A stretch of DNA of 41,147 nucleotides from NCBI GenBank assembly GCA_016839515.1, contig JAEOUE010000206.1, positions 1-41,147 of the forward strand, read 5' to 3'. The notes under the pieces are model-generated. The model saw only the letters and a list, made by a program, of their open reading frames with translations, had not been told where the DNA came from and ran no database searches. How positions within the stretch are numbered: the first letter of the stretch is position 1; each line of letters opens with the position of its first letter. Shown here piece after piece: positions 1 to 41,147 of this stretch. The translations under genes were made by a program, and so were the position numbers. The DNA is from Candidatus Hodarchaeum mangrovi. GTDB taxonomy: Archaea; Asgardarchaeota; Heimdallarchaeia; Hodarchaeales; Hodarchaeaceae.

Positions 1-116
1 AAACGATTAAACCATGCGATAGTCATAAAATTAGGACGATTATTGACCAGTGCTCCAACAATAGCGACAGGCATTGGAAAGGGGGATATATTTGGTGTTA
101 TTTTAATCTTTGACAT
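1..116 (-). CDS. Flavin reductase-like protein, N-terminal part (runs off window start)
   Basis: Manual translation from ATG at 116: MSKIKITPNISPFPMPVAIVGALVNNRPNFMTIAWFNR, matching the P.PV.IVG....N.M..AW start of flavin reductase/flavoredoxin proteins; GGAG SD-like upstream. Not in the ORF track. Confidence 0.8.
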   Translation of the reverse strand, partial: MSKIKITPNISPFPMPVAIVGALVNNRPNFMTIAWFNR

Positions 117-651
117 ACTACTCCACTATCTTAGCTAGTGTTTACATTTAGTCCAAAATAATCATTGATAATTAATGTCTATCCGATTAGGCAAAGGAAG
201 TAAAAAGAATGTTCTGAAGTCATTAATCCAAATTAGTATTAATTAACATCATTTTCTTATTGCCTCTCTTATTGGTATAATTACTCCAAAAAAGATAATT
301 ACTATTACAGGAAAGTCAGAATCATTAGAAAGGGAATTTGGGTTTAAACCTCCAAACAGAAATCCAATAATAAAAAAGATCTGTAAAACGACTACACCAA
401 CAAAAAAAAACTGTTTTTTAGGACAAGTAGTGATAACTGATGTAGATACCTACCCACGAATATCCTTTTCTTAGCCAAACCAATGTGTAATGCAAAAATA
501 ATGTATTTAAACCATTGCTTTCATAAAAACAACATACAGATACTTTTTTACAAATTTTCCATTTCCGTGTACGATTTCTATTGCGCCAAGCTGAGGCTAT
601 AAAAAGAATAATGACTTTGTAATCCTAGTGTAAAGTAAAATTCTTTAACCT

Positions 652-1131
652 TTATTTTAGGGCTTTATCATTTGCTTCTGAAAGATGTTGTTGGCAAATT
701 TTCCAACTTCCATCACGTTTTTCCAGAATACCAGTCCATCGAATATTTTTCGATCCCCAAGGTTCTCCATCGAATTCTCCTTCATCATCTACTATTGCAG
801 AGAACCAAGCAACATCTTTATTTTGCGAGATTACAATTTTAAGGTTTCTTATTTCAAACCCCTTAGCGACATTGCGTGGATCCATCCATTCCTCTAAAAA
901 TTTTTCAAATTCGTTCCAACCTGTAGCTGTACTCTTGGAGTCTGGAAAATATGAAAAAAAATCATTATCTTTTGCAAATATACGTTCAAAGAGTGCACGA
1001 TCTTTTGTCAAAGCCCAACCAAAAGCATCGTGGAGTATTTTGCCAATTTCCTGTTTAATTTTGGTTTCATTTATAGAGGACAAATTGGGGTCAACGAAAT
1101 TTATTTTTAAATTAGAATAAATTTTGTGCAT
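652..1131 (-). CDS. SnoaL-like / NTF2-family protein
   Basis: 159 aa; 'GW.EF', 'DVAW', 'RWTGILEKRDGSWKICQQHLS' are typical of the SnoaL_3/DUF4440 fold. Confidence 0.8.
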   Translation of the reverse strand: MHKIYSNLKINFVDPNLSSINETKIKQEIGKILHDAFGWALTKDRALFERIFAKDNDFFSYFPDSKSTATGWNEFEKFLEEWMDPRNVAKGFEIRNLKIVISQNKDVAWFSAIVDDEGEFDGEPWGSKNIRWTGILEKRDGSWKICQQHLSEANDKALK

Positions 1132-1645
1132 TTATATTATTTGGTGTATTGGCATTATGGGGAAGAATCTTGAAATATATATGATTCATCATGTTGGAGC
1201 AGAATTAAAAGAGTCAACAACTGCTTTGTTTTTATAGCTTAACCAATTTTCGAATTAAAATAATAGAATAGAATATCATTATAGAGTTAATTAGGGTCTA
1301 TTTGAAATGACCCTCTGATTCTAATTGCTGGTAGGACTTCTTAACCTATCAAGCCAAAAAGCAGCTCCAGATAATACAAAATAGAGGAATACAAGGATTA
1401 ATGATGCGCCAAATATATCAATTCCAAGTATGGGGTGTGGAGTAACTAAAAAAAATTTCAGGTATATATCTTATTATTTACTCCTTCTGATCTTTTCTCA
1501 ACTTTTACCGTTAAAGTTCAGGTGTACAAATCAAGTTTACCTCTGAAAACATTCTTTATATCAAATAAATGAAAAGTTCACAAAATTGCCGTATTGAAAA
1601 CATTCTTGAAGAGATTAGGAACTACTATATCAAGAGGAATATAAA

Positions 1646-2362
1646 ATGAGACAAACCATATTCAAACCACTTAGCAAAAACATAATCCGCAGGAAGGCAT
1701 GGGGAATTCACAAAAAAGCCCTAGTCCAGATATTGACACCGAGATGTAGGCAGGATGGAATGCCAGAATTCGGTCGCTTCACTCCCAAGGAAATGGAACA
1801 GATAATATCACGGGCAGAATTGAATATTCAAGAGTTAATGCCTTATTTCAAAGACTATGATAATATCGGTAATTATATGAATGAATATAGTGGATTGATA
1901 CACTTAGCTATATACAGAGCTATGCTAAAAGAAAAGATAGATCCCAGTTACGCCACGAACCTGGTCGCGGACTTATTATGGCAAGTCCGTGTGAACATGA
2001 AGGGTGTGGTTCCAATTATTGATCCATTGAGATTGAAGCTAGCCAAATTACGGACAAAGAATCCAGAAGCATTTCTGGGAAAGCGCCTTAAGGATGCTTT
2101 GAAATTTCCATACAGTGAACCAGGTTATAAAATAAAGCTCTACAAGGATAGAAACGTATATCATATGGATATCTATTCATGTCCTGTACATGATTTCTAT
2201 ACACAATTCGGACAAGATGAGATGACTTTTTTCAGAAGAACTTGGTGTACTTATGATTATACTGTAGCTGAGCATCTTGTTGAAGGTGGCAAATATCAGA
2301 GAGAACATACATTATCTGATGGTGATGAAATGTGTGATATGAGATATTTCATTAGTACGTAA
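1646..2362 (+). CDS. L-2-amino-thiazoline-4-carboxylate hydrolase-like protein
   Basis: C-terminal 'SCP...WCTYD...REHTLSDGDEMCDMRY' pattern of the ATC-hydrolase family; GAGG SD upstream. Confidence 0.75.
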   Translation: MRQTIFKPLSKNIIRRKAWGIHKKALVQILTPRCRQDGMPEFGRFTPKEMEQIISRAELNIQELMPYFKDYDNIGNYMNEYSGLIHLAIYRAMLKEKIDPSYATNLVADLLWQVRVNMKGVVPIIDPLRLKLAKLRTKNPEAFLGKRLKDALKFPYSEPGYKIKLYKDRNVYHMDIYSCPVHDFYTQFGQDEMTFFRRTWCTYDYTVAEHLVEGGKYQREHTLSDGDEMCDMRYFIST

Positions 2363-2819
2363 AAATCCATTTTACTAATTTTTAGCCAAGAAGTAGTTTC
2401 AATATAAGATAGATGAACAATACTAAATCATAGATGTTTAATAACTATAGTTAAAGGACATTATACCTATCAATTTACATATGTTCAATAATTAATATAA
2501 CAGTATAATTGTTAAAGCCAATTTTCTAGATATTTTGAATTGAAAAATTCTTAAATTTGTTGATAAACATTGTATAAGTGTTGAGAAGTATATATTAGAG
2601 TAAAAAACTATCAATCTACAAATAATATTAAAACCACCCTTTAGTGATAAAAAATATCATTTTGATGAATAATGATAATTTGATTTATAATTTCAATAAC
2701 AATTTTTTTTATTTTGAAGGGAAGTTGCCATAAAAAGTAATTATAAAAGAGTCTTCTGTAAATTACATACAAGAATTTGTATGATACTAATATTACTTCA
2801 AATGTAATTGTGAGAGATA

Positions 2820-3395
2820 ATGAGAAGATTAAAACCATTTATTAGTTATTTTTTAAGATCGTCACAAAAAATCACAATTGATTCAATACCAGATGGTTCA
2901 GTAATTGATATTGGAGGAGGTGGAGAAGGGATTATCGCTCAAATAGGAAATGAAAGAATTACAGCCATAGACAAATATCAAAGTGAAATTGATGAGGCAA
3001 AATCCAACGCTCCTACCGCAAACTGGATTCGGGCAGATGCGACTGATCTTTCTTATTCTGATAATTATTTTGACAATGCAACAGCATTTTTTAGCGGGAT
3101 ATATATGTCGTTGGAGACTTTTGAAAAAGTATGTATGGAAACCTATCGTGTTTTAAAAGATTACGGAGAATTTTGGATTTGGGACGCAAGAATATCTAAT
3201 AACAAAGATTTATATATTATACGACTGCAAATCACCCTACCTAATGGTAAGAAAATTAACACAGGGTATGGAACAAGAGTAAGGAATCGTGATATAATAG
3301 AAATAAGGCAAAAACTCGTTAAAACCAAATTTCATATTGAAATTGTCGAAAATCATGGAGAATGGTTTTTCATAAAGGCAATCAAAAAGAAATAG
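2820..3395 (+). CDS. Class I SAM-dependent methyltransferase
   Basis: Motif I 'VIDIGGGGEG', 'AID', 'ADATDL..D.YFD'. Confidence 0.85.
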   Translation: MRRLKPFISYFLRSSQKITIDSIPDGSVIDIGGGGEGIIAQIGNERITAIDKYQSEIDEAKSNAPTANWIRADATDLSYSDNYFDNATAFFSGIYMSLETFEKVCMETYRVLKDYGEFWIWDARISNNKDLYIIRLQITLPNGKKINTGYGTRVRNRDIIEIRQKLVKTKFHIEIVENHGEWFFIKAIKKK

Positions 3396-3623
3396 CGGAT
3401 TTCTTATTTCTTAATCTCTTATAGGTCCCTTTGTTAACTGACAGGTGAACAAATTTGTTGTATAAAGTTCTGAAAAACAGATATTTACAGTAATTCTTTA
3501 TTTTCTAGTTAGGAAATATCCACATTCTGATACTATATACTGTGGTATATAATTTTATAATCTGATCCAGCCACCGACTACATATAAAAAAACCTTATAA
3601 GACGAATTGCCCCCTCAGTAGGT

Positions 3624-4451
3624 ATGGAACAAAAAATAAAAATTTTAAAATTCCCCGCGATTTCAAAAACTGCGTTATTGCCACTGTATTTAAAGGCTAT
3701 CGATTATCAAGCAAAAAATCCGATATTAAATGACAAATTCTCCTATGATCTCTATAAACGGATTGAATTTGATTGGAATATCGTAAAAAAAACAGTACGA
3801 AGCTTTGATCCGATATTAATGGGGATACGGGCAAGAAAGTTTGATCAAATGTGTAAGCAATTTGTTGAACAATATCCTGATGGAATAATTGTGAGTTTAG
3901 GATCTGGGATAGATTACCGTTTTGGGAGAATTGATAATAATCGATGTTACTTTGTTGATTTGGATTTACCTGAAATCTTGGAATTCAGGAAATTTATCAC
4001 TCCGACCTCAAAGCGCAACGTACTGATTGGAAAATCTATTTTGGATTATTCGTGGATTAATGAAATCTTGGAACTCCGTATGGAATATCATACACCCGTT
4101 TTCTTCATTGCAGAAGGGCTAATGGTATATTTAGAGATATCAGAAATACAAGAATTGTTAAAAAATATAGCTCAGGCTTTCCCTCGTGCAGAAGTTTTTT
4201 TTGACATGTTTAGTGAAAGAGCCAAAAAAATTGCCGAAAAAAAATTATTATTTAAGGATTTGAATGTGAAAATAAAGAGTGCGTTTAATTCTGGGAAGCT
4301 GATGGAGGAATGGAAGATTGGATTTAAAGTATTATCGGAATGGTATTATTCAGAGGATCCAGATGCAAAGAGAGGTTGGATGAAATTTATATGGGTAATT
4401 CCAGCAGTGAAAAAATTACAATTTTTTATACATGGAAAGTTTGAAAATTAG
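3624..4451 (+). CDS. LCM/TcmP-type O-methyltransferase
   Basis: 'TALLPLY', 'RARKFD', 'IVSLGSGIDYRF', 'DLDLPE', 'FIAEGLMVYL' motifs of the leucine carboxyl methyltransferase family. Confidence 0.88.
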   Translation: MEQKIKILKFPAISKTALLPLYLKAIDYQAKNPILNDKFSYDLYKRIEFDWNIVKKTVRSFDPILMGIRARKFDQMCKQFVEQYPDGIIVSLGSGIDYRFGRIDNNRCYFVDLDLPEILEFRKFITPTSKRNVLIGKSILDYSWINEILELRMEYHTPVFFIAEGLMVYLEISEIQELLKNIAQAFPRAEVFFDMFSERAKKIAEKKLLFKDLNVKIKSAFNSGKLMEEWKIGFKVLSEWYYSEDPDAKRGWMKFIWVIPAVKKLQFFIHGKFEN

Positions 4452-4467
4452 ATTGGTAAAATTTAAC

Positions 4468-4590
4468 ATGGACCAAGAAATACGAATTTTGAATTTTCCC
4501 ACGGTTTCAAATACTGTGTTCATGAATACTGTCTCTATCGAAATTAGGATTAATAACCTCTTCTTTAAAAATCAATGATCTCTATATAGT
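4468..4590 (+). pseudogene. Degenerate duplicate of the 5' end of the upstream LCM methyltransferase
   Basis: MDQEIRILNFPTVSNTVFM vs MEQKIKILKFPAISKTALL; 44 of the first 57 nt identical by manual alignment; stop at 4576-4578. Confidence 0.75.
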
Positions 4591-4980
4591 TGATGAAGAA
4601 AAAGGGATTTTTAGACAGTTAATTGTAATAGAAAGGAATTCAATTACTGATAAAGCTAAAAAGAGTTTCTCTCTTATATTTACAATAATAATTATCACTA
4701 GTATGGTAATTGTTAATAAATTTAAAAAGACTCGAAGAATTTATAGGACTTTTCGAAAATTATGACTTCATTTTTGAGTATAATCAAAGTCCTATTCTTA
4801 AATATCTACATCTAGTTTATATGGGTTGATCGAAATGTATAAATCCTAAATTTTGTGGTATAGATGGGTGTTGAAAACTTTTGCTTATTAAAACTTTGGA
4901 ATCCTAATTTTTAGATGACTTAGAAAAATGGAAAAAGGAGAAATATTGCTAAATTAGGTTTATTAGATTAAAGAAGTCAT

Positions 4981-6714
4981 TTAGGCGATATCCCTTGTCG
5001 GGATCCACTTTGTAGTAACAGTAATGAAGAATGCAATGATAATCACTCCAAAAGCAATTATTTCTGGAACAACTTTCTCTAAGTGAATGTCTTGCATAAA
5101 AATTCCTGCTACATCAAAATAATAAAATGGGGTAAGGTAGAGTAACCATGACAAATCTTCGTTCAGGGAAGAAATTATTGGTATGAAAATTGCTAGGAGA
5201 AAAACGCTAAGAAGTGCTACCGAAATGTATTTGGGATGGGGAATGGAAGCTAACCCCACGAAGAGAACGAGAAAAAGACTGTAACCTATTCCGAGAAAGA
5301 TAAAAGTTAAAACAGTAGCTCCAAAATCTGACAACATAACATCAGCATATGTTCCAAGGAGAATTTGGCTCGCATAAAGCACCACAAAATTAACTAGAAA
5401 AATAATCCAGAGATATATGAGAGCTGCAAGTGTCCTTTCAAAAGTGATCCAGGTACGAGTTCGAGGCATTGACCAAGTAATTTCATCATATCCAGCATTA
5501 CTGTCCCGCATAATAATAGCGTGGGTCATAATAAAGAGAAACGGACCATAAAAAACCCAATGGAATGCTAATATTTTGTACATTAAGAAACCTTCCAAAG
5601 TCGCAGTCAAGCTATGCCCAAATAGAAAAGCTGCTATGATAGGAGACTCAAATACTATATCCAAATCAGAAATTACGACAGCCATCGCTGCATCTCCAGG
5701 ATACACAATAACTACAAGCGCTAGTAGCATGCTCGTTATGACTAAATAAATTAGAAATAATCCAGCTGAGGACTGGAGTTGATCACGAAAAGCAGGATAG
5801 TTCCAACCTGTTCGTGAAAGAATCGTCTCAATAGGAGTTCGTATGAATTTACGAATGAAGGAAAATTTAGCTATTATTTTCTGTATTCTACCTTCAATTT
5901 CTTCTTCAACTGTTTCTTGATAAGCTGATCGTGTTTTAATGTGATCTATTCGATATAAGAAGAAAATTGTTAAAACTATGAGAAGTGTCACTAGAAAAAG
6001 GCATCTCAGGATGAATTCTTCATTCCACGTTCTATTTAATGCGTTCTCAATAGCGTTAATTTGTGTCATTAGGTTAATATCTTTCACAAAGTCAATTTCT
6101 TGTTGAAGTAAGTCCAATGTAAACGAAATTATAAAGAAAAGGCCACCAAAAGCATAACCAGCCTTTGTTGAGGACGAAATCGCACAGCCCAAACTTGTTA
6201 CCATTGTTACAACGAATGCAAAAAACAGTGGAAGGATAAATGCGATTGTAAAAGAAGACACACCACCTCCACCCGATAACAATGATACTACTCCTACGAG
6301 GAACGCAGGTAACACAATAAGAGGAATTAAGACAATAACAAGTAACAAATTCTCTAAAAAATACCTATATGGTGGTTTTTCAGTACTAAAAATGAGTTCT
6401 TTCCCATCTCGTTCCCCCCATGGTAATATCCGAGAACCAAGAAAGATTCCTATTACAGGGTAGACAATATTAGCGAAGATAGAAAACAGCAAAAGAAACC
6501 AGAAGAGTAGACCAGGATTGTCAACATCAGGTATTGATCCAAAAAGAGCCTGAACAAAAGGAATTTCGAAAAAAGTTCCAAAGAATTCTGGCCCAGGGTA
6601 GATTATACCAAATACTGCCACGATTACCGCTAAGACTATAGCTGCTAACAAAGCGAAAGTCCTATGCCTTTTAAAATCTAACCAATAACGCTGAACTGTG
6701 AATTGAACTGTCAT
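4981..6714 (-). CDS. ABC-2 type exporter permease, two fused permease modules
   Basis: 577 aa, about 12 hydrophobic helices; both halves start with TM+'YPG' and carry an ABC-2-like loop (ERDGKELIFSTEKP / DSNAGYDEITWSMPRTR); ends 'YLTPFYYFD...RDIA'; adjacent to the ATPase. Confidence 0.82.
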   Translation of the reverse strand: MTVQFTVQRYWLDFKRHRTFALLAAIVLAVIVAVFGIIYPGPEFFGTFFEIPFVQALFGSIPDVDNPGLLFWFLLLFSIFANIVYPVIGIFLGSRILPWGERDGKELIFSTEKPPYRYFLENLLLVIVLIPLIVLPAFLVGVVSLLSGGGGVSSFTIAFILPLFFAFVVTMVTSLGCAISSSTKAGYAFGGLFFIISFTLDLLQQEIDFVKDINLMTQINAIENALNRTWNEEFILRCLFLVTLLIVLTIFFLYRIDHIKTRSAYQETVEEEIEGRIQKIIAKFSFIRKFIRTPIETILSRTGWNYPAFRDQLQSSAGLFLIYLVITSMLLALVVIVYPGDAAMAVVISDLDIVFESPIIAAFLFGHSLTATLEGFLMYKILAFHWVFYGPFLFIMTHAIIMRDSNAGYDEITWSMPRTRTWITFERTLAALIYLWIIFLVNFVVLYASQILLGTYADVMLSDFGATVLTFIFLGIGYSLFLVLFVGLASIPHPKYISVALLSVFLLAIFIPIISSLNEDLSWLLYLTPFYYFDVAGIFMQDIHLEKVVPEIIAFGVIIIAFFITVTTKWIPTRDIA

Positions 6715-6725
6715 TCCATGCTCGC

Positions 6726-7640
6726 CTATATTTTCCCTTCGTAGAACTGCAAGAAAAACTCTTCGAGACTCGCAGGAGGATAAATAAGTTCTTCAGGATC
6801 CATAGCTAGAAGAATACCAATATTATCTTTAATCGAATCCTCCTTCCGAATTAACAATCTAACAAAACTATCAGGTTTTCGAAACTCTAAAAGTCGATCA
6901 CCAAATTCAGTAAGGCGAGTTTCATCAGGATTTCTAAGACGTGCTTCCAAGATGCGGGGAACATCTTTATTAAGATCTTCAATTTCCTCAATACTAATCA
7001 AAAAGCCATCATTTACTATCCCAACTCGATCACATACCCGTTGGACTTCTTCGAGATTGTGAGAACTCATAAAGAGTGTTTTTCCTTCCTTCTTCGATTC
7101 TAAAAGGAGTTTGAATACTACTTGTTGAAGCAATGGATCTAATCCTGCTGTTGGTTCATCCATGATTAATACATCAGGATCATTCATAAAGCCTGCTACA
7201 ATACCTACTTTTTGTTTATTTCCTTTTGATAAAGCACCGATTTTCTTTCTGAGGTTCGAATTAAGATCGAATCGATCGATGATTTCTTCTCGACGTGTCG
7301 CAGGCTTAGCACGCATAGCCTCAATGTAATTTAAGAATTCATTAACAGTATAATATTCAGGTAGCGCTAATTCACCTGGTATATAACCTATCTTCTCTCG
7401 TAAACTTGGATTTCCCCGTGAAACTAACTCACCTGAAATTTTTATTTCTCCTTTAGTAGGTATTAGTGTATTCATCATGCAGCGTATAGTTGTCGTTTTC
7501 CCTGCTCCATTAGGACCAAGAAAACCAAATATTTCACCGGTTTTCACCTCAAGATTTAAATCCTCTATCCCGCGGCTTTTACCATAGTATTTCGTTAAAC
7601 CTTTGATTTCTATCTTAATCTCTTGAATCAATCCTATCAC
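6726..7640 (-). CDS. ABC transporter ATP-binding protein (DrrA/CcmA-like)
   Basis: Walker A GPNGAGKTT, signature LSKGNKQK, Walker B LIMDEPT, H-loop SSH. Confidence 0.95.
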   Translation of the reverse strand: MIGLIQEIKIEIKGLTKYYGKSRGIEDLNLEVKTGEIFGFLGPNGAGKTTTIRCMMNTLIPTKGEIKISGELVSRGNPSLREKIGYIPGELALPEYYTVNEFLNYIEAMRAKPATRREEIIDRFDLNSNLRKKIGALSKGNKQKVGIVAGFMNDPDVLIMDEPTAGLDPLLQQVVFKLLLESKKEGKTLFMSSHNLEEVQRVCDRVGIVNDGFLISIEEIEDLNKDVPRILEARLRNPDETRLTEFGDRLLEFRKPDSFVRLLIRKEDSIKDNIGILLAMDPEELIYPPASLEEFFLQFYEGKI

Positions 7641-8340
7641 CTGTTTCTAAGGGTGTATAATCATATTGTATGCACTTTATCCAAACAGCAAAAGAAAATT
7701 TACTTCTGAAAGAGGAAACAAATGTTTTTTTTGTCAGTATTTTTTTTTTATTCTTGATCCCAAAGGTTAGAAGATGTTTCTTTCAAGAACCAGTTCCTGA
7801 TTGAGAGCCTTTAAAACATTATTAGCTTGACCCGAGGTATGTATGAGTATTTTTAAAGTAACCTTTTCTAATTAACGCAGATTATTAGCAGTTGTTTATG
7901 CTAGTTACTCTAATCGGAGTGATAATCATCCTGAGGAAGAAAAACAAAATATAATCCACTTATCTTCTTTCTGAGGAGGATTTGGTGTATTTATAAAAGC
8001 TGTATAATAACCAAAATTTAATAATAAAATAAATAAATATCAATAAACGTACCTTCAGTAATATCTTGAATGTTAAAAACATCATAAATCAAAAACCAAG
8101 AAAATAAAGAGGAATTTCCCTCCCCATAAAACACGCACTCTAATTAGAAGGATGGGGCTATCATGGAAGACAGTCAAATTAATTCAAGTAAATTATCAAT
8201 ATTTGAATGAGAATGAACTAAAAAAACTAATCAATAGTGGAAAAATAAGATTGATATTCGGGGGACTTCTTTAGTTCGCTTTTTTAACTCTAGAATTCGA
8301 TTTTTAGAATAATCAAATGAGCTTTTAATACAGATACAAA

Positions 8341-8673
8341 ATGCTAGTTCAAGAAAAAAATGAGAAAATCCTTTTTCAAATAACCGAAGATGGTTCAGGT
8401 GAACTTAAACCTTATAACAGCTCCTCTCGCTTATTAAAAAAGGATTCTGTTTATGTATTACTGGATAACACATTGAAAAAAATTTTTCTGTGGATTGGAC
8501 AATCAGCTGATGTTCGTTCAAGGTTTATCGCATCTACAGCAGCCCAAGAATTACGGAATACGACAGGTTTAACTTATCGAGTAATCACTATTGATCAAGG
8601 CGGAGAATCAAGGGAATTTATTAAAGCATTATCACCAATGACTGTTCCTGGGGCTCTTGAGAGAATTCTTTGA
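8341..8673 (+). CDS. Single-domain gelsolin-like protein (Asgard eukaryotic signature protein)
   Basis: 'L..DSVYVLLD...KIFLWIG..A....RF.A...A..L...R...IDQGGES.EF' is the gelsolin repeat consensus. Confidence 0.85.
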   Translation: MLVQEKNEKILFQITEDGSGELKPYNSSSRLLKKDSVYVLLDNTLKKIFLWIGQSADVRSRFIASTAAQELRNTTGLTYRVITIDQGGESREFIKALSPMTVPGALERIL

Positions 8674-9363
8674 TAATTTAAATATCAACACCAAAGAATA
8701 TTGAAGAAATTCTCTGCAACAATTACTACGGTGTAAATATGTATAGTGTTTTTACACTGACAGAGGCATATACAACTTAGTATAGTGATGAACTAATCAA
8801 TCAGGCCAATTTCTATTTATTTTATATTTAGCTCTAAGCAGGATTTTAAAAAATGATAGAATAGACAGTCAAAAACTGGCGTTTAATTCAATAAAAACTT
8901 TACATTTTCTCTGTATAGCTTAGGTGTCAGCTATCTTTTTCTAAATGATAAAAATCATCACTATTTTCCAATAACCGATAATTGTTTATTCAATATTTTG
9001 CAGGAAAATCCATTTAGAGATTTTTTCTTTTCAATTTCTTATTTTTTAACTTGTTTTAAAAAAAAGCTACAATTTAATGATCTGAATTCATCTTTAACTA
9101 AATCTAATCTCTTAGAAAATTTGCTATATCAAGTAAAAAACCATAGGTTCCCAGCTTTTTAACAATTTATTGATATTTAATGTTTTTTAAGGATATAAAA
9201 ACTAATTAACAATCGATAACAGATTAGAGTAATCACTGTCCAATATAATGAGAGGAGGGGACGTATGGGGAAAAAAAATAAATCGAATATTTTTAAAATA
9301 ATGATTTCATCTAATTTACATAGAGAAGATTTAATTTTTTTAAAAAGGTATGAGGTTTTGAAA

Positions 9364-9924
9364 ATGGCAATTCTTGCTAAGATTTGCTTTCTTGGAGATG
9401 GAGAAGTTGTAAAAACCTCATTGATAAATCAATATCTTGGAAAAGGCTTTTCATCAGAATATCTACCGACTTTAGGCTCTGATTTTATTTCTAAAGAATT
9501 GAGTTGTAAAACAGACAATGGATTGAAAATAATTAGATTGCAAATTTGGGATTTAGCCGGCCAACCTAATTTTAAACGTATTAGGTCTTTGTATTATAAA
9601 GGAGCTGTAGGTGTGTTTCTTGTTTGTGATCTTACAAGATTAGAATCCTTAGAAACCCTTGATAAATGGTATCAAGAATATTTAAAGCATTGTGAAATTA
9701 AAAATCATCATGTAATTGTTCTTGGCAATAAAAAGGATTTGAAGAACGAACTAAAGATTACTCCATCAAAAATAAAGAATTATATTATGAATACTTTAAC
9801 TCCAATTAATTCTGACAACACCAATCAAATTGATTACTTTGAAACTTCAGCAAAGACCTCAGAAAATGTCTATGAAGTCTTTGAGCATCTTGGAAGGAAA
9901 ATTCTCAAGAATATATATCAATAA
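9364..9924 (+). CDS. Rab-like small GTPase with atypical P-loop (track ORF starts at 9265; ATG 9364 more likely)
   Basis: KICFLGDGEVVKTS (G1), YLPTLG (G2), QIWDLAGQ (G3), GNKKD (G4), ETSAK (G5); GAGG upstream of 9364; no C-terminal Cys prenylation motif. Confidence 0.9.
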   Translation: MAILAKICFLGDGEVVKTSLINQYLGKGFSSEYLPTLGSDFISKELSCKTDNGLKIIRLQIWDLAGQPNFKRIRSLYYKGAVGVFLVCDLTRLESLETLDKWYQEYLKHCEIKNHHVIVLGNKKDLKNELKITPSKIKNYIMNTLTPINSDNTNQIDYFETSAKTSENVYEVFEHLGRKILKNIYQ

Positions 9925-10120
9925 TCTAATATGCTGATAATTTCATTAGTCATCCTTAAAATAATATAACTGGATTATAAGTTATCAGTATTAGAGAAAG
10001 ATATAGGATAAGACTGAAAAAGTTACCATTATGTTTATTGTTTATTTTGTGATCTCTAATCCTGATGCTATTCACTTGAATCAAGATTAACAATTAAAAT
10101 GAAAGTAAAAGGAGGAAATA

Positions 10121-13100
10121 ATTATTTATAGAAAACAAGAGAATAATGTCTTTATTCTCATTAGTTTTCTACTCCTCCTGATAATACTACTTCAACCAAT
10201 AACTCAAATAAATTTTTTAGCTGAATCTAAGTCTCCTAGATTTATAATTGATCAAAAAGTCCAATTTCTAAGGAATTATGACCTTTTATTTTTTCAAGAT
10301 CACATAAAAATAGCTGATTGTAAAACTGATTCCTCTACCCTACATGATCAGATTATGCACGAAAAACAGTATAATTCTTCATCTTATCTCAGAGCTGGTA
10401 TTTCATCCAATATTTGGAGTCAACCATCTTATAGTTATCGGAAAGTTATTACAATCAATTCTTCTAAAATAAATGCTGATTTAGAAAACTTTCCAGTACT
10501 TATTGTACTATTTGATGATTCTTTACGTTATCATACACAAGCAGATGGGGATGATATCATATTTGTTGACCAAAACGATAATATTTTAGCTCATGAACTT
10601 GAATATTATGATGTTACTTTTAACTCTACTCATGCTCATTTGATTGCTTGGGTTTGTCTTCCAAAATTATCTAGTCAAAATGATACATCTTTTTTTATGT
10701 ATTATGGAAATCCTAATGCTGCTAATCTTGAAAATCCAAATAATGTATGGGACAGATATTATAGAGCTGTTTGGCATTTAAGTGAAAGTGGAGATGGGAG
10801 TATAAATGATTTTATTGATAGTACAATTTATAATAATCATGGCCAAGGGAACGGAGGAATACCTACACAAATCGATGGTATAATTGATTCAGCACAAGTC
10901 TTCAATAGTACAAATGAAGAGTATATTTCCATTCCAAATTCTATTAGTTTACAAATTCTCCAACATTTAACGATTGAAGCTTGGGTAAAAAATACTGGTC
11001 CAAGTGGAGCTTATATGGGAATTGCAGGAAAATTAGATGATACAGATGATAATGGTTATGCATTAGTTAGACATTCTGATAATAAGTTCAAATTTTGGGT
11101 AGGGGATGGAACTATGACAAGTGCTGATAGTGATACAACTTTTACAGATACTAATTGGCATCATGTGGTTGGAGTAATTGATAATGGTATCAATTACCTT
11201 TACGTGGATGGTAAATTACAAATAGATACCGATGATAATACTTTGGTAGATAGCGGAAGTATAGGACATATTGGTAGGCAATATTATAATTATAATGACC
11301 GATTTTGGAATGGTCTTATTGATGAGGTTAGAATTTCAAATGTCTCACGATCTGCAGATTGGCTCACCACGGAGTATAATAACTATTATCAACCTTATTC
11401 ATTCTATTCTATTGGTTTTCAAGAAATTTATAACGACTGGGGAGCACCTGCATTTGAATATAAGAAAGAAATTGTCATTAATCATGAAAAAGTACACGCA
11501 GACCTTTATGATTTTCCTATGTTACTAAGTATCTATGATACTGATCTAAGGATCCATACACAGGCAGATGGAGATGACATTTTGTTTTTAGATGAATTTA
11601 ATCAAAAATTAGACCATGAGATTGAGTTATTTGATTATATTAACGCAACCCATGCTTATATACGAATGTGGATTCGCATTCCCCTGCTTTCAAGCACAAC
11701 TGACAAGAAAATCACTATGTATTATGGGAATCCTACATTTGAAAGTATCGAGAATTCTGCTGGTGTATGGATGAATAATTATGCGGGTGTTTGGCATTTA
11801 GGTCCTAGTTTGCAGGATTCTACCTCATCAGGTATCAATGGAACAAAACATGGAACAACGGATGAAACTGCTGTAATTGGATTAGGACAAAAATTTGATG
11901 GTATTGATGATTATATTCAATTAGGAGTATGGGACCCTAAAATAGGATCAGGGAACTATACTATATCAGCTTGGATTCAACTTGATAATGCTTTTAATAC
12001 TAGCTCTAGTGAATCTATGCCTATTTTTGGTCACTATTATAATTCTTCATATAATATGGCGTTTACTTTTGCAGGACAGGATAATTCTCACGGTAGTAAT
12101 GGGATACTATATTGTAAAACTGAAGGTTATACTTGGTATGGCAACTACGACTATATTGACAGTATTACTTCATCTTGGGCCGCATCAACATGGTTTTATC
12201 TTGTATGTTCTGTTGATCAAGATAATAGCATTGGCACAATTTATATTAATGGTATAGGCGAAGGCTCTATGAGTAACACAGGTACACCAACTTTCGGTTC
12301 ATTTGGAAATTATTCAATTGGTCGAATTGACCTAGATCAGACCCCAAGTGAGACTCTAAAATTTTTTGAAGGAATAATTGACGAACTACGCCTTTCAAAA
12401 AGAGTTTTAGCAGAAGGATGGGTAATAACTGAATATGAAAATCAACTAAATCCACAAAGTTTTTATTCAATCAACCTTCAAGAACTTAGAGATCTAAATA
12501 CTACTAAAATATCGGAAATGATTATTGATACTAATGTATATGATGCAACAGATGAGTATAATCCTGGACCTAATGTAGTTTTTATTAATGATAGTCATGG
12601 ATATGCATTTTTCCAAAAAACAAATGGTGGCATATCTGAAATTGTTTATTATAAAACCACTGACAATGGTTTCAGCTGGAATGGACCAATAAATATAGAT
12701 TGTGGTCCTCCTATATATCGTTTCAGAAGTTTTTCCTGCTGGTATGATCGTTGGACTCCAGGAAATTATGGAACAAAGATTCACTTTATAGCAAATTCTA
12801 TTGATTATGATGAAATGGTATATAATAGTTTAGACACAAAAAATGATGAGACAGGTGGAAATTGGCAACGAGTATTAGACTCAGGAGGAGCTCATAATGC
12901 ACCTGATGGGGGTGGTACAGTTACGATATCAACAGAAACATATCGATTTTGTGCTTCTTGGATGACAAATGGGCCTCAATTCGCTAAATATGATACTAGT
13001 TTTCATGATATTACTCCCTTATATTCTATTCTAGATGACGATGATGATCATGGTCAGCTTCTTCCTTTGAGTAATGGTGACATTCTTTGTATTTATGAAG

Positions 13101-16100
13101 ATGTAACAGCCAATGAACTTTATTCATTTGTATATCATGAGTCCTTAGATGCATGGGACAACAACCCTACCTTTTTAGCTACAATTACAACAGGAACAGA
13201 AACACCTGAGGACGATTACAATAATAATGCAAACTGGGGTGCTGTACTAGATCCAAATACCTTCAATATTTATTTAGTTTTTAATAACGATGTATTTAAT
13301 GCAACAGGGGATTTAGAAACGTGGATTTTTTATGATAGTAATCGAACTTGGAGTCATCGTTCAAATGTAGTTACAAATGTAGGTATAATGGGAGATGAAG
13401 TGAAACCAGCCTTTGATCCTTATTCAGATACACTTTTTGCTATTTATATTATTGGAAATGATATTTTTGTCAAAAATTCAACCGATGGTGGACGGACATG
13501 GGGAGAAGAGATTGAAGTTAGTATTGCATCCGAATCTTGGATTGTTCTTCGAACAAATTTTCTTTCAATTGATAAAATTTTTGCAATCTATTTTGACGAT
13601 GTAAATGATGATGTTTATGGAGCAATTGTTGTTGATTTGGAACATAAACTAGATAATGCAACCATTCAGGTAAATGTTCTAGATTTAGATAACAAATTAG
13701 TTGAGAATGCGCAAATAACGTTAACTAATTCTCAAAATAGCTCTCTTACTTGGACCAAAAACACAACTTTTCAGGGGATGGCTATTTTTACTAATCTCAC
13801 ATTTAATTATTATAATTTAACAGTGAAATACAAATCATCAATTAATGATTCACTTGCATTTCTTGAAGTTTTTAGTTATTCTGATTTTCAGATTACTCCC
13901 TATTTTGAATATACTATAAGAATTGCTGAATATTCTGATGAGACACCACCTATAATCCAAAATATACATTTTGAAAATCAATCATTAATATTCAATAATG
14001 TTTCTACCTTTTTTGCTGATGTTTGGGATGATAGTAGTTCCATTGTGGTTAAACTAAATCTTACTGTTACAAATATTTCAAATGGTTTCATTTTCATTCA
14101 AGGTAATTTCACCATGCAACATCTATCTTCAAATACTTATTATAATAAGACTGCTTTGGATTCTCTATTGGAAAGGAATGTAGAGGTAATTTACAATATT
14201 ATCGCAATTGATATTGCAAATAATTCATTCTCATCATCATATTACTTTGTGTACTTAGGGGATAATTTTGCTCCTATTATTGTTGATTATAATGCTATTG
14301 ATTTTAAAAATGGCACAGTGGAATTTTATACAAATGTTACTGATAATATGAGTTCAATTCAGGATCCAGTCATAATTCAGATTGATGGAGAATTGTTTAG
14401 TATGCATAGAAATGAATCTGGATTCTGGGTCTATCGAACATTTGCACAATATGGTATTAGTTTAAATTATTCGATTTATTCAGTCAAGGATATAATAGGA
14501 AACGAAAATGGTTCCAAACTTTATACATTAACCCCTTCACATCGAATCATTATTCCTGCTGACTTGGAAGCCCCTATTATTATAGATATAGGGCATACGT
14601 TTAATTCACATGATAATGGCTTTGTTGATTTCTTTGTTTCTATTGAGGACCAAAACAATTACCAAAGCGGAGTTAATACCAGTAGTATCCTAATATTTTT
14701 TTCAGAAGATGGTGTTAATAGTACCTATTCTATGGTTGAATTTGAAGATTTATATTATTTTAGAAAGCAATTCGAGTTTAATATAACAGTAATTTATTGG
14801 ATTTCTGCAGCAGATCTTGCAGGTAACATATTTATTGGACTAATCCAAGGGCCGTATATTATGCGGGATGTTATTGATCCAATAGTCTCTTATTGGAATG
14901 TAGATCAAGGAAATGGTACAATTGATTTTTTTGCAGAAGTAATCGATTGGCCTTTCAATACTACTTCTGTTTTTTTAGTTTTCACTCAAGATTACTTTGG
15001 AGAATGGACTAATCTTTCAATGAGTAAAAAAACAAATACTTCCTTTCATATACGAGTACCATCCCTAGATTATCATCAGAAAAATGTCTGGTTTTATATT
15101 TGTGCTGTTGATGAATATGGAAACTGGAATAATAATGGGATATATCAAACTGCTAATATTCTACTAGAAGATTCTATACAACCAGTCATTTTTTTAACTG
15201 TTGAAAATTCTACAACAAATGATTGCGAAATAACAGTCTTTTCATATGCTACTGACTCTTTTGGAGATAATTTTTATGTTAATAATACATTCTGGATAAA
15301 ATTTCACTTTTCAAATTATTCGATCACACAAGAAATGATTTATGATACTTTTTATCGCTACTATTACAAGTACACATTTTCATTTAATGAAAGAGTCGAG
15401 ATTCTAGTATGGGTTGAAGATAACGCACATAATGTTGGGATGATAAATAAGACAATAACAATTGTGGATCTTACCCCACCTCGCATTGATTCCTATGGAA
15501 TAGACAATCATCAAAATGGGAATCTCACAATTTGGGCTCTTATTATAGAAAGTGAAAATGGAAGTGGTCTTCTTGATAATGACTCAGCAGTTTTATTAAA
15601 CTTCATTTATACTTCTGCAAAGACTGTAACAATGAGCTGGAATGGATCAGGGAATTATTTTAGCTGTACTCTTCAGGATTTTTTCCCTGGGCAAGCTTTT
15701 ACTTATAATATAACAGCTTTTGATAAAATGGGAAATAGTCAGAGTACTACATGGAATCCTTATTATGTAAAGGATAATACTGCTCCTTTTTGTTCAGATT
15801 ATGGAGTAAAGTATGAATATTGTAATCATACAGCAATTTCATTGTTGTTTTGGGCAGAAGCTTATGATTCTTATGGTTCAATCAAGAATTTAACCTTAAA
15901 TTTATATAATAATAACCTTAGTCAAATCTTAGAATTATTTTCAAATGGAACACATTATATTAAAAAAGCAGAAATAGGATGTAATCAAAGCTATAGTTTT
16001 TATTTAACTGTATTTGATGGTGAGTTAAATTCCCACACAGTATATTCTACTGAACTCAAAACCCTAGATTTCTGTTCGACTGAAATAATCGATTATGATA

Positions 16101-17719
16101 TAGAATACATTTACTCAAATATGACTATTGGGACTGTTCGTTTATGGTTGCTAGTTTTTAACCCTTTTAACGATCATGAGGTTTACATTAGTATCTGGAA
16201 TTATACATCCGGAATAATTCTGAAAGATAGAATCCTGATGGTTTCAAACGGAACTCATTTAATTTTTGATCTAAAAATCCCTTATAACTTTCTTTTCAAT
16301 TATTTAATTGATGTAAATGACCCAGGAGAAACAACAGGATATTATATTTTAGAGAATATTTCTGGTACTCATCGAATGCTAGATATTTGGCCTCCGAGTA
16401 TCAATGAAGTAGGTATATGGAAAATAAACGATACTTCAATACTTATTTGGGCTAATGTAACCGATGAAGGATCAGGAGTTTTTAATGTATACGCGTATAT
16501 TGAATTTCTGGAGCAAGATAAAATTGTTGGATTTGGCTCTACAATCCAAGCTAAAAAAACTCTAATGGAATTTAACCAGACCCATTACATCTCTTATTTA
16601 GTTTTTACGAAACCTTCTACATTGATATGGTACATCGAGGCATCTGACAACGTAAATCTTCATATAAACAGTATTTCTAAAACATTTGAGTTCCAATTTG
16701 AAATGGGAAATCCTATTCAATTTTCAAGTATTCCTCTTGAAATGATTATTGTTGCTATAATAGTAGCTTTATGTGGATTTATTCTTCTCCTAAGTATTTC
16801 AAAAACCTATAAAAAACGAAAAATAAAAGAAATGCAACATATTAATTTACTAGAGGAAAAATTAAAGTCAATACTTGATGTGTATATGGTTTTAGTTACC
16901 ATAGGGTCAGGATTACCTGTATATTCAATAAATAATTTTATTTATCGATCAACGAGAACAATTCAGAGTGAATTAAGTGGTCTCTCGGTGGGAATTGATA
17001 CATTTTTAGAATCATTCCAATCAGATTTCATTAGTTATCTTTTAGAGCCAACTCCCAACACTGAAGTAAATAATCTATCAGATAATGTTCGATTAAGTGT
17101 CATAGATAAAAATAAGTTTAAAGTTTTAATTATTTCCTCAATAAGTTTCAAAATATTTATTTTTATGAAGGAAGTACCTTTACAATTCATGAAAACTACT
17201 TTTAGAAAGATTATTCTTTTATTAGAAGAAAAAATTACCTTGAATCAACTAGGAGTTATCGACGAGTCACTCATTACTCCAGTTGTGATGGAAATTATTC
17301 AACAATTTTTTCCAATAAATTTACTTTCTCCATTTAAGGTCAATATAAATCGATTAATAGATATTGAAAAGGAAATAGAATTAGGTAAAATGAAAAGCCT
17401 CTCTAAATCATCTCTAAACGCTCTTAAACGACTGATTACTATAAAATTTAGTCATGAAGCTCGCTCAATAAAAGAGAATGATCAGATAGACCTATATAAC
17501 ACACTTTTAAAAGCAGGTCGATTTAATGAAGAAGTACCCTTTTTATACAATGAAGCACTTGAGCTATTGAAAAAAGTTTTAAAAATTCGATGTGAAGAAA
17601 TCTATGAGATTCTTTGGTTAGGAAGTTTACCATCAATGAATCTATTTCTTCCCTACAAATTAACTGAAGATATTGACCATATGGATTCTTTAAATGCAGA
17701 AAGGGAACAAGATGGCTAA
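10121..17719 (+). CDS. Giant single-pass surface protein: 2x(DUF2341+LamG), Asp-box propeller region, Ig-like repeats, TM helix, ~300-aa cytoplasmic domain (start uncertain; track start 10355)
   Basis: Two tandem 'YRK.I.IN...DL.NFPVL...QADGDDI.F...MYYGNP...VWHL...IDE.R.S...W..TEY.N' modules; Asp-boxes TTDNGFSW and STDGGRTW; repeated D..(A/P)P.I boundaries; TM IIVAIIVALCGFILLLSI followed by KKRKIK. Frame is open upstream to 10109 and encodes a signal-peptide-like stretch. Confidence 0.85.
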   Translation: MIYRKQENNVFILISFLLLLIILLQPITQINFLAESKSPRFIIDQKVQFLRNYDLLFFQDHIKIADCKTDSSTLHDQIMHEKQYNSSSYLRAGISSNIWSQPSYSYRKVITINSSKINADLENFPVLIVLFDDSLRYHTQADGDDIIFVDQNDNILAHELEYYDVTFNSTHAHLIAWVCLPKLSSQNDTSFFMYYGNPNAANLENPNNVWDRYYRAVWHLSESGDGSINDFIDSTIYNNHGQGNGGIPTQIDGIIDSAQVFNSTNEEYISIPNSISLQILQHLTIEAWVKNTGPSGAYMGIAGKLDDTDDNGYALVRHSDNKFKFWVGDGTMTSADSDTTFTDTNWHHVVGVIDNGINYLYVDGKLQIDTDDNTLVDSGSIGHIGRQYYNYNDRFWNGLIDEVRISNVSRSADWLTTEYNNYYQPYSFYSIGFQEIYNDWGAPAFEYKKEIVINHEKVHADLYDFPMLLSIYDTDLRIHTQADGDDILFLDEFNQKLDHEIELFDYINATHAYIRMWIRIPLLSSTTDKKITMYYGNPTFESIENSAGVWMNNYAGVWHLGPSLQDSTSSGINGTKHGTTDETAVIGLGQKFDGIDDYIQLGVWDPKIGSGNYTISAWIQLDNAFNTSSSESMPIFGHYYNSSYNMAFTFAGQDNSHGSNGILYCKTEGYTWYGNYDYIDSITSSWAASTWFYLVCSVDQDNSIGTIYINGIGEGSMSNTGTPTFGSFGNYSIGRIDLDQTPSETLKFFEGIIDELRLSKRVLAEGWVITEYENQLNPQSFYSINLQELRDLNTTKISEMIIDTNVYDATDEYNPGPNVVFINDSHGYAFFQKTNGGISEIVYYKTTDNGFSWNGPINIDCGPPIYRFRSFSCWYDRWTPGNYGTKIHFIANSIDYDEMVYNSLDTKNDETGGNWQRVLDSGGAHNAPDGGGTVTISTETYRFCASWMTNGPQFAKYDTSFHDITPLYSILDDDDDHGQLLPLSNGDILCIYEDVTANELYSFVYHESLDAWDNNPTFLATITTGTETPEDDYNNNANWGAVLDPNTFNIYLVFNNDVFNATGDLETWIFYDSNRTWSHRSNVVTNVGIMGDEVKPAFDPYSDTLFAIYIIGNDIFVKNSTDGGRTWGEEIEVSIASESWIVLRTNFLSIDKIFAIYFDDVNDDVYGAIVVDLEHKLDNATIQVNVLDLDNKLVENAQITLTNSQNSSLTWTKNTTFQGMAIFTNLTFNYYNLTVKYKSSINDSLAFLEVFSYSDFQITPYFEYTIRIAEYSDETPPIIQNIHFENQSLIFNNVSTFFADVWDDSSSIVVKLNLTVTNISNGFIFIQGNFTMQHLSSNTYYNKTALDSLLERNVEVIYNIIAIDIANNSFSSSYYFVYLGDNFAPIIVDYNAIDFKNGTVEFYTNVTDNMSSIQDPVIIQIDGELFSMHRNESGFWVYRTFAQYGISLNYSIYSVKDIIGNENGSKLYTLTPSHRIIIPADLEAPIIIDIGHTFNSHDNGFVDFFVSIEDQNNYQSGVNTSSILIFFSEDGVNSTYSMVEFEDLYYFRKQFEFNITVIYWISAADLAGNIFIGLIQGPYIMRDVIDPIVSYWNVDQGNGTIDFFAEVIDWPFNTTSVFLVFTQDYFGEWTNLSMSKKTNTSFHIRVPSLDYHQKNVWFYICAVDEYGNWNNNGIYQTANILLEDSIQPVIFLTVENSTTNDCEITVFSYATDSFGDNFYVNNTFWIKFHFSNYSITQEMIYDTFYRYYYKYTFSFNERVEILVWVEDNAHNVGMINKTITIVDLTPPRIDSYGIDNHQNGNLTIWALIIESENGSGLLDNDSAVLLNFIYTSAKTVTMSWNGSGNYFSCTLQDFFPGQAFTYNITAFDKMGNSQSTTWNPYYVKDNTAPFCSDYGVKYEYCNHTAISLLFWAEAYDSYGSIKNLTLNLYNNNLSQILELFSNGTHYIKKAEIGCNQSYSFYLTVFDGELNSHTVYSTELKTLDFCSTEIIDYDIEYIYSNMTIGTVRLWLLVFNPFNDHEVYISIWNYTSGIILKDRILMVSNGTHLIFDLKIPYNFLFNYLIDVNDPGETTGYYILENISGTHRMLDIWPPSINEVGIWKINDTSILIWANVTDEGSGVFNVYAYIEFLEQDKIVGFGSTIQAKKTLMEFNQTHYISYLVFTKPSTLIWYIEASDNVNLHINSISKTFEFQFEMGNPIQFSSIPLEMIIVAIIVALCGFILLLSISKTYKKRKIKEMQHINLLEEKLKSILDVYMVLVTIGSGLPVYSINNFIYRSTRTIQSELSGLSVGIDTFLESFQSDFISYLLEPTPNTEVNNLSDNVRLSVIDKNKFKVLIISSISFKIFIFMKEVPLQFMKTTFRKIILLLEEKITLNQLGVIDESLITPVVMEIIQQFFPINLLSPFKVNINRLIDIEKEIELGKMKSLSKSSLNALKRLITIKFSHEARSIKENDQIDLYNTLLKAGRFNEEVPFLYNEALELLKKVLKIRCEEIYEILWLGSLPSMNLFLPYKLTEDIDHMDSLNAEREQDG

Positions 17720-18188
17720 TAACACCTTTTCAGACCCAATAATCTATCGACAAAATATTAAACTTAAATACGCTGATCTTGTTTGGGAATTATACTTACA
17801 CCAAGATATTATCAAACGATTTTTAGACAAGGAATATTTTGGATCCCTCAATTCTATAGTTCAGTTATTTCTTCAATATGTTGTTAAGGAATGGGCCTGT
17901 CCAAACTGTTTACAAATTATCCTGCCTTTTATGGAAAATTGTATTGAAGTTCTTCCACCAAATGGGGATATAGTTTATGTCTATTCTAAGGAATACATTT
18001 GTCGATTTCCTGTTCTTTTTTGCCCACATTGTTTATCACAGATCGTAGTGATTGCTACTAATGAATACAGTGAATTATTTGAGTTTAAATATCGATTAAT
18101 TAATGGCGTTATTTTTAATCTTGATACAAGTAAAATTCTCACAACCTCTGAGATTAAAAATTTAGGTTTGATTATTAGGAAATCCTAA
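17712..18188 (+). CDS. Hypothetical Zn-ribbon protein, translationally coupled to the giant protein
   Basis: CPNC and CPHC pairs; ATG 17712 overlaps the upstream stop (17717-17719); track start 17694. Confidence 0.65.
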   Translation: MANNTFSDPIIYRQNIKLKYADLVWELYLHQDIIKRFLDKEYFGSLNSIVQLFLQYVVKEWACPNCLQIILPFMENCIEVLPPNGDIVYVYSKEYICRFPVLFCPHCLSQIVVIATNEYSELFEFKYRLINGVIFNLDTSKILTTSEIKNLGLIIRKS

Positions 18189-18302
18189 TCATATTCTTGC
18201 AACAGATTATAAGGTCAATTGCTTTTAATGAAAAAAATGGAATTTTAATAATTAGTATTATTTTAGATAGATTAAAAGGAAAAAAAAGAGAATAAAAATA
18301 TA

Positions 18303-19667
18303 TTATGGATAGTTAGGAAGGTATTTTAATCCACTTTGACCCCATGAATTAAGAGCTGCATTTAATTCAGGATATTCAGATTCATGCTCATCAACAAAAT
18401 CTTCTAGATCCTCACTAGCCTCATCTAGATGGCTGACACCTATATCAATAATTTGTCGGAAAGCTTTAGTCCCTGCATAAGTCCCTTTTGGGTGACTATG
18501 GATTGCAGAGCCCGCTCCAATCATAATATCTGTACCGAGGTCTTTAATTAATTTTAAAACAATTCCTGGAGTTACACCTCCAGCAGGCATAGGTAAGGTG
18601 GGTTTTAGATGCCAAAAAGGATAACGTAAGACAGTGGCACAGGCAAAATAACGATCACGAAGAAAAGGAGCTTTCCCATAAACTCCAGGATAAACAAGGA
18701 TGTCTAATCCTGCCATTCGTGCGAATTTTCCCATAATTAAATTCGAAGAGATTCCTGACACTTCTGATTCATAAAATACTCCTGCATGATCCATATGACC
18801 TAAAACTGGTAATTTAATACTAGGATCTTCAGTAACCGTTCTAACTGCAGCTAATCCTGCTGTCAAGTAATTAATCATTAGTCCATTTGTACCATATGAA
18901 ATTGCTTTCTCTGCATGATCGATCATCTTTGTAGGTTCATCAGTGATATTAACTAAATAAATTGTATCTTCACCAGTTTCCTCTTTAGCTTTATCCACTT
19001 GTTCCATATTTTTTGTTATTCGTTCTTCTAGTGGTAAATATTTGATATTACCTGCCAAACTTTCATTGTCCTTAATAAAATCAGCTCCTCCTCTCGCAGC
19101 TTCATAAAATGTCTTAATTCCGTCTTCTATTGTGTATGCGTGATTTATATTGGTTAACATTGGTCGTTCTGGAATTTTTAATTGTTTTCTTAATCCTTGA
19201 ATCCCAAATTTTGGTCCCTTGAAATTTTGAAGAAATTCAGAAGGAAATTGTACATCTAGGAGCTTAACTTTTCCCCCTAAGGATATATTACCTGCTAATG
19301 TTGTTAATAACAAGGGAAATTGAGGTTCTAGTCCTTCAATTGGATATGCGATCTGAATAATGTATTGACGTTCCTTCAAGTCTGGTGGAACACTGATTTC
19401 AAAAGGAGGAGTACTATAAAGCCCAATAACTTTTCCCGCAAATTTTTTAAGTATATCTTTTGGATCCGAAGTGACAGGCAAAAAGGATCCAATCGTTTGT
19501 TCTTTTACCATTACCCTCCCGATATAATAAGGATCTAAATTACCCGCTAAACAAATATAATAAGTACCTATGACATATTTTTCAGGTTCGATTGATTCAT
19601 GGATTCCTTCAAGATAATGTCCCCATTGTTGTTCTGCATAATCATCAAATTTATTCACTTTTGGCAT
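18303..19667 (-). CDS. RuBisCO-like protein (form IV / RLP), divergent active site
   Basis: EQTIGS, LAGNIS, GPKFGIQGLR, GGADFIKDNE, YLVNIT, RMAGLD, PMPAGG, IHSHPKG...G.KAFRQ; lacks the K175/K177 motif; GGAG SD. Confidence 0.92.
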   Translation of the reverse strand: MPKVNKFDDYAEQQWGHYLEGIHESIEPEKYVIGTYYICLAGNLDPYYIGRVMVKEQTIGSFLPVTSDPKDILKKFAGKVIGLYSTPPFEISVPPDLKERQYIIQIAYPIEGLEPQFPLLLTTLAGNISLGGKVKLLDVQFPSEFLQNFKGPKFGIQGLRKQLKIPERPMLTNINHAYTIEDGIKTFYEAARGGADFIKDNESLAGNIKYLPLEERITKNMEQVDKAKEETGEDTIYLVNITDEPTKMIDHAEKAISYGTNGLMINYLTAGLAAVRTVTEDPSIKLPVLGHMDHAGVFYESEVSGISSNLIMGKFARMAGLDILVYPGVYGKAPFLRDRYFACATVLRYPFWHLKPTLPMPAGGVTPGIVLKLIKDLGTDIMIGAGSAIHSHPKGTYAGTKAFRQIIDIGVSHLDEASEDLEDFVDEHESEYPELNAALNSWGQSGLKYLPNYP

Positions 19668-19889
19668 TTGGGTGATCTCCCAGTATATTTATGAAAATCT
19701 TACAAAAAAAGGAATGGTATTTCAGACCTATATTACTTTTTGGAATGTCTTAATTTTGATAGAAGAGGTCAATTTTATAATAAATATCCTTTTACTATTC
19801 TTAAATTTCTTTTCTGCCAACAGGACATCTATGATTACTTTTTGAGAAAATAAAAAAAATAAAAGGAAGAGAAAAAAGGGTAAATTAAT

Positions 19890-20101
19890 CTATAAAGCCT
19901 TTTTCTGTGTATAGTGATTCTTTCCGATTAGATGCCAAAGAAATGCTCCTATTGGTCCTAAAAAAACAAGAATGATGACCCAAACTACTCTATCCTCCTC
20001 CATATAAGGAGTATTAAGGTAGTTTACCAAGGCGACAAACCAGAAAAGAAATAATCCAAATCTAATAACTAATGCAATTGGTATTATGGGAAAAAAAACA
20101 T
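19890..20101 (-). pseudogene. PLD-nuclease N-terminal-like (PLDc_N) small membrane protein, frameshifted in a T8 run after the ATG
   Basis: Adding one T to the run (A8 at 20091-20098 on +) gives MFFFPIIPIALVIRFGLFLFWFVALVNYLNTPYMEEDRVVWVIILVFLGPIGAFLWHLIGKNHYTQKKAL*, with the 'W..IL.F.P.IG..L....G' PLDc_N pattern. Confidence 0.65.
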
Positions 20102-20187
20102 TAAATCATCTACTTGATGAAACATAAGAAATCATCATAAATCCCTAGATTGTCCCCTTTTTAAAACTTAATAATGTAGGCTATAAA

Positions 20188-20784
20188 CTAGGAAAATTGG
20201 TCTGAAATACAGTCGTAACAAAAGGTAATTTTAGCTTTATCTGATCTGATAATAATTTTTGCACACTCAGTACAATAAAGTTTCAAGCATTTTGAACATT
20301 TCATTATTCCCAAGGCATTTTTACAGCGTTGGCAGAAATTATCGGAAGAATGGCCACCTAATTTTATTGCAAGGGATTCTAAAATTTTTTTAATTGTATG
20401 AGGATTTTTAATTTCACTAGACCCAATCCAAAATCGTTCTGTGAGATTAGGAAAATCATTTTCTATTAATTCTGAAGGAAGGAAGTCTTGAAGCCTTTTA
20501 GTCTCAAGAAGATCAAGGTTAATCTTCCATGTAGCTTTTGGATAGACAAAAACATATTTACGGCCTTTAATTTTAATCTCTAACAACCCAATAAATCCAG
20601 CTTCTTCCAGCGTTGCTAAATGGAAATCAAGTCCTGCTCTTTGAAGTTTAAAATGAGTAATTAAATTATTCTTGATTAAGAATTTTTCCTCTATTATATA
20701 GTCTAATATTTCAAGTCTTATTTTATTAGAAATCGCTTTAAGTATTGTTTCAATAGAAGCCTCAGATTTCATTCTAATACACAT
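20188..20784 (-). CDS. ArsR-type winged HTH regulator fused to an 8-Cys Zn finger
   Basis: 'LKAISNKIRLEIL...FHLATLEEAGFI' plus C-terminal CQRC-x8-CSKC-x4-CTEC-x14-CYDC. Confidence 0.8.
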   Translation of the reverse strand: MCIRMKSEASIETILKAISNKIRLEILDYIIEEKFLIKNNLITHFKLQRAGLDFHLATLEEAGFIGLLEIKIKGRKYVFVYPKATWKINLDLLETKRLQDFLPSELIENDFPNLTERFWIGSSEIKNPHTIKKILESLAIKLGGHSSDNFCQRCKNALGIMKCSKCLKLYCTECAKIIIRSDKAKITFCYDCISDQFS

Positions 20785-20979
20785 TTATTTAAAACTAAAA
20801 ATTCAGATAATTTAATGAATTCCAACTTTAAACACTTTTTTATTAAGTATTTGATCAGGTAAAAAAAAATTTACGCTTAAGTGTTCACGACCGTATACTT
20901 TTATTTAACTGCTATTTTAATGAACTGAAAATTCTTTTTATCGTCAAACCTTATATGTCCTTATATCAAGAGTCAAATA

Positions 20980-21675
20980 GTGATAAATTTGAGTAAACCA
21001 ATGGTTGTAATTGATTCGCTTGTTAAAGATTATCAAAGTGGTGTAATAACTGTCCATGCTTTAAATGACGTGAATCTTGAGATTAAAAAAGGAGAATTTG
21101 TAGTGATTCTTGGTCCCAGTGGGTCTGGTAAAACCACACTTCTCAATCTAATTGGTGGGATAGATATGCATACCAGTGGATCAATTAAAGTCAATACTCA
21201 TGAAATCACTAAGTTTACAGAAAAAAAACTTACTGAATTTCGGAAAAAAGATGTTGGATTCATTTTTCAATTCTACAACTTAATTCCAACCCTTACAGCA
21301 GTTGAAAATGTAGAATTAGCCGCCCAGCTGAATTTTTCTCGTCGTATAGCCTATGAAAAATCCATGAAAATGTTAGAGACTGTTAGAATAATAGATAAAG
21401 CCAACAATTTTCCATCACAGCTTTCAGGAGGAGAGCAACAACGAGTTGCTATTGCACGAGCTTTAGTTAAAGAACCCAAAATTGTTCTAGCTGATGAGCC
21501 AACAGGGAATCTCGATACAGAGACAGGAGAACATATATTGAAAGAAATGTTAAGGATCTGTAAGGAGAAAGAAACAACATTCTTAATTGTCACACATAAT
21601 GTTGCAATTTCAAAACTTGCCGATTATATTGTTTATTTAAAAGACGGACAGATTTTTGGAACATCGAAAGGATAA
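20980..21675 (+). CDS. LolD/MacB-type ABC ATP-binding protein
   Basis: GPSGSGKTT, GFIFQFYNL, LSGGEQQRVAIARAL, LADEPTGNLD. Confidence 0.95.
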   Translation: MINLSKPMVVIDSLVKDYQSGVITVHALNDVNLEIKKGEFVVILGPSGSGKTTLLNLIGGIDMHTSGSIKVNTHEITKFTEKKLTEFRKKDVGFIFQFYNLIPTLTAVENVELAAQLNFSRRIAYEKSMKMLETVRIIDKANNFPSQLSGGEQQRVAIARALVKEPKIVLADEPTGNLDTETGEHILKEMLRICKEKETTFLIVTHNVAISKLADYIVYLKDGQIFGTSKG

Positions 21676-21681
21676 TAAATA

Positions 21682-24099
21682 TTGCTATTTTTCAAAAAAA
21701 TTGTTAGAGATCTTACAAGGAATAAAGCACGTTCTTTACCTATTATTATTCTAATATTAATTAGTCAAGCTGCTAGTATTCTTTACATAGAAATAGGGGT
21801 TCTGATGGATGTTAGCTGGCAACAATATTTCCAAGAAAGTAAAGTAGGAGATGTTTGGATTGACACTGTCCCTTTATCTTCAGCTTCATTTAATGCATCA
21901 GTTATATCTGAATGGCAAAGGAAATATTTAATAACAACAATTCAACCACGTTTGTTTTTCAAAGGTCAAATAATAGTAGAAAGTGAAAAGATATCTGTTG
22001 AGGTTATCTCTTTACCTAGAAATAACTCGAATTCAATCAATAGAATTATAACAAAAGATGGGAGCTATTTTACGGATTATTCTGAGCTTGCAGCAGGAGT
22101 TTATATTGAACAATCTTATTTAAAGTTCTATCATCTTGAGGAAGGAAATGAAATTGCTCTATCAATTGACTTCGGAACTGAATCAAAAGATCTAAATCTT
22201 ACAATACTAGGGGGAGCTTATAGTCCTGAATATCCAATGAAAGCAGGTGAGGGAGTATCTCAACAACAATTTGAATTTTCGGCCACATTTGCTCAATATT
22301 TAACAATGAGTATCTTTGTAAGGACAGATTATCTTCAACAAGAATTATTTCAAGGACAGGAAATCTATAATCAGATTTGTATTTCTCTTTCAACTAAAAG
22401 TGAAATCGATTCTTTCCTCCATTATTTGCAAACAGATGAATCACCTTTAAACATATATACCATTAATGTAAGGAAATATCCTTCCTTAATGGAAGATATG
22501 GCATTTATTATGATCTGGGTTGGATTTGGAGTTGCATTTTTCTTTCTTTTAATCTCTATGTTTCTGACCTATACGGTTGTGAATCGGTTTATTGATGAAC
22601 AGAAATCCCAAATTGGAGTCATGAAATCATTAGGTTATTCAAACAGATATCTTTTAACGCAAAATCTTTTTTATGGTTTTATTTTGGGGATTCTAGGATC
22701 AATTCTCGGGATCTTTATTGGTGGAGGTATCGGAATAGTAATTGCGGACCTTGCGTTAAATTCTTGGCTTTCATTCCCTTATATTGTAATCGTTTTACCA
22801 ATAACACAATTTCTCTTATTATTGGGAATTACGGTCATAATTTCAACATTTGCATGTTACATCTCAGCTCGACGAATCTTAAAAATCTCCCCACGGGCTG
22901 CTATCCAACCAATTATACATGAAAGAAAGATAACCACCTTTATATTAGAAGATATTTTCCAAAAATTTGTCTTTCGTCTGTCAGCTCCTATTAAATATTC
23001 TATTCGAAATGTATTTGTCAATCCTAAACGAACCTTAACCACAATTCTATCACTTCTGCTCGCTATAGCACTGGTTGGAGGTGTATTAACAATTATTGTA
23101 AGTGTTTTTGAGGGAGGATCCTTAATGTTTGAGTCTGAAAGATGGGATGCTCAAATCACCCTAACATACGTTGAACCATTTTCAGAAATTGAATCGAATA
23201 TTTTGACTAAAATTGCAAACCAAGGATCAATCACTCTAGAACCTATGTTAACAGATTTCGCTAAAATAAGTGATCCTTTAGAGAATTCTAATATTTGGAC
23301 AAAAATCACTTTTATGGCGTTAGCATTAAATCAAAGTTTAAAAGTCCTTTCAACAAGTTTTGCAAACAATATTTCGGCGATAGTATCCCCAGACCTTGCT
23401 AAATCATTTAACCTAGAAGCTGGAAATCAATATTCATTACTAGGAAGAAATGGAACTGAATCAAATGTTAATATTCAGTCAATTCTCCCACAACACCATG
23501 TTTCAAGCTTCTATATCCCTCTTTCTTTAGGAAATTATTTATCCTTTGGAAATAACACTACTCAGATGATTAACGGGATTCTTCTTGGTGGATTGACCTC
23601 TAAAGATGATATCGAATCATTAAAAGAAGATTATTCCTTAATCCTAAAATCAGATCTAATTAAGCAAACGGAGTCGTGGTATTCATTGATGAGTTCTATC
23701 ATCTTTGTTATCCTCTTTCTAGTTCTTATAATAGCTGGAATGATTATCTACTCGATAATGTCAATTGATATTGCCGAACGAAAGGATGATCTAGCTATTA
23801 TGAGAGCGATAGGTATTCATAATAGAAATATTTATCTTTGGGGAGTTTTAGAGGTATTAATTTATACAATTTTATCGAGTGTAGGATATTTTATTGGATT
23901 CTTTATCGCAGTATGGTATATGGACATTTTACAGCAATTAATGCAGCAACCACAAGGAACTTTTAATTTTTCATTGGCACATTACATCTTTTCTTTGAGC
24001 TTTGGCTTTATAGCTGCAATATTAGGTCAATTTTTTGCACTACGATATGTTCTAAAACAAAAAATTGTTCTTGTTACAAAAGAGAAAATGTTTGGGTAG
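21682..24099 (+). CDS. FtsX/MacB-family ABC permease (duplicated)
   Basis: Two FtsX motifs 'EQKSQIGVMKSLGYS' and 'ERKDDLAIMRAIG', two extracellular loops; follows the ATPase by 6 nt. Confidence 0.9.
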   Translation: MLFFKKIVRDLTRNKARSLPIIILILISQAASILYIEIGVLMDVSWQQYFQESKVGDVWIDTVPLSSASFNASVISEWQRKYLITTIQPRLFFKGQIIVESEKISVEVISLPRNNSNSINRIITKDGSYFTDYSELAAGVYIEQSYLKFYHLEEGNEIALSIDFGTESKDLNLTILGGAYSPEYPMKAGEGVSQQQFEFSATFAQYLTMSIFVRTDYLQQELFQGQEIYNQICISLSTKSEIDSFLHYLQTDESPLNIYTINVRKYPSLMEDMAFIMIWVGFGVAFFFLLISMFLTYTVVNRFIDEQKSQIGVMKSLGYSNRYLLTQNLFYGFILGILGSILGIFIGGGIGIVIADLALNSWLSFPYIVIVLPITQFLLLLGITVIISTFACYISARRILKISPRAAIQPIIHERKITTFILEDIFQKFVFRLSAPIKYSIRNVFVNPKRTLTTILSLLLAIALVGGVLTIIVSVFEGGSLMFESERWDAQITLTYVEPFSEIESNILTKIANQGSITLEPMLTDFAKISDPLENSNIWTKITFMALALNQSLKVLSTSFANNISAIVSPDLAKSFNLEAGNQYSLLGRNGTESNVNIQSILPQHHVSSFYIPLSLGNYLSFGNNTTQMINGILLGGLTSKDDIESLKEDYSLILKSDLIKQTESWYSLMSSIIFVILFLVLIIAGMIIYSIMSIDIAERKDDLAIMRAIGIHNRNIYLWGVLEVLIYTILSSVGYFIGFFIAVWYMDILQQLMQQPQGTFNFSLAHYIFSLSFGFIAAILGQFFALRYVLKQKIVLVTKEKMFG

Positions 24100-24370
24100 G
24101 TTCTTTTTACAATATAAAATTAAATAAGATGAATTGAAATCCAATGCACAAAAAAGTAATGGTAATAATAAAGTCCTTTTTACACCTTTTAATTATTTGA
24201 TCGATAAAAGTTTCTGTTCCACAAAGCTTTAATCACCAGGATTAGACCATTCAAATAATTATATACCATTTAGAAGATAAAAATATCATCTATCCTCCGT
24301 GTAATTGATGACTTTATAATTTATAGAATATTATTGCAAATAAATAGAATCATAAATTAAAGGTACTTTT

Positions 24371-25363
24371 TTAAAATAATAGTTTAACAATAAGGAAAAT
24401 TACTCCAGAAAAGATTGCAGATGCAGGAGTCGTTAAAATCCAACTCCACCCAATCTCTTTTAGTGAATCAGTATCGATTTTCTCTTTATTTACAAAACCT
24501 ACACCAATAAAAGCTGCTACTAAGATATGCGATCCACTCAAAGGCATTCCTAGCAAAGTACCTACGAACATTATGATTGACACCGAAACACTTGCTGCTA
24601 GGGCAGAAGTGGCTGATAGAGCTACTATATCCTGAGAAAGTTTTTTAGTAACTCGTCTTCCAAGTATGATAACCCCAAGACACATTCCGAGACCACCGGC
24701 AAGAAGTGCTAAGAATGGATCAGCCAAAATCTCTGGAATGGCCATCAAAGGCCCAATTGCTTTAGCAACATCATTACCACTTCGAGAAAAAACTGAAATG
24801 AGGAGAAAGAATGCTAAAGCATATGATGCTATCCTTTCCTGGCGCTCATAATCACTATATCCTGTACGTTTGAGTGATTGTTGTAATTTAATGATTAAAA
24901 AATAGGATCCGTATCCACCAACTAAACCTATTAATGGACTGATGATCCAGCTAAATACAACTATTATCAAAGTGTCTAATCGTACCGCGGATAAACCCCA
25001 CTCTATCAATACTATCCCTAACACACTTCCAACGACAGATTGAGTTGTAGAAATTGGGATACCTTTCAAGGAAACAATAAATAACCAGATCGCCATTGAA
25101 ATTAAAATAATAAAGACCATAGGAAGCGTTAGAGTTTCAGTGGCAAAATTATTTCCAACCGTTTTAGAAACTTGTTTTCCAAGAAAAAAAACGCCAATAA
25201 AATTAAAAATTCCCCCAAGGATCACTGCTGATCCAAGTGTTAACAAACCTGCTCCTACAGCAGGAGTCATAGTTTCATCATTTGCTCCTATGGTAAAAGC
25301 AACAAAAAACCCGATTCCTAGAGCTAAAGCTAAAATTAAAGGATCAGTCAGGTTTGTCACCAA
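24371..25363 (-). CDS. pit: PiT-family inorganic phosphate transporter
   Basis: GANDE, PISTTQSVVG, GNDVA, GMPLSGSH signature motifs. Confidence 0.92.
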   Translation of the reverse strand: MVTNLTDPLILALALGIGFFVAFTIGANDETMTPAVGAGLLTLGSAVILGGIFNFIGVFFLGKQVSKTVGNNFATETLTLPMVFIILISMAIWLFIVSLKGIPISTTQSVVGSVLGIVLIEWGLSAVRLDTLIIVVFSWIISPLIGLVGGYGSYFLIIKLQQSLKRTGYSDYERQERIASYALAFFLLISVFSRSGNDVAKAIGPLMAIPEILADPFLALLAGGLGMCLGVIILGRRVTKKLSQDIVALSATSALAASVSVSIIMFVGTLLGMPLSGSHILVAAFIGVGFVNKEKIDTDSLKEIGWSWILTTPASAIFSGVIFLIVKLLF

Positions 25364-25371
25364 AATTAGCG

Positions 25372-26046
25372 TTAACTGTGTTTAGCAATTAAAACTTTCA
25401 AATAATCAATGGCTTCCTCTGCTCTTATACTAATTCGTGTGGTGTCGTTTAATAAACGTTCAGTCCCTCTCTCATATTTATCATTAAGAACTTGCTCTTG
25501 AATAAAATAATACAGATCTCTAACTTCATCTCGTTGTTCCTCTACCTTCATTGCTTTCTTAGCTGCTTTTTCAAAATCATCAAAAAATTCTTCATGCGCT
25601 TCGACATAATTTTCGATAAGATCCTCTGTTATTTTTAATATCTGATCAAATTCAGGTGGAAAATAGGAACTATCCAGTTTTTTAAGGCATAATGTACGAA
25701 CTGCTCGCTCTATACAATCTAATATATAATCCGCATTAAACATTAAATTATAGCGTTCTTCTGTGATTTGTGGTAAATAGGCTTTTTTCCGGAAAATACT
25801 CTCGAAGAAGACGTCTTTAACTTTATCAGCATCTCTTTCTAGATTAATTATTTCATCTCGTAATTTATAGCCTTTTTCATAATCTCCTTCTCTCCAAGCT
25901 TCAATTGCTTTAACATAAGTTTCATATGCGACTTCTATTGACTTTACTAGTTCAAGAAATAGTTCAGTTCCTTTTTTATGAATATCTTTTTCTCTTAAAA
26001 TTTTGGAAAAATAATCTCCAGGCATTTCCTTCACCAAAAACTTCAA
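25372..26046 (-). CDS. DUF47 / PhoU-like Pit accessory protein
   Basis: 'LERDAD', 'R.....D.I.D', 'E...D'; helical; directly upstream of pit. Confidence 0.85.
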   Translation of the reverse strand: MKFLVKEMPGDYFSKILREKDIHKKGTELFLELVKSIEVAYETYVKAIEAWREGDYEKGYKLRDEIINLERDADKVKDVFFESIFRKKAYLPQITEERYNLMFNADYILDCIERAVRTLCLKKLDSSYFPPEFDQILKITEDLIENYVEAHEEFFDDFEKAAKKAMKVEEQRDEVRDLYYFIQEQVLNDKYERGTERLLNDTTRISIRAEEAIDYLKVLIAKHS

Positions 26047-26173
26047 AGAATATTTATAGAAAAAAGTTATTTATATTTACTGGAAGAAATGGTACAAGAT
26101 CTAGTTATTTATAATTTGATTGTAAATTTACACGAAGAAAATTCAGAATCTAGTTGTTACTATAATATTTTAA

Positions 26174-26920
26174 TTAATCTTTTGGTTTTTCGGTCCCATT
26201 TTGCCAATTTTCAATGACTTGATTTGCTTCCTTGATATAATCGATATAGGAATGTGATAATGATTCCGAAAATCCAATTAATTCACAATTGAGGCATTTT
26301 GAATAGGGTAATAATCTTGGAAAAAAAGATGGGACTTTTACCATTTTACAATCTTGGATTTTTTCTACCTTATTAATAAATGTCTCAACTGAAACATTTT
26401 CAAACTCTAACAAATTTATTTGTTCAAAGGAAATTTTTGAGGAAATATCTTGTAAATTCTGTTCAGTAATACGTAGATTGTCTTGAAATGCAACAGTAAT
26501 CACTGGAAGATTACGATTTGCAGTTAAAAGGGAGTGAGATGAAAGCTGGGGAAAAGAATTTTCTTTAAAGTGCTCAATAAATTCTTTCATCATAATTGAT
26601 AGTACCTCTCCATTTGATAATCCCAATTTTTGGGCTATTTGTTGGAAATCATTATAGAGTGTCTCATCCATTTCACTAAGAGTAATTAGCGAGTTGAAAT
26701 CTTTTTGAAAGATCTGTGAAAGTTGGCCTAATTTTTCCTGAATTTCTTTAAGAATATCTAGTTCTCCTAATAAATACGATCTTTCGGTCAATAGTTGTAA
26801 AACTAGTTCTACTAGTTCTCCTTTAGTAATTTGCTCGTTTTCAATTTTCTTTAAATACTCTTCAATTTGAGAGTTAAGATATTCTCGCAATTGAATTGTA
26901 TTCAGATATTGTACGGTCAT
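26174..26920 (-). CDS. Hypothetical protein, paralog of 26939..27508 (RHH-like segment plus beta-rich C-terminal domain)
   Basis: 'ITLSEMDETLYNDF...LGLSNGEVLS.MM...FPQLS...C.MVKVP..P.LL..SK...CE.I' aligns with the neighbour. Confidence 0.7.
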   Translation of the reverse strand: MTVQYLNTIQLREYLNSQIEEYLKKIENEQITKGELVELVLQLLTERSYLLGELDILKEIQEKLGQLSQIFQKDFNSLITLSEMDETLYNDFQQIAQKLGLSNGEVLSIMMKEFIEHFKENSFPQLSSHSLLTANRNLPVITVAFQDNLRITEQNLQDISSKISFEQINLLEFENVSVETFINKVEKIQDCKMVKVPSFFPRLLPYSKCLNCELIGFSESLSHSYIDYIKEANQVIENWQNGTEKPKD

Positions 26921-26938
26921 CTTACGGTCTCAAAATAT

Positions 26939-27508
26939 TCAATCTTCGTTGTTTGAGTTCTTTGGAGACTGATTAGCCGAATTACTCTTATAAATCTCGA
27001 TTTCTTCGCAAAAACGAATTTTAGAGAGAAGTAGGAGTTTGGGAAGAATATTTGGAATTTTGACTAGACCACAATGCTGAATAGAATGGATATAAGTTTG
27101 AAACGTCTCAAGATCAACATCAGGTTCTATAATTAATTGATCAATATGTTGAAAATAAAAAACAGTATTTGCCTCTTCAAGATCACGTTTGGAAATTGAA
27201 AGCTTATCATGATGAGCTATATATGCTTTTTCTAGTGCTAGTTTACCAAACGTCCCTCTTGCACTCAATTGGGGGAAGGTTCCATTGAAATCTTCAATGA
27301 TATCAGTCATCATTCGATTAACTGCATCACCAATACTAAGGTTCAACGTCTTGACACGTTGGGTGAATTCATCATATAAATCAGGATTGATCCCTCGAAT
27401 TGTTATGTTTTTTAAACTGCGTAAGCGTTCTTTTTCTTGATTTAATTGGGCTTTTGCACGTTCAAAAGCTTCTCTTTCTCGTTCAATACGATCTTCATCA
27501 TCCATCAA
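26939..27508 (-). CDS. Hypothetical protein with coiled coil and ribbon-helix-helix-like segment
   Basis: 'NITIRGINPDLYDEF...LNLSIGDAVNRMM' has an RHH-like strand-helix-helix pattern. Confidence 0.7.
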   Translation of the reverse strand: MMDDEDRIEREREAFERAKAQLNQEKERLRSLKNITIRGINPDLYDEFTQRVKTLNLSIGDAVNRMMTDIIEDFNGTFPQLSARGTFGKLALEKAYIAHHDKLSISKRDLEEANTVFYFQHIDQLIIEPDVDLETFQTYIHSIQHCGLVKIPNILPKLLLLSKIRFCEEIEIYKSNSANQSPKNSNNED

Positions 27509-27531
27509 TTTCAGTCATACATCCTTTTAAA

Positions 27532-27551
27532 ATGTCATACTTGTATGACAT
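27532..27551. promoter_or_regulatory. Perfect inverted repeat ATGTCATAC-TT-GTATGACAT, candidate operator
   Basis: 9-bp arms in the divergent intergenic region; extra half-sites GTCATAC 27514-27520 and TCATAC 27551-27556. Confidence 0.6.
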
Positions 27552-27664
27552 CATACTGTCAAACATGTTTATATGTTTTACTATATTCACTAAAAACTAG
27601 GTATTAAATAATAAATCTTAAATTCTTTTTTACACTGACTAGAAGCTTTTAAGGGAATTAAGAT

Positions 27665-28483
27665 TTGGTAAAAATTAGCAAACGAGAAGTTAAAGGAATA
27701 ATAACAAAAAGTAATATTCCTGGTGTGGATTATGTCATTAATCCTTATATAGGATGCTTTCATGGTTGTATTTATTGCTATGCTGAATTTATGATTCGAT
27801 TTTCAGGGCATAAAGGTGAAAAGTGGGGAGATTTTCTAGATATTAAAAAATTCGATTTAAGTCAAATAAAACCTCAAAAATATAATCATAATTCAATTTT
27901 ATTTAGCTCTGTGACTGATCCTTATCTTTCGCTTGAAAAAAAAGTTGAAAATACACATCAGATTTTAGAAAAGCTTCTTGGTACTCAGGCTAAGATAACG
28001 ATTTTGACAAAATCCAAATTCGTGACTCGTGACATTGCTCTATTTACTCAATTCTCTAATATTGAAGTAGGAGTCTCTATCTCAACTTTAGATGATGATT
28101 TTGCAAAACTAATTGAACCCAGAGCCTCCTCTCCCACTAGTCGTGTTTTAGCCCTTAAAGAGATACATAACGCAGGTATCCCAACTTATACTTTTATTTC
28201 TCCGATTTTTCCAGGAGTAACTGATTTCAAAACTATTATTGACGCGACTAAATATTTTACCGACCGATATATGTTTGAAAATCTCAATTTTCGTCCTCAT
28301 AACACTTCTCGGATTCTTAATCTAATTTCCGAGATCTATCCCCACCTAAAATTATTATATTCTGAACTGAAGACTGATAATTCGTATTGGACCCATCTAG
28401 AAGCAGAAATTATTCAACATTGTTCTAGAGAGAATTTAAAGTACCAAATAGCCTTTCATCATGGCGGGTTTTCTAAATCTTGA
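27665..28483 (+). CDS. Radical SAM protein, SplB/Rv2578c-like
   Basis: INPYIGCFHGCIYCYA, SSVTDPY, LTKS, IEPRAS...R, ISPIFPG. Confidence 0.9.
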   Translation: MVKISKREVKGIITKSNIPGVDYVINPYIGCFHGCIYCYAEFMIRFSGHKGEKWGDFLDIKKFDLSQIKPQKYNHNSILFSSVTDPYLSLEKKVENTHQILEKLLGTQAKITILTKSKFVTRDIALFTQFSNIEVGVSISTLDDDFAKLIEPRASSPTSRVLALKEIHNAGIPTYTFISPIFPGVTDFKTIIDATKYFTDRYMFENLNFRPHNTSRILNLISEIYPHLKLLYSELKTDNSYWTHLEAEIIQHCSRENLKYQIAFHHGGFSKS

Positions 28484-28507
28484 TCGTAACATCGAATTAA
28501 GCCATTA

Positions 28508-29158
28508 TTATGATAGTAAAGGACCATAAAATTCGAGAAAAGCTTTAACCATATCATCAAATGGAAGATCAGCATAGACTCCCCGATCTTTAATATAATC
28601 GACGAATTGTCTTCCTTTAAGATCATAAGATTTAAAAATCGCGTCATTTGAACCTGTAAAATCACAAAGTGGAAAATCGTGCTTTATGCATAACGATGAC
28701 TCAAAGGAAGGAGTTAATTTATACCATTTATCCAGAAATACCTCGGCATATCCATGAAAGATAAATACATTGCTACCCCCCATAAGATCACGAAAATGCT
28801 GAGGACTCCGATGATTAATTATATCAGCAAAATGAAGGCGAGCTGGTATATCATTCGCTCGTAATAAAGCTACTAATAATATTGATTTTGGTATACAAAA
28901 ACCCCTTTGAGCCTCCAAAGTTGAACTGGCTTTGAATCCTGAAGGATTATCAATTTGAAAATCTTTTATGGTATAAGGGAAATTATCTCGTACAAATCTA
29001 AAAGTCTGTATAGCAAGATCCTTTTCCGAATTACTTGAGCTTTTTAGGTTATTTGCAAGAGCTCTTATTTTTTCTGAATCTGAATCAATAAAAAAAGTGG
29101 GTTTTAAATAAGCATCATTATTCATGGCATATCTATCCCTAATAGTCAGTGAAATCAT
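28508..29158 (-). CDS. Transglutaminase-like protein
   Basis: 'ASSTL...GFCIPKS.LL.ALLRA..IPARL', 'HGYAEVF...W' (catalytic Cys/His); true start may be the second Met (MNNDAYL). Confidence 0.9.
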   Translation of the reverse strand: MISLTIRDRYAMNNDAYLKPTFFIDSDSEKIRALANNLKSSSNSEKDLAIQTFRFVRDNFPYTIKDFQIDNPSGFKASSTLEAQRGFCIPKSILLVALLRANDIPARLHFADIINHRSPQHFRDLMGGSNVFIFHGYAEVFLDKWYKLTPSFESSLCIKHDFPLCDFTGSNDAIFKSYDLKGRQFVDYIKDRGVYADLPFDDMVKAFLEFYGPLLS

Positions 29159-29270
29159 CAGATTTTGAGAATTTTTTATTTATTTCTATTATATTTAGTT
29201 TGAAGAAAATAAACATCAAGAGATACAATGTATTATCAGTGAAAAGAAGAATATAAGTCTGGTTTAATTG

Positions 29271-30008
29271 TTAGGAATATGTACGGTTAAAATCCTCATG
29301 GCTAGAACCAGAAATTCCACCTTGAAAATTCTTTGATTTTCCTTGAAATATTAGGTTTATACAAGTTATTAGTTGAAAAAATGTTGATACAAGAAAATAA
29401 TAAGCAAAAAAAATCATTATTGAGGCAAAAGAAGACCAAATAATCGAAAAAACAGCTGTTGGATAAGGTAAATTAATCAAGACACAAAGGTAAATCCAAA
29501 TCAAATAACCATCTGAGAATGCCCCGAGAGATGTTGGTAGAATGGGAAAAAGATTAGGAAAATCAGCTAATAAGCCAAAAATGAGATAATAACGTATCAA
29601 TACGAATAGATGAGATTTCTTATTCCTAGAAAAATAATAAAACCCAAATACAGCCAATAACAAGGTTAAAGACCCAGAAAACATTACTATAATAGAATTA
29701 AAGCAAATAGGGAGGCCGCTTGTTGTGAGCTGAGCAAAATTAAGGCTAAATTCATTAAGATTAATTTTAATTTGAGGATTAGAATTTGGTAAGAAGAATA
29801 GAGCTGAAAAATAATGACCTAACTCATGAACGAGAGTGAAAGGAAGGAAAAGTACATTTAATATCAATTTAAAGGATGGGATTATTTGACAAAACAAAAT
29901 AACTGCAAAACAAAATATTAAAAAAGGTTTTAAGGCATTAAAGAGCTGGGAACTGACTACATCTGAACTACCTGAGAAGGAATGATTTAGCTTTCGGTTC
30001 CACATCAT
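29271..30008 (-). CDS. M50-like (site-2 protease-type) intramembrane metallopeptidase
   Basis: HELGH within a hydrophobic helix and NLFP...SDG third-ligand motif. Confidence 0.75.
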   Translation of the reverse strand: MMWNRKLNHSFSGSSDVVSSQLFNALKPFLIFCFAVILFCQIIPSFKLILNVLFLPFTLVHELGHYFSALFFLPNSNPQIKINLNEFSLNFAQLTTSGLPICFNSIIVMFSGSLTLLLAVFGFYYFSRNKKSHLFVLIRYYLIFGLLADFPNLFPILPTSLGAFSDGYLIWIYLCVLINLPYPTAVFSIIWSSFASIMIFFAYYFLVSTFFQLITCINLIFQGKSKNFQGGISGSSHEDFNRTYS

Positions 30009-30223
30009 TTATTAAATTGGAGGAAGTACCTAATAAATCCTTCTTAAAATTAAAAACTTTTAAAACATTTTTAAGACTTTTAACATTTAAAAATGAAAAA
30101 AGGTTTAAAATTATAATGAAAGTAAAAATCGTTTAAAAAAAAAGATCTAGAAGTACGCTTTGATACTTCTTAAAAAAAGATTAGAGGAGGATATTTTATG
30201 TTATTTTAGTCGAACTTTGATTT

Positions 30224-30952
30224 TTAATCAACTAAAATACGTTCTTTGCCAGTAACCATACCCCGGAGTCGATTTCTATTTGCTGGAATAATAGCAAAAT
30301 AAAAATGAATTATAGTGGTTCCCAAGAAATAAAGATAAACTAAGAAATGAATAAATCGGATATCAAGGAAGAAGACCTCAAATGGAATTAAGAAAACCAA
30401 CAATAGACTCAAAAACATTGTTGATCCAGGGGAAACTTCTTCAGCGAGAGCAATCCCGGTAACACCCATGATAAAAATAGCCATTAAATTTGTGAGGGAT
30501 AATAGCTTTTGTGCAGGATGATATTTCATGATATATTCTTTCTTTTCAACAATATAATAATCGTAATGTGGATATTTTTCATCAGGAAGAATATTTAGAG
30601 CACAAAGAAGAATGATCCCTAGGTCTAAAAAATCTCGAGGAGTGGGAATTAAAGAATGAACTTCCTTTCCGAGAATAACAACAGATGTAAAGAAAATTAA
30701 GTCCCATACTCCGATAAATATTCCAAACATAAAATGTATTGACCGTGTGAAGATGTAATCACCGATGAAATACATTTGTAGAACAAGCTCTAATCCTGTA
30801 AAGAAGAATAAAAGCATTGTGAACACATGTACCCAATGATGCAATCTTTGAGCATTATTATATCTCTGAGCTATTATTACATTTGATGGAGAGGCTGCTT
30901 TTGACGAATCTTGTTTCTTCTCTTTTGCAGAATTAACATTAATTGTAGTCAT
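30224..30952 (-). CDS. Di-haem cytochrome b (FdnI/HyaC-like)
   Basis: Four TM helices with His in 'QRLHHWVH', 'RSIHF', 'RFIHF', 'IIHFY'; 'KYHPAQKL'; 'LRGMVTG'. Confidence 0.85.
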   Translation of the reverse strand: MTTINVNSAKEKKQDSSKAASPSNVIIAQRYNNAQRLHHWVHVFTMLLFFFTGLELVLQMYFIGDYIFTRSIHFMFGIFIGVWDLIFFTSVVILGKEVHSLIPTPRDFLDLGIILLCALNILPDEKYPHYDYYIVEKKEYIMKYHPAQKLLSLTNLMAIFIMGVTGIALAEEVSPGSTMFLSLLLVFLIPFEVFFLDIRFIHFLVYLYFLGTTIIHFYFAIIPANRNRLRGMVTGKERILVD

Positions 30953-30988
30953 AATTCATCACATTCATTATCAAAATTACTTTGCTAC

Positions 30989-31891
30989 TTATTTTTTCGT
31001 TGAAAATGTTTGGTTCCATCTTTCTTTAAGAGTTGGAGGTTTGAATGTAGCTGTTGTTACTCGATTATAATCGTGCTGTATCGGATTGGTGATTACACGA
31101 CGCATTAAATGGAAAATCACGAACCCTAAGACTCCGATTGGTGCTACTCCAATCAAAAGAAACTTCAATTGACTTAGATCTTGTACTTGGGGAATCTCGG
31201 GTATAATAACAGGATTAGTACTATTAGTATTATTATTATTTTCTTCTCCAACAGGATCAGTTCTTACTAGAAGATAATAAAATGTATGTTTTTTGATATG
31301 ACTGCCTTTTGAAGCAAATTGCATTATATTTATGCTTCCATTCTTAAATACTATATCGTAACCTTCAGTATCTTGTGTATTGAAGGGTCTGATTACTTCT
31401 ATGTAAACTTGGTTTTCGACAACAACACTTTCAAAATTCAGATCGTTTTTGTTATCATCAGATGGAATTACAGTTCCTACAAACTTTACATCTTTTGCTG
31501 TAACTTCAGATGTCTCTTGATTAATGTAAAATGTCCAACCATCATTTAAGTTCTTCATACAAGTAGAAGGATCAGGTTCAAACTCTACAGAGATCCAAGC
31601 TACATCAACTGAGCTAACAAATAAAGAAAATAAATGTGTTTCATTATTAGCAAACTTTACATAACCCCCATCTTTAAATTCAGATATATTTTGATATGTA
31701 TAAACAGATTCCCACTCAGATTCGATTTGACCGTCTGTTAAATTTAATTGAGAGATAACTGGAGCAATAAAACCATCCATTGTCTCTGAAGCTACAGCAG
31801 GACCACCTTGAATTAATGAAAAACCCATAAAACTAAGAAGAATAAGGCTAATCCCAGAAAATAGAGAACTAATAACTTTCTTTTTTCTCAT
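30989..31891 (-). CDS. Secreted, membrane-anchored DOMON-like (putative haem b-binding) protein
   Basis: Signal peptide; 'DG.I..EW', 'WIS..F...CM..LNDGW', 'RPFNTQD..YDI.F', late His 'SHIKKH'; Asn-rich linker; C-terminal TM. Confidence 0.65.
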   Translation of the reverse strand: MRKKKVISSLFSGISLILLSFMGFSLIQGGPAVASETMDGFIAPVISQLNLTDGQIESEWESVYTYQNISEFKDGGYVKFANNETHLFSLFVSSVDVAWISVEFEPDPSTCMKNLNDGWTFYINQETSEVTAKDVKFVGTVIPSDDNKNDLNFESVVVENQVYIEVIRPFNTQDTEGYDIVFKNGSINIMQFASKGSHIKKHTFYYLLVRTDPVGEENNNNTNSTNPVIIPEIPQVQDLSQLKFLLIGVAPIGVLGFVIFHLMRRVITNPIQHDYNRVTTATFKPPTLKERWNQTFSTKK

Positions 31892-32607
31892 TTTTTTCCT
31901 CTCATTTTAATTGAAGAATTATTACCAAGCATCTTTAAAGAGGGGATCTTCTTTGAATTCGATTTCATAAGTTTCTATGATTGATAAATTCTGTTACTCA
32001 ATGTTAAGTTTTAATTACTGATAAAGGTCTATAATCGTTTCTTAAGTGTCTAAATGTATGGAGGAGATTTCTTTATTCTAGAAGTATCCCCTAGCTAAAG
32101 TCTGCTTGATGGTAATACTTCAGGTATAACACATTTCTTATTTATTTATTAATTTAATGAAATAAATGTTTAAACATTTTTTAATTAAAAAATTCAAAAG
32201 AGGAACACTAAAATCAAAATAATATTTCCATGAATAAGCCAATCTTCTTTCTACAGTTGATAAAATTTATCATTCATTTAAGATTGAAGAAGAGATAAAT
32301 AAAAGATATATTTCAGCATAAATTCTTTTATTTAAGGCTAAAATTCTGTTACAATCACTTATTCTTTAAACCTACGTTATCCTATAGGATTTTAATAATA
32401 CATATAATGTGTTAGAAATTTTTGATTTATGAGAAGTTTATGGACTTACAAGAAAATGAAACACACTGGATAAATCGAGGTGTAGACACTTTTTCTGATT
32501 GAATCTACCACATCTTGACAAAATTTTGATGAAAAATTTCATCATTATATAAAAAATAAATTGCAAAATGCTTTGAAAATACACATTTTCCTTAAATTTT
32601 GTTAATT

Positions 32608-33273
32608 TTAATCCTTCTTTACCCTATAAAGACAACACTCATCCCCATCTCTTATACATTTTGTTTTTTCGCACTTTTTGCCAATTAATTCCCTCATAAT
32701 CGTTTCATCAACTTTACACACTAAAGGATTCTCTTTTACTACCCCGTAAACAAGGCAATTGAAGTTTTGAATGTCATAAGAATCAGCTGTTTCTATTAAA
32801 GAAGGGTATTTTCCATATTCTCTCAAAATCTCTGTTACTGCTTTAATTCTTTCATCTAACGTTGCTTCTTCTGGATTTTTCCCTAAAATCTCTTTTAGAT
32901 AGGGCCGTATTTCTTCAGCTATTTCTTTACCCACATCTTCAAGTACATCCTGTGTAAGTTCGACTCCAAAGCGATTCTTTAGCTGAGTCAGCATTTTAAC
33001 AGTAAAGTCAACATAACTTTTTGGAAATTTCTCTAGGGCACTCTCATGCAAAGCGTAAACCATCGCAGGACGTCCAGTGGTACTTTTTCTTTGAGAACGT
33101 GTAACAAGACCCTCTTTTTCTAGGTTAACTAAATATTGTCTGGCAGCATTTATACTGATCTCAAGTTCATCCGCAATATCTTTTACAAGAACAGCTTTAT
33201 CAGGGGCATTTCTGTTAACTAAGAGAAATTGCAAAATTTTTTGACGAGAAGATAAAAACTCTTCACTTTCCAT
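32608..33273 (-). CDS. HTH transcriptional regulator with Cys-containing sensor domain (SufR/COG2345-like)
   Basis: 'IADELEISINAARQYL..LEKEGLV...TGRPA.VY.L'; C-terminal 'NCL', 'VC..D', 'CI..GD.CC.Y'. Confidence 0.85.
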   Translation of the reverse strand: MESEEFLSSRQKILQFLLVNRNAPDKAVLVKDIADELEISINAARQYLVNLEKEGLVTRSQRKSTTGRPAMVYALHESALEKFPKSYVDFTVKMLTQLKNRFGVELTQDVLEDVGKEIAEEIRPYLKEILGKNPEEATLDERIKAVTEILREYGKYPSLIETADSYDIQNFNCLVYGVVKENPLVCKVDETIMRELIGKKCEKTKCIRDGDECCLYRVKKD

Positions 33274-33583
33274 AGGATTTTCACTATTGTATTGTTATTG
33301 AAAATTTTCTGACTAGTTATAATTATAAATCATTAATATATTTTTTCTATAATTTCAGAATAAAATGATATTTTATAAATTTTAATGTAATTTTTTTTTT
33401 AGCTCAGAAGAGAAGCTTAATGAATATGCATTTATCCTTTTTAGAGAAAAATATCGATAATATGCGAGGAGGGAACAAACTAAATTCAATATTGTTAACT
33501 GGTAATGAATTGTAATTAAAAAATAATTTTGCAAGTTTTGTAATTAAAAAGTTTTAAAAATTCCTAAAGTATTAAAATTAATT

Positions 33584-33602
33584 ATATGGTAATTTACCAT
33601 AT
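33584..33602. promoter_or_regulatory. Perfect inverted repeat ATATGGTAA-T-TTACCATAT, candidate operator
   Basis: 9-bp arms located between the divergent regulator and the cytochrome c gene. Confidence 0.55.
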
Positions 33603-33717
33603 CTCAAATGTAAAGCTACGATTGTCGCAGAAACCATTGGACGATATACAAATCACCAAGAGGTAACGCATAAATAAATCGTACTAAGTTAACTGAATAT
33701 TATGGCGGTAATATTTT

Positions 33718-35025
33718 ATGAACGACCAAGAAGAAATTCTTCTCGTACAGAGTCGGTGGAATAGCAAACGGTTTTTCTTATTTTACTGGTTTGTAATTGC
33801 GTTTTTAGGAACAGGGTTTGCAATTGGACTAGGAACATCAGTATTAAGTCCTAAATATTCAATCTCTAGTACAGCTGCTCATCCCACCATTGACGAACCA
33901 TGGCATCCAGAAGACTGTACTCTCTGTCACTCTGAACAGGTAGAAAAATGGAATGAAACTGGCCATTCAGTAGCTGCTATTAAGGTTAATTCTACTCATG
34001 TAGAAATTGCTGGATCACGCAATGTTACACAGGAACAATTTGATAGTTCTTGTGGTCATTGTATGGCAACTGGATGGGATAATAGTACTGGAAGTGTAAC
34101 ATATTGGGATTATGGTGTAACATGTGCTTCATGTCATGTGACACCAGGTGAAACAGATCTCACAGCAGAAAACTGTGGACAATGTCACACGGGTTCAAAC
34201 CACCCTCAATACCCCGATTACAATATGAGTGCTCATGCTAGGTCTTATGATGACTTACTAGCATCAGGTCATGCATCAGATAGTTGTTTACATTGTATGA
34301 GTGGGCAAGGAACTTATACGGAAGGTTTGTCGCTTAATGACACTTTTTTGACTAGTGTTTCTTGTGCAACCTGCCATGATCCTCATGATGCAACTAATGA
34401 ACTACAGCTTCGAAAAGATGATATTACGGAACTCTGTGGTGAATGTCATGGAACATCATCACGGCACACAACTTATGAAATGTTCACTGACCCCAAGAAC
34501 AAACATAATTCATTAGATTGTACTGATTGTCATGGTTATGAATTACACGATAGTGAGGCATCTGTTAATCATACTTGGGTTGTTACAATTGATTCTTGTG
34601 CACAATGTCATACTGATAACGTAACCCGTTGGGCTAAGATAGAAGAGATCCAAGGAGACATTAGCACCCTACTCTCTGAATATGAAACTCAACTTACAAA
34701 TGTAACAGCGAAATTCAATGAAGCCAATAATACCTTTGGTTTAACCAACCCAAATGTTAATGAGTCATATATCCTTATTAATGAAGCAAAGGCCCTTGTT
34801 ACATTCGTTCAAAGTGATCAAAGTCTTGGATTCCATAACCCCAGTTTAGCTGAAGAAAAGGTCAAATTAGCCTTACTCAAACTTGATGAAGCATATGAGA
34901 AAGCAGTTAATGCTAGTAATACAAAACCAGGTGGTTTAACTCCAGGTTTTGAATTAATTAGTATACTAACCTCTCTAGGTCTTTTAGGGATTGTTTTTCT
35001 GATCCGTAAGAAAAAACAACACTAA
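33718..35025 (+). CDS. Surface-anchored multihaem cytochrome c (7 CxxCH + 2 CxHCM) with c552-like helical C-terminus and PGF-type sorting signal
   Basis: CTLCH, CGHCM, CASCH, CGQCH, CLHCM, CATCH, CGECH, CTDCH, CAQCH; 'D.S.GFHNP'; 'TPGFE'+TM+RKKK; N-terminal hydrophobic helix. Confidence 0.93.
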   Translation: MNDQEEILLVQSRWNSKRFFLFYWFVIAFLGTGFAIGLGTSVLSPKYSISSTAAHPTIDEPWHPEDCTLCHSEQVEKWNETGHSVAAIKVNSTHVEIAGSRNVTQEQFDSSCGHCMATGWDNSTGSVTYWDYGVTCASCHVTPGETDLTAENCGQCHTGSNHPQYPDYNMSAHARSYDDLLASGHASDSCLHCMSGQGTYTEGLSLNDTFLTSVSCATCHDPHDATNELQLRKDDITELCGECHGTSSRHTTYEMFTDPKNKHNSLDCTDCHGYELHDSEASVNHTWVVTIDSCAQCHTDNVTRWAKIEEIQGDISTLLSEYETQLTNVTAKFNEANNTFGLTNPNVNESYILINEAKALVTFVQSDQSLGFHNPSLAEEKVKLALLKLDEAYEKAVNASNTKPGGLTPGFELISILTSLGLLGIVFLIRKKKQH

Positions 35026-35065
35026 ATGACTAAAAAACATACTTTCAATTCCATCATGAAGGTAT

Positions 35066-35106
35066 TGAAAGCTAGCAATTCAGCTAGCATTCATACCTCT
35101 TTTTTT
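35066..35106 (+). terminator. Hairpin plus T-tract after the cytochrome gene (possible partial terminator)
   Basis: TGAAAGCTAGC-AATTCA-GCTAGCATTCA (one mismatch) followed shortly by a T7 run. Confidence 0.4.
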
Positions 35107-35253
35107 CAGCTGAAGGGGAGGATTTGCAGTATTATTTCTTATCCATTACCTAATATATAGATTAATTTAACTTTTAAGTATTTTTTCTTGGTCGTTCATG
35201 AAAATACCAATAAAATCCCAAAAAAATAGAGAATAATGTCGTTATAAGATAGG

Positions 35254-37440
35254 ATGATTAAATCGATGATTAATGAGAATTATATTCACCAAAATATTAA
35301 ATTAATGATAAAATTGTTAGCAATTTCAATCTTAATTGTTTCAATAATTTTTCCATTAGTCTCTGTTGATCCAACAAACAATAAAGAGAGTCAAATTACT
35401 ATTAAAGATTCTCATAAAACAATATATTCTGACGGAATACCTTTTGAGATCTCTTTTAAAACAAGTTCTTCTAATCAGGCTCCCGATGAAAATCCTGAAG
35501 CTTATTTTACTAATTTTCTGCACTATTCCATTCTTGCAGCCAATGCATTGATAGACCATCTATACGATAATGAGAAGGGAGGATTTTTTCGGTCAGCTAA
35601 TGAACATTGGTTTGAAACCAGCATTGATTCAGACAAAAGGACTTATGATCAAGCCCATGCTATTCTTGGATTATTGAAACTGTCTGAGGCAGTTATTAAC
35701 GAGACCCAAAGCGAGTATGCATTGGAGATTGCAGAAAGAACTGGAAATTATCTAATAACTGAGTTGTATGATGCTGATTTTGGTGGTTTTTTTACTGGAA
35801 CTGCAGATAGATACAAAAGACCAGGCATTGAAGGTAAGGTTATTGAAGCCTTGATTGCGCTTTATAAATCCACTGGAAATTCCACATATCGAACAATAGC
35901 AGAAGAGACTTTTAATTTCATTAATACCTACGGATGGGATCAGATTGGAGGAGGATATTATTCTAAACTCTCACATGCAGGAGCTATAGCCTCCCCAAAT
36001 TTAGAAGATCTATATCAACCTGATTGTAAAAGAGTAGATTACAATGCATTAATGGGTTGTGCCATATTAGAGCTTTATAATTTGATTGGGGATTCAAGTT
36101 ATTTGGATCGAGCAGTTGAAATTTATAAATTGATGAATAATTCCTGTTTTAATAATGAAACAGGACTGTTTTACGGAGGATATGGGAGTAATGGAAATAT
36201 CGTAGACAGTGATTCCTCAGAACTTATTGTAAATACCTTTATGATAGAATTTTTAGTAAAATTATATAATATAACACAAGAAAATAATTATTTAGATTGT
36301 ATTACCTCATTAATTAAAAATTTGATATTTAATTATTGGGATGATAGATTTGGAGGGTTTTATTCAACCTATTGTTATTCTAATGAAGAAGATAAAGATC
36401 TAAAGAAATATACTGAAAGACAATTTTATGCTATTCGTGCTCTTGATGAAGTCTATAAATTGACAAATAATAACCTTTACTATAATCTGATCTTTGACAT
36501 GATGGAATTTCTCAATACAAATTTATATGATCAAGGTCATGAAGGATACATTCAATTATCGAATGAAAACGGAGACCCAGGTGACCCAACATGGAAAAGT
36601 AAATTTTCAGTTACACAAGCTCTAGCAATCTATGAATTATCAAATCTTTGGCTTTATAGTAAACCAGGAGTCCTTAATGCCATGTGGATTCCTTCATTAC
36701 CAAGACCTCAGGATCCTGTTATGATCTTGGCTGCAGCATTCGATTCTGATGGAGTTGCAGATGTTTTCTGTAATTATTCAATTGCAAACCAACCATATGC
36801 TTTAGTTGAAATGCAAAAGGATTCAAAAATTGGAAATATGTACAATGCTAGCTTTGATCCTCAACCAGAAGGAACGGGGATTAATTTTAATATCATAGTA
36901 AATGACACGTTGGGGAATATTGCCGTTCGAGGATCCTATTTTTTCATTTGGCAGTTTGACCTTTGGAGTCCCCATGTTGAGGTTCTCAGGATCGACCCTG
37001 GGTTAGAAGTTCCAGTCTATAAAGGGGTAAATATTACTGTAAGTGTTCATGACACTCCTGTACAGGGTTCAGTATCTAATGTGCGAATTTATTATCATCT
37101 GGAAGGCAAATCAGAGGATTCCAAAATTTTAACACAGACTGGTCTTCATATTTGGCAAGCTATTTTTAAAAATGGTTTTAATGTTCCTGGAACATATGCT
37201 TTTTACTTTGAAGCTATCGATGATCGCGGAAATTTTGGTTACACAAGTGTTGGCTATTTTTATGTCTTGGGAACTATAGAATCTATTCCATTTATTACAG
37301 TAATCGGAGGTCTCTTTTTTATACTTTTTATTGCCCCTACTGGATTTGCTTTGTTTAAAGAGTATCAAAAAAGAAATGCAAAAAAGAGTTTACGTAAAAT
37401 TAAGCATTCTAAACGAGTGAAACGGAGAAGGACAACTTAA
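35254..37440 (+). CDS. Membrane-anchored extracellular (alpha/alpha)6-barrel protein (AGE epimerase/GH76/YyaL-like) with two Ig-like domains
   Basis: Repeated '(L/W)YD...GGF(F/Y)' units, 'K.TYDQA', helical 'LY..TG...Y...A'; signal peptide; C-terminal TM plus basic tail. Confidence 0.75.
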   Translation: MIKSMINENYIHQNIKLMIKLLAISILIVSIIFPLVSVDPTNNKESQITIKDSHKTIYSDGIPFEISFKTSSSNQAPDENPEAYFTNFLHYSILAANALIDHLYDNEKGGFFRSANEHWFETSIDSDKRTYDQAHAILGLLKLSEAVINETQSEYALEIAERTGNYLITELYDADFGGFFTGTADRYKRPGIEGKVIEALIALYKSTGNSTYRTIAEETFNFINTYGWDQIGGGYYSKLSHAGAIASPNLEDLYQPDCKRVDYNALMGCAILELYNLIGDSSYLDRAVEIYKLMNNSCFNNETGLFYGGYGSNGNIVDSDSSELIVNTFMIEFLVKLYNITQENNYLDCITSLIKNLIFNYWDDRFGGFYSTYCYSNEEDKDLKKYTERQFYAIRALDEVYKLTNNNLYYNLIFDMMEFLNTNLYDQGHEGYIQLSNENGDPGDPTWKSKFSVTQALAIYELSNLWLYSKPGVLNAMWIPSLPRPQDPVMILAAAFDSDGVADVFCNYSIANQPYALVEMQKDSKIGNMYNASFDPQPEGTGINFNIIVNDTLGNIAVRGSYFFIWQFDLWSPHVEVLRIDPGLEVPVYKGVNITVSVHDTPVQGSVSNVRIYYHLEGKSEDSKILTQTGLHIWQAIFKNGFNVPGTYAFYFEAIDDRGNFGYTSVGYFYVLGTIESIPFITVIGGLFFILFIAPTGFALFKEYQKRNAKKSLRKIKHSKRVKRRRTT

Positions 37441-37479
37441 CGATCAAGAGTTCAAGAAAATTAAGAGAAGTGTTAAACC

Positions 37480-39714
37480 ATGTTTGATATTGGATTTGGT
37501 ATTGCAGTTATTGATTTAGGAATGTTATTACTCATAATTGCATTAATTACATTTCTAGTAGATGTGTTTTTAGTGCTATTAGGTGAGTATATAGATAACT
37601 GGGAACAATATTCAGAGATTGCTTTTTCGATTGGGTGCTGTGCTCTTATTGTTGCATTTATTTATTTCTTTAATGCAGTTGTTTCAGCAGATTATAGCTT
37701 TGTTTATGTCACCGATACAGTAAATAATGATATGGATTTCTTTATGCGTGTATCAGCAGTTTGGTCAGGTCAAGCAGGATCCTATTTCTTTTGGGCTTTT
37801 CTTACTGTTATTATCTATCTAATTTTCAGAACGTTATTCCGTGATTATGCTCATGAGAGAATATTTTGGCGATCATTTGTAATATTAGCCCTTCAAACAG
37901 CAATCTTTACCTCCTTGACCATTCTAAGTGATCCTTTTAGTCTTGAAACTGAACCAATTATTGATGGAATAGGTCTCAATCCACTATTAATGAATATTTG
38001 GAATTTAATCCACCCACCAATAATTTTTATTGGATATGCACTTTGTTTGATACCTTTTACAATTGGAATTGCCAGGCTTACAGTTCTTGAAGAAGGAAAT
38101 ATCCCAGATTTTGATGGAAAAGAATTTTTAGATAACTTTGTAGAATTTTTTGTCTCATTAGCATGGCTTGTTTTAAGTTCAGGTATCATTATCGGAGGAT
38201 ATTGGGCTTATGTCACTCTTGGTTGGGGTGGTTTTTGGGCTTGGGATCCTATTGAAACAGCTTCTTTGATACCTTGGTTGTTCCTGACATTATATTATCA
38301 TGGAAAACCATTTCATAAGAAAAGTATTTTTCTAGTAAATTATATTCTTAGCATGTCGTATATATCTACATTATTCGCTACTTATCTTACAAGGAGTGGT
38401 ATCGTCTCAAGTGTTCATGCATTCAAACCATCAAATACCCTGGAAAAATTCCTCTCAGGTTTTATTCCCCCTGATACCTTTGTAATGAGTATTATATTAC
38501 GTATTATCCCAGATGAAAAAATCCTATTCTTATTCATTGTTTTGATTACTTCTTTCCTTATTCCTCATATAATTGGATTAACTCGAGGAGACCTAAAACA
38601 TCTTCCGATCTCATTATCGAGAGAGGATTTCCAAGTTAATAAACATAAAAATACTACTCTAAAAATATCATTTATTACATTCTTTATCGGAATTTATGTT
38701 ATTATACTAGGATTGCTCGCTCCCGTCATCTACGATATTTTAGGGTATTTAATAAATTTAAATTCAATTGGATTTAATTCTGGAATAACAGTTGGTTCTA
38801 TATTCTATAATACTGTTCTCACCATTTTTGGAGGTATAATGCTTCTTTCGCAATTCTTCTGTACATTCTATCCCAGACTTGAAATAAAAAAGAAGTTTAT
38901 ATTAATGCTTGGAGGAATGTTAACTGGTGTTATTTTTGCTATTAGTAGAATCCTTTACTCAAACGGATTTTTAATTCAAGTTCTCGGAGAAAAAAATCCC
39001 CTCCTTGAATTTCTGAATATCTTCTGGACTACTAGTGATAAAGCAAATTTAGTTCTTCCTCTTCTCTTTTTAGGAATAGTTGGATTAATTATAGAATTTT
39101 TCCAAGTTTCTTTTTCAGTTGATAAAAATTTTATTAAAAAGACATCACAAATAGTTTTACATCTTTCTTTCCTTTTAATTCTTGTAGGTGCACTCTTAAG
39201 TGCAAACAGAACTCTAACGACTGAGTTGGAAGTACAACCAGGGGAATTTCAGATTTCGGGGACTTCTCTTACCATAAAAGTTACAGATTTAGATAAAACA
39301 GTTCTTTCTTCAGGGGTTCACGCAGTTGAATATGATACTGAGTTTTTCCTGACTTCAGGATCCCGTGTAGTAGGCTTTGGAATAAGTCGATTAGCTTTAG
39401 ATAATGTTGGACGCTTTGATTATGAGGTAACAATAATTAGTGATCTTTTTTCGGATATCTATATTGTAACTGCAGCAGCTTATGAATCACCTATTTCTGG
39501 GCTTTTTGTTGCCTCTCGATTGCAAATAAAAATAATCCCATATATTAATATATTATGGGCAGGTTGTTTCTTACTACATTTTGCCATTATTCCTCTGAAT
39601 ATTGGTAGATTCATTTCATTAAAACGATCAATATCCCGTGAAGAAATACTTAATTCAGAGGAAGCTATAATACCCTCCCCTGGAATAGAAACTCCAATAA
39701 TCAAAGAAACTTAA
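37480..39714 (+). CDS. ccmF: Cytochrome c maturation haem lyase CcmF/NrfE-type
   Basis: 'W.GQ.GS..FW', 'G.GLNPLL...IHPP', WWD motif 'WAYVTLGWGGFWAWDPIETASLIPWL', 'TRSG..SVHAF', 'P.INILW.G'. Confidence 0.92.
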   Translation: MFDIGFGIAVIDLGMLLLIIALITFLVDVFLVLLGEYIDNWEQYSEIAFSIGCCALIVAFIYFFNAVVSADYSFVYVTDTVNNDMDFFMRVSAVWSGQAGSYFFWAFLTVIIYLIFRTLFRDYAHERIFWRSFVILALQTAIFTSLTILSDPFSLETEPIIDGIGLNPLLMNIWNLIHPPIIFIGYALCLIPFTIGIARLTVLEEGNIPDFDGKEFLDNFVEFFVSLAWLVLSSGIIIGGYWAYVTLGWGGFWAWDPIETASLIPWLFLTLYYHGKPFHKKSIFLVNYILSMSYISTLFATYLTRSGIVSSVHAFKPSNTLEKFLSGFIPPDTFVMSIILRIIPDEKILFLFIVLITSFLIPHIIGLTRGDLKHLPISLSREDFQVNKHKNTTLKISFITFFIGIYVIILGLLAPVIYDILGYLINLNSIGFNSGITVGSIFYNTVLTIFGGIMLLSQFFCTFYPRLEIKKKFILMLGGMLTGVIFAISRILYSNGFLIQVLGEKNPLLEFLNIFWTTSDKANLVLPLLFLGIVGLIIEFFQVSFSVDKNFIKKTSQIVLHLSFLLILVGALLSANRTLTTELEVQPGEFQISGTSLTIKVTDLDKTVLSSGVHAVEYDTEFFLTSGSRVVGFGISRLALDNVGRFDYEVTIISDLFSDIYIVTAAAYESPISGLFVASRLQIKIIPYINILWAGCFLLHFAIIPLNIGRFISLKRSISREEILNSEEAIIPSPGIETPIIKET

Positions 39715-39748
39715 CAAAAATAATATAATAAGAAAGAACTTTTAATGC

Positions 39749-40459
39749 TTACCATGGCAATTCATTTCTCTGCCAATCCAAATACCGCCCTGTATCATCC
39801 ATTGAGAGGGAATCAATGACTTTAATCATACCCTGAATTGATTCTTGAGGAGATAATGGTGCACCGATTCCACCTAAATCGGTTCTGACGTGACCAGGAT
39901 GTAATGGTATAACAATAATATTTTTTTCCTTTAATTCTAGAGCCATTAGTTTAGAAAACATATTAAGCGCAGTTTTACTCGCACAATAGCTATATCGGAA
40001 CACAAAGGTTTTTTTGGAAAGAGAAGCCAAACCAGAGGTAATATTAATTATCCGTGGATTTTTTCCCTTCTCAATCAAATCAATGAAAAGTTCACTCAAT
40101 AACACAGGGGCAATACTATTTACTCTAAATACCTGTTCAATATCTTCAGAATACATTTCACCTAGTGTATAACTATCTTTATCCCCTCCAGATCGGATTC
40201 CAGCATTGTTTATGAAAATATCAATAGCTTTGCATTTTTTTGATACTGAAAGGAAAAATTCTTTCCTTGATTGATCCTTTGATACATCTAGAGAGAATAA
40301 TTTCAGTTTATCAAGATATTTTTTGTTTAATGCATGAAGCTTTGAAGCATTTTCTAGATCACGAGCTGTTGCAATAACATGATCACCTCGTGCGAGGTAC
40401 TGAGTAACAAATTCGAGTCCTAATCCTTTACTGGCACCAGTAATCAATACTTGACTCAT
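39749..40459 (-). CDS. Short-chain dehydrogenase/reductase (CsgA-like)
   Basis: TGASKGLG, INNAG, YCASK, LHPGHVRTD. Confidence 0.93.
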   Translation of the reverse strand: MSQVLITGASKGLGLEFVTQYLARGDHVIATARDLENASKLHALNKKYLDKLKLFSLDVSKDQSRKEFFLSVSKKCKAIDIFINNAGIRSGGDKDSYTLGEMYSEDIEQVFRVNSIAPVLLSELFIDLIEKGKNPRIINITSGLASLSKKTFVFRYSYCASKTALNMFSKLMALELKEKNIIVIPLHPGHVRTDLGGIGAPLSPQESIQGMIKVIDSLSMDDTGRYLDWQRNELPW

Positions 40460-40785
40460 TTTGAAGCATTCTCCATTTTATTAGTTTTCGTCGTCTTCTT
40501 TAATATAAAAACTGTTTAGGAGCTAAGCTGACTAATTATCACTGAACTAATTTCTCCAAAGGTGAATAAATACTACTATTTTTACAGATGAATTTCTTCA
40601 TATTAAAACAGTTTTAAGAAAATAAATTCTAGAATATGAGAAAAAAATCTTATTGTTATATAATAGAAAAAATAAATATTTTAAAGATTTAATAACACTG
40701 AATTGCTATGAAAGAGAAGAAACCTGGTGATCCTAAATATATTACTCCAAATAAAATAAAGCAATTAAAAAATATGAGAGTGATA

Positions 40786-41147
40786 ATGGAAAAAAAATGG
40801 ATTATTCCGAATAAACTTGCAGCATCAGGTACACCAACAAACAATAAAGACATCCAAGATTTACATAAGTGGGGAATCAAAGCTATTGTAACAGTCACAG
40901 AATTTTCCTTAATGGAAAGAGGATTCATTGAGAAAGAAATTCTTACTAAATTAAACATTGAATACCTCCATCTTAATATTGCAGATGATTATGGCCCAAC
41001 ACACGATCAGGCAAAAAGATTTATCCAGTTTACAAAACGAATGGAAGATGAACAGAGGCCTTTACTTATTCATTGTATGGGGGGGATTGGACGGACGGGA
41101 ACATTTTTACTTTTGTATTTTATATCCCATGGGTACTCTTTAGTAGA
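40786..41147 (+). CDS. Dual-specificity protein phosphatase (DUSP23-like), runs off window end
   Basis: Manual translation MEKKWIIPNKLAASGTP...GIKAIVTVTE...IADDYGP...LIHCMGGIGRTGT (HCx5R); frame open from ATG 40708; absent from the ORF track. Confidence 0.9.
   Translation, partial: MEKKWIIPNKLAASGTPTNNKDIQDLHKWGIKAIVTVTEFSLMERGFIEKEILTKLNIEYLHLNIADDYGPTHDQAKRFIQFTKRMEDEQRPLLIHCMGGIGRTGTFLLLYFISHGYSLV

Follow-up and report, generated by a model that had tools for sequence, protein, structure and literature searches.

Two separable redox modules, each conserved on its own, are neighbours in one genus of the Hodarchaeales, and both lie in the window analysed here, a 41-kb stretch of DNA from a Hodarchaeales-type Asgard archaeon (Heimdallarchaeia) (Table 1). 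A surface nonahaem cytochrome from one module and a two-protein membrane relay from the other would together offer a plausible but unproven route for respiratory electrons to the cell exterior in an organism related to the archaea nearest to eukaryotes. Taken as a whole, and including the electron chain to the surface cytochrome, we regard this two-module account as the best explanation and give it about an even chance of being right. All six genes between 30224 and 39714 are intact, full-length open reading frames, in agreement with the gene content given in a preliminary description of this DNA. The Asgard origin proposed there is borne out by Asgard labels in the source names of relatives, a Heimdall-CTERM-like tail on the cytochrome, and gelsolin and Ras genes within the window. 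The description's overall interpretation, a regulated chain from quinol to a surface cytochrome, is partly supported, and it had missed the gene of the HExxH membrane protein.

Table 1. Features of the two redox modules and the intergenic regions between their genes.
Feature	Coordinates	Strand	Remarks
Module B	29271-33273	(-)	SufR-like Cys-rich regulator, DOMON-fold protein, di-haem cytochrome b, HExxH membrane protein
245-aa polytopic membrane protein	29271..30008	(-)	fourth gene of the b-haem module; HExxH motif
Di-haem cytochrome b	30224..30952	(-)	PF01292 (FdnI/HyaC/CybB type), 39.6 bits vs cut-off 30.1
300-aa exported protein, C-terminal anchor	30989..31891	(-)	DOMON-fold ectodomain at about residues 40-210
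AT-rich non-coding spacer, 716 nt	31892..32607	.	between regulator and DOMON genes
Winged-helix regulator	32608..33273	(-)	MetOD1/SufR-like Cys-rich C-terminal domain; MetOD1 33.8 bits vs cut-off 23.8
Divergent intergenic region, 444 nt	33274..33717	.	between regulator and cytochrome c genes
Module A	33718-39714	(+)	nonahaem cytochrome c, anchored (alpha/alpha)6 protein, CcmF haem lyase
OcwA-like nonahaem c-type cytochrome	33718..35025	(+)	N-terminal TM helix; C-terminal archaeal sorting-signal-like tail
728-aa membrane-anchored AGE-fold (alpha/alpha)6 protein	35254..37440	(+)	C-terminal beta-rich part
CcmF/NrfE-type haem lyase, System I	37480..39714	(+)	PF01578, 84.7 bits

The assignment of the cytochrome b as a di-haem protein stands: H39, H73, H202 and H216 are invariant in all 27 aligned relatives, and the source-given organism names across its family of 55 clusters are all Asgard labels. 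From its family and these four histidines, we propose that it acts as a quinol-oxidising transmembrane electron wire. Its gene adjoins the DOMON gene in every locus that extends past the DOMON-like gene (12/12 in the genus and 2/2 in family f5). The DOMON-like exported protein has no Pfam match of its own. Its AF2 model (pLDDT 70) retrieved CBM9, NxrC, EbdC and the cytochrome domain of cellobiose dehydrogenase in Foldseek (E 1e-5 to 1e-3), and its profile aligned with 90.6% probability to another protein encoded in this genome, a PF03351 DOMON protein, which upholds the earlier call; hhalign to a second DOMON paralogue returned 1%. M112, H86, H198, H202 and K79 are invariant. M112 aligns with the Met of the PF03351 DOMON domain, and H202 falls at most one column from its C-terminal His. 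The C-terminal TM helix, with an invariant H261, and the cytoplasmic tail are conserved as well. We propose that the ectodomain is a Met/His-ligated b-haem carrier outside the membrane. In our model, the cytochrome b would oxidise membrane quinol and pass electrons across the membrane via its two b haems to the Met/His-ligated DOMON haem, the ectodomain being held at the cytochrome b by its own TM helix. We infer such a quinol to cytochrome b to DOMON relay from these features and consider it well supported.

We also predicted the structure of the cytochrome b/DOMON complex. The score was 0.60 (runs at 0.65, 0.55 and 0.60) against 0.00 for the best of three controls, a result graded as 'weak support' and obtained with custom alignments and with haem included, both outside the calibration of the tool. 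Of 157 solved complexes, 116 attained the pass mark, as did 2 of 215 mismatched pairs; only 18 of the 157, but both of the mismatched pairs that passed, scored 0.60 or less. At least 70% of contacts agreed, and the partner pLDDT was at least 73 in these runs. The prediction thus lends weak computational support to a contact between the products of two adjoining genes; in the chain drawn by the preliminary description, it is the step from cytochrome b to DOMON that gained in this way, as a weak pass.

The polytopic protein of module B has hydrophobic segments and an HExxH motif followed downstream by an N-x-x-P...DG motif, conserved in an 11-sequence alignment. A Pfam search found no match even at E 10, and we take the protein to resemble an intramembrane metalloprotease of the site-2-protease type. 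In 10 of the 12 genus loci its gene comes after that of the cytochrome b; the regulator gene, likewise in 10/12, lies upstream of the DOMON gene. The regulator is SufR-like at E 2.9e-21, yet under the cut-off, and carries six cysteines in its last 50 residues (173, 186, 201, 206, 213 and 214). On its sequence we propose that it is an Fe-S or redox sensor, which would control a three-gene operon of the DOMON protein, cytochrome b and HExxH protein. The spacer in front of the DOMON gene presumably carries the promoter of this b-haem operon; it holds no open reading frame of at least 60 aa, no Rfam family and only weak repeats. The divergent region contains an exact 13-nt direct repeat (33510-33522 and 33538-33550).

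We compared the distribution of the two modules across genomes. In the genus, modules A and B are 1.6-20 kb apart on one contig in 10 of the 14 genomes having both, and at least 146 kb apart or on different contigs in the other 4. The DOMON-like gene is accompanied by the cytochrome c in 14 of the 15 genus genomes that have it; G013 (91% complete) is the exception with module B but no cytochrome, and in three genus genomes the cytochrome occurs in the absence of module B. A ccmC gene adjoins the regulator-DOMON-cytochrome b unit in 4 genomes, and in G004 ccmA and ccmB come after. Among 301 sampled Asgard genomes, the cytochrome occurs in 31/76 of family f11 and the DOMON-like protein in 0/76; in family f5, the DOMON-like protein, with cytochrome b, occurs in 5/11 and the cytochrome in 0/11. 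Relatedness among the genomes makes all of these counts, those of the genus included, look more independent than they are. A DOMON, cytochrome b, regulator or HExxH gene was seen within about 9 kb at 0/10 loci of f11 and f22. Bathyarchaeia loci likewise have the cytochrome cassette without DOMON/cytochrome b, CcmF adjoining the cytochrome gene in 3/5. The modules are not obligately coupled, and outside the genus each is found without the other. The synteny implied by the preliminary description thus held for most genus genomes with both arms and broke down in f11 and f5.

That whole families have one arm without the other favours an alternative to which we grant a sizeable minority likelihood, namely that the arms are functionally independent neighbours. 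Cytochrome b and DOMON would then be a stand-alone transmembrane reductase under an Fe-S-sensing regulator, either a two-protein counterpart of the eukaryotic CYBDOM ferric/cupric reductases or a source of electrons for another extracellular enzyme. The cytochrome c would get its electrons elsewhere, perhaps directly from quinol via its N-terminal membrane helix, a region that is unusually conserved in sequence, and a SufR-like regulator would suit iron or redox homeostasis. Three more DOMON (PF03351) genes occur in the genome. Their neighbours, either immediate or separated by one gene, are three different membrane redox proteins, namely a cytochrome b paralogue (51% identical), a COX3-like protein and a Fer4_5 protein of NapH type, and DOMON thus appears to be an all-purpose carrier of electrons on the outside in this organism. 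DOMON proteins have also been described beside coxABC in Hodarchaeales (Appler et al., 10.1101/2024.07.04.601786). Against independence stand the short distances in 10/14 genomes and the ccm genes abutting the DOMON unit, a linkage that exceeds chance placement in a 4-Mb genome. In addition, the 22 loci inspected in the genus and in f11/f22 showed no further quinol dehydrogenase next to the cytochrome. If the modules are coupled in the genus, the DOMON haem would reduce the surface nonahaem cytochrome, a plausible hand-over suggested by the gene linkage.

The cytochrome has seven CXXCH and two CXXCM haem motifs, the latter being motifs 2 (residues 112-116) and 5 (190-194), and a hydrophobic segment at both ends. 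Its relatives are called 'ammonia-forming cytochrome c nitrite reductase' by automatic annotation. A surface location is suggested by the two terminal segments, by a C-terminal tail that reaches 23.3 bits on Heimdall-CTERM, short of the cut-off of 24, and by an exosortase-family gene in the genome. In Foldseek, OcwA (6i5b) comes first (E 5.6e-12), ranking above an S-layer undecahaem cytochrome, octahaem nitrite reductases and NrfA. It likewise heads the PDB matches of a 37-sequence profile (E 1.3e-40), in three stretches across profile positions 56-400 of 450. The protein is built on the OcwA scaffold, with haems 1-4 c554-like and haems 5-9 NrfA-like, which agrees with its earlier description as a surface-type multihaem cytochrome. 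CXXCH is invariant in the 37 sequences at seven motifs. Motif 5 keeps both cysteines in 37/37, with M 27, V 4, H 3, K 1, Q 1 and L 1 as fifth residue; at motif 2 this position is H 18, M 15, F 2, L 1 and R 1. We looked in the literature for a natural precedent for Met at the proximal-ligand position and found none described; the two CXXCM sites may not bind haem as assumed.

These variant residues fall exactly at the two catalytic-type haems and form part of the case for a reading that we consider rather unlikely, in which the cytochrome acts mainly as an enzyme on soluble substrates such as nitrite, hydroxylamine, sulfite or polysulfide at two open-site haems, and not a conduit. It belongs to the NrfA/c554/octahaem superfamily, its distal pockets are occupied by R249/H250 and H162, and NrfE is the best NCBIfam match of the lyase encoded in the same module. 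The NrfA active site has CXXCK, which needs the dedicated lyase NrfEFG, a parallel to the variant motifs here. The hallmarks of NrfA are nevertheless missing: nine haem motifs are found versus five, CXXCK occurs in 1/37 relatives, and the PF02335 match is limited to the C-terminal 150 residues. The varied fifth residue, V, L, F and Q included, argues against a single fixed catalytic chemistry, and the nearest solved relatives are two cell-surface iron reductases. OcwA itself is described as reducing nitrite and hydroxylamine, though slowly, with a nitrite turnover of about 1 per min (PMC6703420).

The other module A genes concern the maturation and company of this cytochrome. The (alpha/alpha)6 protein belongs to the GlcNAc-2-epimerase family (E 1.3e-10; N-acylglucosamine 2-epimerase in the PDB, E 6e-7), has a hydrophobic segment at either end and shows no invariant Cys or His across 13 aligned sequences. 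Its gene lies between those of the cytochrome and CcmF in 4/4 genus loci that span the cassette or reach CcmF, the fetched DNA of two further loci stopping inside it, and this order is kept in 9/10 f11/f22 loci (~30% and ~25% identity). The protein is a constant, co-inherited partner of the cytochrome in Asgard genomes and was found at 0/5 Bathyarchaeia loci. The CcmF-like protein has a WWD-type motif at residue 249 and is the one strong PF01578 protein of the assembly. Since the cytochrome is the only open reading frame of the assembly with at least three CXXCH, and hence its only multihaem c-type cytochrome, the lyase serves that cytochrome; judging from the motifs, it may also handle both non-canonical CXXCM sites. 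Module A would accordingly be a self-maturing cassette, its cytochrome anchored on the membrane's outer face.

However, ccmA, ccmB, ccmC and ccmE were not found in the assembly (91% complete, 348 contigs). Pfam models were used for ccmB, ccmC and ccmE, and for the last two also the proteins of the closest relative, G019. There, ccmF is directly followed by ccmE, ccmC, an ABC ATPase gene and ccmB. Here it is followed by an unrelated SDR gene, a junction bridged by independent contigs X1, X2 and X4 from three runs and three studies. Each of ccmABCEF is reported as required for cytochrome c maturation in the archaeon Methanosarcina acetivorans (PMC9084895). With ccmE, ccmC and ccmB not found, maturation in this host is unproven, and the 'self-contained' of the preliminary description is not supported as worded, also because the arms are co-located in one genus only. 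A decaying or incomplete remnant, whose chain would not work for want of ccmA/B/C/E, is nonetheless improbable: all six reading frames are intact, a near-identical locus is present in 20 sequencing runs from 7 studies, and the ccm genes are clustered in relatives, so that one unassembled 3-kb piece could hold them all.

The reported lack of a hydrogenase, formate dehydrogenase or molybdopterin subunit at the locus was confirmed for every open reading frame of at least 110 aa in the window; the PF00384 and PF00374 matches of the genome are on other contigs. This lack is not unusual in itself, contrary to the expectation that such a partner normally accompanies the cytochrome b, as PF01292 cytochromes b without one include CybB and CbcL. 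Nor did we find a cytochrome-b-needing hydrogenase or formate dehydrogenase in the assembly. Its [NiFe] hydrogenase is encoded beside MvhD- and MvhG-like genes, MvhADG-like hydrogenases being cytoplasmic, and its Mo enzymes are NuoG-like or have no long leader (Fe4S4 domain from residue 24). A role for the cytochrome b as membrane subunit of such an enzyme encoded elsewhere is very improbable, as its weak likeness to the HyaC (E 2e-7) and FdnI (E 2e-5) equivalogs amounts to 30.7 bits (cut-off 121.5) and 24.9 bits (cut-off 115.85), and its gene adjoins the DOMON gene in 14/14 loci that run beyond the DOMON-like gene.

For the last step of the two-module chain, we draw on OcwA, described as a surface terminal reductase of Thermincola used for extracellular electron transfer (PMC6703420). 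By analogy, we propose that electrons would leave the cytochrome for an acceptor outside the cell (Fe(III) or Mn oxides, humics or a partner cell) or, alternatively, that its two open haems would reduce small oxyanions of N or S. The OcwA haems described as having an open distal site (PMC6703420) correspond exactly to motifs 2 and 5; where OcwA has its two open, catalytic haem sites, CXXCM thus replaces CXXCH here. The second His of the distal His-His motifs of OcwA is kept, as H162 in 17 of 18 ungapped sequences and as H250 in 21/37.

The six genes that the preliminary description had assigned to positions 30224 to 39714 are all intact open reading frames lying where it had placed them, and together with a gene for an HExxH membrane protein, whose motif we take to be akin to that of S2P, they form two arms. 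The right arm encodes a multihaem cytochrome c, an (alpha/alpha)6 protein and CcmF; the left arm encodes a winged-helix regulator, an exported DOMON-like protein, a cytochrome b and the HExxH protein. As had also been claimed, the window encodes no hydrogenase, formate dehydrogenase or molybdopterin subunit, and its proposed Asgard origin agrees with the source labels (Hodarchaeales, Heimdallarchaeota or other Asgard MAGs) under which close homologues of the three proteins searched are recorded, with a cytochrome tail that scores just below the Heimdall-CTERM cut-off and with gelsolin-repeat and Ras-family genes in the window. No Rfam family was found in 29000-41147, and no operator is common to both intergenic regions, in which a 13-nt direct repeat and some weak, AT-rich repeats were all that was seen. 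Directly downstream of the cytochrome b module lies a gene for a transglutaminase-core protein, which has a counterpart of 39% identity in the Asgard family f5 (L040:7611-8267) and is possibly another member of that module.

Genes of the locus, other genes of the window and further DOMON genes of the same assembly (contigs C340, C179 and C261)
Product	Position	Strand	Remark
Product with weak ATC_hydrolase-type C-terminal match	1646-2362		match as in the regulator
Gelsolin-repeat protein	8341-8673
Ras/Arf-type small GTPase	9265-9924
Laminin_G_3/DUF2341 surface protein, 2,454 aa	10355-17719
RuBisCO-large-subunit-like protein	18303-19667
Transglutaminase-core protein	28508-29158
HExxH membrane protein, 245 aa	29271-30008		left arm; after cytochrome b in 10 of 12 related loci
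PF01292 cytochrome b	30224-30952	-	intact ORF
Exported DOMON-like protein, 300 aa	30989-31891	-	intact ORF
Winged-helix regulator	32608-33273	-	intact ORF
Multihaem cytochrome c, 435 aa	33718-35025	+	intact ORF, divergent from the regulator
(alpha/alpha)6 protein, N-acylglucosamine-2-epimerase (AGE) fold, 728 aa	35254-37440	+	intact ORF
CcmF-like protein, 744 aa	37480-39714	+	intact ORF
DOMON+DUF7282 protein, 568 aa	C340:1471-4889		one gene from a 51%-identical cytochrome b paralogue
DOMON gene	C179, ~11.2-12.1 kb		neighbour: COX3-like protein
DOMON gene	C261, ~6.0-7.6 kb		neighbour: NapH-like Fer4_5 protein

We compared the arrangement of the two arms across related genomes. The preliminary description had treated them as one self-contained locus; co-location holds for most genomes of the window's Hodarchaeales genus and fails outside it, and self-containment is not supported. 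The compared genomes are related and their counts are not independent: the cytochrome occurs in 15 of 20 sampled genomes of the genus and in 14 of the 15 that have a DOMON-like gene, and in 10 of these 14 a single contig carries the two genes at a distance of 1.6 to 20 kb (of the remaining four, one has them 146 kb and another 2.2 Mb apart, and two have them on separate contigs). The regulator-DOMON-cytochrome b unit is adjoined by ccmC in four genomes, with ccmA and ccmB coming next in genome G004. Outside the genus, separation of the arms is complete: in the Asgard family f11, 31 of 76 genomes carry the cytochrome and none of the 76 a DOMON-like gene, and in family f5 a DOMON-like gene is present in 5 of 11 genomes and the cytochrome in none of the 11. 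The two arms are therefore modules that can each work alone, and for the genus it is the linkage, on its own, that suggests a hand-over from DOMON to cytochrome.

The best reading of the locus, to which we give about an even chance, is a chain from quinol to the outside by way of cytochrome b, DOMON and the nonahaem cytochrome. Electrons from quinol would enter the haems of cytochrome b, pass to a DOMON haem outside and from there reach the surface nonahaem cytochrome and an external acceptor, the whole chain being under the putative control of the Cys-rich SufR-like regulator. Functional statements of this kind are drawn from sequence, predicted structure and gene neighbourhood. The most serious alternative, which we regard as possible and hold more tentatively, is that the arms are independent and that cytochrome b and the DOMON-like protein form a CYBDOM-like reductase in their own right; the separation seen in the other families would fit such a reductase, and the proximity of the arms within the genus argues for the quinol-to-outside chain.

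The DNA around the arms varies. Inserts of ~7 kb split them in genomes G009 and G011 of the genus (L013:3829-10399 and L024:4306-10584), the one in G009 including a UbiA prenyltransferase and an MFS transporter, and the insert in G019 (L016:9039-11786) is a TldD/PmbA metallopeptidase pair. In sequencing run X1, one contig of depth 3 joins 30111 to 39711 with 26 other letters between them and omits 9,599 bases, which is almost exactly the block from cytochrome b to CcmF; its shorter side is just 20 letters, and joints with such short sides are unreliable. A low-depth record of run X6 joins 32192 to 39716. Loose contig ends are concentrated at ~30092 and at ~39731-39734, and no boundary repeat is visible at the ends of the skip. 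The X1 and X6 joints may mean that the locus is polymorphic, present in some genomes and absent from others, or may be artefacts caused by related strains.

We analyzed the cytochrome c by structure and profile comparison. The best Foldseek match of its AF2 model (pLDDT 78.4) is OcwA from Thermincola potens (6I5B; E 5.6e-12, TM 0.56/0.51), followed by an S-layer undecahaem cytochrome, octahaem nitrite reductases, NrfA, HAO and MccA. A profile of 37 relatives searched against PDB sequences likewise returned OcwA first, at E 1.3e-40 in three aligned stretches. Nine C-x-x-C sites are found in the order known from OcwA, four c554-like ones and then five NrfA-like ones, and helices predicted at residues 301-340, 345-367 and 375-401 would form the C-terminal three-helix bundle. 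Seven of the nine sites are CXXCH in all 37 relatives. The other two, sites 2 and 5, align to OcwA haems 2 and 5 and are both CXXCM in the window protein, where five-coordinate haems with the motif His as proximal ligand would be expected of an OcwA-type cytochrome. Among the 37 relatives, the fifth residue is M in 27, V in 4, H in 3, and K, Q and L in 1 each at site 5, and H in 18, M in 15, F in 2, and L and R in 1 each at site 2, the first Cys of which is kept in only 30 of 37. The second His of each distal His-His motif of OcwA is retained (H162, H250). A single hydrophobic segment lies at either end of the protein, and an exosortase-family gene is present in the genome.

The PF02335 match is limited to residues 246-396, no NrfA NCBIfam match was returned for the cytochrome, and the motif at the catalytic position is CLHCM, with K in this place in 1 of 37 relatives. 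Since the window protein is thus without the NrfA hallmarks of five haems and a CXXCK motif, and since OcwA is its best match, we read it as an OcwA-like surface cytochrome and not as NrfA; automatic annotation of such archaeal proteins as 'nitrite reductase c552' is probably mistaken. That the cytochrome is mainly an enzyme for a soluble substrate, which is compatible with the other readings, seems to us somewhat unlikely: nitrite reductases do stand among its structural matches, and for OcwA slow nitrite reduction only is described (PMC6703420).

Across the alignment of these 37 relatives, motifs 2 and 5 with Met as fifth residue usually have His as the third (CxHCM: CGHCM, CAHCM, CLHCM, CMHCM), and among motifs with His as fifth residue the third is His in 0 of 21. 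We found no description of a natural CXXCM haem-c motif in the literature, in which 'CXXCM' together with 'heme' leads to an engineered mitochondrial cytochrome c (PMC4158909). Literature on multihaem cytochromes or extracellular electron transfer in Hodarchaeales and Asgard archaea yielded no description of these cytochromes among the papers listed; passages of Soares et al. (PMC9250108) do not mention Asgard archaea, and the supplements of these papers may include such homologues.

Of the 24 copies of the cytochrome gene in the genus, 19 have a ccmF gene at a distance of 3.5-4.2 kb (four others are near a contig end and one is far from any ccmF), and this gap is filled by the (alpha/alpha)6 gene wherever the compared DNA extends that far. 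The order cytochrome, (alpha/alpha)6 protein, CcmF recurs in 9 of 10 loci of two other Asgard families (~30% and ~25% identity), with ccmE, ccmC, ccmB and ccmA close by. Cytochrome homologues also adjoin ccmF in 3 of 5 loci from Bathyarchaeia, which were retrieved with a single distant cytochrome homologue as query and contain the (alpha/alpha)6 gene in 0 of 5 cases. The window CcmF matches PF01578 with 84.7 bits (cut-off 29.9) and has a WWD motif at residue 249; it scores below the TIGR00353 and TIGR03145 cut-offs and is thus a divergent CcmF/NrfE member. Since the cytochrome is the only ORF in the assembly with at least three CXXCH motifs and CcmF the only strong PF01578 protein, the one is predicted to be served by the other.

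In the organism's own assembly (4.0 Mb in 348 contigs, 91% complete), ccmE, ccmC and ccmB of the CcmABCE set were not found, and an unrelated SDR gene follows ccmF, as confirmed by contigs of three runs from three studies. CcmABCEF is needed in archaea, according to an account of the streamlined System I of Methanosarcina acetivorans (PMC9084895), and consequently either the genes lie outside the assembled DNA or maturation of the cytochrome does not take place here. We consider it quite improbable that the cassette is incomplete in the window organism. Relatives with ccmE, ccmC, ccmA and ccmB next to the cassette led us to reject, as a generalization, a stand-alone CcmF system without CcmE and CcmC. 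CcmE exceeds the Pfam cut-off in 13 of 22 genomes of the genus; the CcmE-like protein beside ccmF in the closest relative (G019, L016:1309-1698) is barely at this cut-off and ends in C-x-x-x-Y, presumably an archaeal variant motif.

Among 13 sequences of the (alpha/alpha)6 protein no position shows an invariant Cys or His, and the LanM match (E 3.8e-4) is far under the cut-off, for which reasons a redox or metal role of this protein, as a CcmH substitute or in LanC-like thioether chemistry, was rejected as unsupported. Its fold invites the guess that it binds glycans or the envelope. In 2 of 4 scanned loci of family f11 (L033:15203-15832, L037:15188-15817), the gene after ccmF encodes an NADPH-dependent FMN reductase (PF03358), which may supply the cassette there with electrons or link it to a flavin shuttle.

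We next turn to the left arm. The DOMON-like protein has no Pfam match of its own even at E 10, and PF03351 and PF09459 are accordingly not reached; its family is small, comprising 38 clusters at the 90% identity level and, in a set of 1.84 billion proteins, 81 representatives. A DOMON fold is nevertheless indicated by its model (pLDDT 70), for which Foldseek returned, with E values between 1e-5 and 1e-3, CBM9, NxrC, EbdC and the cytochrome domain of cellobiose dehydrogenase, and by hhalign of its profile to a PF03351 DOMON protein of the same genome (90.6% probability, E 1.3e-6); a second DOMON paralogue, on C179, aligned with 1% probability. One of the 38 close clusters has a precomputed PF03351 match, and distant family members from the profile search match PF03351 directly over the same domain. 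All 25 sequences compared share M112, H198, H202 and K79, and in the alignment to the PF03351 paralogue M112 falls on a Met and H202 one column off a His. A conserved C-terminal transmembrane helix carries an invariant His and is followed by a conserved tail. The three other PF03351 DOMON genes of the genome each adjoin a membrane redox protein or lie one gene from it, in line with what Appler et al. noted about DOMON genes next to coxABC (10.1101/2024.07.04.601786); 0 of 14 control genomes had PF03351 matches.

The cytochrome b matches PF01292 with 39.6 bits (cut-off 30.1), and its H39, H73, H202 and H216, the expected set for a di-haem member, are invariant in 27 of 27 sequences. Its gene adjoins the DOMON-like gene in 12 of 12 loci of the genus and in both f5 loci that continue past the DOMON-like gene. 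The multimer prediction called for in the preliminary description gave, in its cytochrome b/DOMON part, weak support for a complex, with a score of 0.60 against 0.00 for the best control, contacts agreeing to at least 70% and partner pLDDT of at least 73; 116 of 157 solved complexes reach the mark, as do 2 of 215 mismatches, and scores of 0.60 or less comprise only 18 of the 157 solved complexes but both passing mismatches. No fusion of the two proteins was seen in 18 of the 81 profile-search representatives, mostly picked for greater length, whose extra parts are DOMON or Ig domains. The equivalog scores of the cytochrome b for HyaC and FdnI are low (30.7 bits against 121.5, and 24.9 against 115.85), and that it serves a distant hydrogenase or formate dehydrogenase is extremely improbable, as the only [NiFe] hydrogenase found is MvhADG-like. 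The regulator likewise falls short of the SufR equivalog cut-off (76.1 bits against 178.8), and its MetOD1 domain is above cut-off. A second SufR-like paralogue (40-45% identity) is encoded downstream of the HExxH gene in L013, L014, L015 and L024 (and L017) and is not present in the window.

Models of eukaryote origin hinge on how the Asgard host and its bacterial partners exchanged reducing power, and discussion to date has concerned hydrogen and small molecules, to which aerobic respiration was recently added. With a surface multihaem cytochrome like those used in Gram-positive extracellular electron transfer, direct electron transfer would join these routes and become testable with defined proteins. 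A more far-reaching reading, unlikely as a whole, would see in the right arm a horizontally mobile, self-maturing surface nonahaem cassette shared by Hodarchaeales, the archaea nearest eukaryotes, another Asgard family and Bathyarchaeia. Its catalytic-type haems would be attached by CXXCM, a motif undescribed in nature in which the proximal His is replaced, and in Hodarchaeales a split CYBDOM-like relay of DOMON and cytochrome b would feed it, giving an electrical outlet to minerals or partners. The natural CXXC-M/V/K/H series at two catalytic-type haems would be useful for studying haem-lyase specificity and haem chemistry.

We compared both arms to known systems. In extracellular electron transfer, OcwA acts as a terminal reductase with nine haems, of which haems 2 and 5 are described as having an open distal site beneath His-His motifs (PMC6703420). 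Cytochromes of this type are characterized by reduction of Fe(III) oxides and electron shuttles at the cell surface, for which a matching topology of the window protein is predicted. The window cytochrome shares with OcwA the nine haem sites in one order, the C-terminal three-helix bundle, both second distal His residues and a (predicted) cell-surface location, at an identity of ~19-20%. Unlike OcwA, it is archaeal, has an N-terminal transmembrane helix and an archaeal sorting-type tail, and replaces the proximal His of haems 2 and 5 by Met (by other residues in relatives); the Asgard genes are moreover encoded with an (alpha/alpha)6 protein and ccmF, and the assembly contains no ImdcA/PdcA/CwcA-type relay cytochromes. 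NrfA and the octahaem nitrite reductases (2J7A, 2OT4) are homologous to the window protein in haems 5-9 and the helical C terminus; NrfA also has a non-His residue after the CXXC of the catalytic-position haem and a CcmF/NrfE-type lyase encoded alongside, the NrfEFG lyase and CXXCK being the precedent. The window cytochrome differs in its nine sites (five or eight in these enzymes), in CXXCM instead of CXXCK and in having no NrfH or NrfBCD partner. With the System I of M. acetivorans, as outlined in PMC9084895, the locus shares the WWD-motif CcmF and, in relatives, ccmE, ccmC, ccmA and ccmB beside ccmF; it differs in that ccmF is a single gene inside the cytochrome's own cassette and in that ccmB, ccmC and ccmE are not detectable in the assembly.

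The predicted beta-sandwich fold of the DOMON-like protein is common to EbdC (2IVF_C) and NxrC (7B04), the haem-b gamma subunits of type II DMSO-reductase-family enzymes, and to the cytochrome domain of cellobiose dehydrogenase (1D7B). Conserved Met and His/Lys residues, candidate axial ligands, are located where these would be expected from the known DOMON and haem-b proteins, with ligands as we presume them to be. Unlike these proteins, the DOMON-like protein has no molybdoenzyme or flavodehydrogenase partner encoded nearby and is anchored in the membrane through its own C-terminal region, in which a His and the tail are conserved. As in FdnI, HyaC and CybB (PF01292), the cytochrome b has one His in each of two early helices and two His 14 residues apart in the last helix, but its partner is a DOMON protein rather than a hydrogenase, a formate dehydrogenase or a fused c-type domain. 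Among cytochromes b of the PF01292 type, Geobacter CbcL serves extracellular electron transfer.

We found no bacterial combination of a periplasmic DOMON with cytochrome b561 in the literature. Eukaryotic CYBDOM proteins, in which DOMON is fused to cytochrome b561, appear to follow a common logic with the left arm, in that a di-haem transmembrane cytochrome b would pass electrons to the b haem of an extracytoplasmic DOMON; plant examples are transmembrane ferric reductases. The comparison implies no homology of the whole system: the Asgard DOMON and cytochrome b are two polypeptides from separate genes, the cytochrome b belongs to PF01292 (four-helix, prokaryotic) and not to PF03188, the presumed donor is quinol and not cytosolic ascorbate, and the DOMON domain is too diverged to match PF03351 itself. 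The two-protein DOMON/cytochrome b module may be seen as a prokaryotic working analogue of CYBDOM.

What the first reader, a model, noticed from the sequence alone, without database searches (positions are those of the whole stretch)
33718..35025. Multihaem cytochrome c with two non-canonical CxHCM motifs (Met where the proximal His should be)
Seen: 7 canonical CxxCH plus CGHCM (34051-34065) and CLHCM (34285-34299). Both CxHCM sit at the same place, the middle haem, of two tandem units CxxCH..(W/Y)..(S/T).H...CxxC[M]..G...V.CxxCH. Independent sequencing errors are therefore unlikely (His to Met needs more than one base change, twice). Known: c-haems normally use CxxCH, and the best-known exception, CxxCK in NrfA, needs a dedicated lyase. 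Inference: these are haems with a proximal Met, or haems ligated by the internal His, which would shift redox potential or create catalytic sites. Standard CxxCH counting would miss them.
Basis: partly seen in the sequence, partly recalled or inferred. Interest (0 to 1): 0.9.

Follow-up and report, generated by a model that had tools for sequence, protein, structure and literature searches.

The report
Archaeal nine-haem cytochrome with CxHCM sites
An Asgard archaeon's surface cytochrome keeps seven normal haem-binding sites, but at the two positions that are the open, reactive haems in its nearest solved relative it has a conserved Cys-x-His-Cys-Met motif, probably a natural haem site with methionine in place of the usual histidine.

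Summary
ORF 33718-35025 (+) encodes a 435-aa protein with 7 CxxCH plus CGHCM (34051-34065) and CLHCM (34285-34299). It is not an error: contigs from three studies show no differences at either motif.

The protein is a membrane-anchored nine-haem cytochrome of the OcwA family (PDB 6I5B; Z 24.7, profile E 3e-45). Sources name its relatives as Asgard archaea.

The two CxHCM motifs align with OcwA haems 2 and 5. These are its only two five-coordinate, putative active-site haems, and haem 5 corresponds to the CxxCK haem of NrfA. All six distal His ligands and both pocket His of OcwA are kept.

Among 171 relatives, site 5 is CxxCM in 97 and CxxCH in 57. The seven other proximal His are invariant in the 38-sequence alignment. 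Long modular relatives carry CAKCH, CAHCM, CAKCM or CARCV at the same place in repeated three-haem modules.

Best reading (about 0.55): haem is attached and Met replaces His as proximal ligand. The His at x2 goes with Met in raw counts, but too few independent events exist to test this.

The gene sits in a conserved cassette with a CcmF-like lyase. I found no natural CxxCM haem site in print. Coordination needs experiment.

The parts
33718..35025 (+). ORF of the nine-site multihaem cytochrome c (435 aa, P0001), OcwA family
33763..33843 (+). N-terminal hydrophobic helix (residues 16-42): signal anchor or membrane anchor
   Evidence: helix 16-42 in the AF2 model; inferred from the sequence
33916..33930 (+). 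haem 1 site, CTLCH (residues 67-71)
   Evidence: C67, C70, H71 invariant
34051..34065 (+). site 2, CGHCM (residues 112-116); aligns with OcwA haem 2 CAGCH
34123..34137 (+). haem 3 site, CASCH (136-140)
34174..34188 (+). haem 4 site, CGQCH (153-157)
34201..34203 (+). His162; aligns with OcwA H282, the non-bonding His over the distal face of haem 2
34285..34299 (+). site 5, CLHCM (190-194); aligns with OcwA haem 5 CLKCH, the equivalent of NrfA haem 1
34363..34377 (+). haem 6 site, CATCH (216-220)
34435..34449 (+). haem 7 site, CGECH (240-244)
34465..34467 (+). His250; aligns with OcwA H381, the non-bonding His over the distal face of haem 5
34519..34533 (+). haem 8 site, CTDCH (268-272)
34597..34611 (+). 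haem 9 site, CAQCH (294-298)
34618..34920 (+). C-terminal three-helix bundle (residues 301-401), as in NrfA and OcwA
   Evidence: helices 301-340, 345-367 and 375-401; PF02335 match 246-396
34939..35016 (+). C-terminal sorting/anchor segment (residues 408-433), Heimdall-CTERM / PGF-CTERM-like
   Evidence: NF045529 23.3 bits (cut-off 24), NF033507 19.4 (19.9), PF18204 17.2 (18.8): all just under cut-off
35254..37440 (+). conserved middle gene of the cassette: 728-aa membrane-anchored protein with an (alpha/alpha)6 barrel of the sugar 2-epimerase fold, beta-sandwich domains and a C-terminal TM helix; role unknown
37480..39714 (+). CcmF/NrfE-like haem lyase (744 aa, WGGFWAWD motif), third gene of the cassette
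32608..33273 (-). divergent HTH + MetOD1 regulator; also upstream of the cytochrome in 2 of the 12 loci examined (L035, L037)
30224..31891 (-). cytochrome b561-type membrane protein (30224-30952) and a 300-aa membrane protein with no family match (30989-31891); possible quinol-side partners, near the cytochrome in 2 of 12 loci

Best explanation
The gene encodes a membrane-anchored, probably cell-surface, nine-haem c-type cytochrome of the OcwA/OmhA branch of the NrfA-c554-octahaem superfamily, in an Asgard archaeon.

Seven CxxCH sites, together with six conserved distal His, build the usual electron-transfer chain. The two CxHCM motifs are the attachment sites of haems 2 and 5, the two terminal open-pocket haems of this fold.

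At those two sites the two Cys form the thioether bonds, and the Met that follows the second Cys takes the place of the proximal His as axial ligand. NrfA does the same with Lys in CxxCK at the site equivalent to haem 5.

Shown here: family, fold, site correspondence, conservation, exchange of H and M at this position, and linkage to a CcmF-like lyase.

Inferred: haem occupancy and Met ligation. Also inferred is the consequence, from general haem chemistry: a softer thioether ligand that stabilises Fe(II) and should raise the potential. The haem would be either a rare five-coordinate Met haem or, if the pocket His (H162/H250) binds, a His/Met haem.

The His at x2 most likely does not bind its own iron. 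My guess is that it either serves the lyase as the histidine the Ccm system needs during attachment, or tunes the pocket.
For: Family and site correspondence:
- The profile of 38 relatives hits OcwA 6I5B at E 3e-45. Foldseek ranks 6I5B first, E 7e-12. VIA-align gives Z 24.7, rmsd 2.9 over 312 residues, 32% identity.
- In HMMER and MAFFT alignments CGHCM pairs with OcwA CAGCH (haem 2) and CLHCM with CLKCH (haem 5).
- Passages of PMC6703420 state that haems 2 and 5 alone are five-coordinate, with a proximal His and a distal His-His. They also state that haem 5 superimposes on the NrfA core as the active site.

Pocket and ligand conservation:
- The six non-motif His invariant between P0001 and OcwA (H83, H173, H185, H223, H285, H373) match the number of bis-His haems in OcwA. 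H162 and H250 align with H282 and H381.
- In the 38-sequence alignment the fifth residue is invariant His at all seven canonical sites. C190 and C193 are also invariant. Only sites 2 and 5 vary at the fifth residue.

Census of 171 non-identical rows:
- Site 5: M 97, H 57, K 3, V 5, Q 2, L/R/N 1 each, no motif 4.
- Site 2: CxxCH 104, CxxCM 23.
- At least 8 H/M changes at site 5 on a FastTree tree built with the motif columns masked.

Other support:
- Within single polypeptides, the same module position reads CAKCH, CARCH, CAHCM, CAKCM or CARCV.
- Residues 113-116 and 188-194 are helical in the model, like the canonical sites, with pLDDT about 91-93.
- A CcmF-like gene lies on the same contig within about 10 kb at 46 of 67 family places in 400 genomes of the phylum (my hand comparison). 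All 12 loci I inspected have it adjacent.
Against: No tool here places haem, so neither occupancy nor ligation is shown.

Engineered CXXCM variants were not matured by the E. coli Ccm system, and an H19M cytochrome c was not matured by HCCS (passages of PMC4158909). Attachment here therefore needs a lyase with a different tolerance.

In OcwA haems 2 and 5 lie at opposite ends of the haem array. Losing them would not obviously break the chain, so retention cannot be argued from continuity.

Ten of 171 rows have V, Q, L, R or N at the fifth place of site 5, and P0162 has CARCV four times. The fifth residue is therefore not always a ligand.

The own genome (91% complete) lacks detectable CcmE, CcmC and CcmB, although close relatives have them next to CcmF.

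The census is biased in two ways. Rows were kept only if 6 or more of the 7 canonical motifs aligned, and many rows are close kin.
Confidence: 0.55

Rival explanations
1. Haem is attached at both CxHCM sites, but the axial ligand is the internal His (x2). The Met is only a second-sphere residue, or a ligand in one redox state (a His/Met switch).
For: His at x2 accompanies Met in 90 of 97 site-5 and 20 of 23 site-2 CxxCM motifs. It is found in 0 of 57 and 0 of 104 CxxCH motifs at those sites, and in at most 1 of about 170 at each canonical site. In tree-based independent pairs it never goes the opposite way.
Against: CLSCM, CLTCM, CLRCM and CAKCM variants keep Met without the His. P0140 has CAKCM in 6 of 8 modules. 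The motif is modelled as the normal helical turn, where i+2 points away from the face carrying the two Cys (inference from helix geometry). The coupling rests on only 4 and 2 well-supported independent pairs, sign test p 0.125 or worse.
Confidence: 0.12
2. Haem is attached, but the motif gives no ligand. Met, like Val/Leu/Gln in some relatives, merely fills the proximal side, and the iron is held by the pocket His (H162/H250) from the other face.
For: The fifth residue of site 5 is V, Q, L, R or N in 10 of 171 rows, and CARCV occurs four times in P0162. The second pocket His is kept in at least 45 of 97 CxxCM rows (RH 29 + HH 16; 25 more rows are alignment gaps).
Against: Met is far commoner than any non-ligand residue (97 against 10). 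H, M and K, all known haem ligands, make up 157 of 171 rows. In OcwA the pocket His do not bind the iron.
Confidence: 0.12
3. No haem at these two sites. The Cys pairs form disulfides, or bind a metal through the Cys, His, Cys and Met side chains, so the protein is a seven-haem cytochrome.
For: Known lyases reject CXXCM. C, H, C and M are all good soft-metal ligands (general knowledge). Haems 2 and 5 are terminal in OcwA. Four of 171 relatives have lost the site-5 motif altogether.
Against: The pocket His and all neighbouring ligand His are kept. Site 2 tolerates loss of the first Cys while keeping Cys-His or Cys-Met (xxCCH 16, xxCCM 14, xxxCH 4). That pattern fits single-thioether haem sites but not a disulfide. 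H and M exchange repeatedly at the exact ligand position.
Confidence: 0.15
4. Sequencing or assembly error in canonical CxxCH motifs.
For: None found.
Against: His to Met needs three base changes, at two sites. Contigs from three studies agree at both motifs. The nine closest relatives in the list (58-80% identity, P0002-P0009 and L005) all read CGHCM and CLHCM.
Confidence: 0.01

Closest known systems
OcwA, the nine-haem cell-wall cytochrome of Thermincola potens (PDB 6I5B)
   Same: Nine motif positions in the same order, the same fold (Z 24.7), the same six distal His, the same two pocket His and a three-helix bundle. Probably also surface-exposed.
   Different: OcwA has CAGCH and CLKCH at haems 2 and 5, where this protein has CGHCM and CLHCM. 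The distal His-His pairs are N-H and R-H here. OcwA is from a Gram-positive bacterium; this protein is archaeal, with an N-terminal anchor and a CTERM-type sorting tail. It also lacks OcwA's long insertions.
NrfA / octahaem nitrite reductase, CxxCK haem 1
   Same: The same structural site as site 5 (OcwA haem 5 = NrfA active-site haem). It is the known precedent for replacing the motif His with another ligand at exactly this haem. The C-terminal helices match PF02335.
   Different: Lys versus Met. NrfA has five haems and a catalytic Tyr/His/Arg set (passage), which was not identified here. NCBI names several relatives 'ammonia-forming nitrite reductase c552', but the defining CxxCK is absent.
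OmhA, the undecahaem S-layer cytochrome of Carboxydothermus ferrireducens (PDB 6QVM)
   Same: The second-best structural and sequence match (E 4.8e-25; Z 22.1). It has both five-coordinate haems.
   Different: CLECH at site 5 (alignment) and two extra N-terminal haems.
Cytochrome c554 haem 2 / MccA haem 2
   Same: Site 2 corresponds to the five-coordinate haem 2 of c554 and MccA. Pfam Cytochrome_C554 matches residues 67-140.
   Different: Those proteins have CxxCH there.
Engineered CXXCM variants (cytochrome b562 double-Cys variant with E. coli Ccm; horse cytochrome c H19M with HCCS)
   Same: The same five-residue pattern.
   Different: Artificial, and not matured (passages of PMC4158909). The natural motif here nearly always carries His at x2 and is linked to an archaeal Ccm operon.

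Membership tests
OcwA/OmhA clade of the NrfA-c554-octahaem superfamily | Overall fold like 6I5B | tested here: met
   Foldseek rank 1, E 7e-12; VIA-align Z 24.7, rmsd 2.9, 312 residues aligned, 32% identity; model pLDDT 82.6
OcwA/OmhA clade of the NrfA-c554-octahaem superfamily | Nine haem-motif positions in the conserved order | tested here: met
   All nine columns are occupied by C..C., seven as CxxCH and two as CxHCM
OcwA/OmhA clade of the NrfA-c554-octahaem superfamily | Distal His ligands of the six bis-His haems | tested here: met
   H83, H173, H185, H223, H285 and H373 are invariant with OcwA. Which His binds which haem was not tested.
OcwA/OmhA clade of the NrfA-c554-octahaem superfamily | Non-bonding distal His at haems 2 and 5 (OcwA H282, H381; conserved in all OcwA/OmhA according to PMC9250108) | tested here: met
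   H162 and H250 align with them. The partner His (H281, H380) are N and R here.
OcwA/OmhA clade of the NrfA-c554-octahaem superfamily | Proximal His at the two five-coordinate haems | tested here: not met
   Met116 and Met194 occupy that position
OcwA/OmhA clade of the NrfA-c554-octahaem superfamily | Nine covalently bound haems; two of them high-spin | not testable with these tools
   Needs mass spectrometry and EPR
NrfA (ammonia-forming cytochrome c nitrite reductase) | Pfam PF02335 over the whole protein | tested here: inconclusive
   40.7 bits (cut-off 24.1), but only residues 246-396 against profile positions 225-380 of 438
NrfA (ammonia-forming cytochrome c nitrite reductase) | CxxCK at the active-site haem | tested here: not met
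   CLHCM at the equivalent site
NrfA (ammonia-forming cytochrome c nitrite reductase) | Catalytic Tyr/His/Arg and nitrite reduction | not tested
   No residue-level superposition was available, and activity needs an assay
Archaeosortase-type C-terminal sorting signals (Heimdall-CTERM, Loki-CTERM, PGF-CTERM) | Model score above the curated cut-off | tested here: inconclusive
   23.3 against 24, 19.4 against 19.9, 17.2 against 18.8 bits. The C-terminal helix 412-434 is present.
Variant haem motif served by a dedicated CcmF/NrfE-type lyase (as CxxCK with NrfEFG) | A CcmF/NrfE-like gene linked to the substrate gene | tested here: met
   Adjacent in 12 of 12 inspected loci, and at 46 of 67 places by my hand comparison. 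In 3 of 3 Bathyarchaeia loci with CLSCM and enough upstream DNA, CcmF is adjacent. It is adjacent in 0 of 2 all-CxxCH loci, one of which has only 2.8 kb of upstream flank.
Variant haem motif served by a dedicated CcmF/NrfE-type lyase (as CxxCK with NrfEFG) | A second, general lyase in the same genome, so that this one is dedicated | tested here: not met
   Only one PF01578 match above cut-off in the own genome. The second, weak match lies in a COX3-like gene. This cytochrome is the only ORF with more than two CxxCH.

The most novel reading that the evidence does not exclude
CxHCM is a previously undescribed natural c-type haem attachment motif. It gives Met-ligated haems (five-coordinate, or able to switch ligand) at the two reactive positions of OcwA-type cytochromes, in Asgard archaea and, as CxSCM, in Bathyarchaeia. 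The His at x2 is what lets an archaeal System I lyase (CcmF with a CxxxY-type CcmE) accept a motif that E. coli Ccm and HCCS reject. If so, motif and lyase evolved together, and these archaea own a haem chemistry not yet seen in any characterised cytochrome c.
Probability: 0.27. Interest if true: 0.9.

Novelty: new variant of a known kind. Interest (0 to 1): 0.78.

Why it matters
Haem c sites are recognised, counted and annotated by CxxCH. The accepted natural exceptions are few: CxxCK, altered Cys spacing, and single-Cys sites.

A conserved CxxCM at the exact position where NrfA uses CxxCK would add a new proximal ligand to c-type haem chemistry. It would be found in the lineage closest to eukaryotes and in Bathyarchaeia.

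It would change the predicted haem count and redox landscape of more than a hundred environmental cytochromes that NCBI names 'nitrite reductase c552' or 'multiheme cytochrome'. It would also raise a clear question for cytochrome c biogenesis: how does a System I lyase attach haem without the motif histidine?

The question is directly testable by mass spectrometry and spectroscopy on one recombinant protein.

Tried and rejected
Error or chance: rejected.

NrfA proper: rejected, because there is no CxxCK and the Pfam match covers only the C-terminal part.

A second Ccm-type gene in the own genome: the weak PF01578 hit on contig C179 (24.2 bits, under cut-off) lies in a haem-copper oxidase locus, in a COX3-like ORF beside a DOMON protein. 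It is not a Ccm gene.

ResB, CcmH and CcmE families in the own genome: nothing over cut-off. A 15-bit ResB-like stretch lies inside the CcmF-like ORF. One DsbD_TM gene lies on another contig.

CcmE-, CcmC- and CcmB-like proteins of the closest relative: no tblastn match in the own genome at E 1e-3. CcmA matched only generic ABC ATPases at 27-29% identity. The genome is 91% complete, so absence is not shown.

narG: no match over cut-off. I draw no link to nitrate respiration.

Statistical test of the x2-His/Met coupling by independent pairs: too few pairs (4 and 2), not significant. The raw counts are inflated by kinship.

ESM Atlas for the 728-aa neighbour: no usable hit.

RNA: run X19, a metatranscriptome, gave three short contigs on 34049-34093 and 34390-34760. 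The tool warns that this does not show transcription, and most of the gene has no RNA cover. I make no claim of expression.

Literature:
- Searches for CXXCM, CX2CM, C-X-X-C-M, Cys-X-X-Cys-Met and Cys-Xaa-Xaa-Cys-Met found only engineered variants or unrelated CxxC-domain papers.
- 'Asgard' with 'multiheme cytochrome', and Asgard/multiheme/Hodarchaeales, listed no paper on this protein.
- Term searches inside 10.1101/2024.07.04.601786 and PMC10307638 found no mention of nrfA, nitrite or cytochrome c.
- 'methionine' occurs 0 times in PMC9250108.
The supplementary tables and alignments of PMC9250108 and PMC6703420 could mention such variants, and I could not see them. Subscription journals are not searched.

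No haem-aware structure prediction was available.
Full report
**1. The observation**

The ORF 33718-35025 (+) is open and encodes 435 residues. A motif scan gives seven CxxCH (positions 67, 136, 153, 216, 240, 268, 294) and two CxHCM: CGHCM at 112 and CLHCM at 190. The DNA at 34051-34065 and 34285-34299 reads tgt ggt cat tgt atg and tgt tta cat tgt atg.

A His codon (CAY) differs from ATG at all three positions. In a mechanical ORF set of the organism's own 4.0-Mb genome (6325 ORFs), C.HCM occurs only twice, both times here.

Contigs from three DNA runs of three different studies span both motifs. None of the listed differences falls inside them.

**2. What the protein is**

Pfam finds Cytochrome_C554 (residues 67-140), Cytochrom_C552/NrfA (246-396, C-terminal part only), Paired_CXXCH_1 and a sub-threshold PGF-CTERM. 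NCBIfam adds Heimdall-CTERM at 23.3 bits against a cut-off of 24.

The word-index search found 151 relatives at E 0.001 or better. Where a source names them, they are Hodarchaeales, Heimdall-, Thor-, Odin- and Hermodarchaeota or Promethearchaeota, annotated as 'multiheme c-type cytochrome' or 'nitrite reductase c552'. The exhaustive search found 474 representatives at E 0.001 or better, 30 of them at 1e-30 or better.

In 400 genomes of the window's phylum, 52 carry the family. These are 16 of 21 in the window's own genus, plus 35 of 89 in three other families. A more distant branch (P0064-P0082) lies in records titled Bathyarchaeia.

A profile of 38 relatives matches the solved OcwA of Thermincola potens (6I5B) at E 3e-45, then OmhA (6QVM), MccA, NrfA and octahaem nitrite reductases. 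An AlphaFold2 model (pLDDT 82.6) matches 6I5B best, with Foldseek E 7e-12 and VIA-align Z 24.7, rmsd 2.9 A over 312 residues.

The model has an N-terminal helix (16-42), a haem domain, a three-helix bundle (301-401) and a C-terminal helix (412-434). I read this as a membrane-anchored, outward-facing nine-haem cytochrome. The localisation is inferred.

**3. Where the two odd motifs sit**

In the HMMER alignment to 6I5B and in a MAFFT alignment that includes the OcwA construct (P0220), CGHCM pairs with OcwA CAGCH and CLHCM with OcwA CLKCH.

The OcwA paper (PMC6703420, passages read) reports the following:
- Haems 1, 3, 4, 6, 7 and 8 are bis-His, and haem 9 is His/Met.
- Haems 2 and 5 have a proximal His and an open distal site under a His-His pair (281/282 and 380/381).
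- Haem 2 corresponds to the active haem of c554 and MccA.
- Haem 5 is the active site when haems 5-9 are laid on the NrfA haem core.

So the two CxHCM motifs are exactly the two reactive haem positions of the fold. Site 5 is the position where NrfA carries its CxxCK.

P0001 keeps six non-motif His that are invariant with OcwA (H83, H173, H185, H223, H285, H373), the number needed for six bis-His haems. It also keeps H162 and H250, which align with OcwA H282 and H381. PMC9250108 says these two are conserved in all OcwA/OmhA sequences (passage). The pockets therefore look intact. Only the proximal residue (H to M) and x2 (G or K to H) differ.

**4. Family-wide pattern**

In the 38-sequence alignment, which was chosen by rank and not by motif, the fifth residue is invariant His at all seven canonical sites. 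C190 and C193 are invariant too. The fifth residue varies only at sites 2 and 5.

I then aligned everything fetched so far (279 sequences) to that profile. I kept non-identical rows with at least 6 of the 7 canonical motifs in place, which gave 171 rows. This filter and the many close kin bias the counts.

| Site | Counts among 171 rows |
|---|---|
| Site 5 | CxxCM 97, CxxCH 57, CxxCV 5, CxxCK 3, CxxCQ 2, L/R/N 1 each, no motif 4 |
| Site 2 | CxxCH 104, CxxCM 23, xxCCH 16, xxCCM 14, xxxCH 4, others 10 |

On a FastTree tree built with the two motifs masked, H/M needs at least 8 changes at site 5 and 2 at site 2.

Large modular relatives give a natural experiment. They repeat a roughly 95-residue three-haem module, and its middle motif varies within one polypeptide:
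- P0126: CAHCM eight times and CAKCM once.
- P0140: CAKCM six times and CAHCM twice.
- P0139: CAKCM, CAKCH, CAHCM, CAKCH, CAHCM in turn.
- P0162: CARCV four times.

In every case the local context is the same (N-T-[YF]-C-A-x-C-x-S-P). H and M, and rarely V, are thus exchangeable at one and the same position. In P0001 itself the two units align only weakly (13/33 identical, E 0.005).

**5. The internal His**

His at x2 accompanies Met in 90 of 97 site-5 motifs and 20 of 23 site-2 motifs. It never accompanies His at those sites (0 of 57, 0 of 104), and it is almost absent at the canonical sites.

This looks like a functional unit, but the number of independent events is small. There are 4 and 2 well-supported independent pairs. 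In them the x2 state goes the same way or does not differ, never the other way, and the sign test is not significant.

Met without the His exists: CLSCM in three Bathyarchaeia loci, CLTCM, CLRCM and CAKCM. One relative has CVHCH.

In the model the motif is a normal helical turn. In such a turn residue i+4 shares the face of the two Cys, and i+2 points away (inference). I therefore favour Met as the residue under the iron and give the internal His a secondary role.

One attractive possibility rests on the fact that engineered CXXCM is not matured by E. coli Ccm or by HCCS (passages of PMC4158909). The x2 His might supply the histidine that the lyase needs during attachment. This is a guess.

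**6. Gene neighbourhood**

Downstream on the same strand lie two genes:
- A 728-aa membrane protein (35254-37440). Its model (pLDDT 79.1) is an (alpha/alpha)6 barrel like sugar 2-epimerases (Foldseek E 2e-21), followed by beta-sandwich domains and a TM helix.
- A 744-aa CcmF/NrfE-like protein (37480-39714). It has the WGGFWAWD motif and aligns with Thermus CcmF 6ZMQ over residues 52-345.

I inspected twelve loci, chosen because both hits lay on one contig. All twelve have the three genes adjacent, and eleven have them colinear. Comparing the place tables by hand, 46 of 67 family places have a CcmF-like hit on the same contig within about 10 kb. Many of the rest sit at contig ends.

Of the five genomes of the own genus that hold two cytochrome copies (G071-G075), three (G071, G072, G074) have a CcmF-like hit on the same contig as each copy. 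In G073 and G075 only one of the two copies has one.

In the closest relative (L035) and in L039 the operon continues with a CcmE-like gene (at the Pfam threshold; in L035 it ends in C-P-S-K-Y), then CcmC, a small ORF, an ABC ATPase and CcmB. I recall a CxxxY-type CcmE as the archaeal variant of System I; that is recall, not a call result.

In the window the operon stops after CcmF, and an SDR gene follows on the other strand. I could not find CcmE, CcmC or CcmB anywhere in the 91%-complete genome.

This cytochrome is the only ORF in the genome with more than two CxxCH, and the CcmF-like gene is the only clear PF01578 member. The lyase is therefore linked to this substrate, but it is not 'dedicated' in the NrfE sense of a second lyase.

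In Bathyarchaeia, 3 of 3 CLSCM loci with enough upstream DNA have CcmC and CcmF directly upstream. Two all-CxxCH loci do not, one of them with only 2.8 kb of flank. That is suggestive, but the numbers are tiny.

**7. Mechanism, committed**

Electrons probably enter from the membrane and run through the seven canonical haems. A cytochrome b561-type gene at 30224-30952 is a candidate donor, but it is near the cytochrome in only 2 of the 12 loci. Haems 2 and 5 are the two terminal sites that face substrate or an external acceptor, as in OcwA.

There, Met replaces the proximal His. From general haem chemistry (not a call), a thioether ligand favours Fe(II), raises the potential and weakens the proximal 'push'. 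If the pocket His closes onto the iron, the result is an ordinary high-potential His/Met haem. If it does not, the result is a very unusual five-coordinate Met haem.

The long modular relatives, with up to nine such sites in a row, make me lean slightly to the view that at least in those proteins the Met haems transfer electrons rather than catalyse.

My estimates:

| Claim | Probability |
|---|---|
| Family and site assignment | about 0.95 |
| Haem bound at both sites | about 0.75 |
| Met as axial ligand | about 0.55 |

**8. Novelty**

I found no natural CxxCM haem site in the searchable literature. I also found no discussion of this Asgard cytochrome. The evolutionary study of this superfamily says OcwA/OmhA were 'very poorly represented' in its database and does not mention methionine.

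The find is a new variant of a known kind, namely variant haem c motifs at the active-site haem. It has strong comparative support and no biochemical proof.

Noticed in passing
relatives P0025-P0060, L010-L014, L025-L027 (site 2 column; P0001 residues 112-116): 36 family members have G-C-C-H (21) or G-C-C-M (15) at site 2, with no Cys in the 14 residues before it. The first Cys is lost and x2 is Cys. H and M alternate at the fifth place here too. Whether this is a single-thioether site, a contracted motif or a dead site is unknown.
   Followed up: partly
P0016, P0017, P0019, L016 (sites 1 and 2): Site 1 reads CTGSMCH or CMGSMCH (CX4CH) in four relatives, and site 2 of P0016 reads CMIECH (CX3CH). 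So Cys-spacing variants also occur in this family.
   Followed up: no
P0126 (1278 aa), P0132 (1622 aa), P0139, P0140, P0162: Giant relatives are made of up to nine tandem three-haem modules of about 95 residues (CxxCH, HH, CxHCM/CxKCM/CxKCH/CxRCV, CxxCH). They end in an OcwA-like C-terminal part, and some have CPECG repeats. They may be long extracellular electron conduits.
   Followed up: partly
window 39715-41147 and the whole own genome: The ccm operon is cut short after ccmF. Relatives continue with ccmE, ccmC, a small ORF, ccmA and ccmB (L035, L039), but here an SDR gene follows. No CcmE, CcmC or CcmB was found in the 91%-complete genome. They are either on unassembled DNA or lost. If lost, this cytochrome could not be matured by the usual route.
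   Followed up: partly
window 35254-37440: A 728-aa protein with a sugar-2-epimerase-like (alpha/alpha)6 barrel, beta-sandwich domains and TM helices at both ends always sits between the cytochrome and CcmF in Asgard loci (12 of 12 inspected). It is absent from the Bathyarchaeia loci. Its role is unknown: glycan work on the sequon-rich cytochrome, a scaffold, or a maturation factor.
   Followed up: partly
P0001 residues 284-286 (window 34567-34575): N284-H285 is invariant across the 38-sequence alignment, and the next residue is T: an N-x-T glycosylation sequon whose middle residue is a conserved His that is also invariant with OcwA. The protein holds many other NxS/T sequons.
   Followed up: no
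own genome contig C179 (locus L004 691-5309): A haem-copper oxidase locus (COX1, COX2, a 484-aa COX3-like ORF) is preceded by a DOMON-domain protein whose ORF abuts the COX3-like ORF in the same frame across one TGA. The organism thus has an oxygen reductase.
   Followed up: no
window 10355-17719: A 2454-aa ORF on the + strand, by far the largest in the window. Not examined.
   Followed up: no
window 40708-41145: An ORF cut by the contig end, with a weak match (39.8 bits, far under the cut-off of 500) to the XopH phosphatase family. Probably just a phosphatase-type domain.
   Followed up: no
L044 (G397:C35) 15082-16374 and L053: One relative has CVHCH at site 5, with His at both x2 and the fifth place. 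A Thermoplasmata record has a distant homologue with CASCK. So K, H and M all occur at this position in archaea.
   Followed up: no
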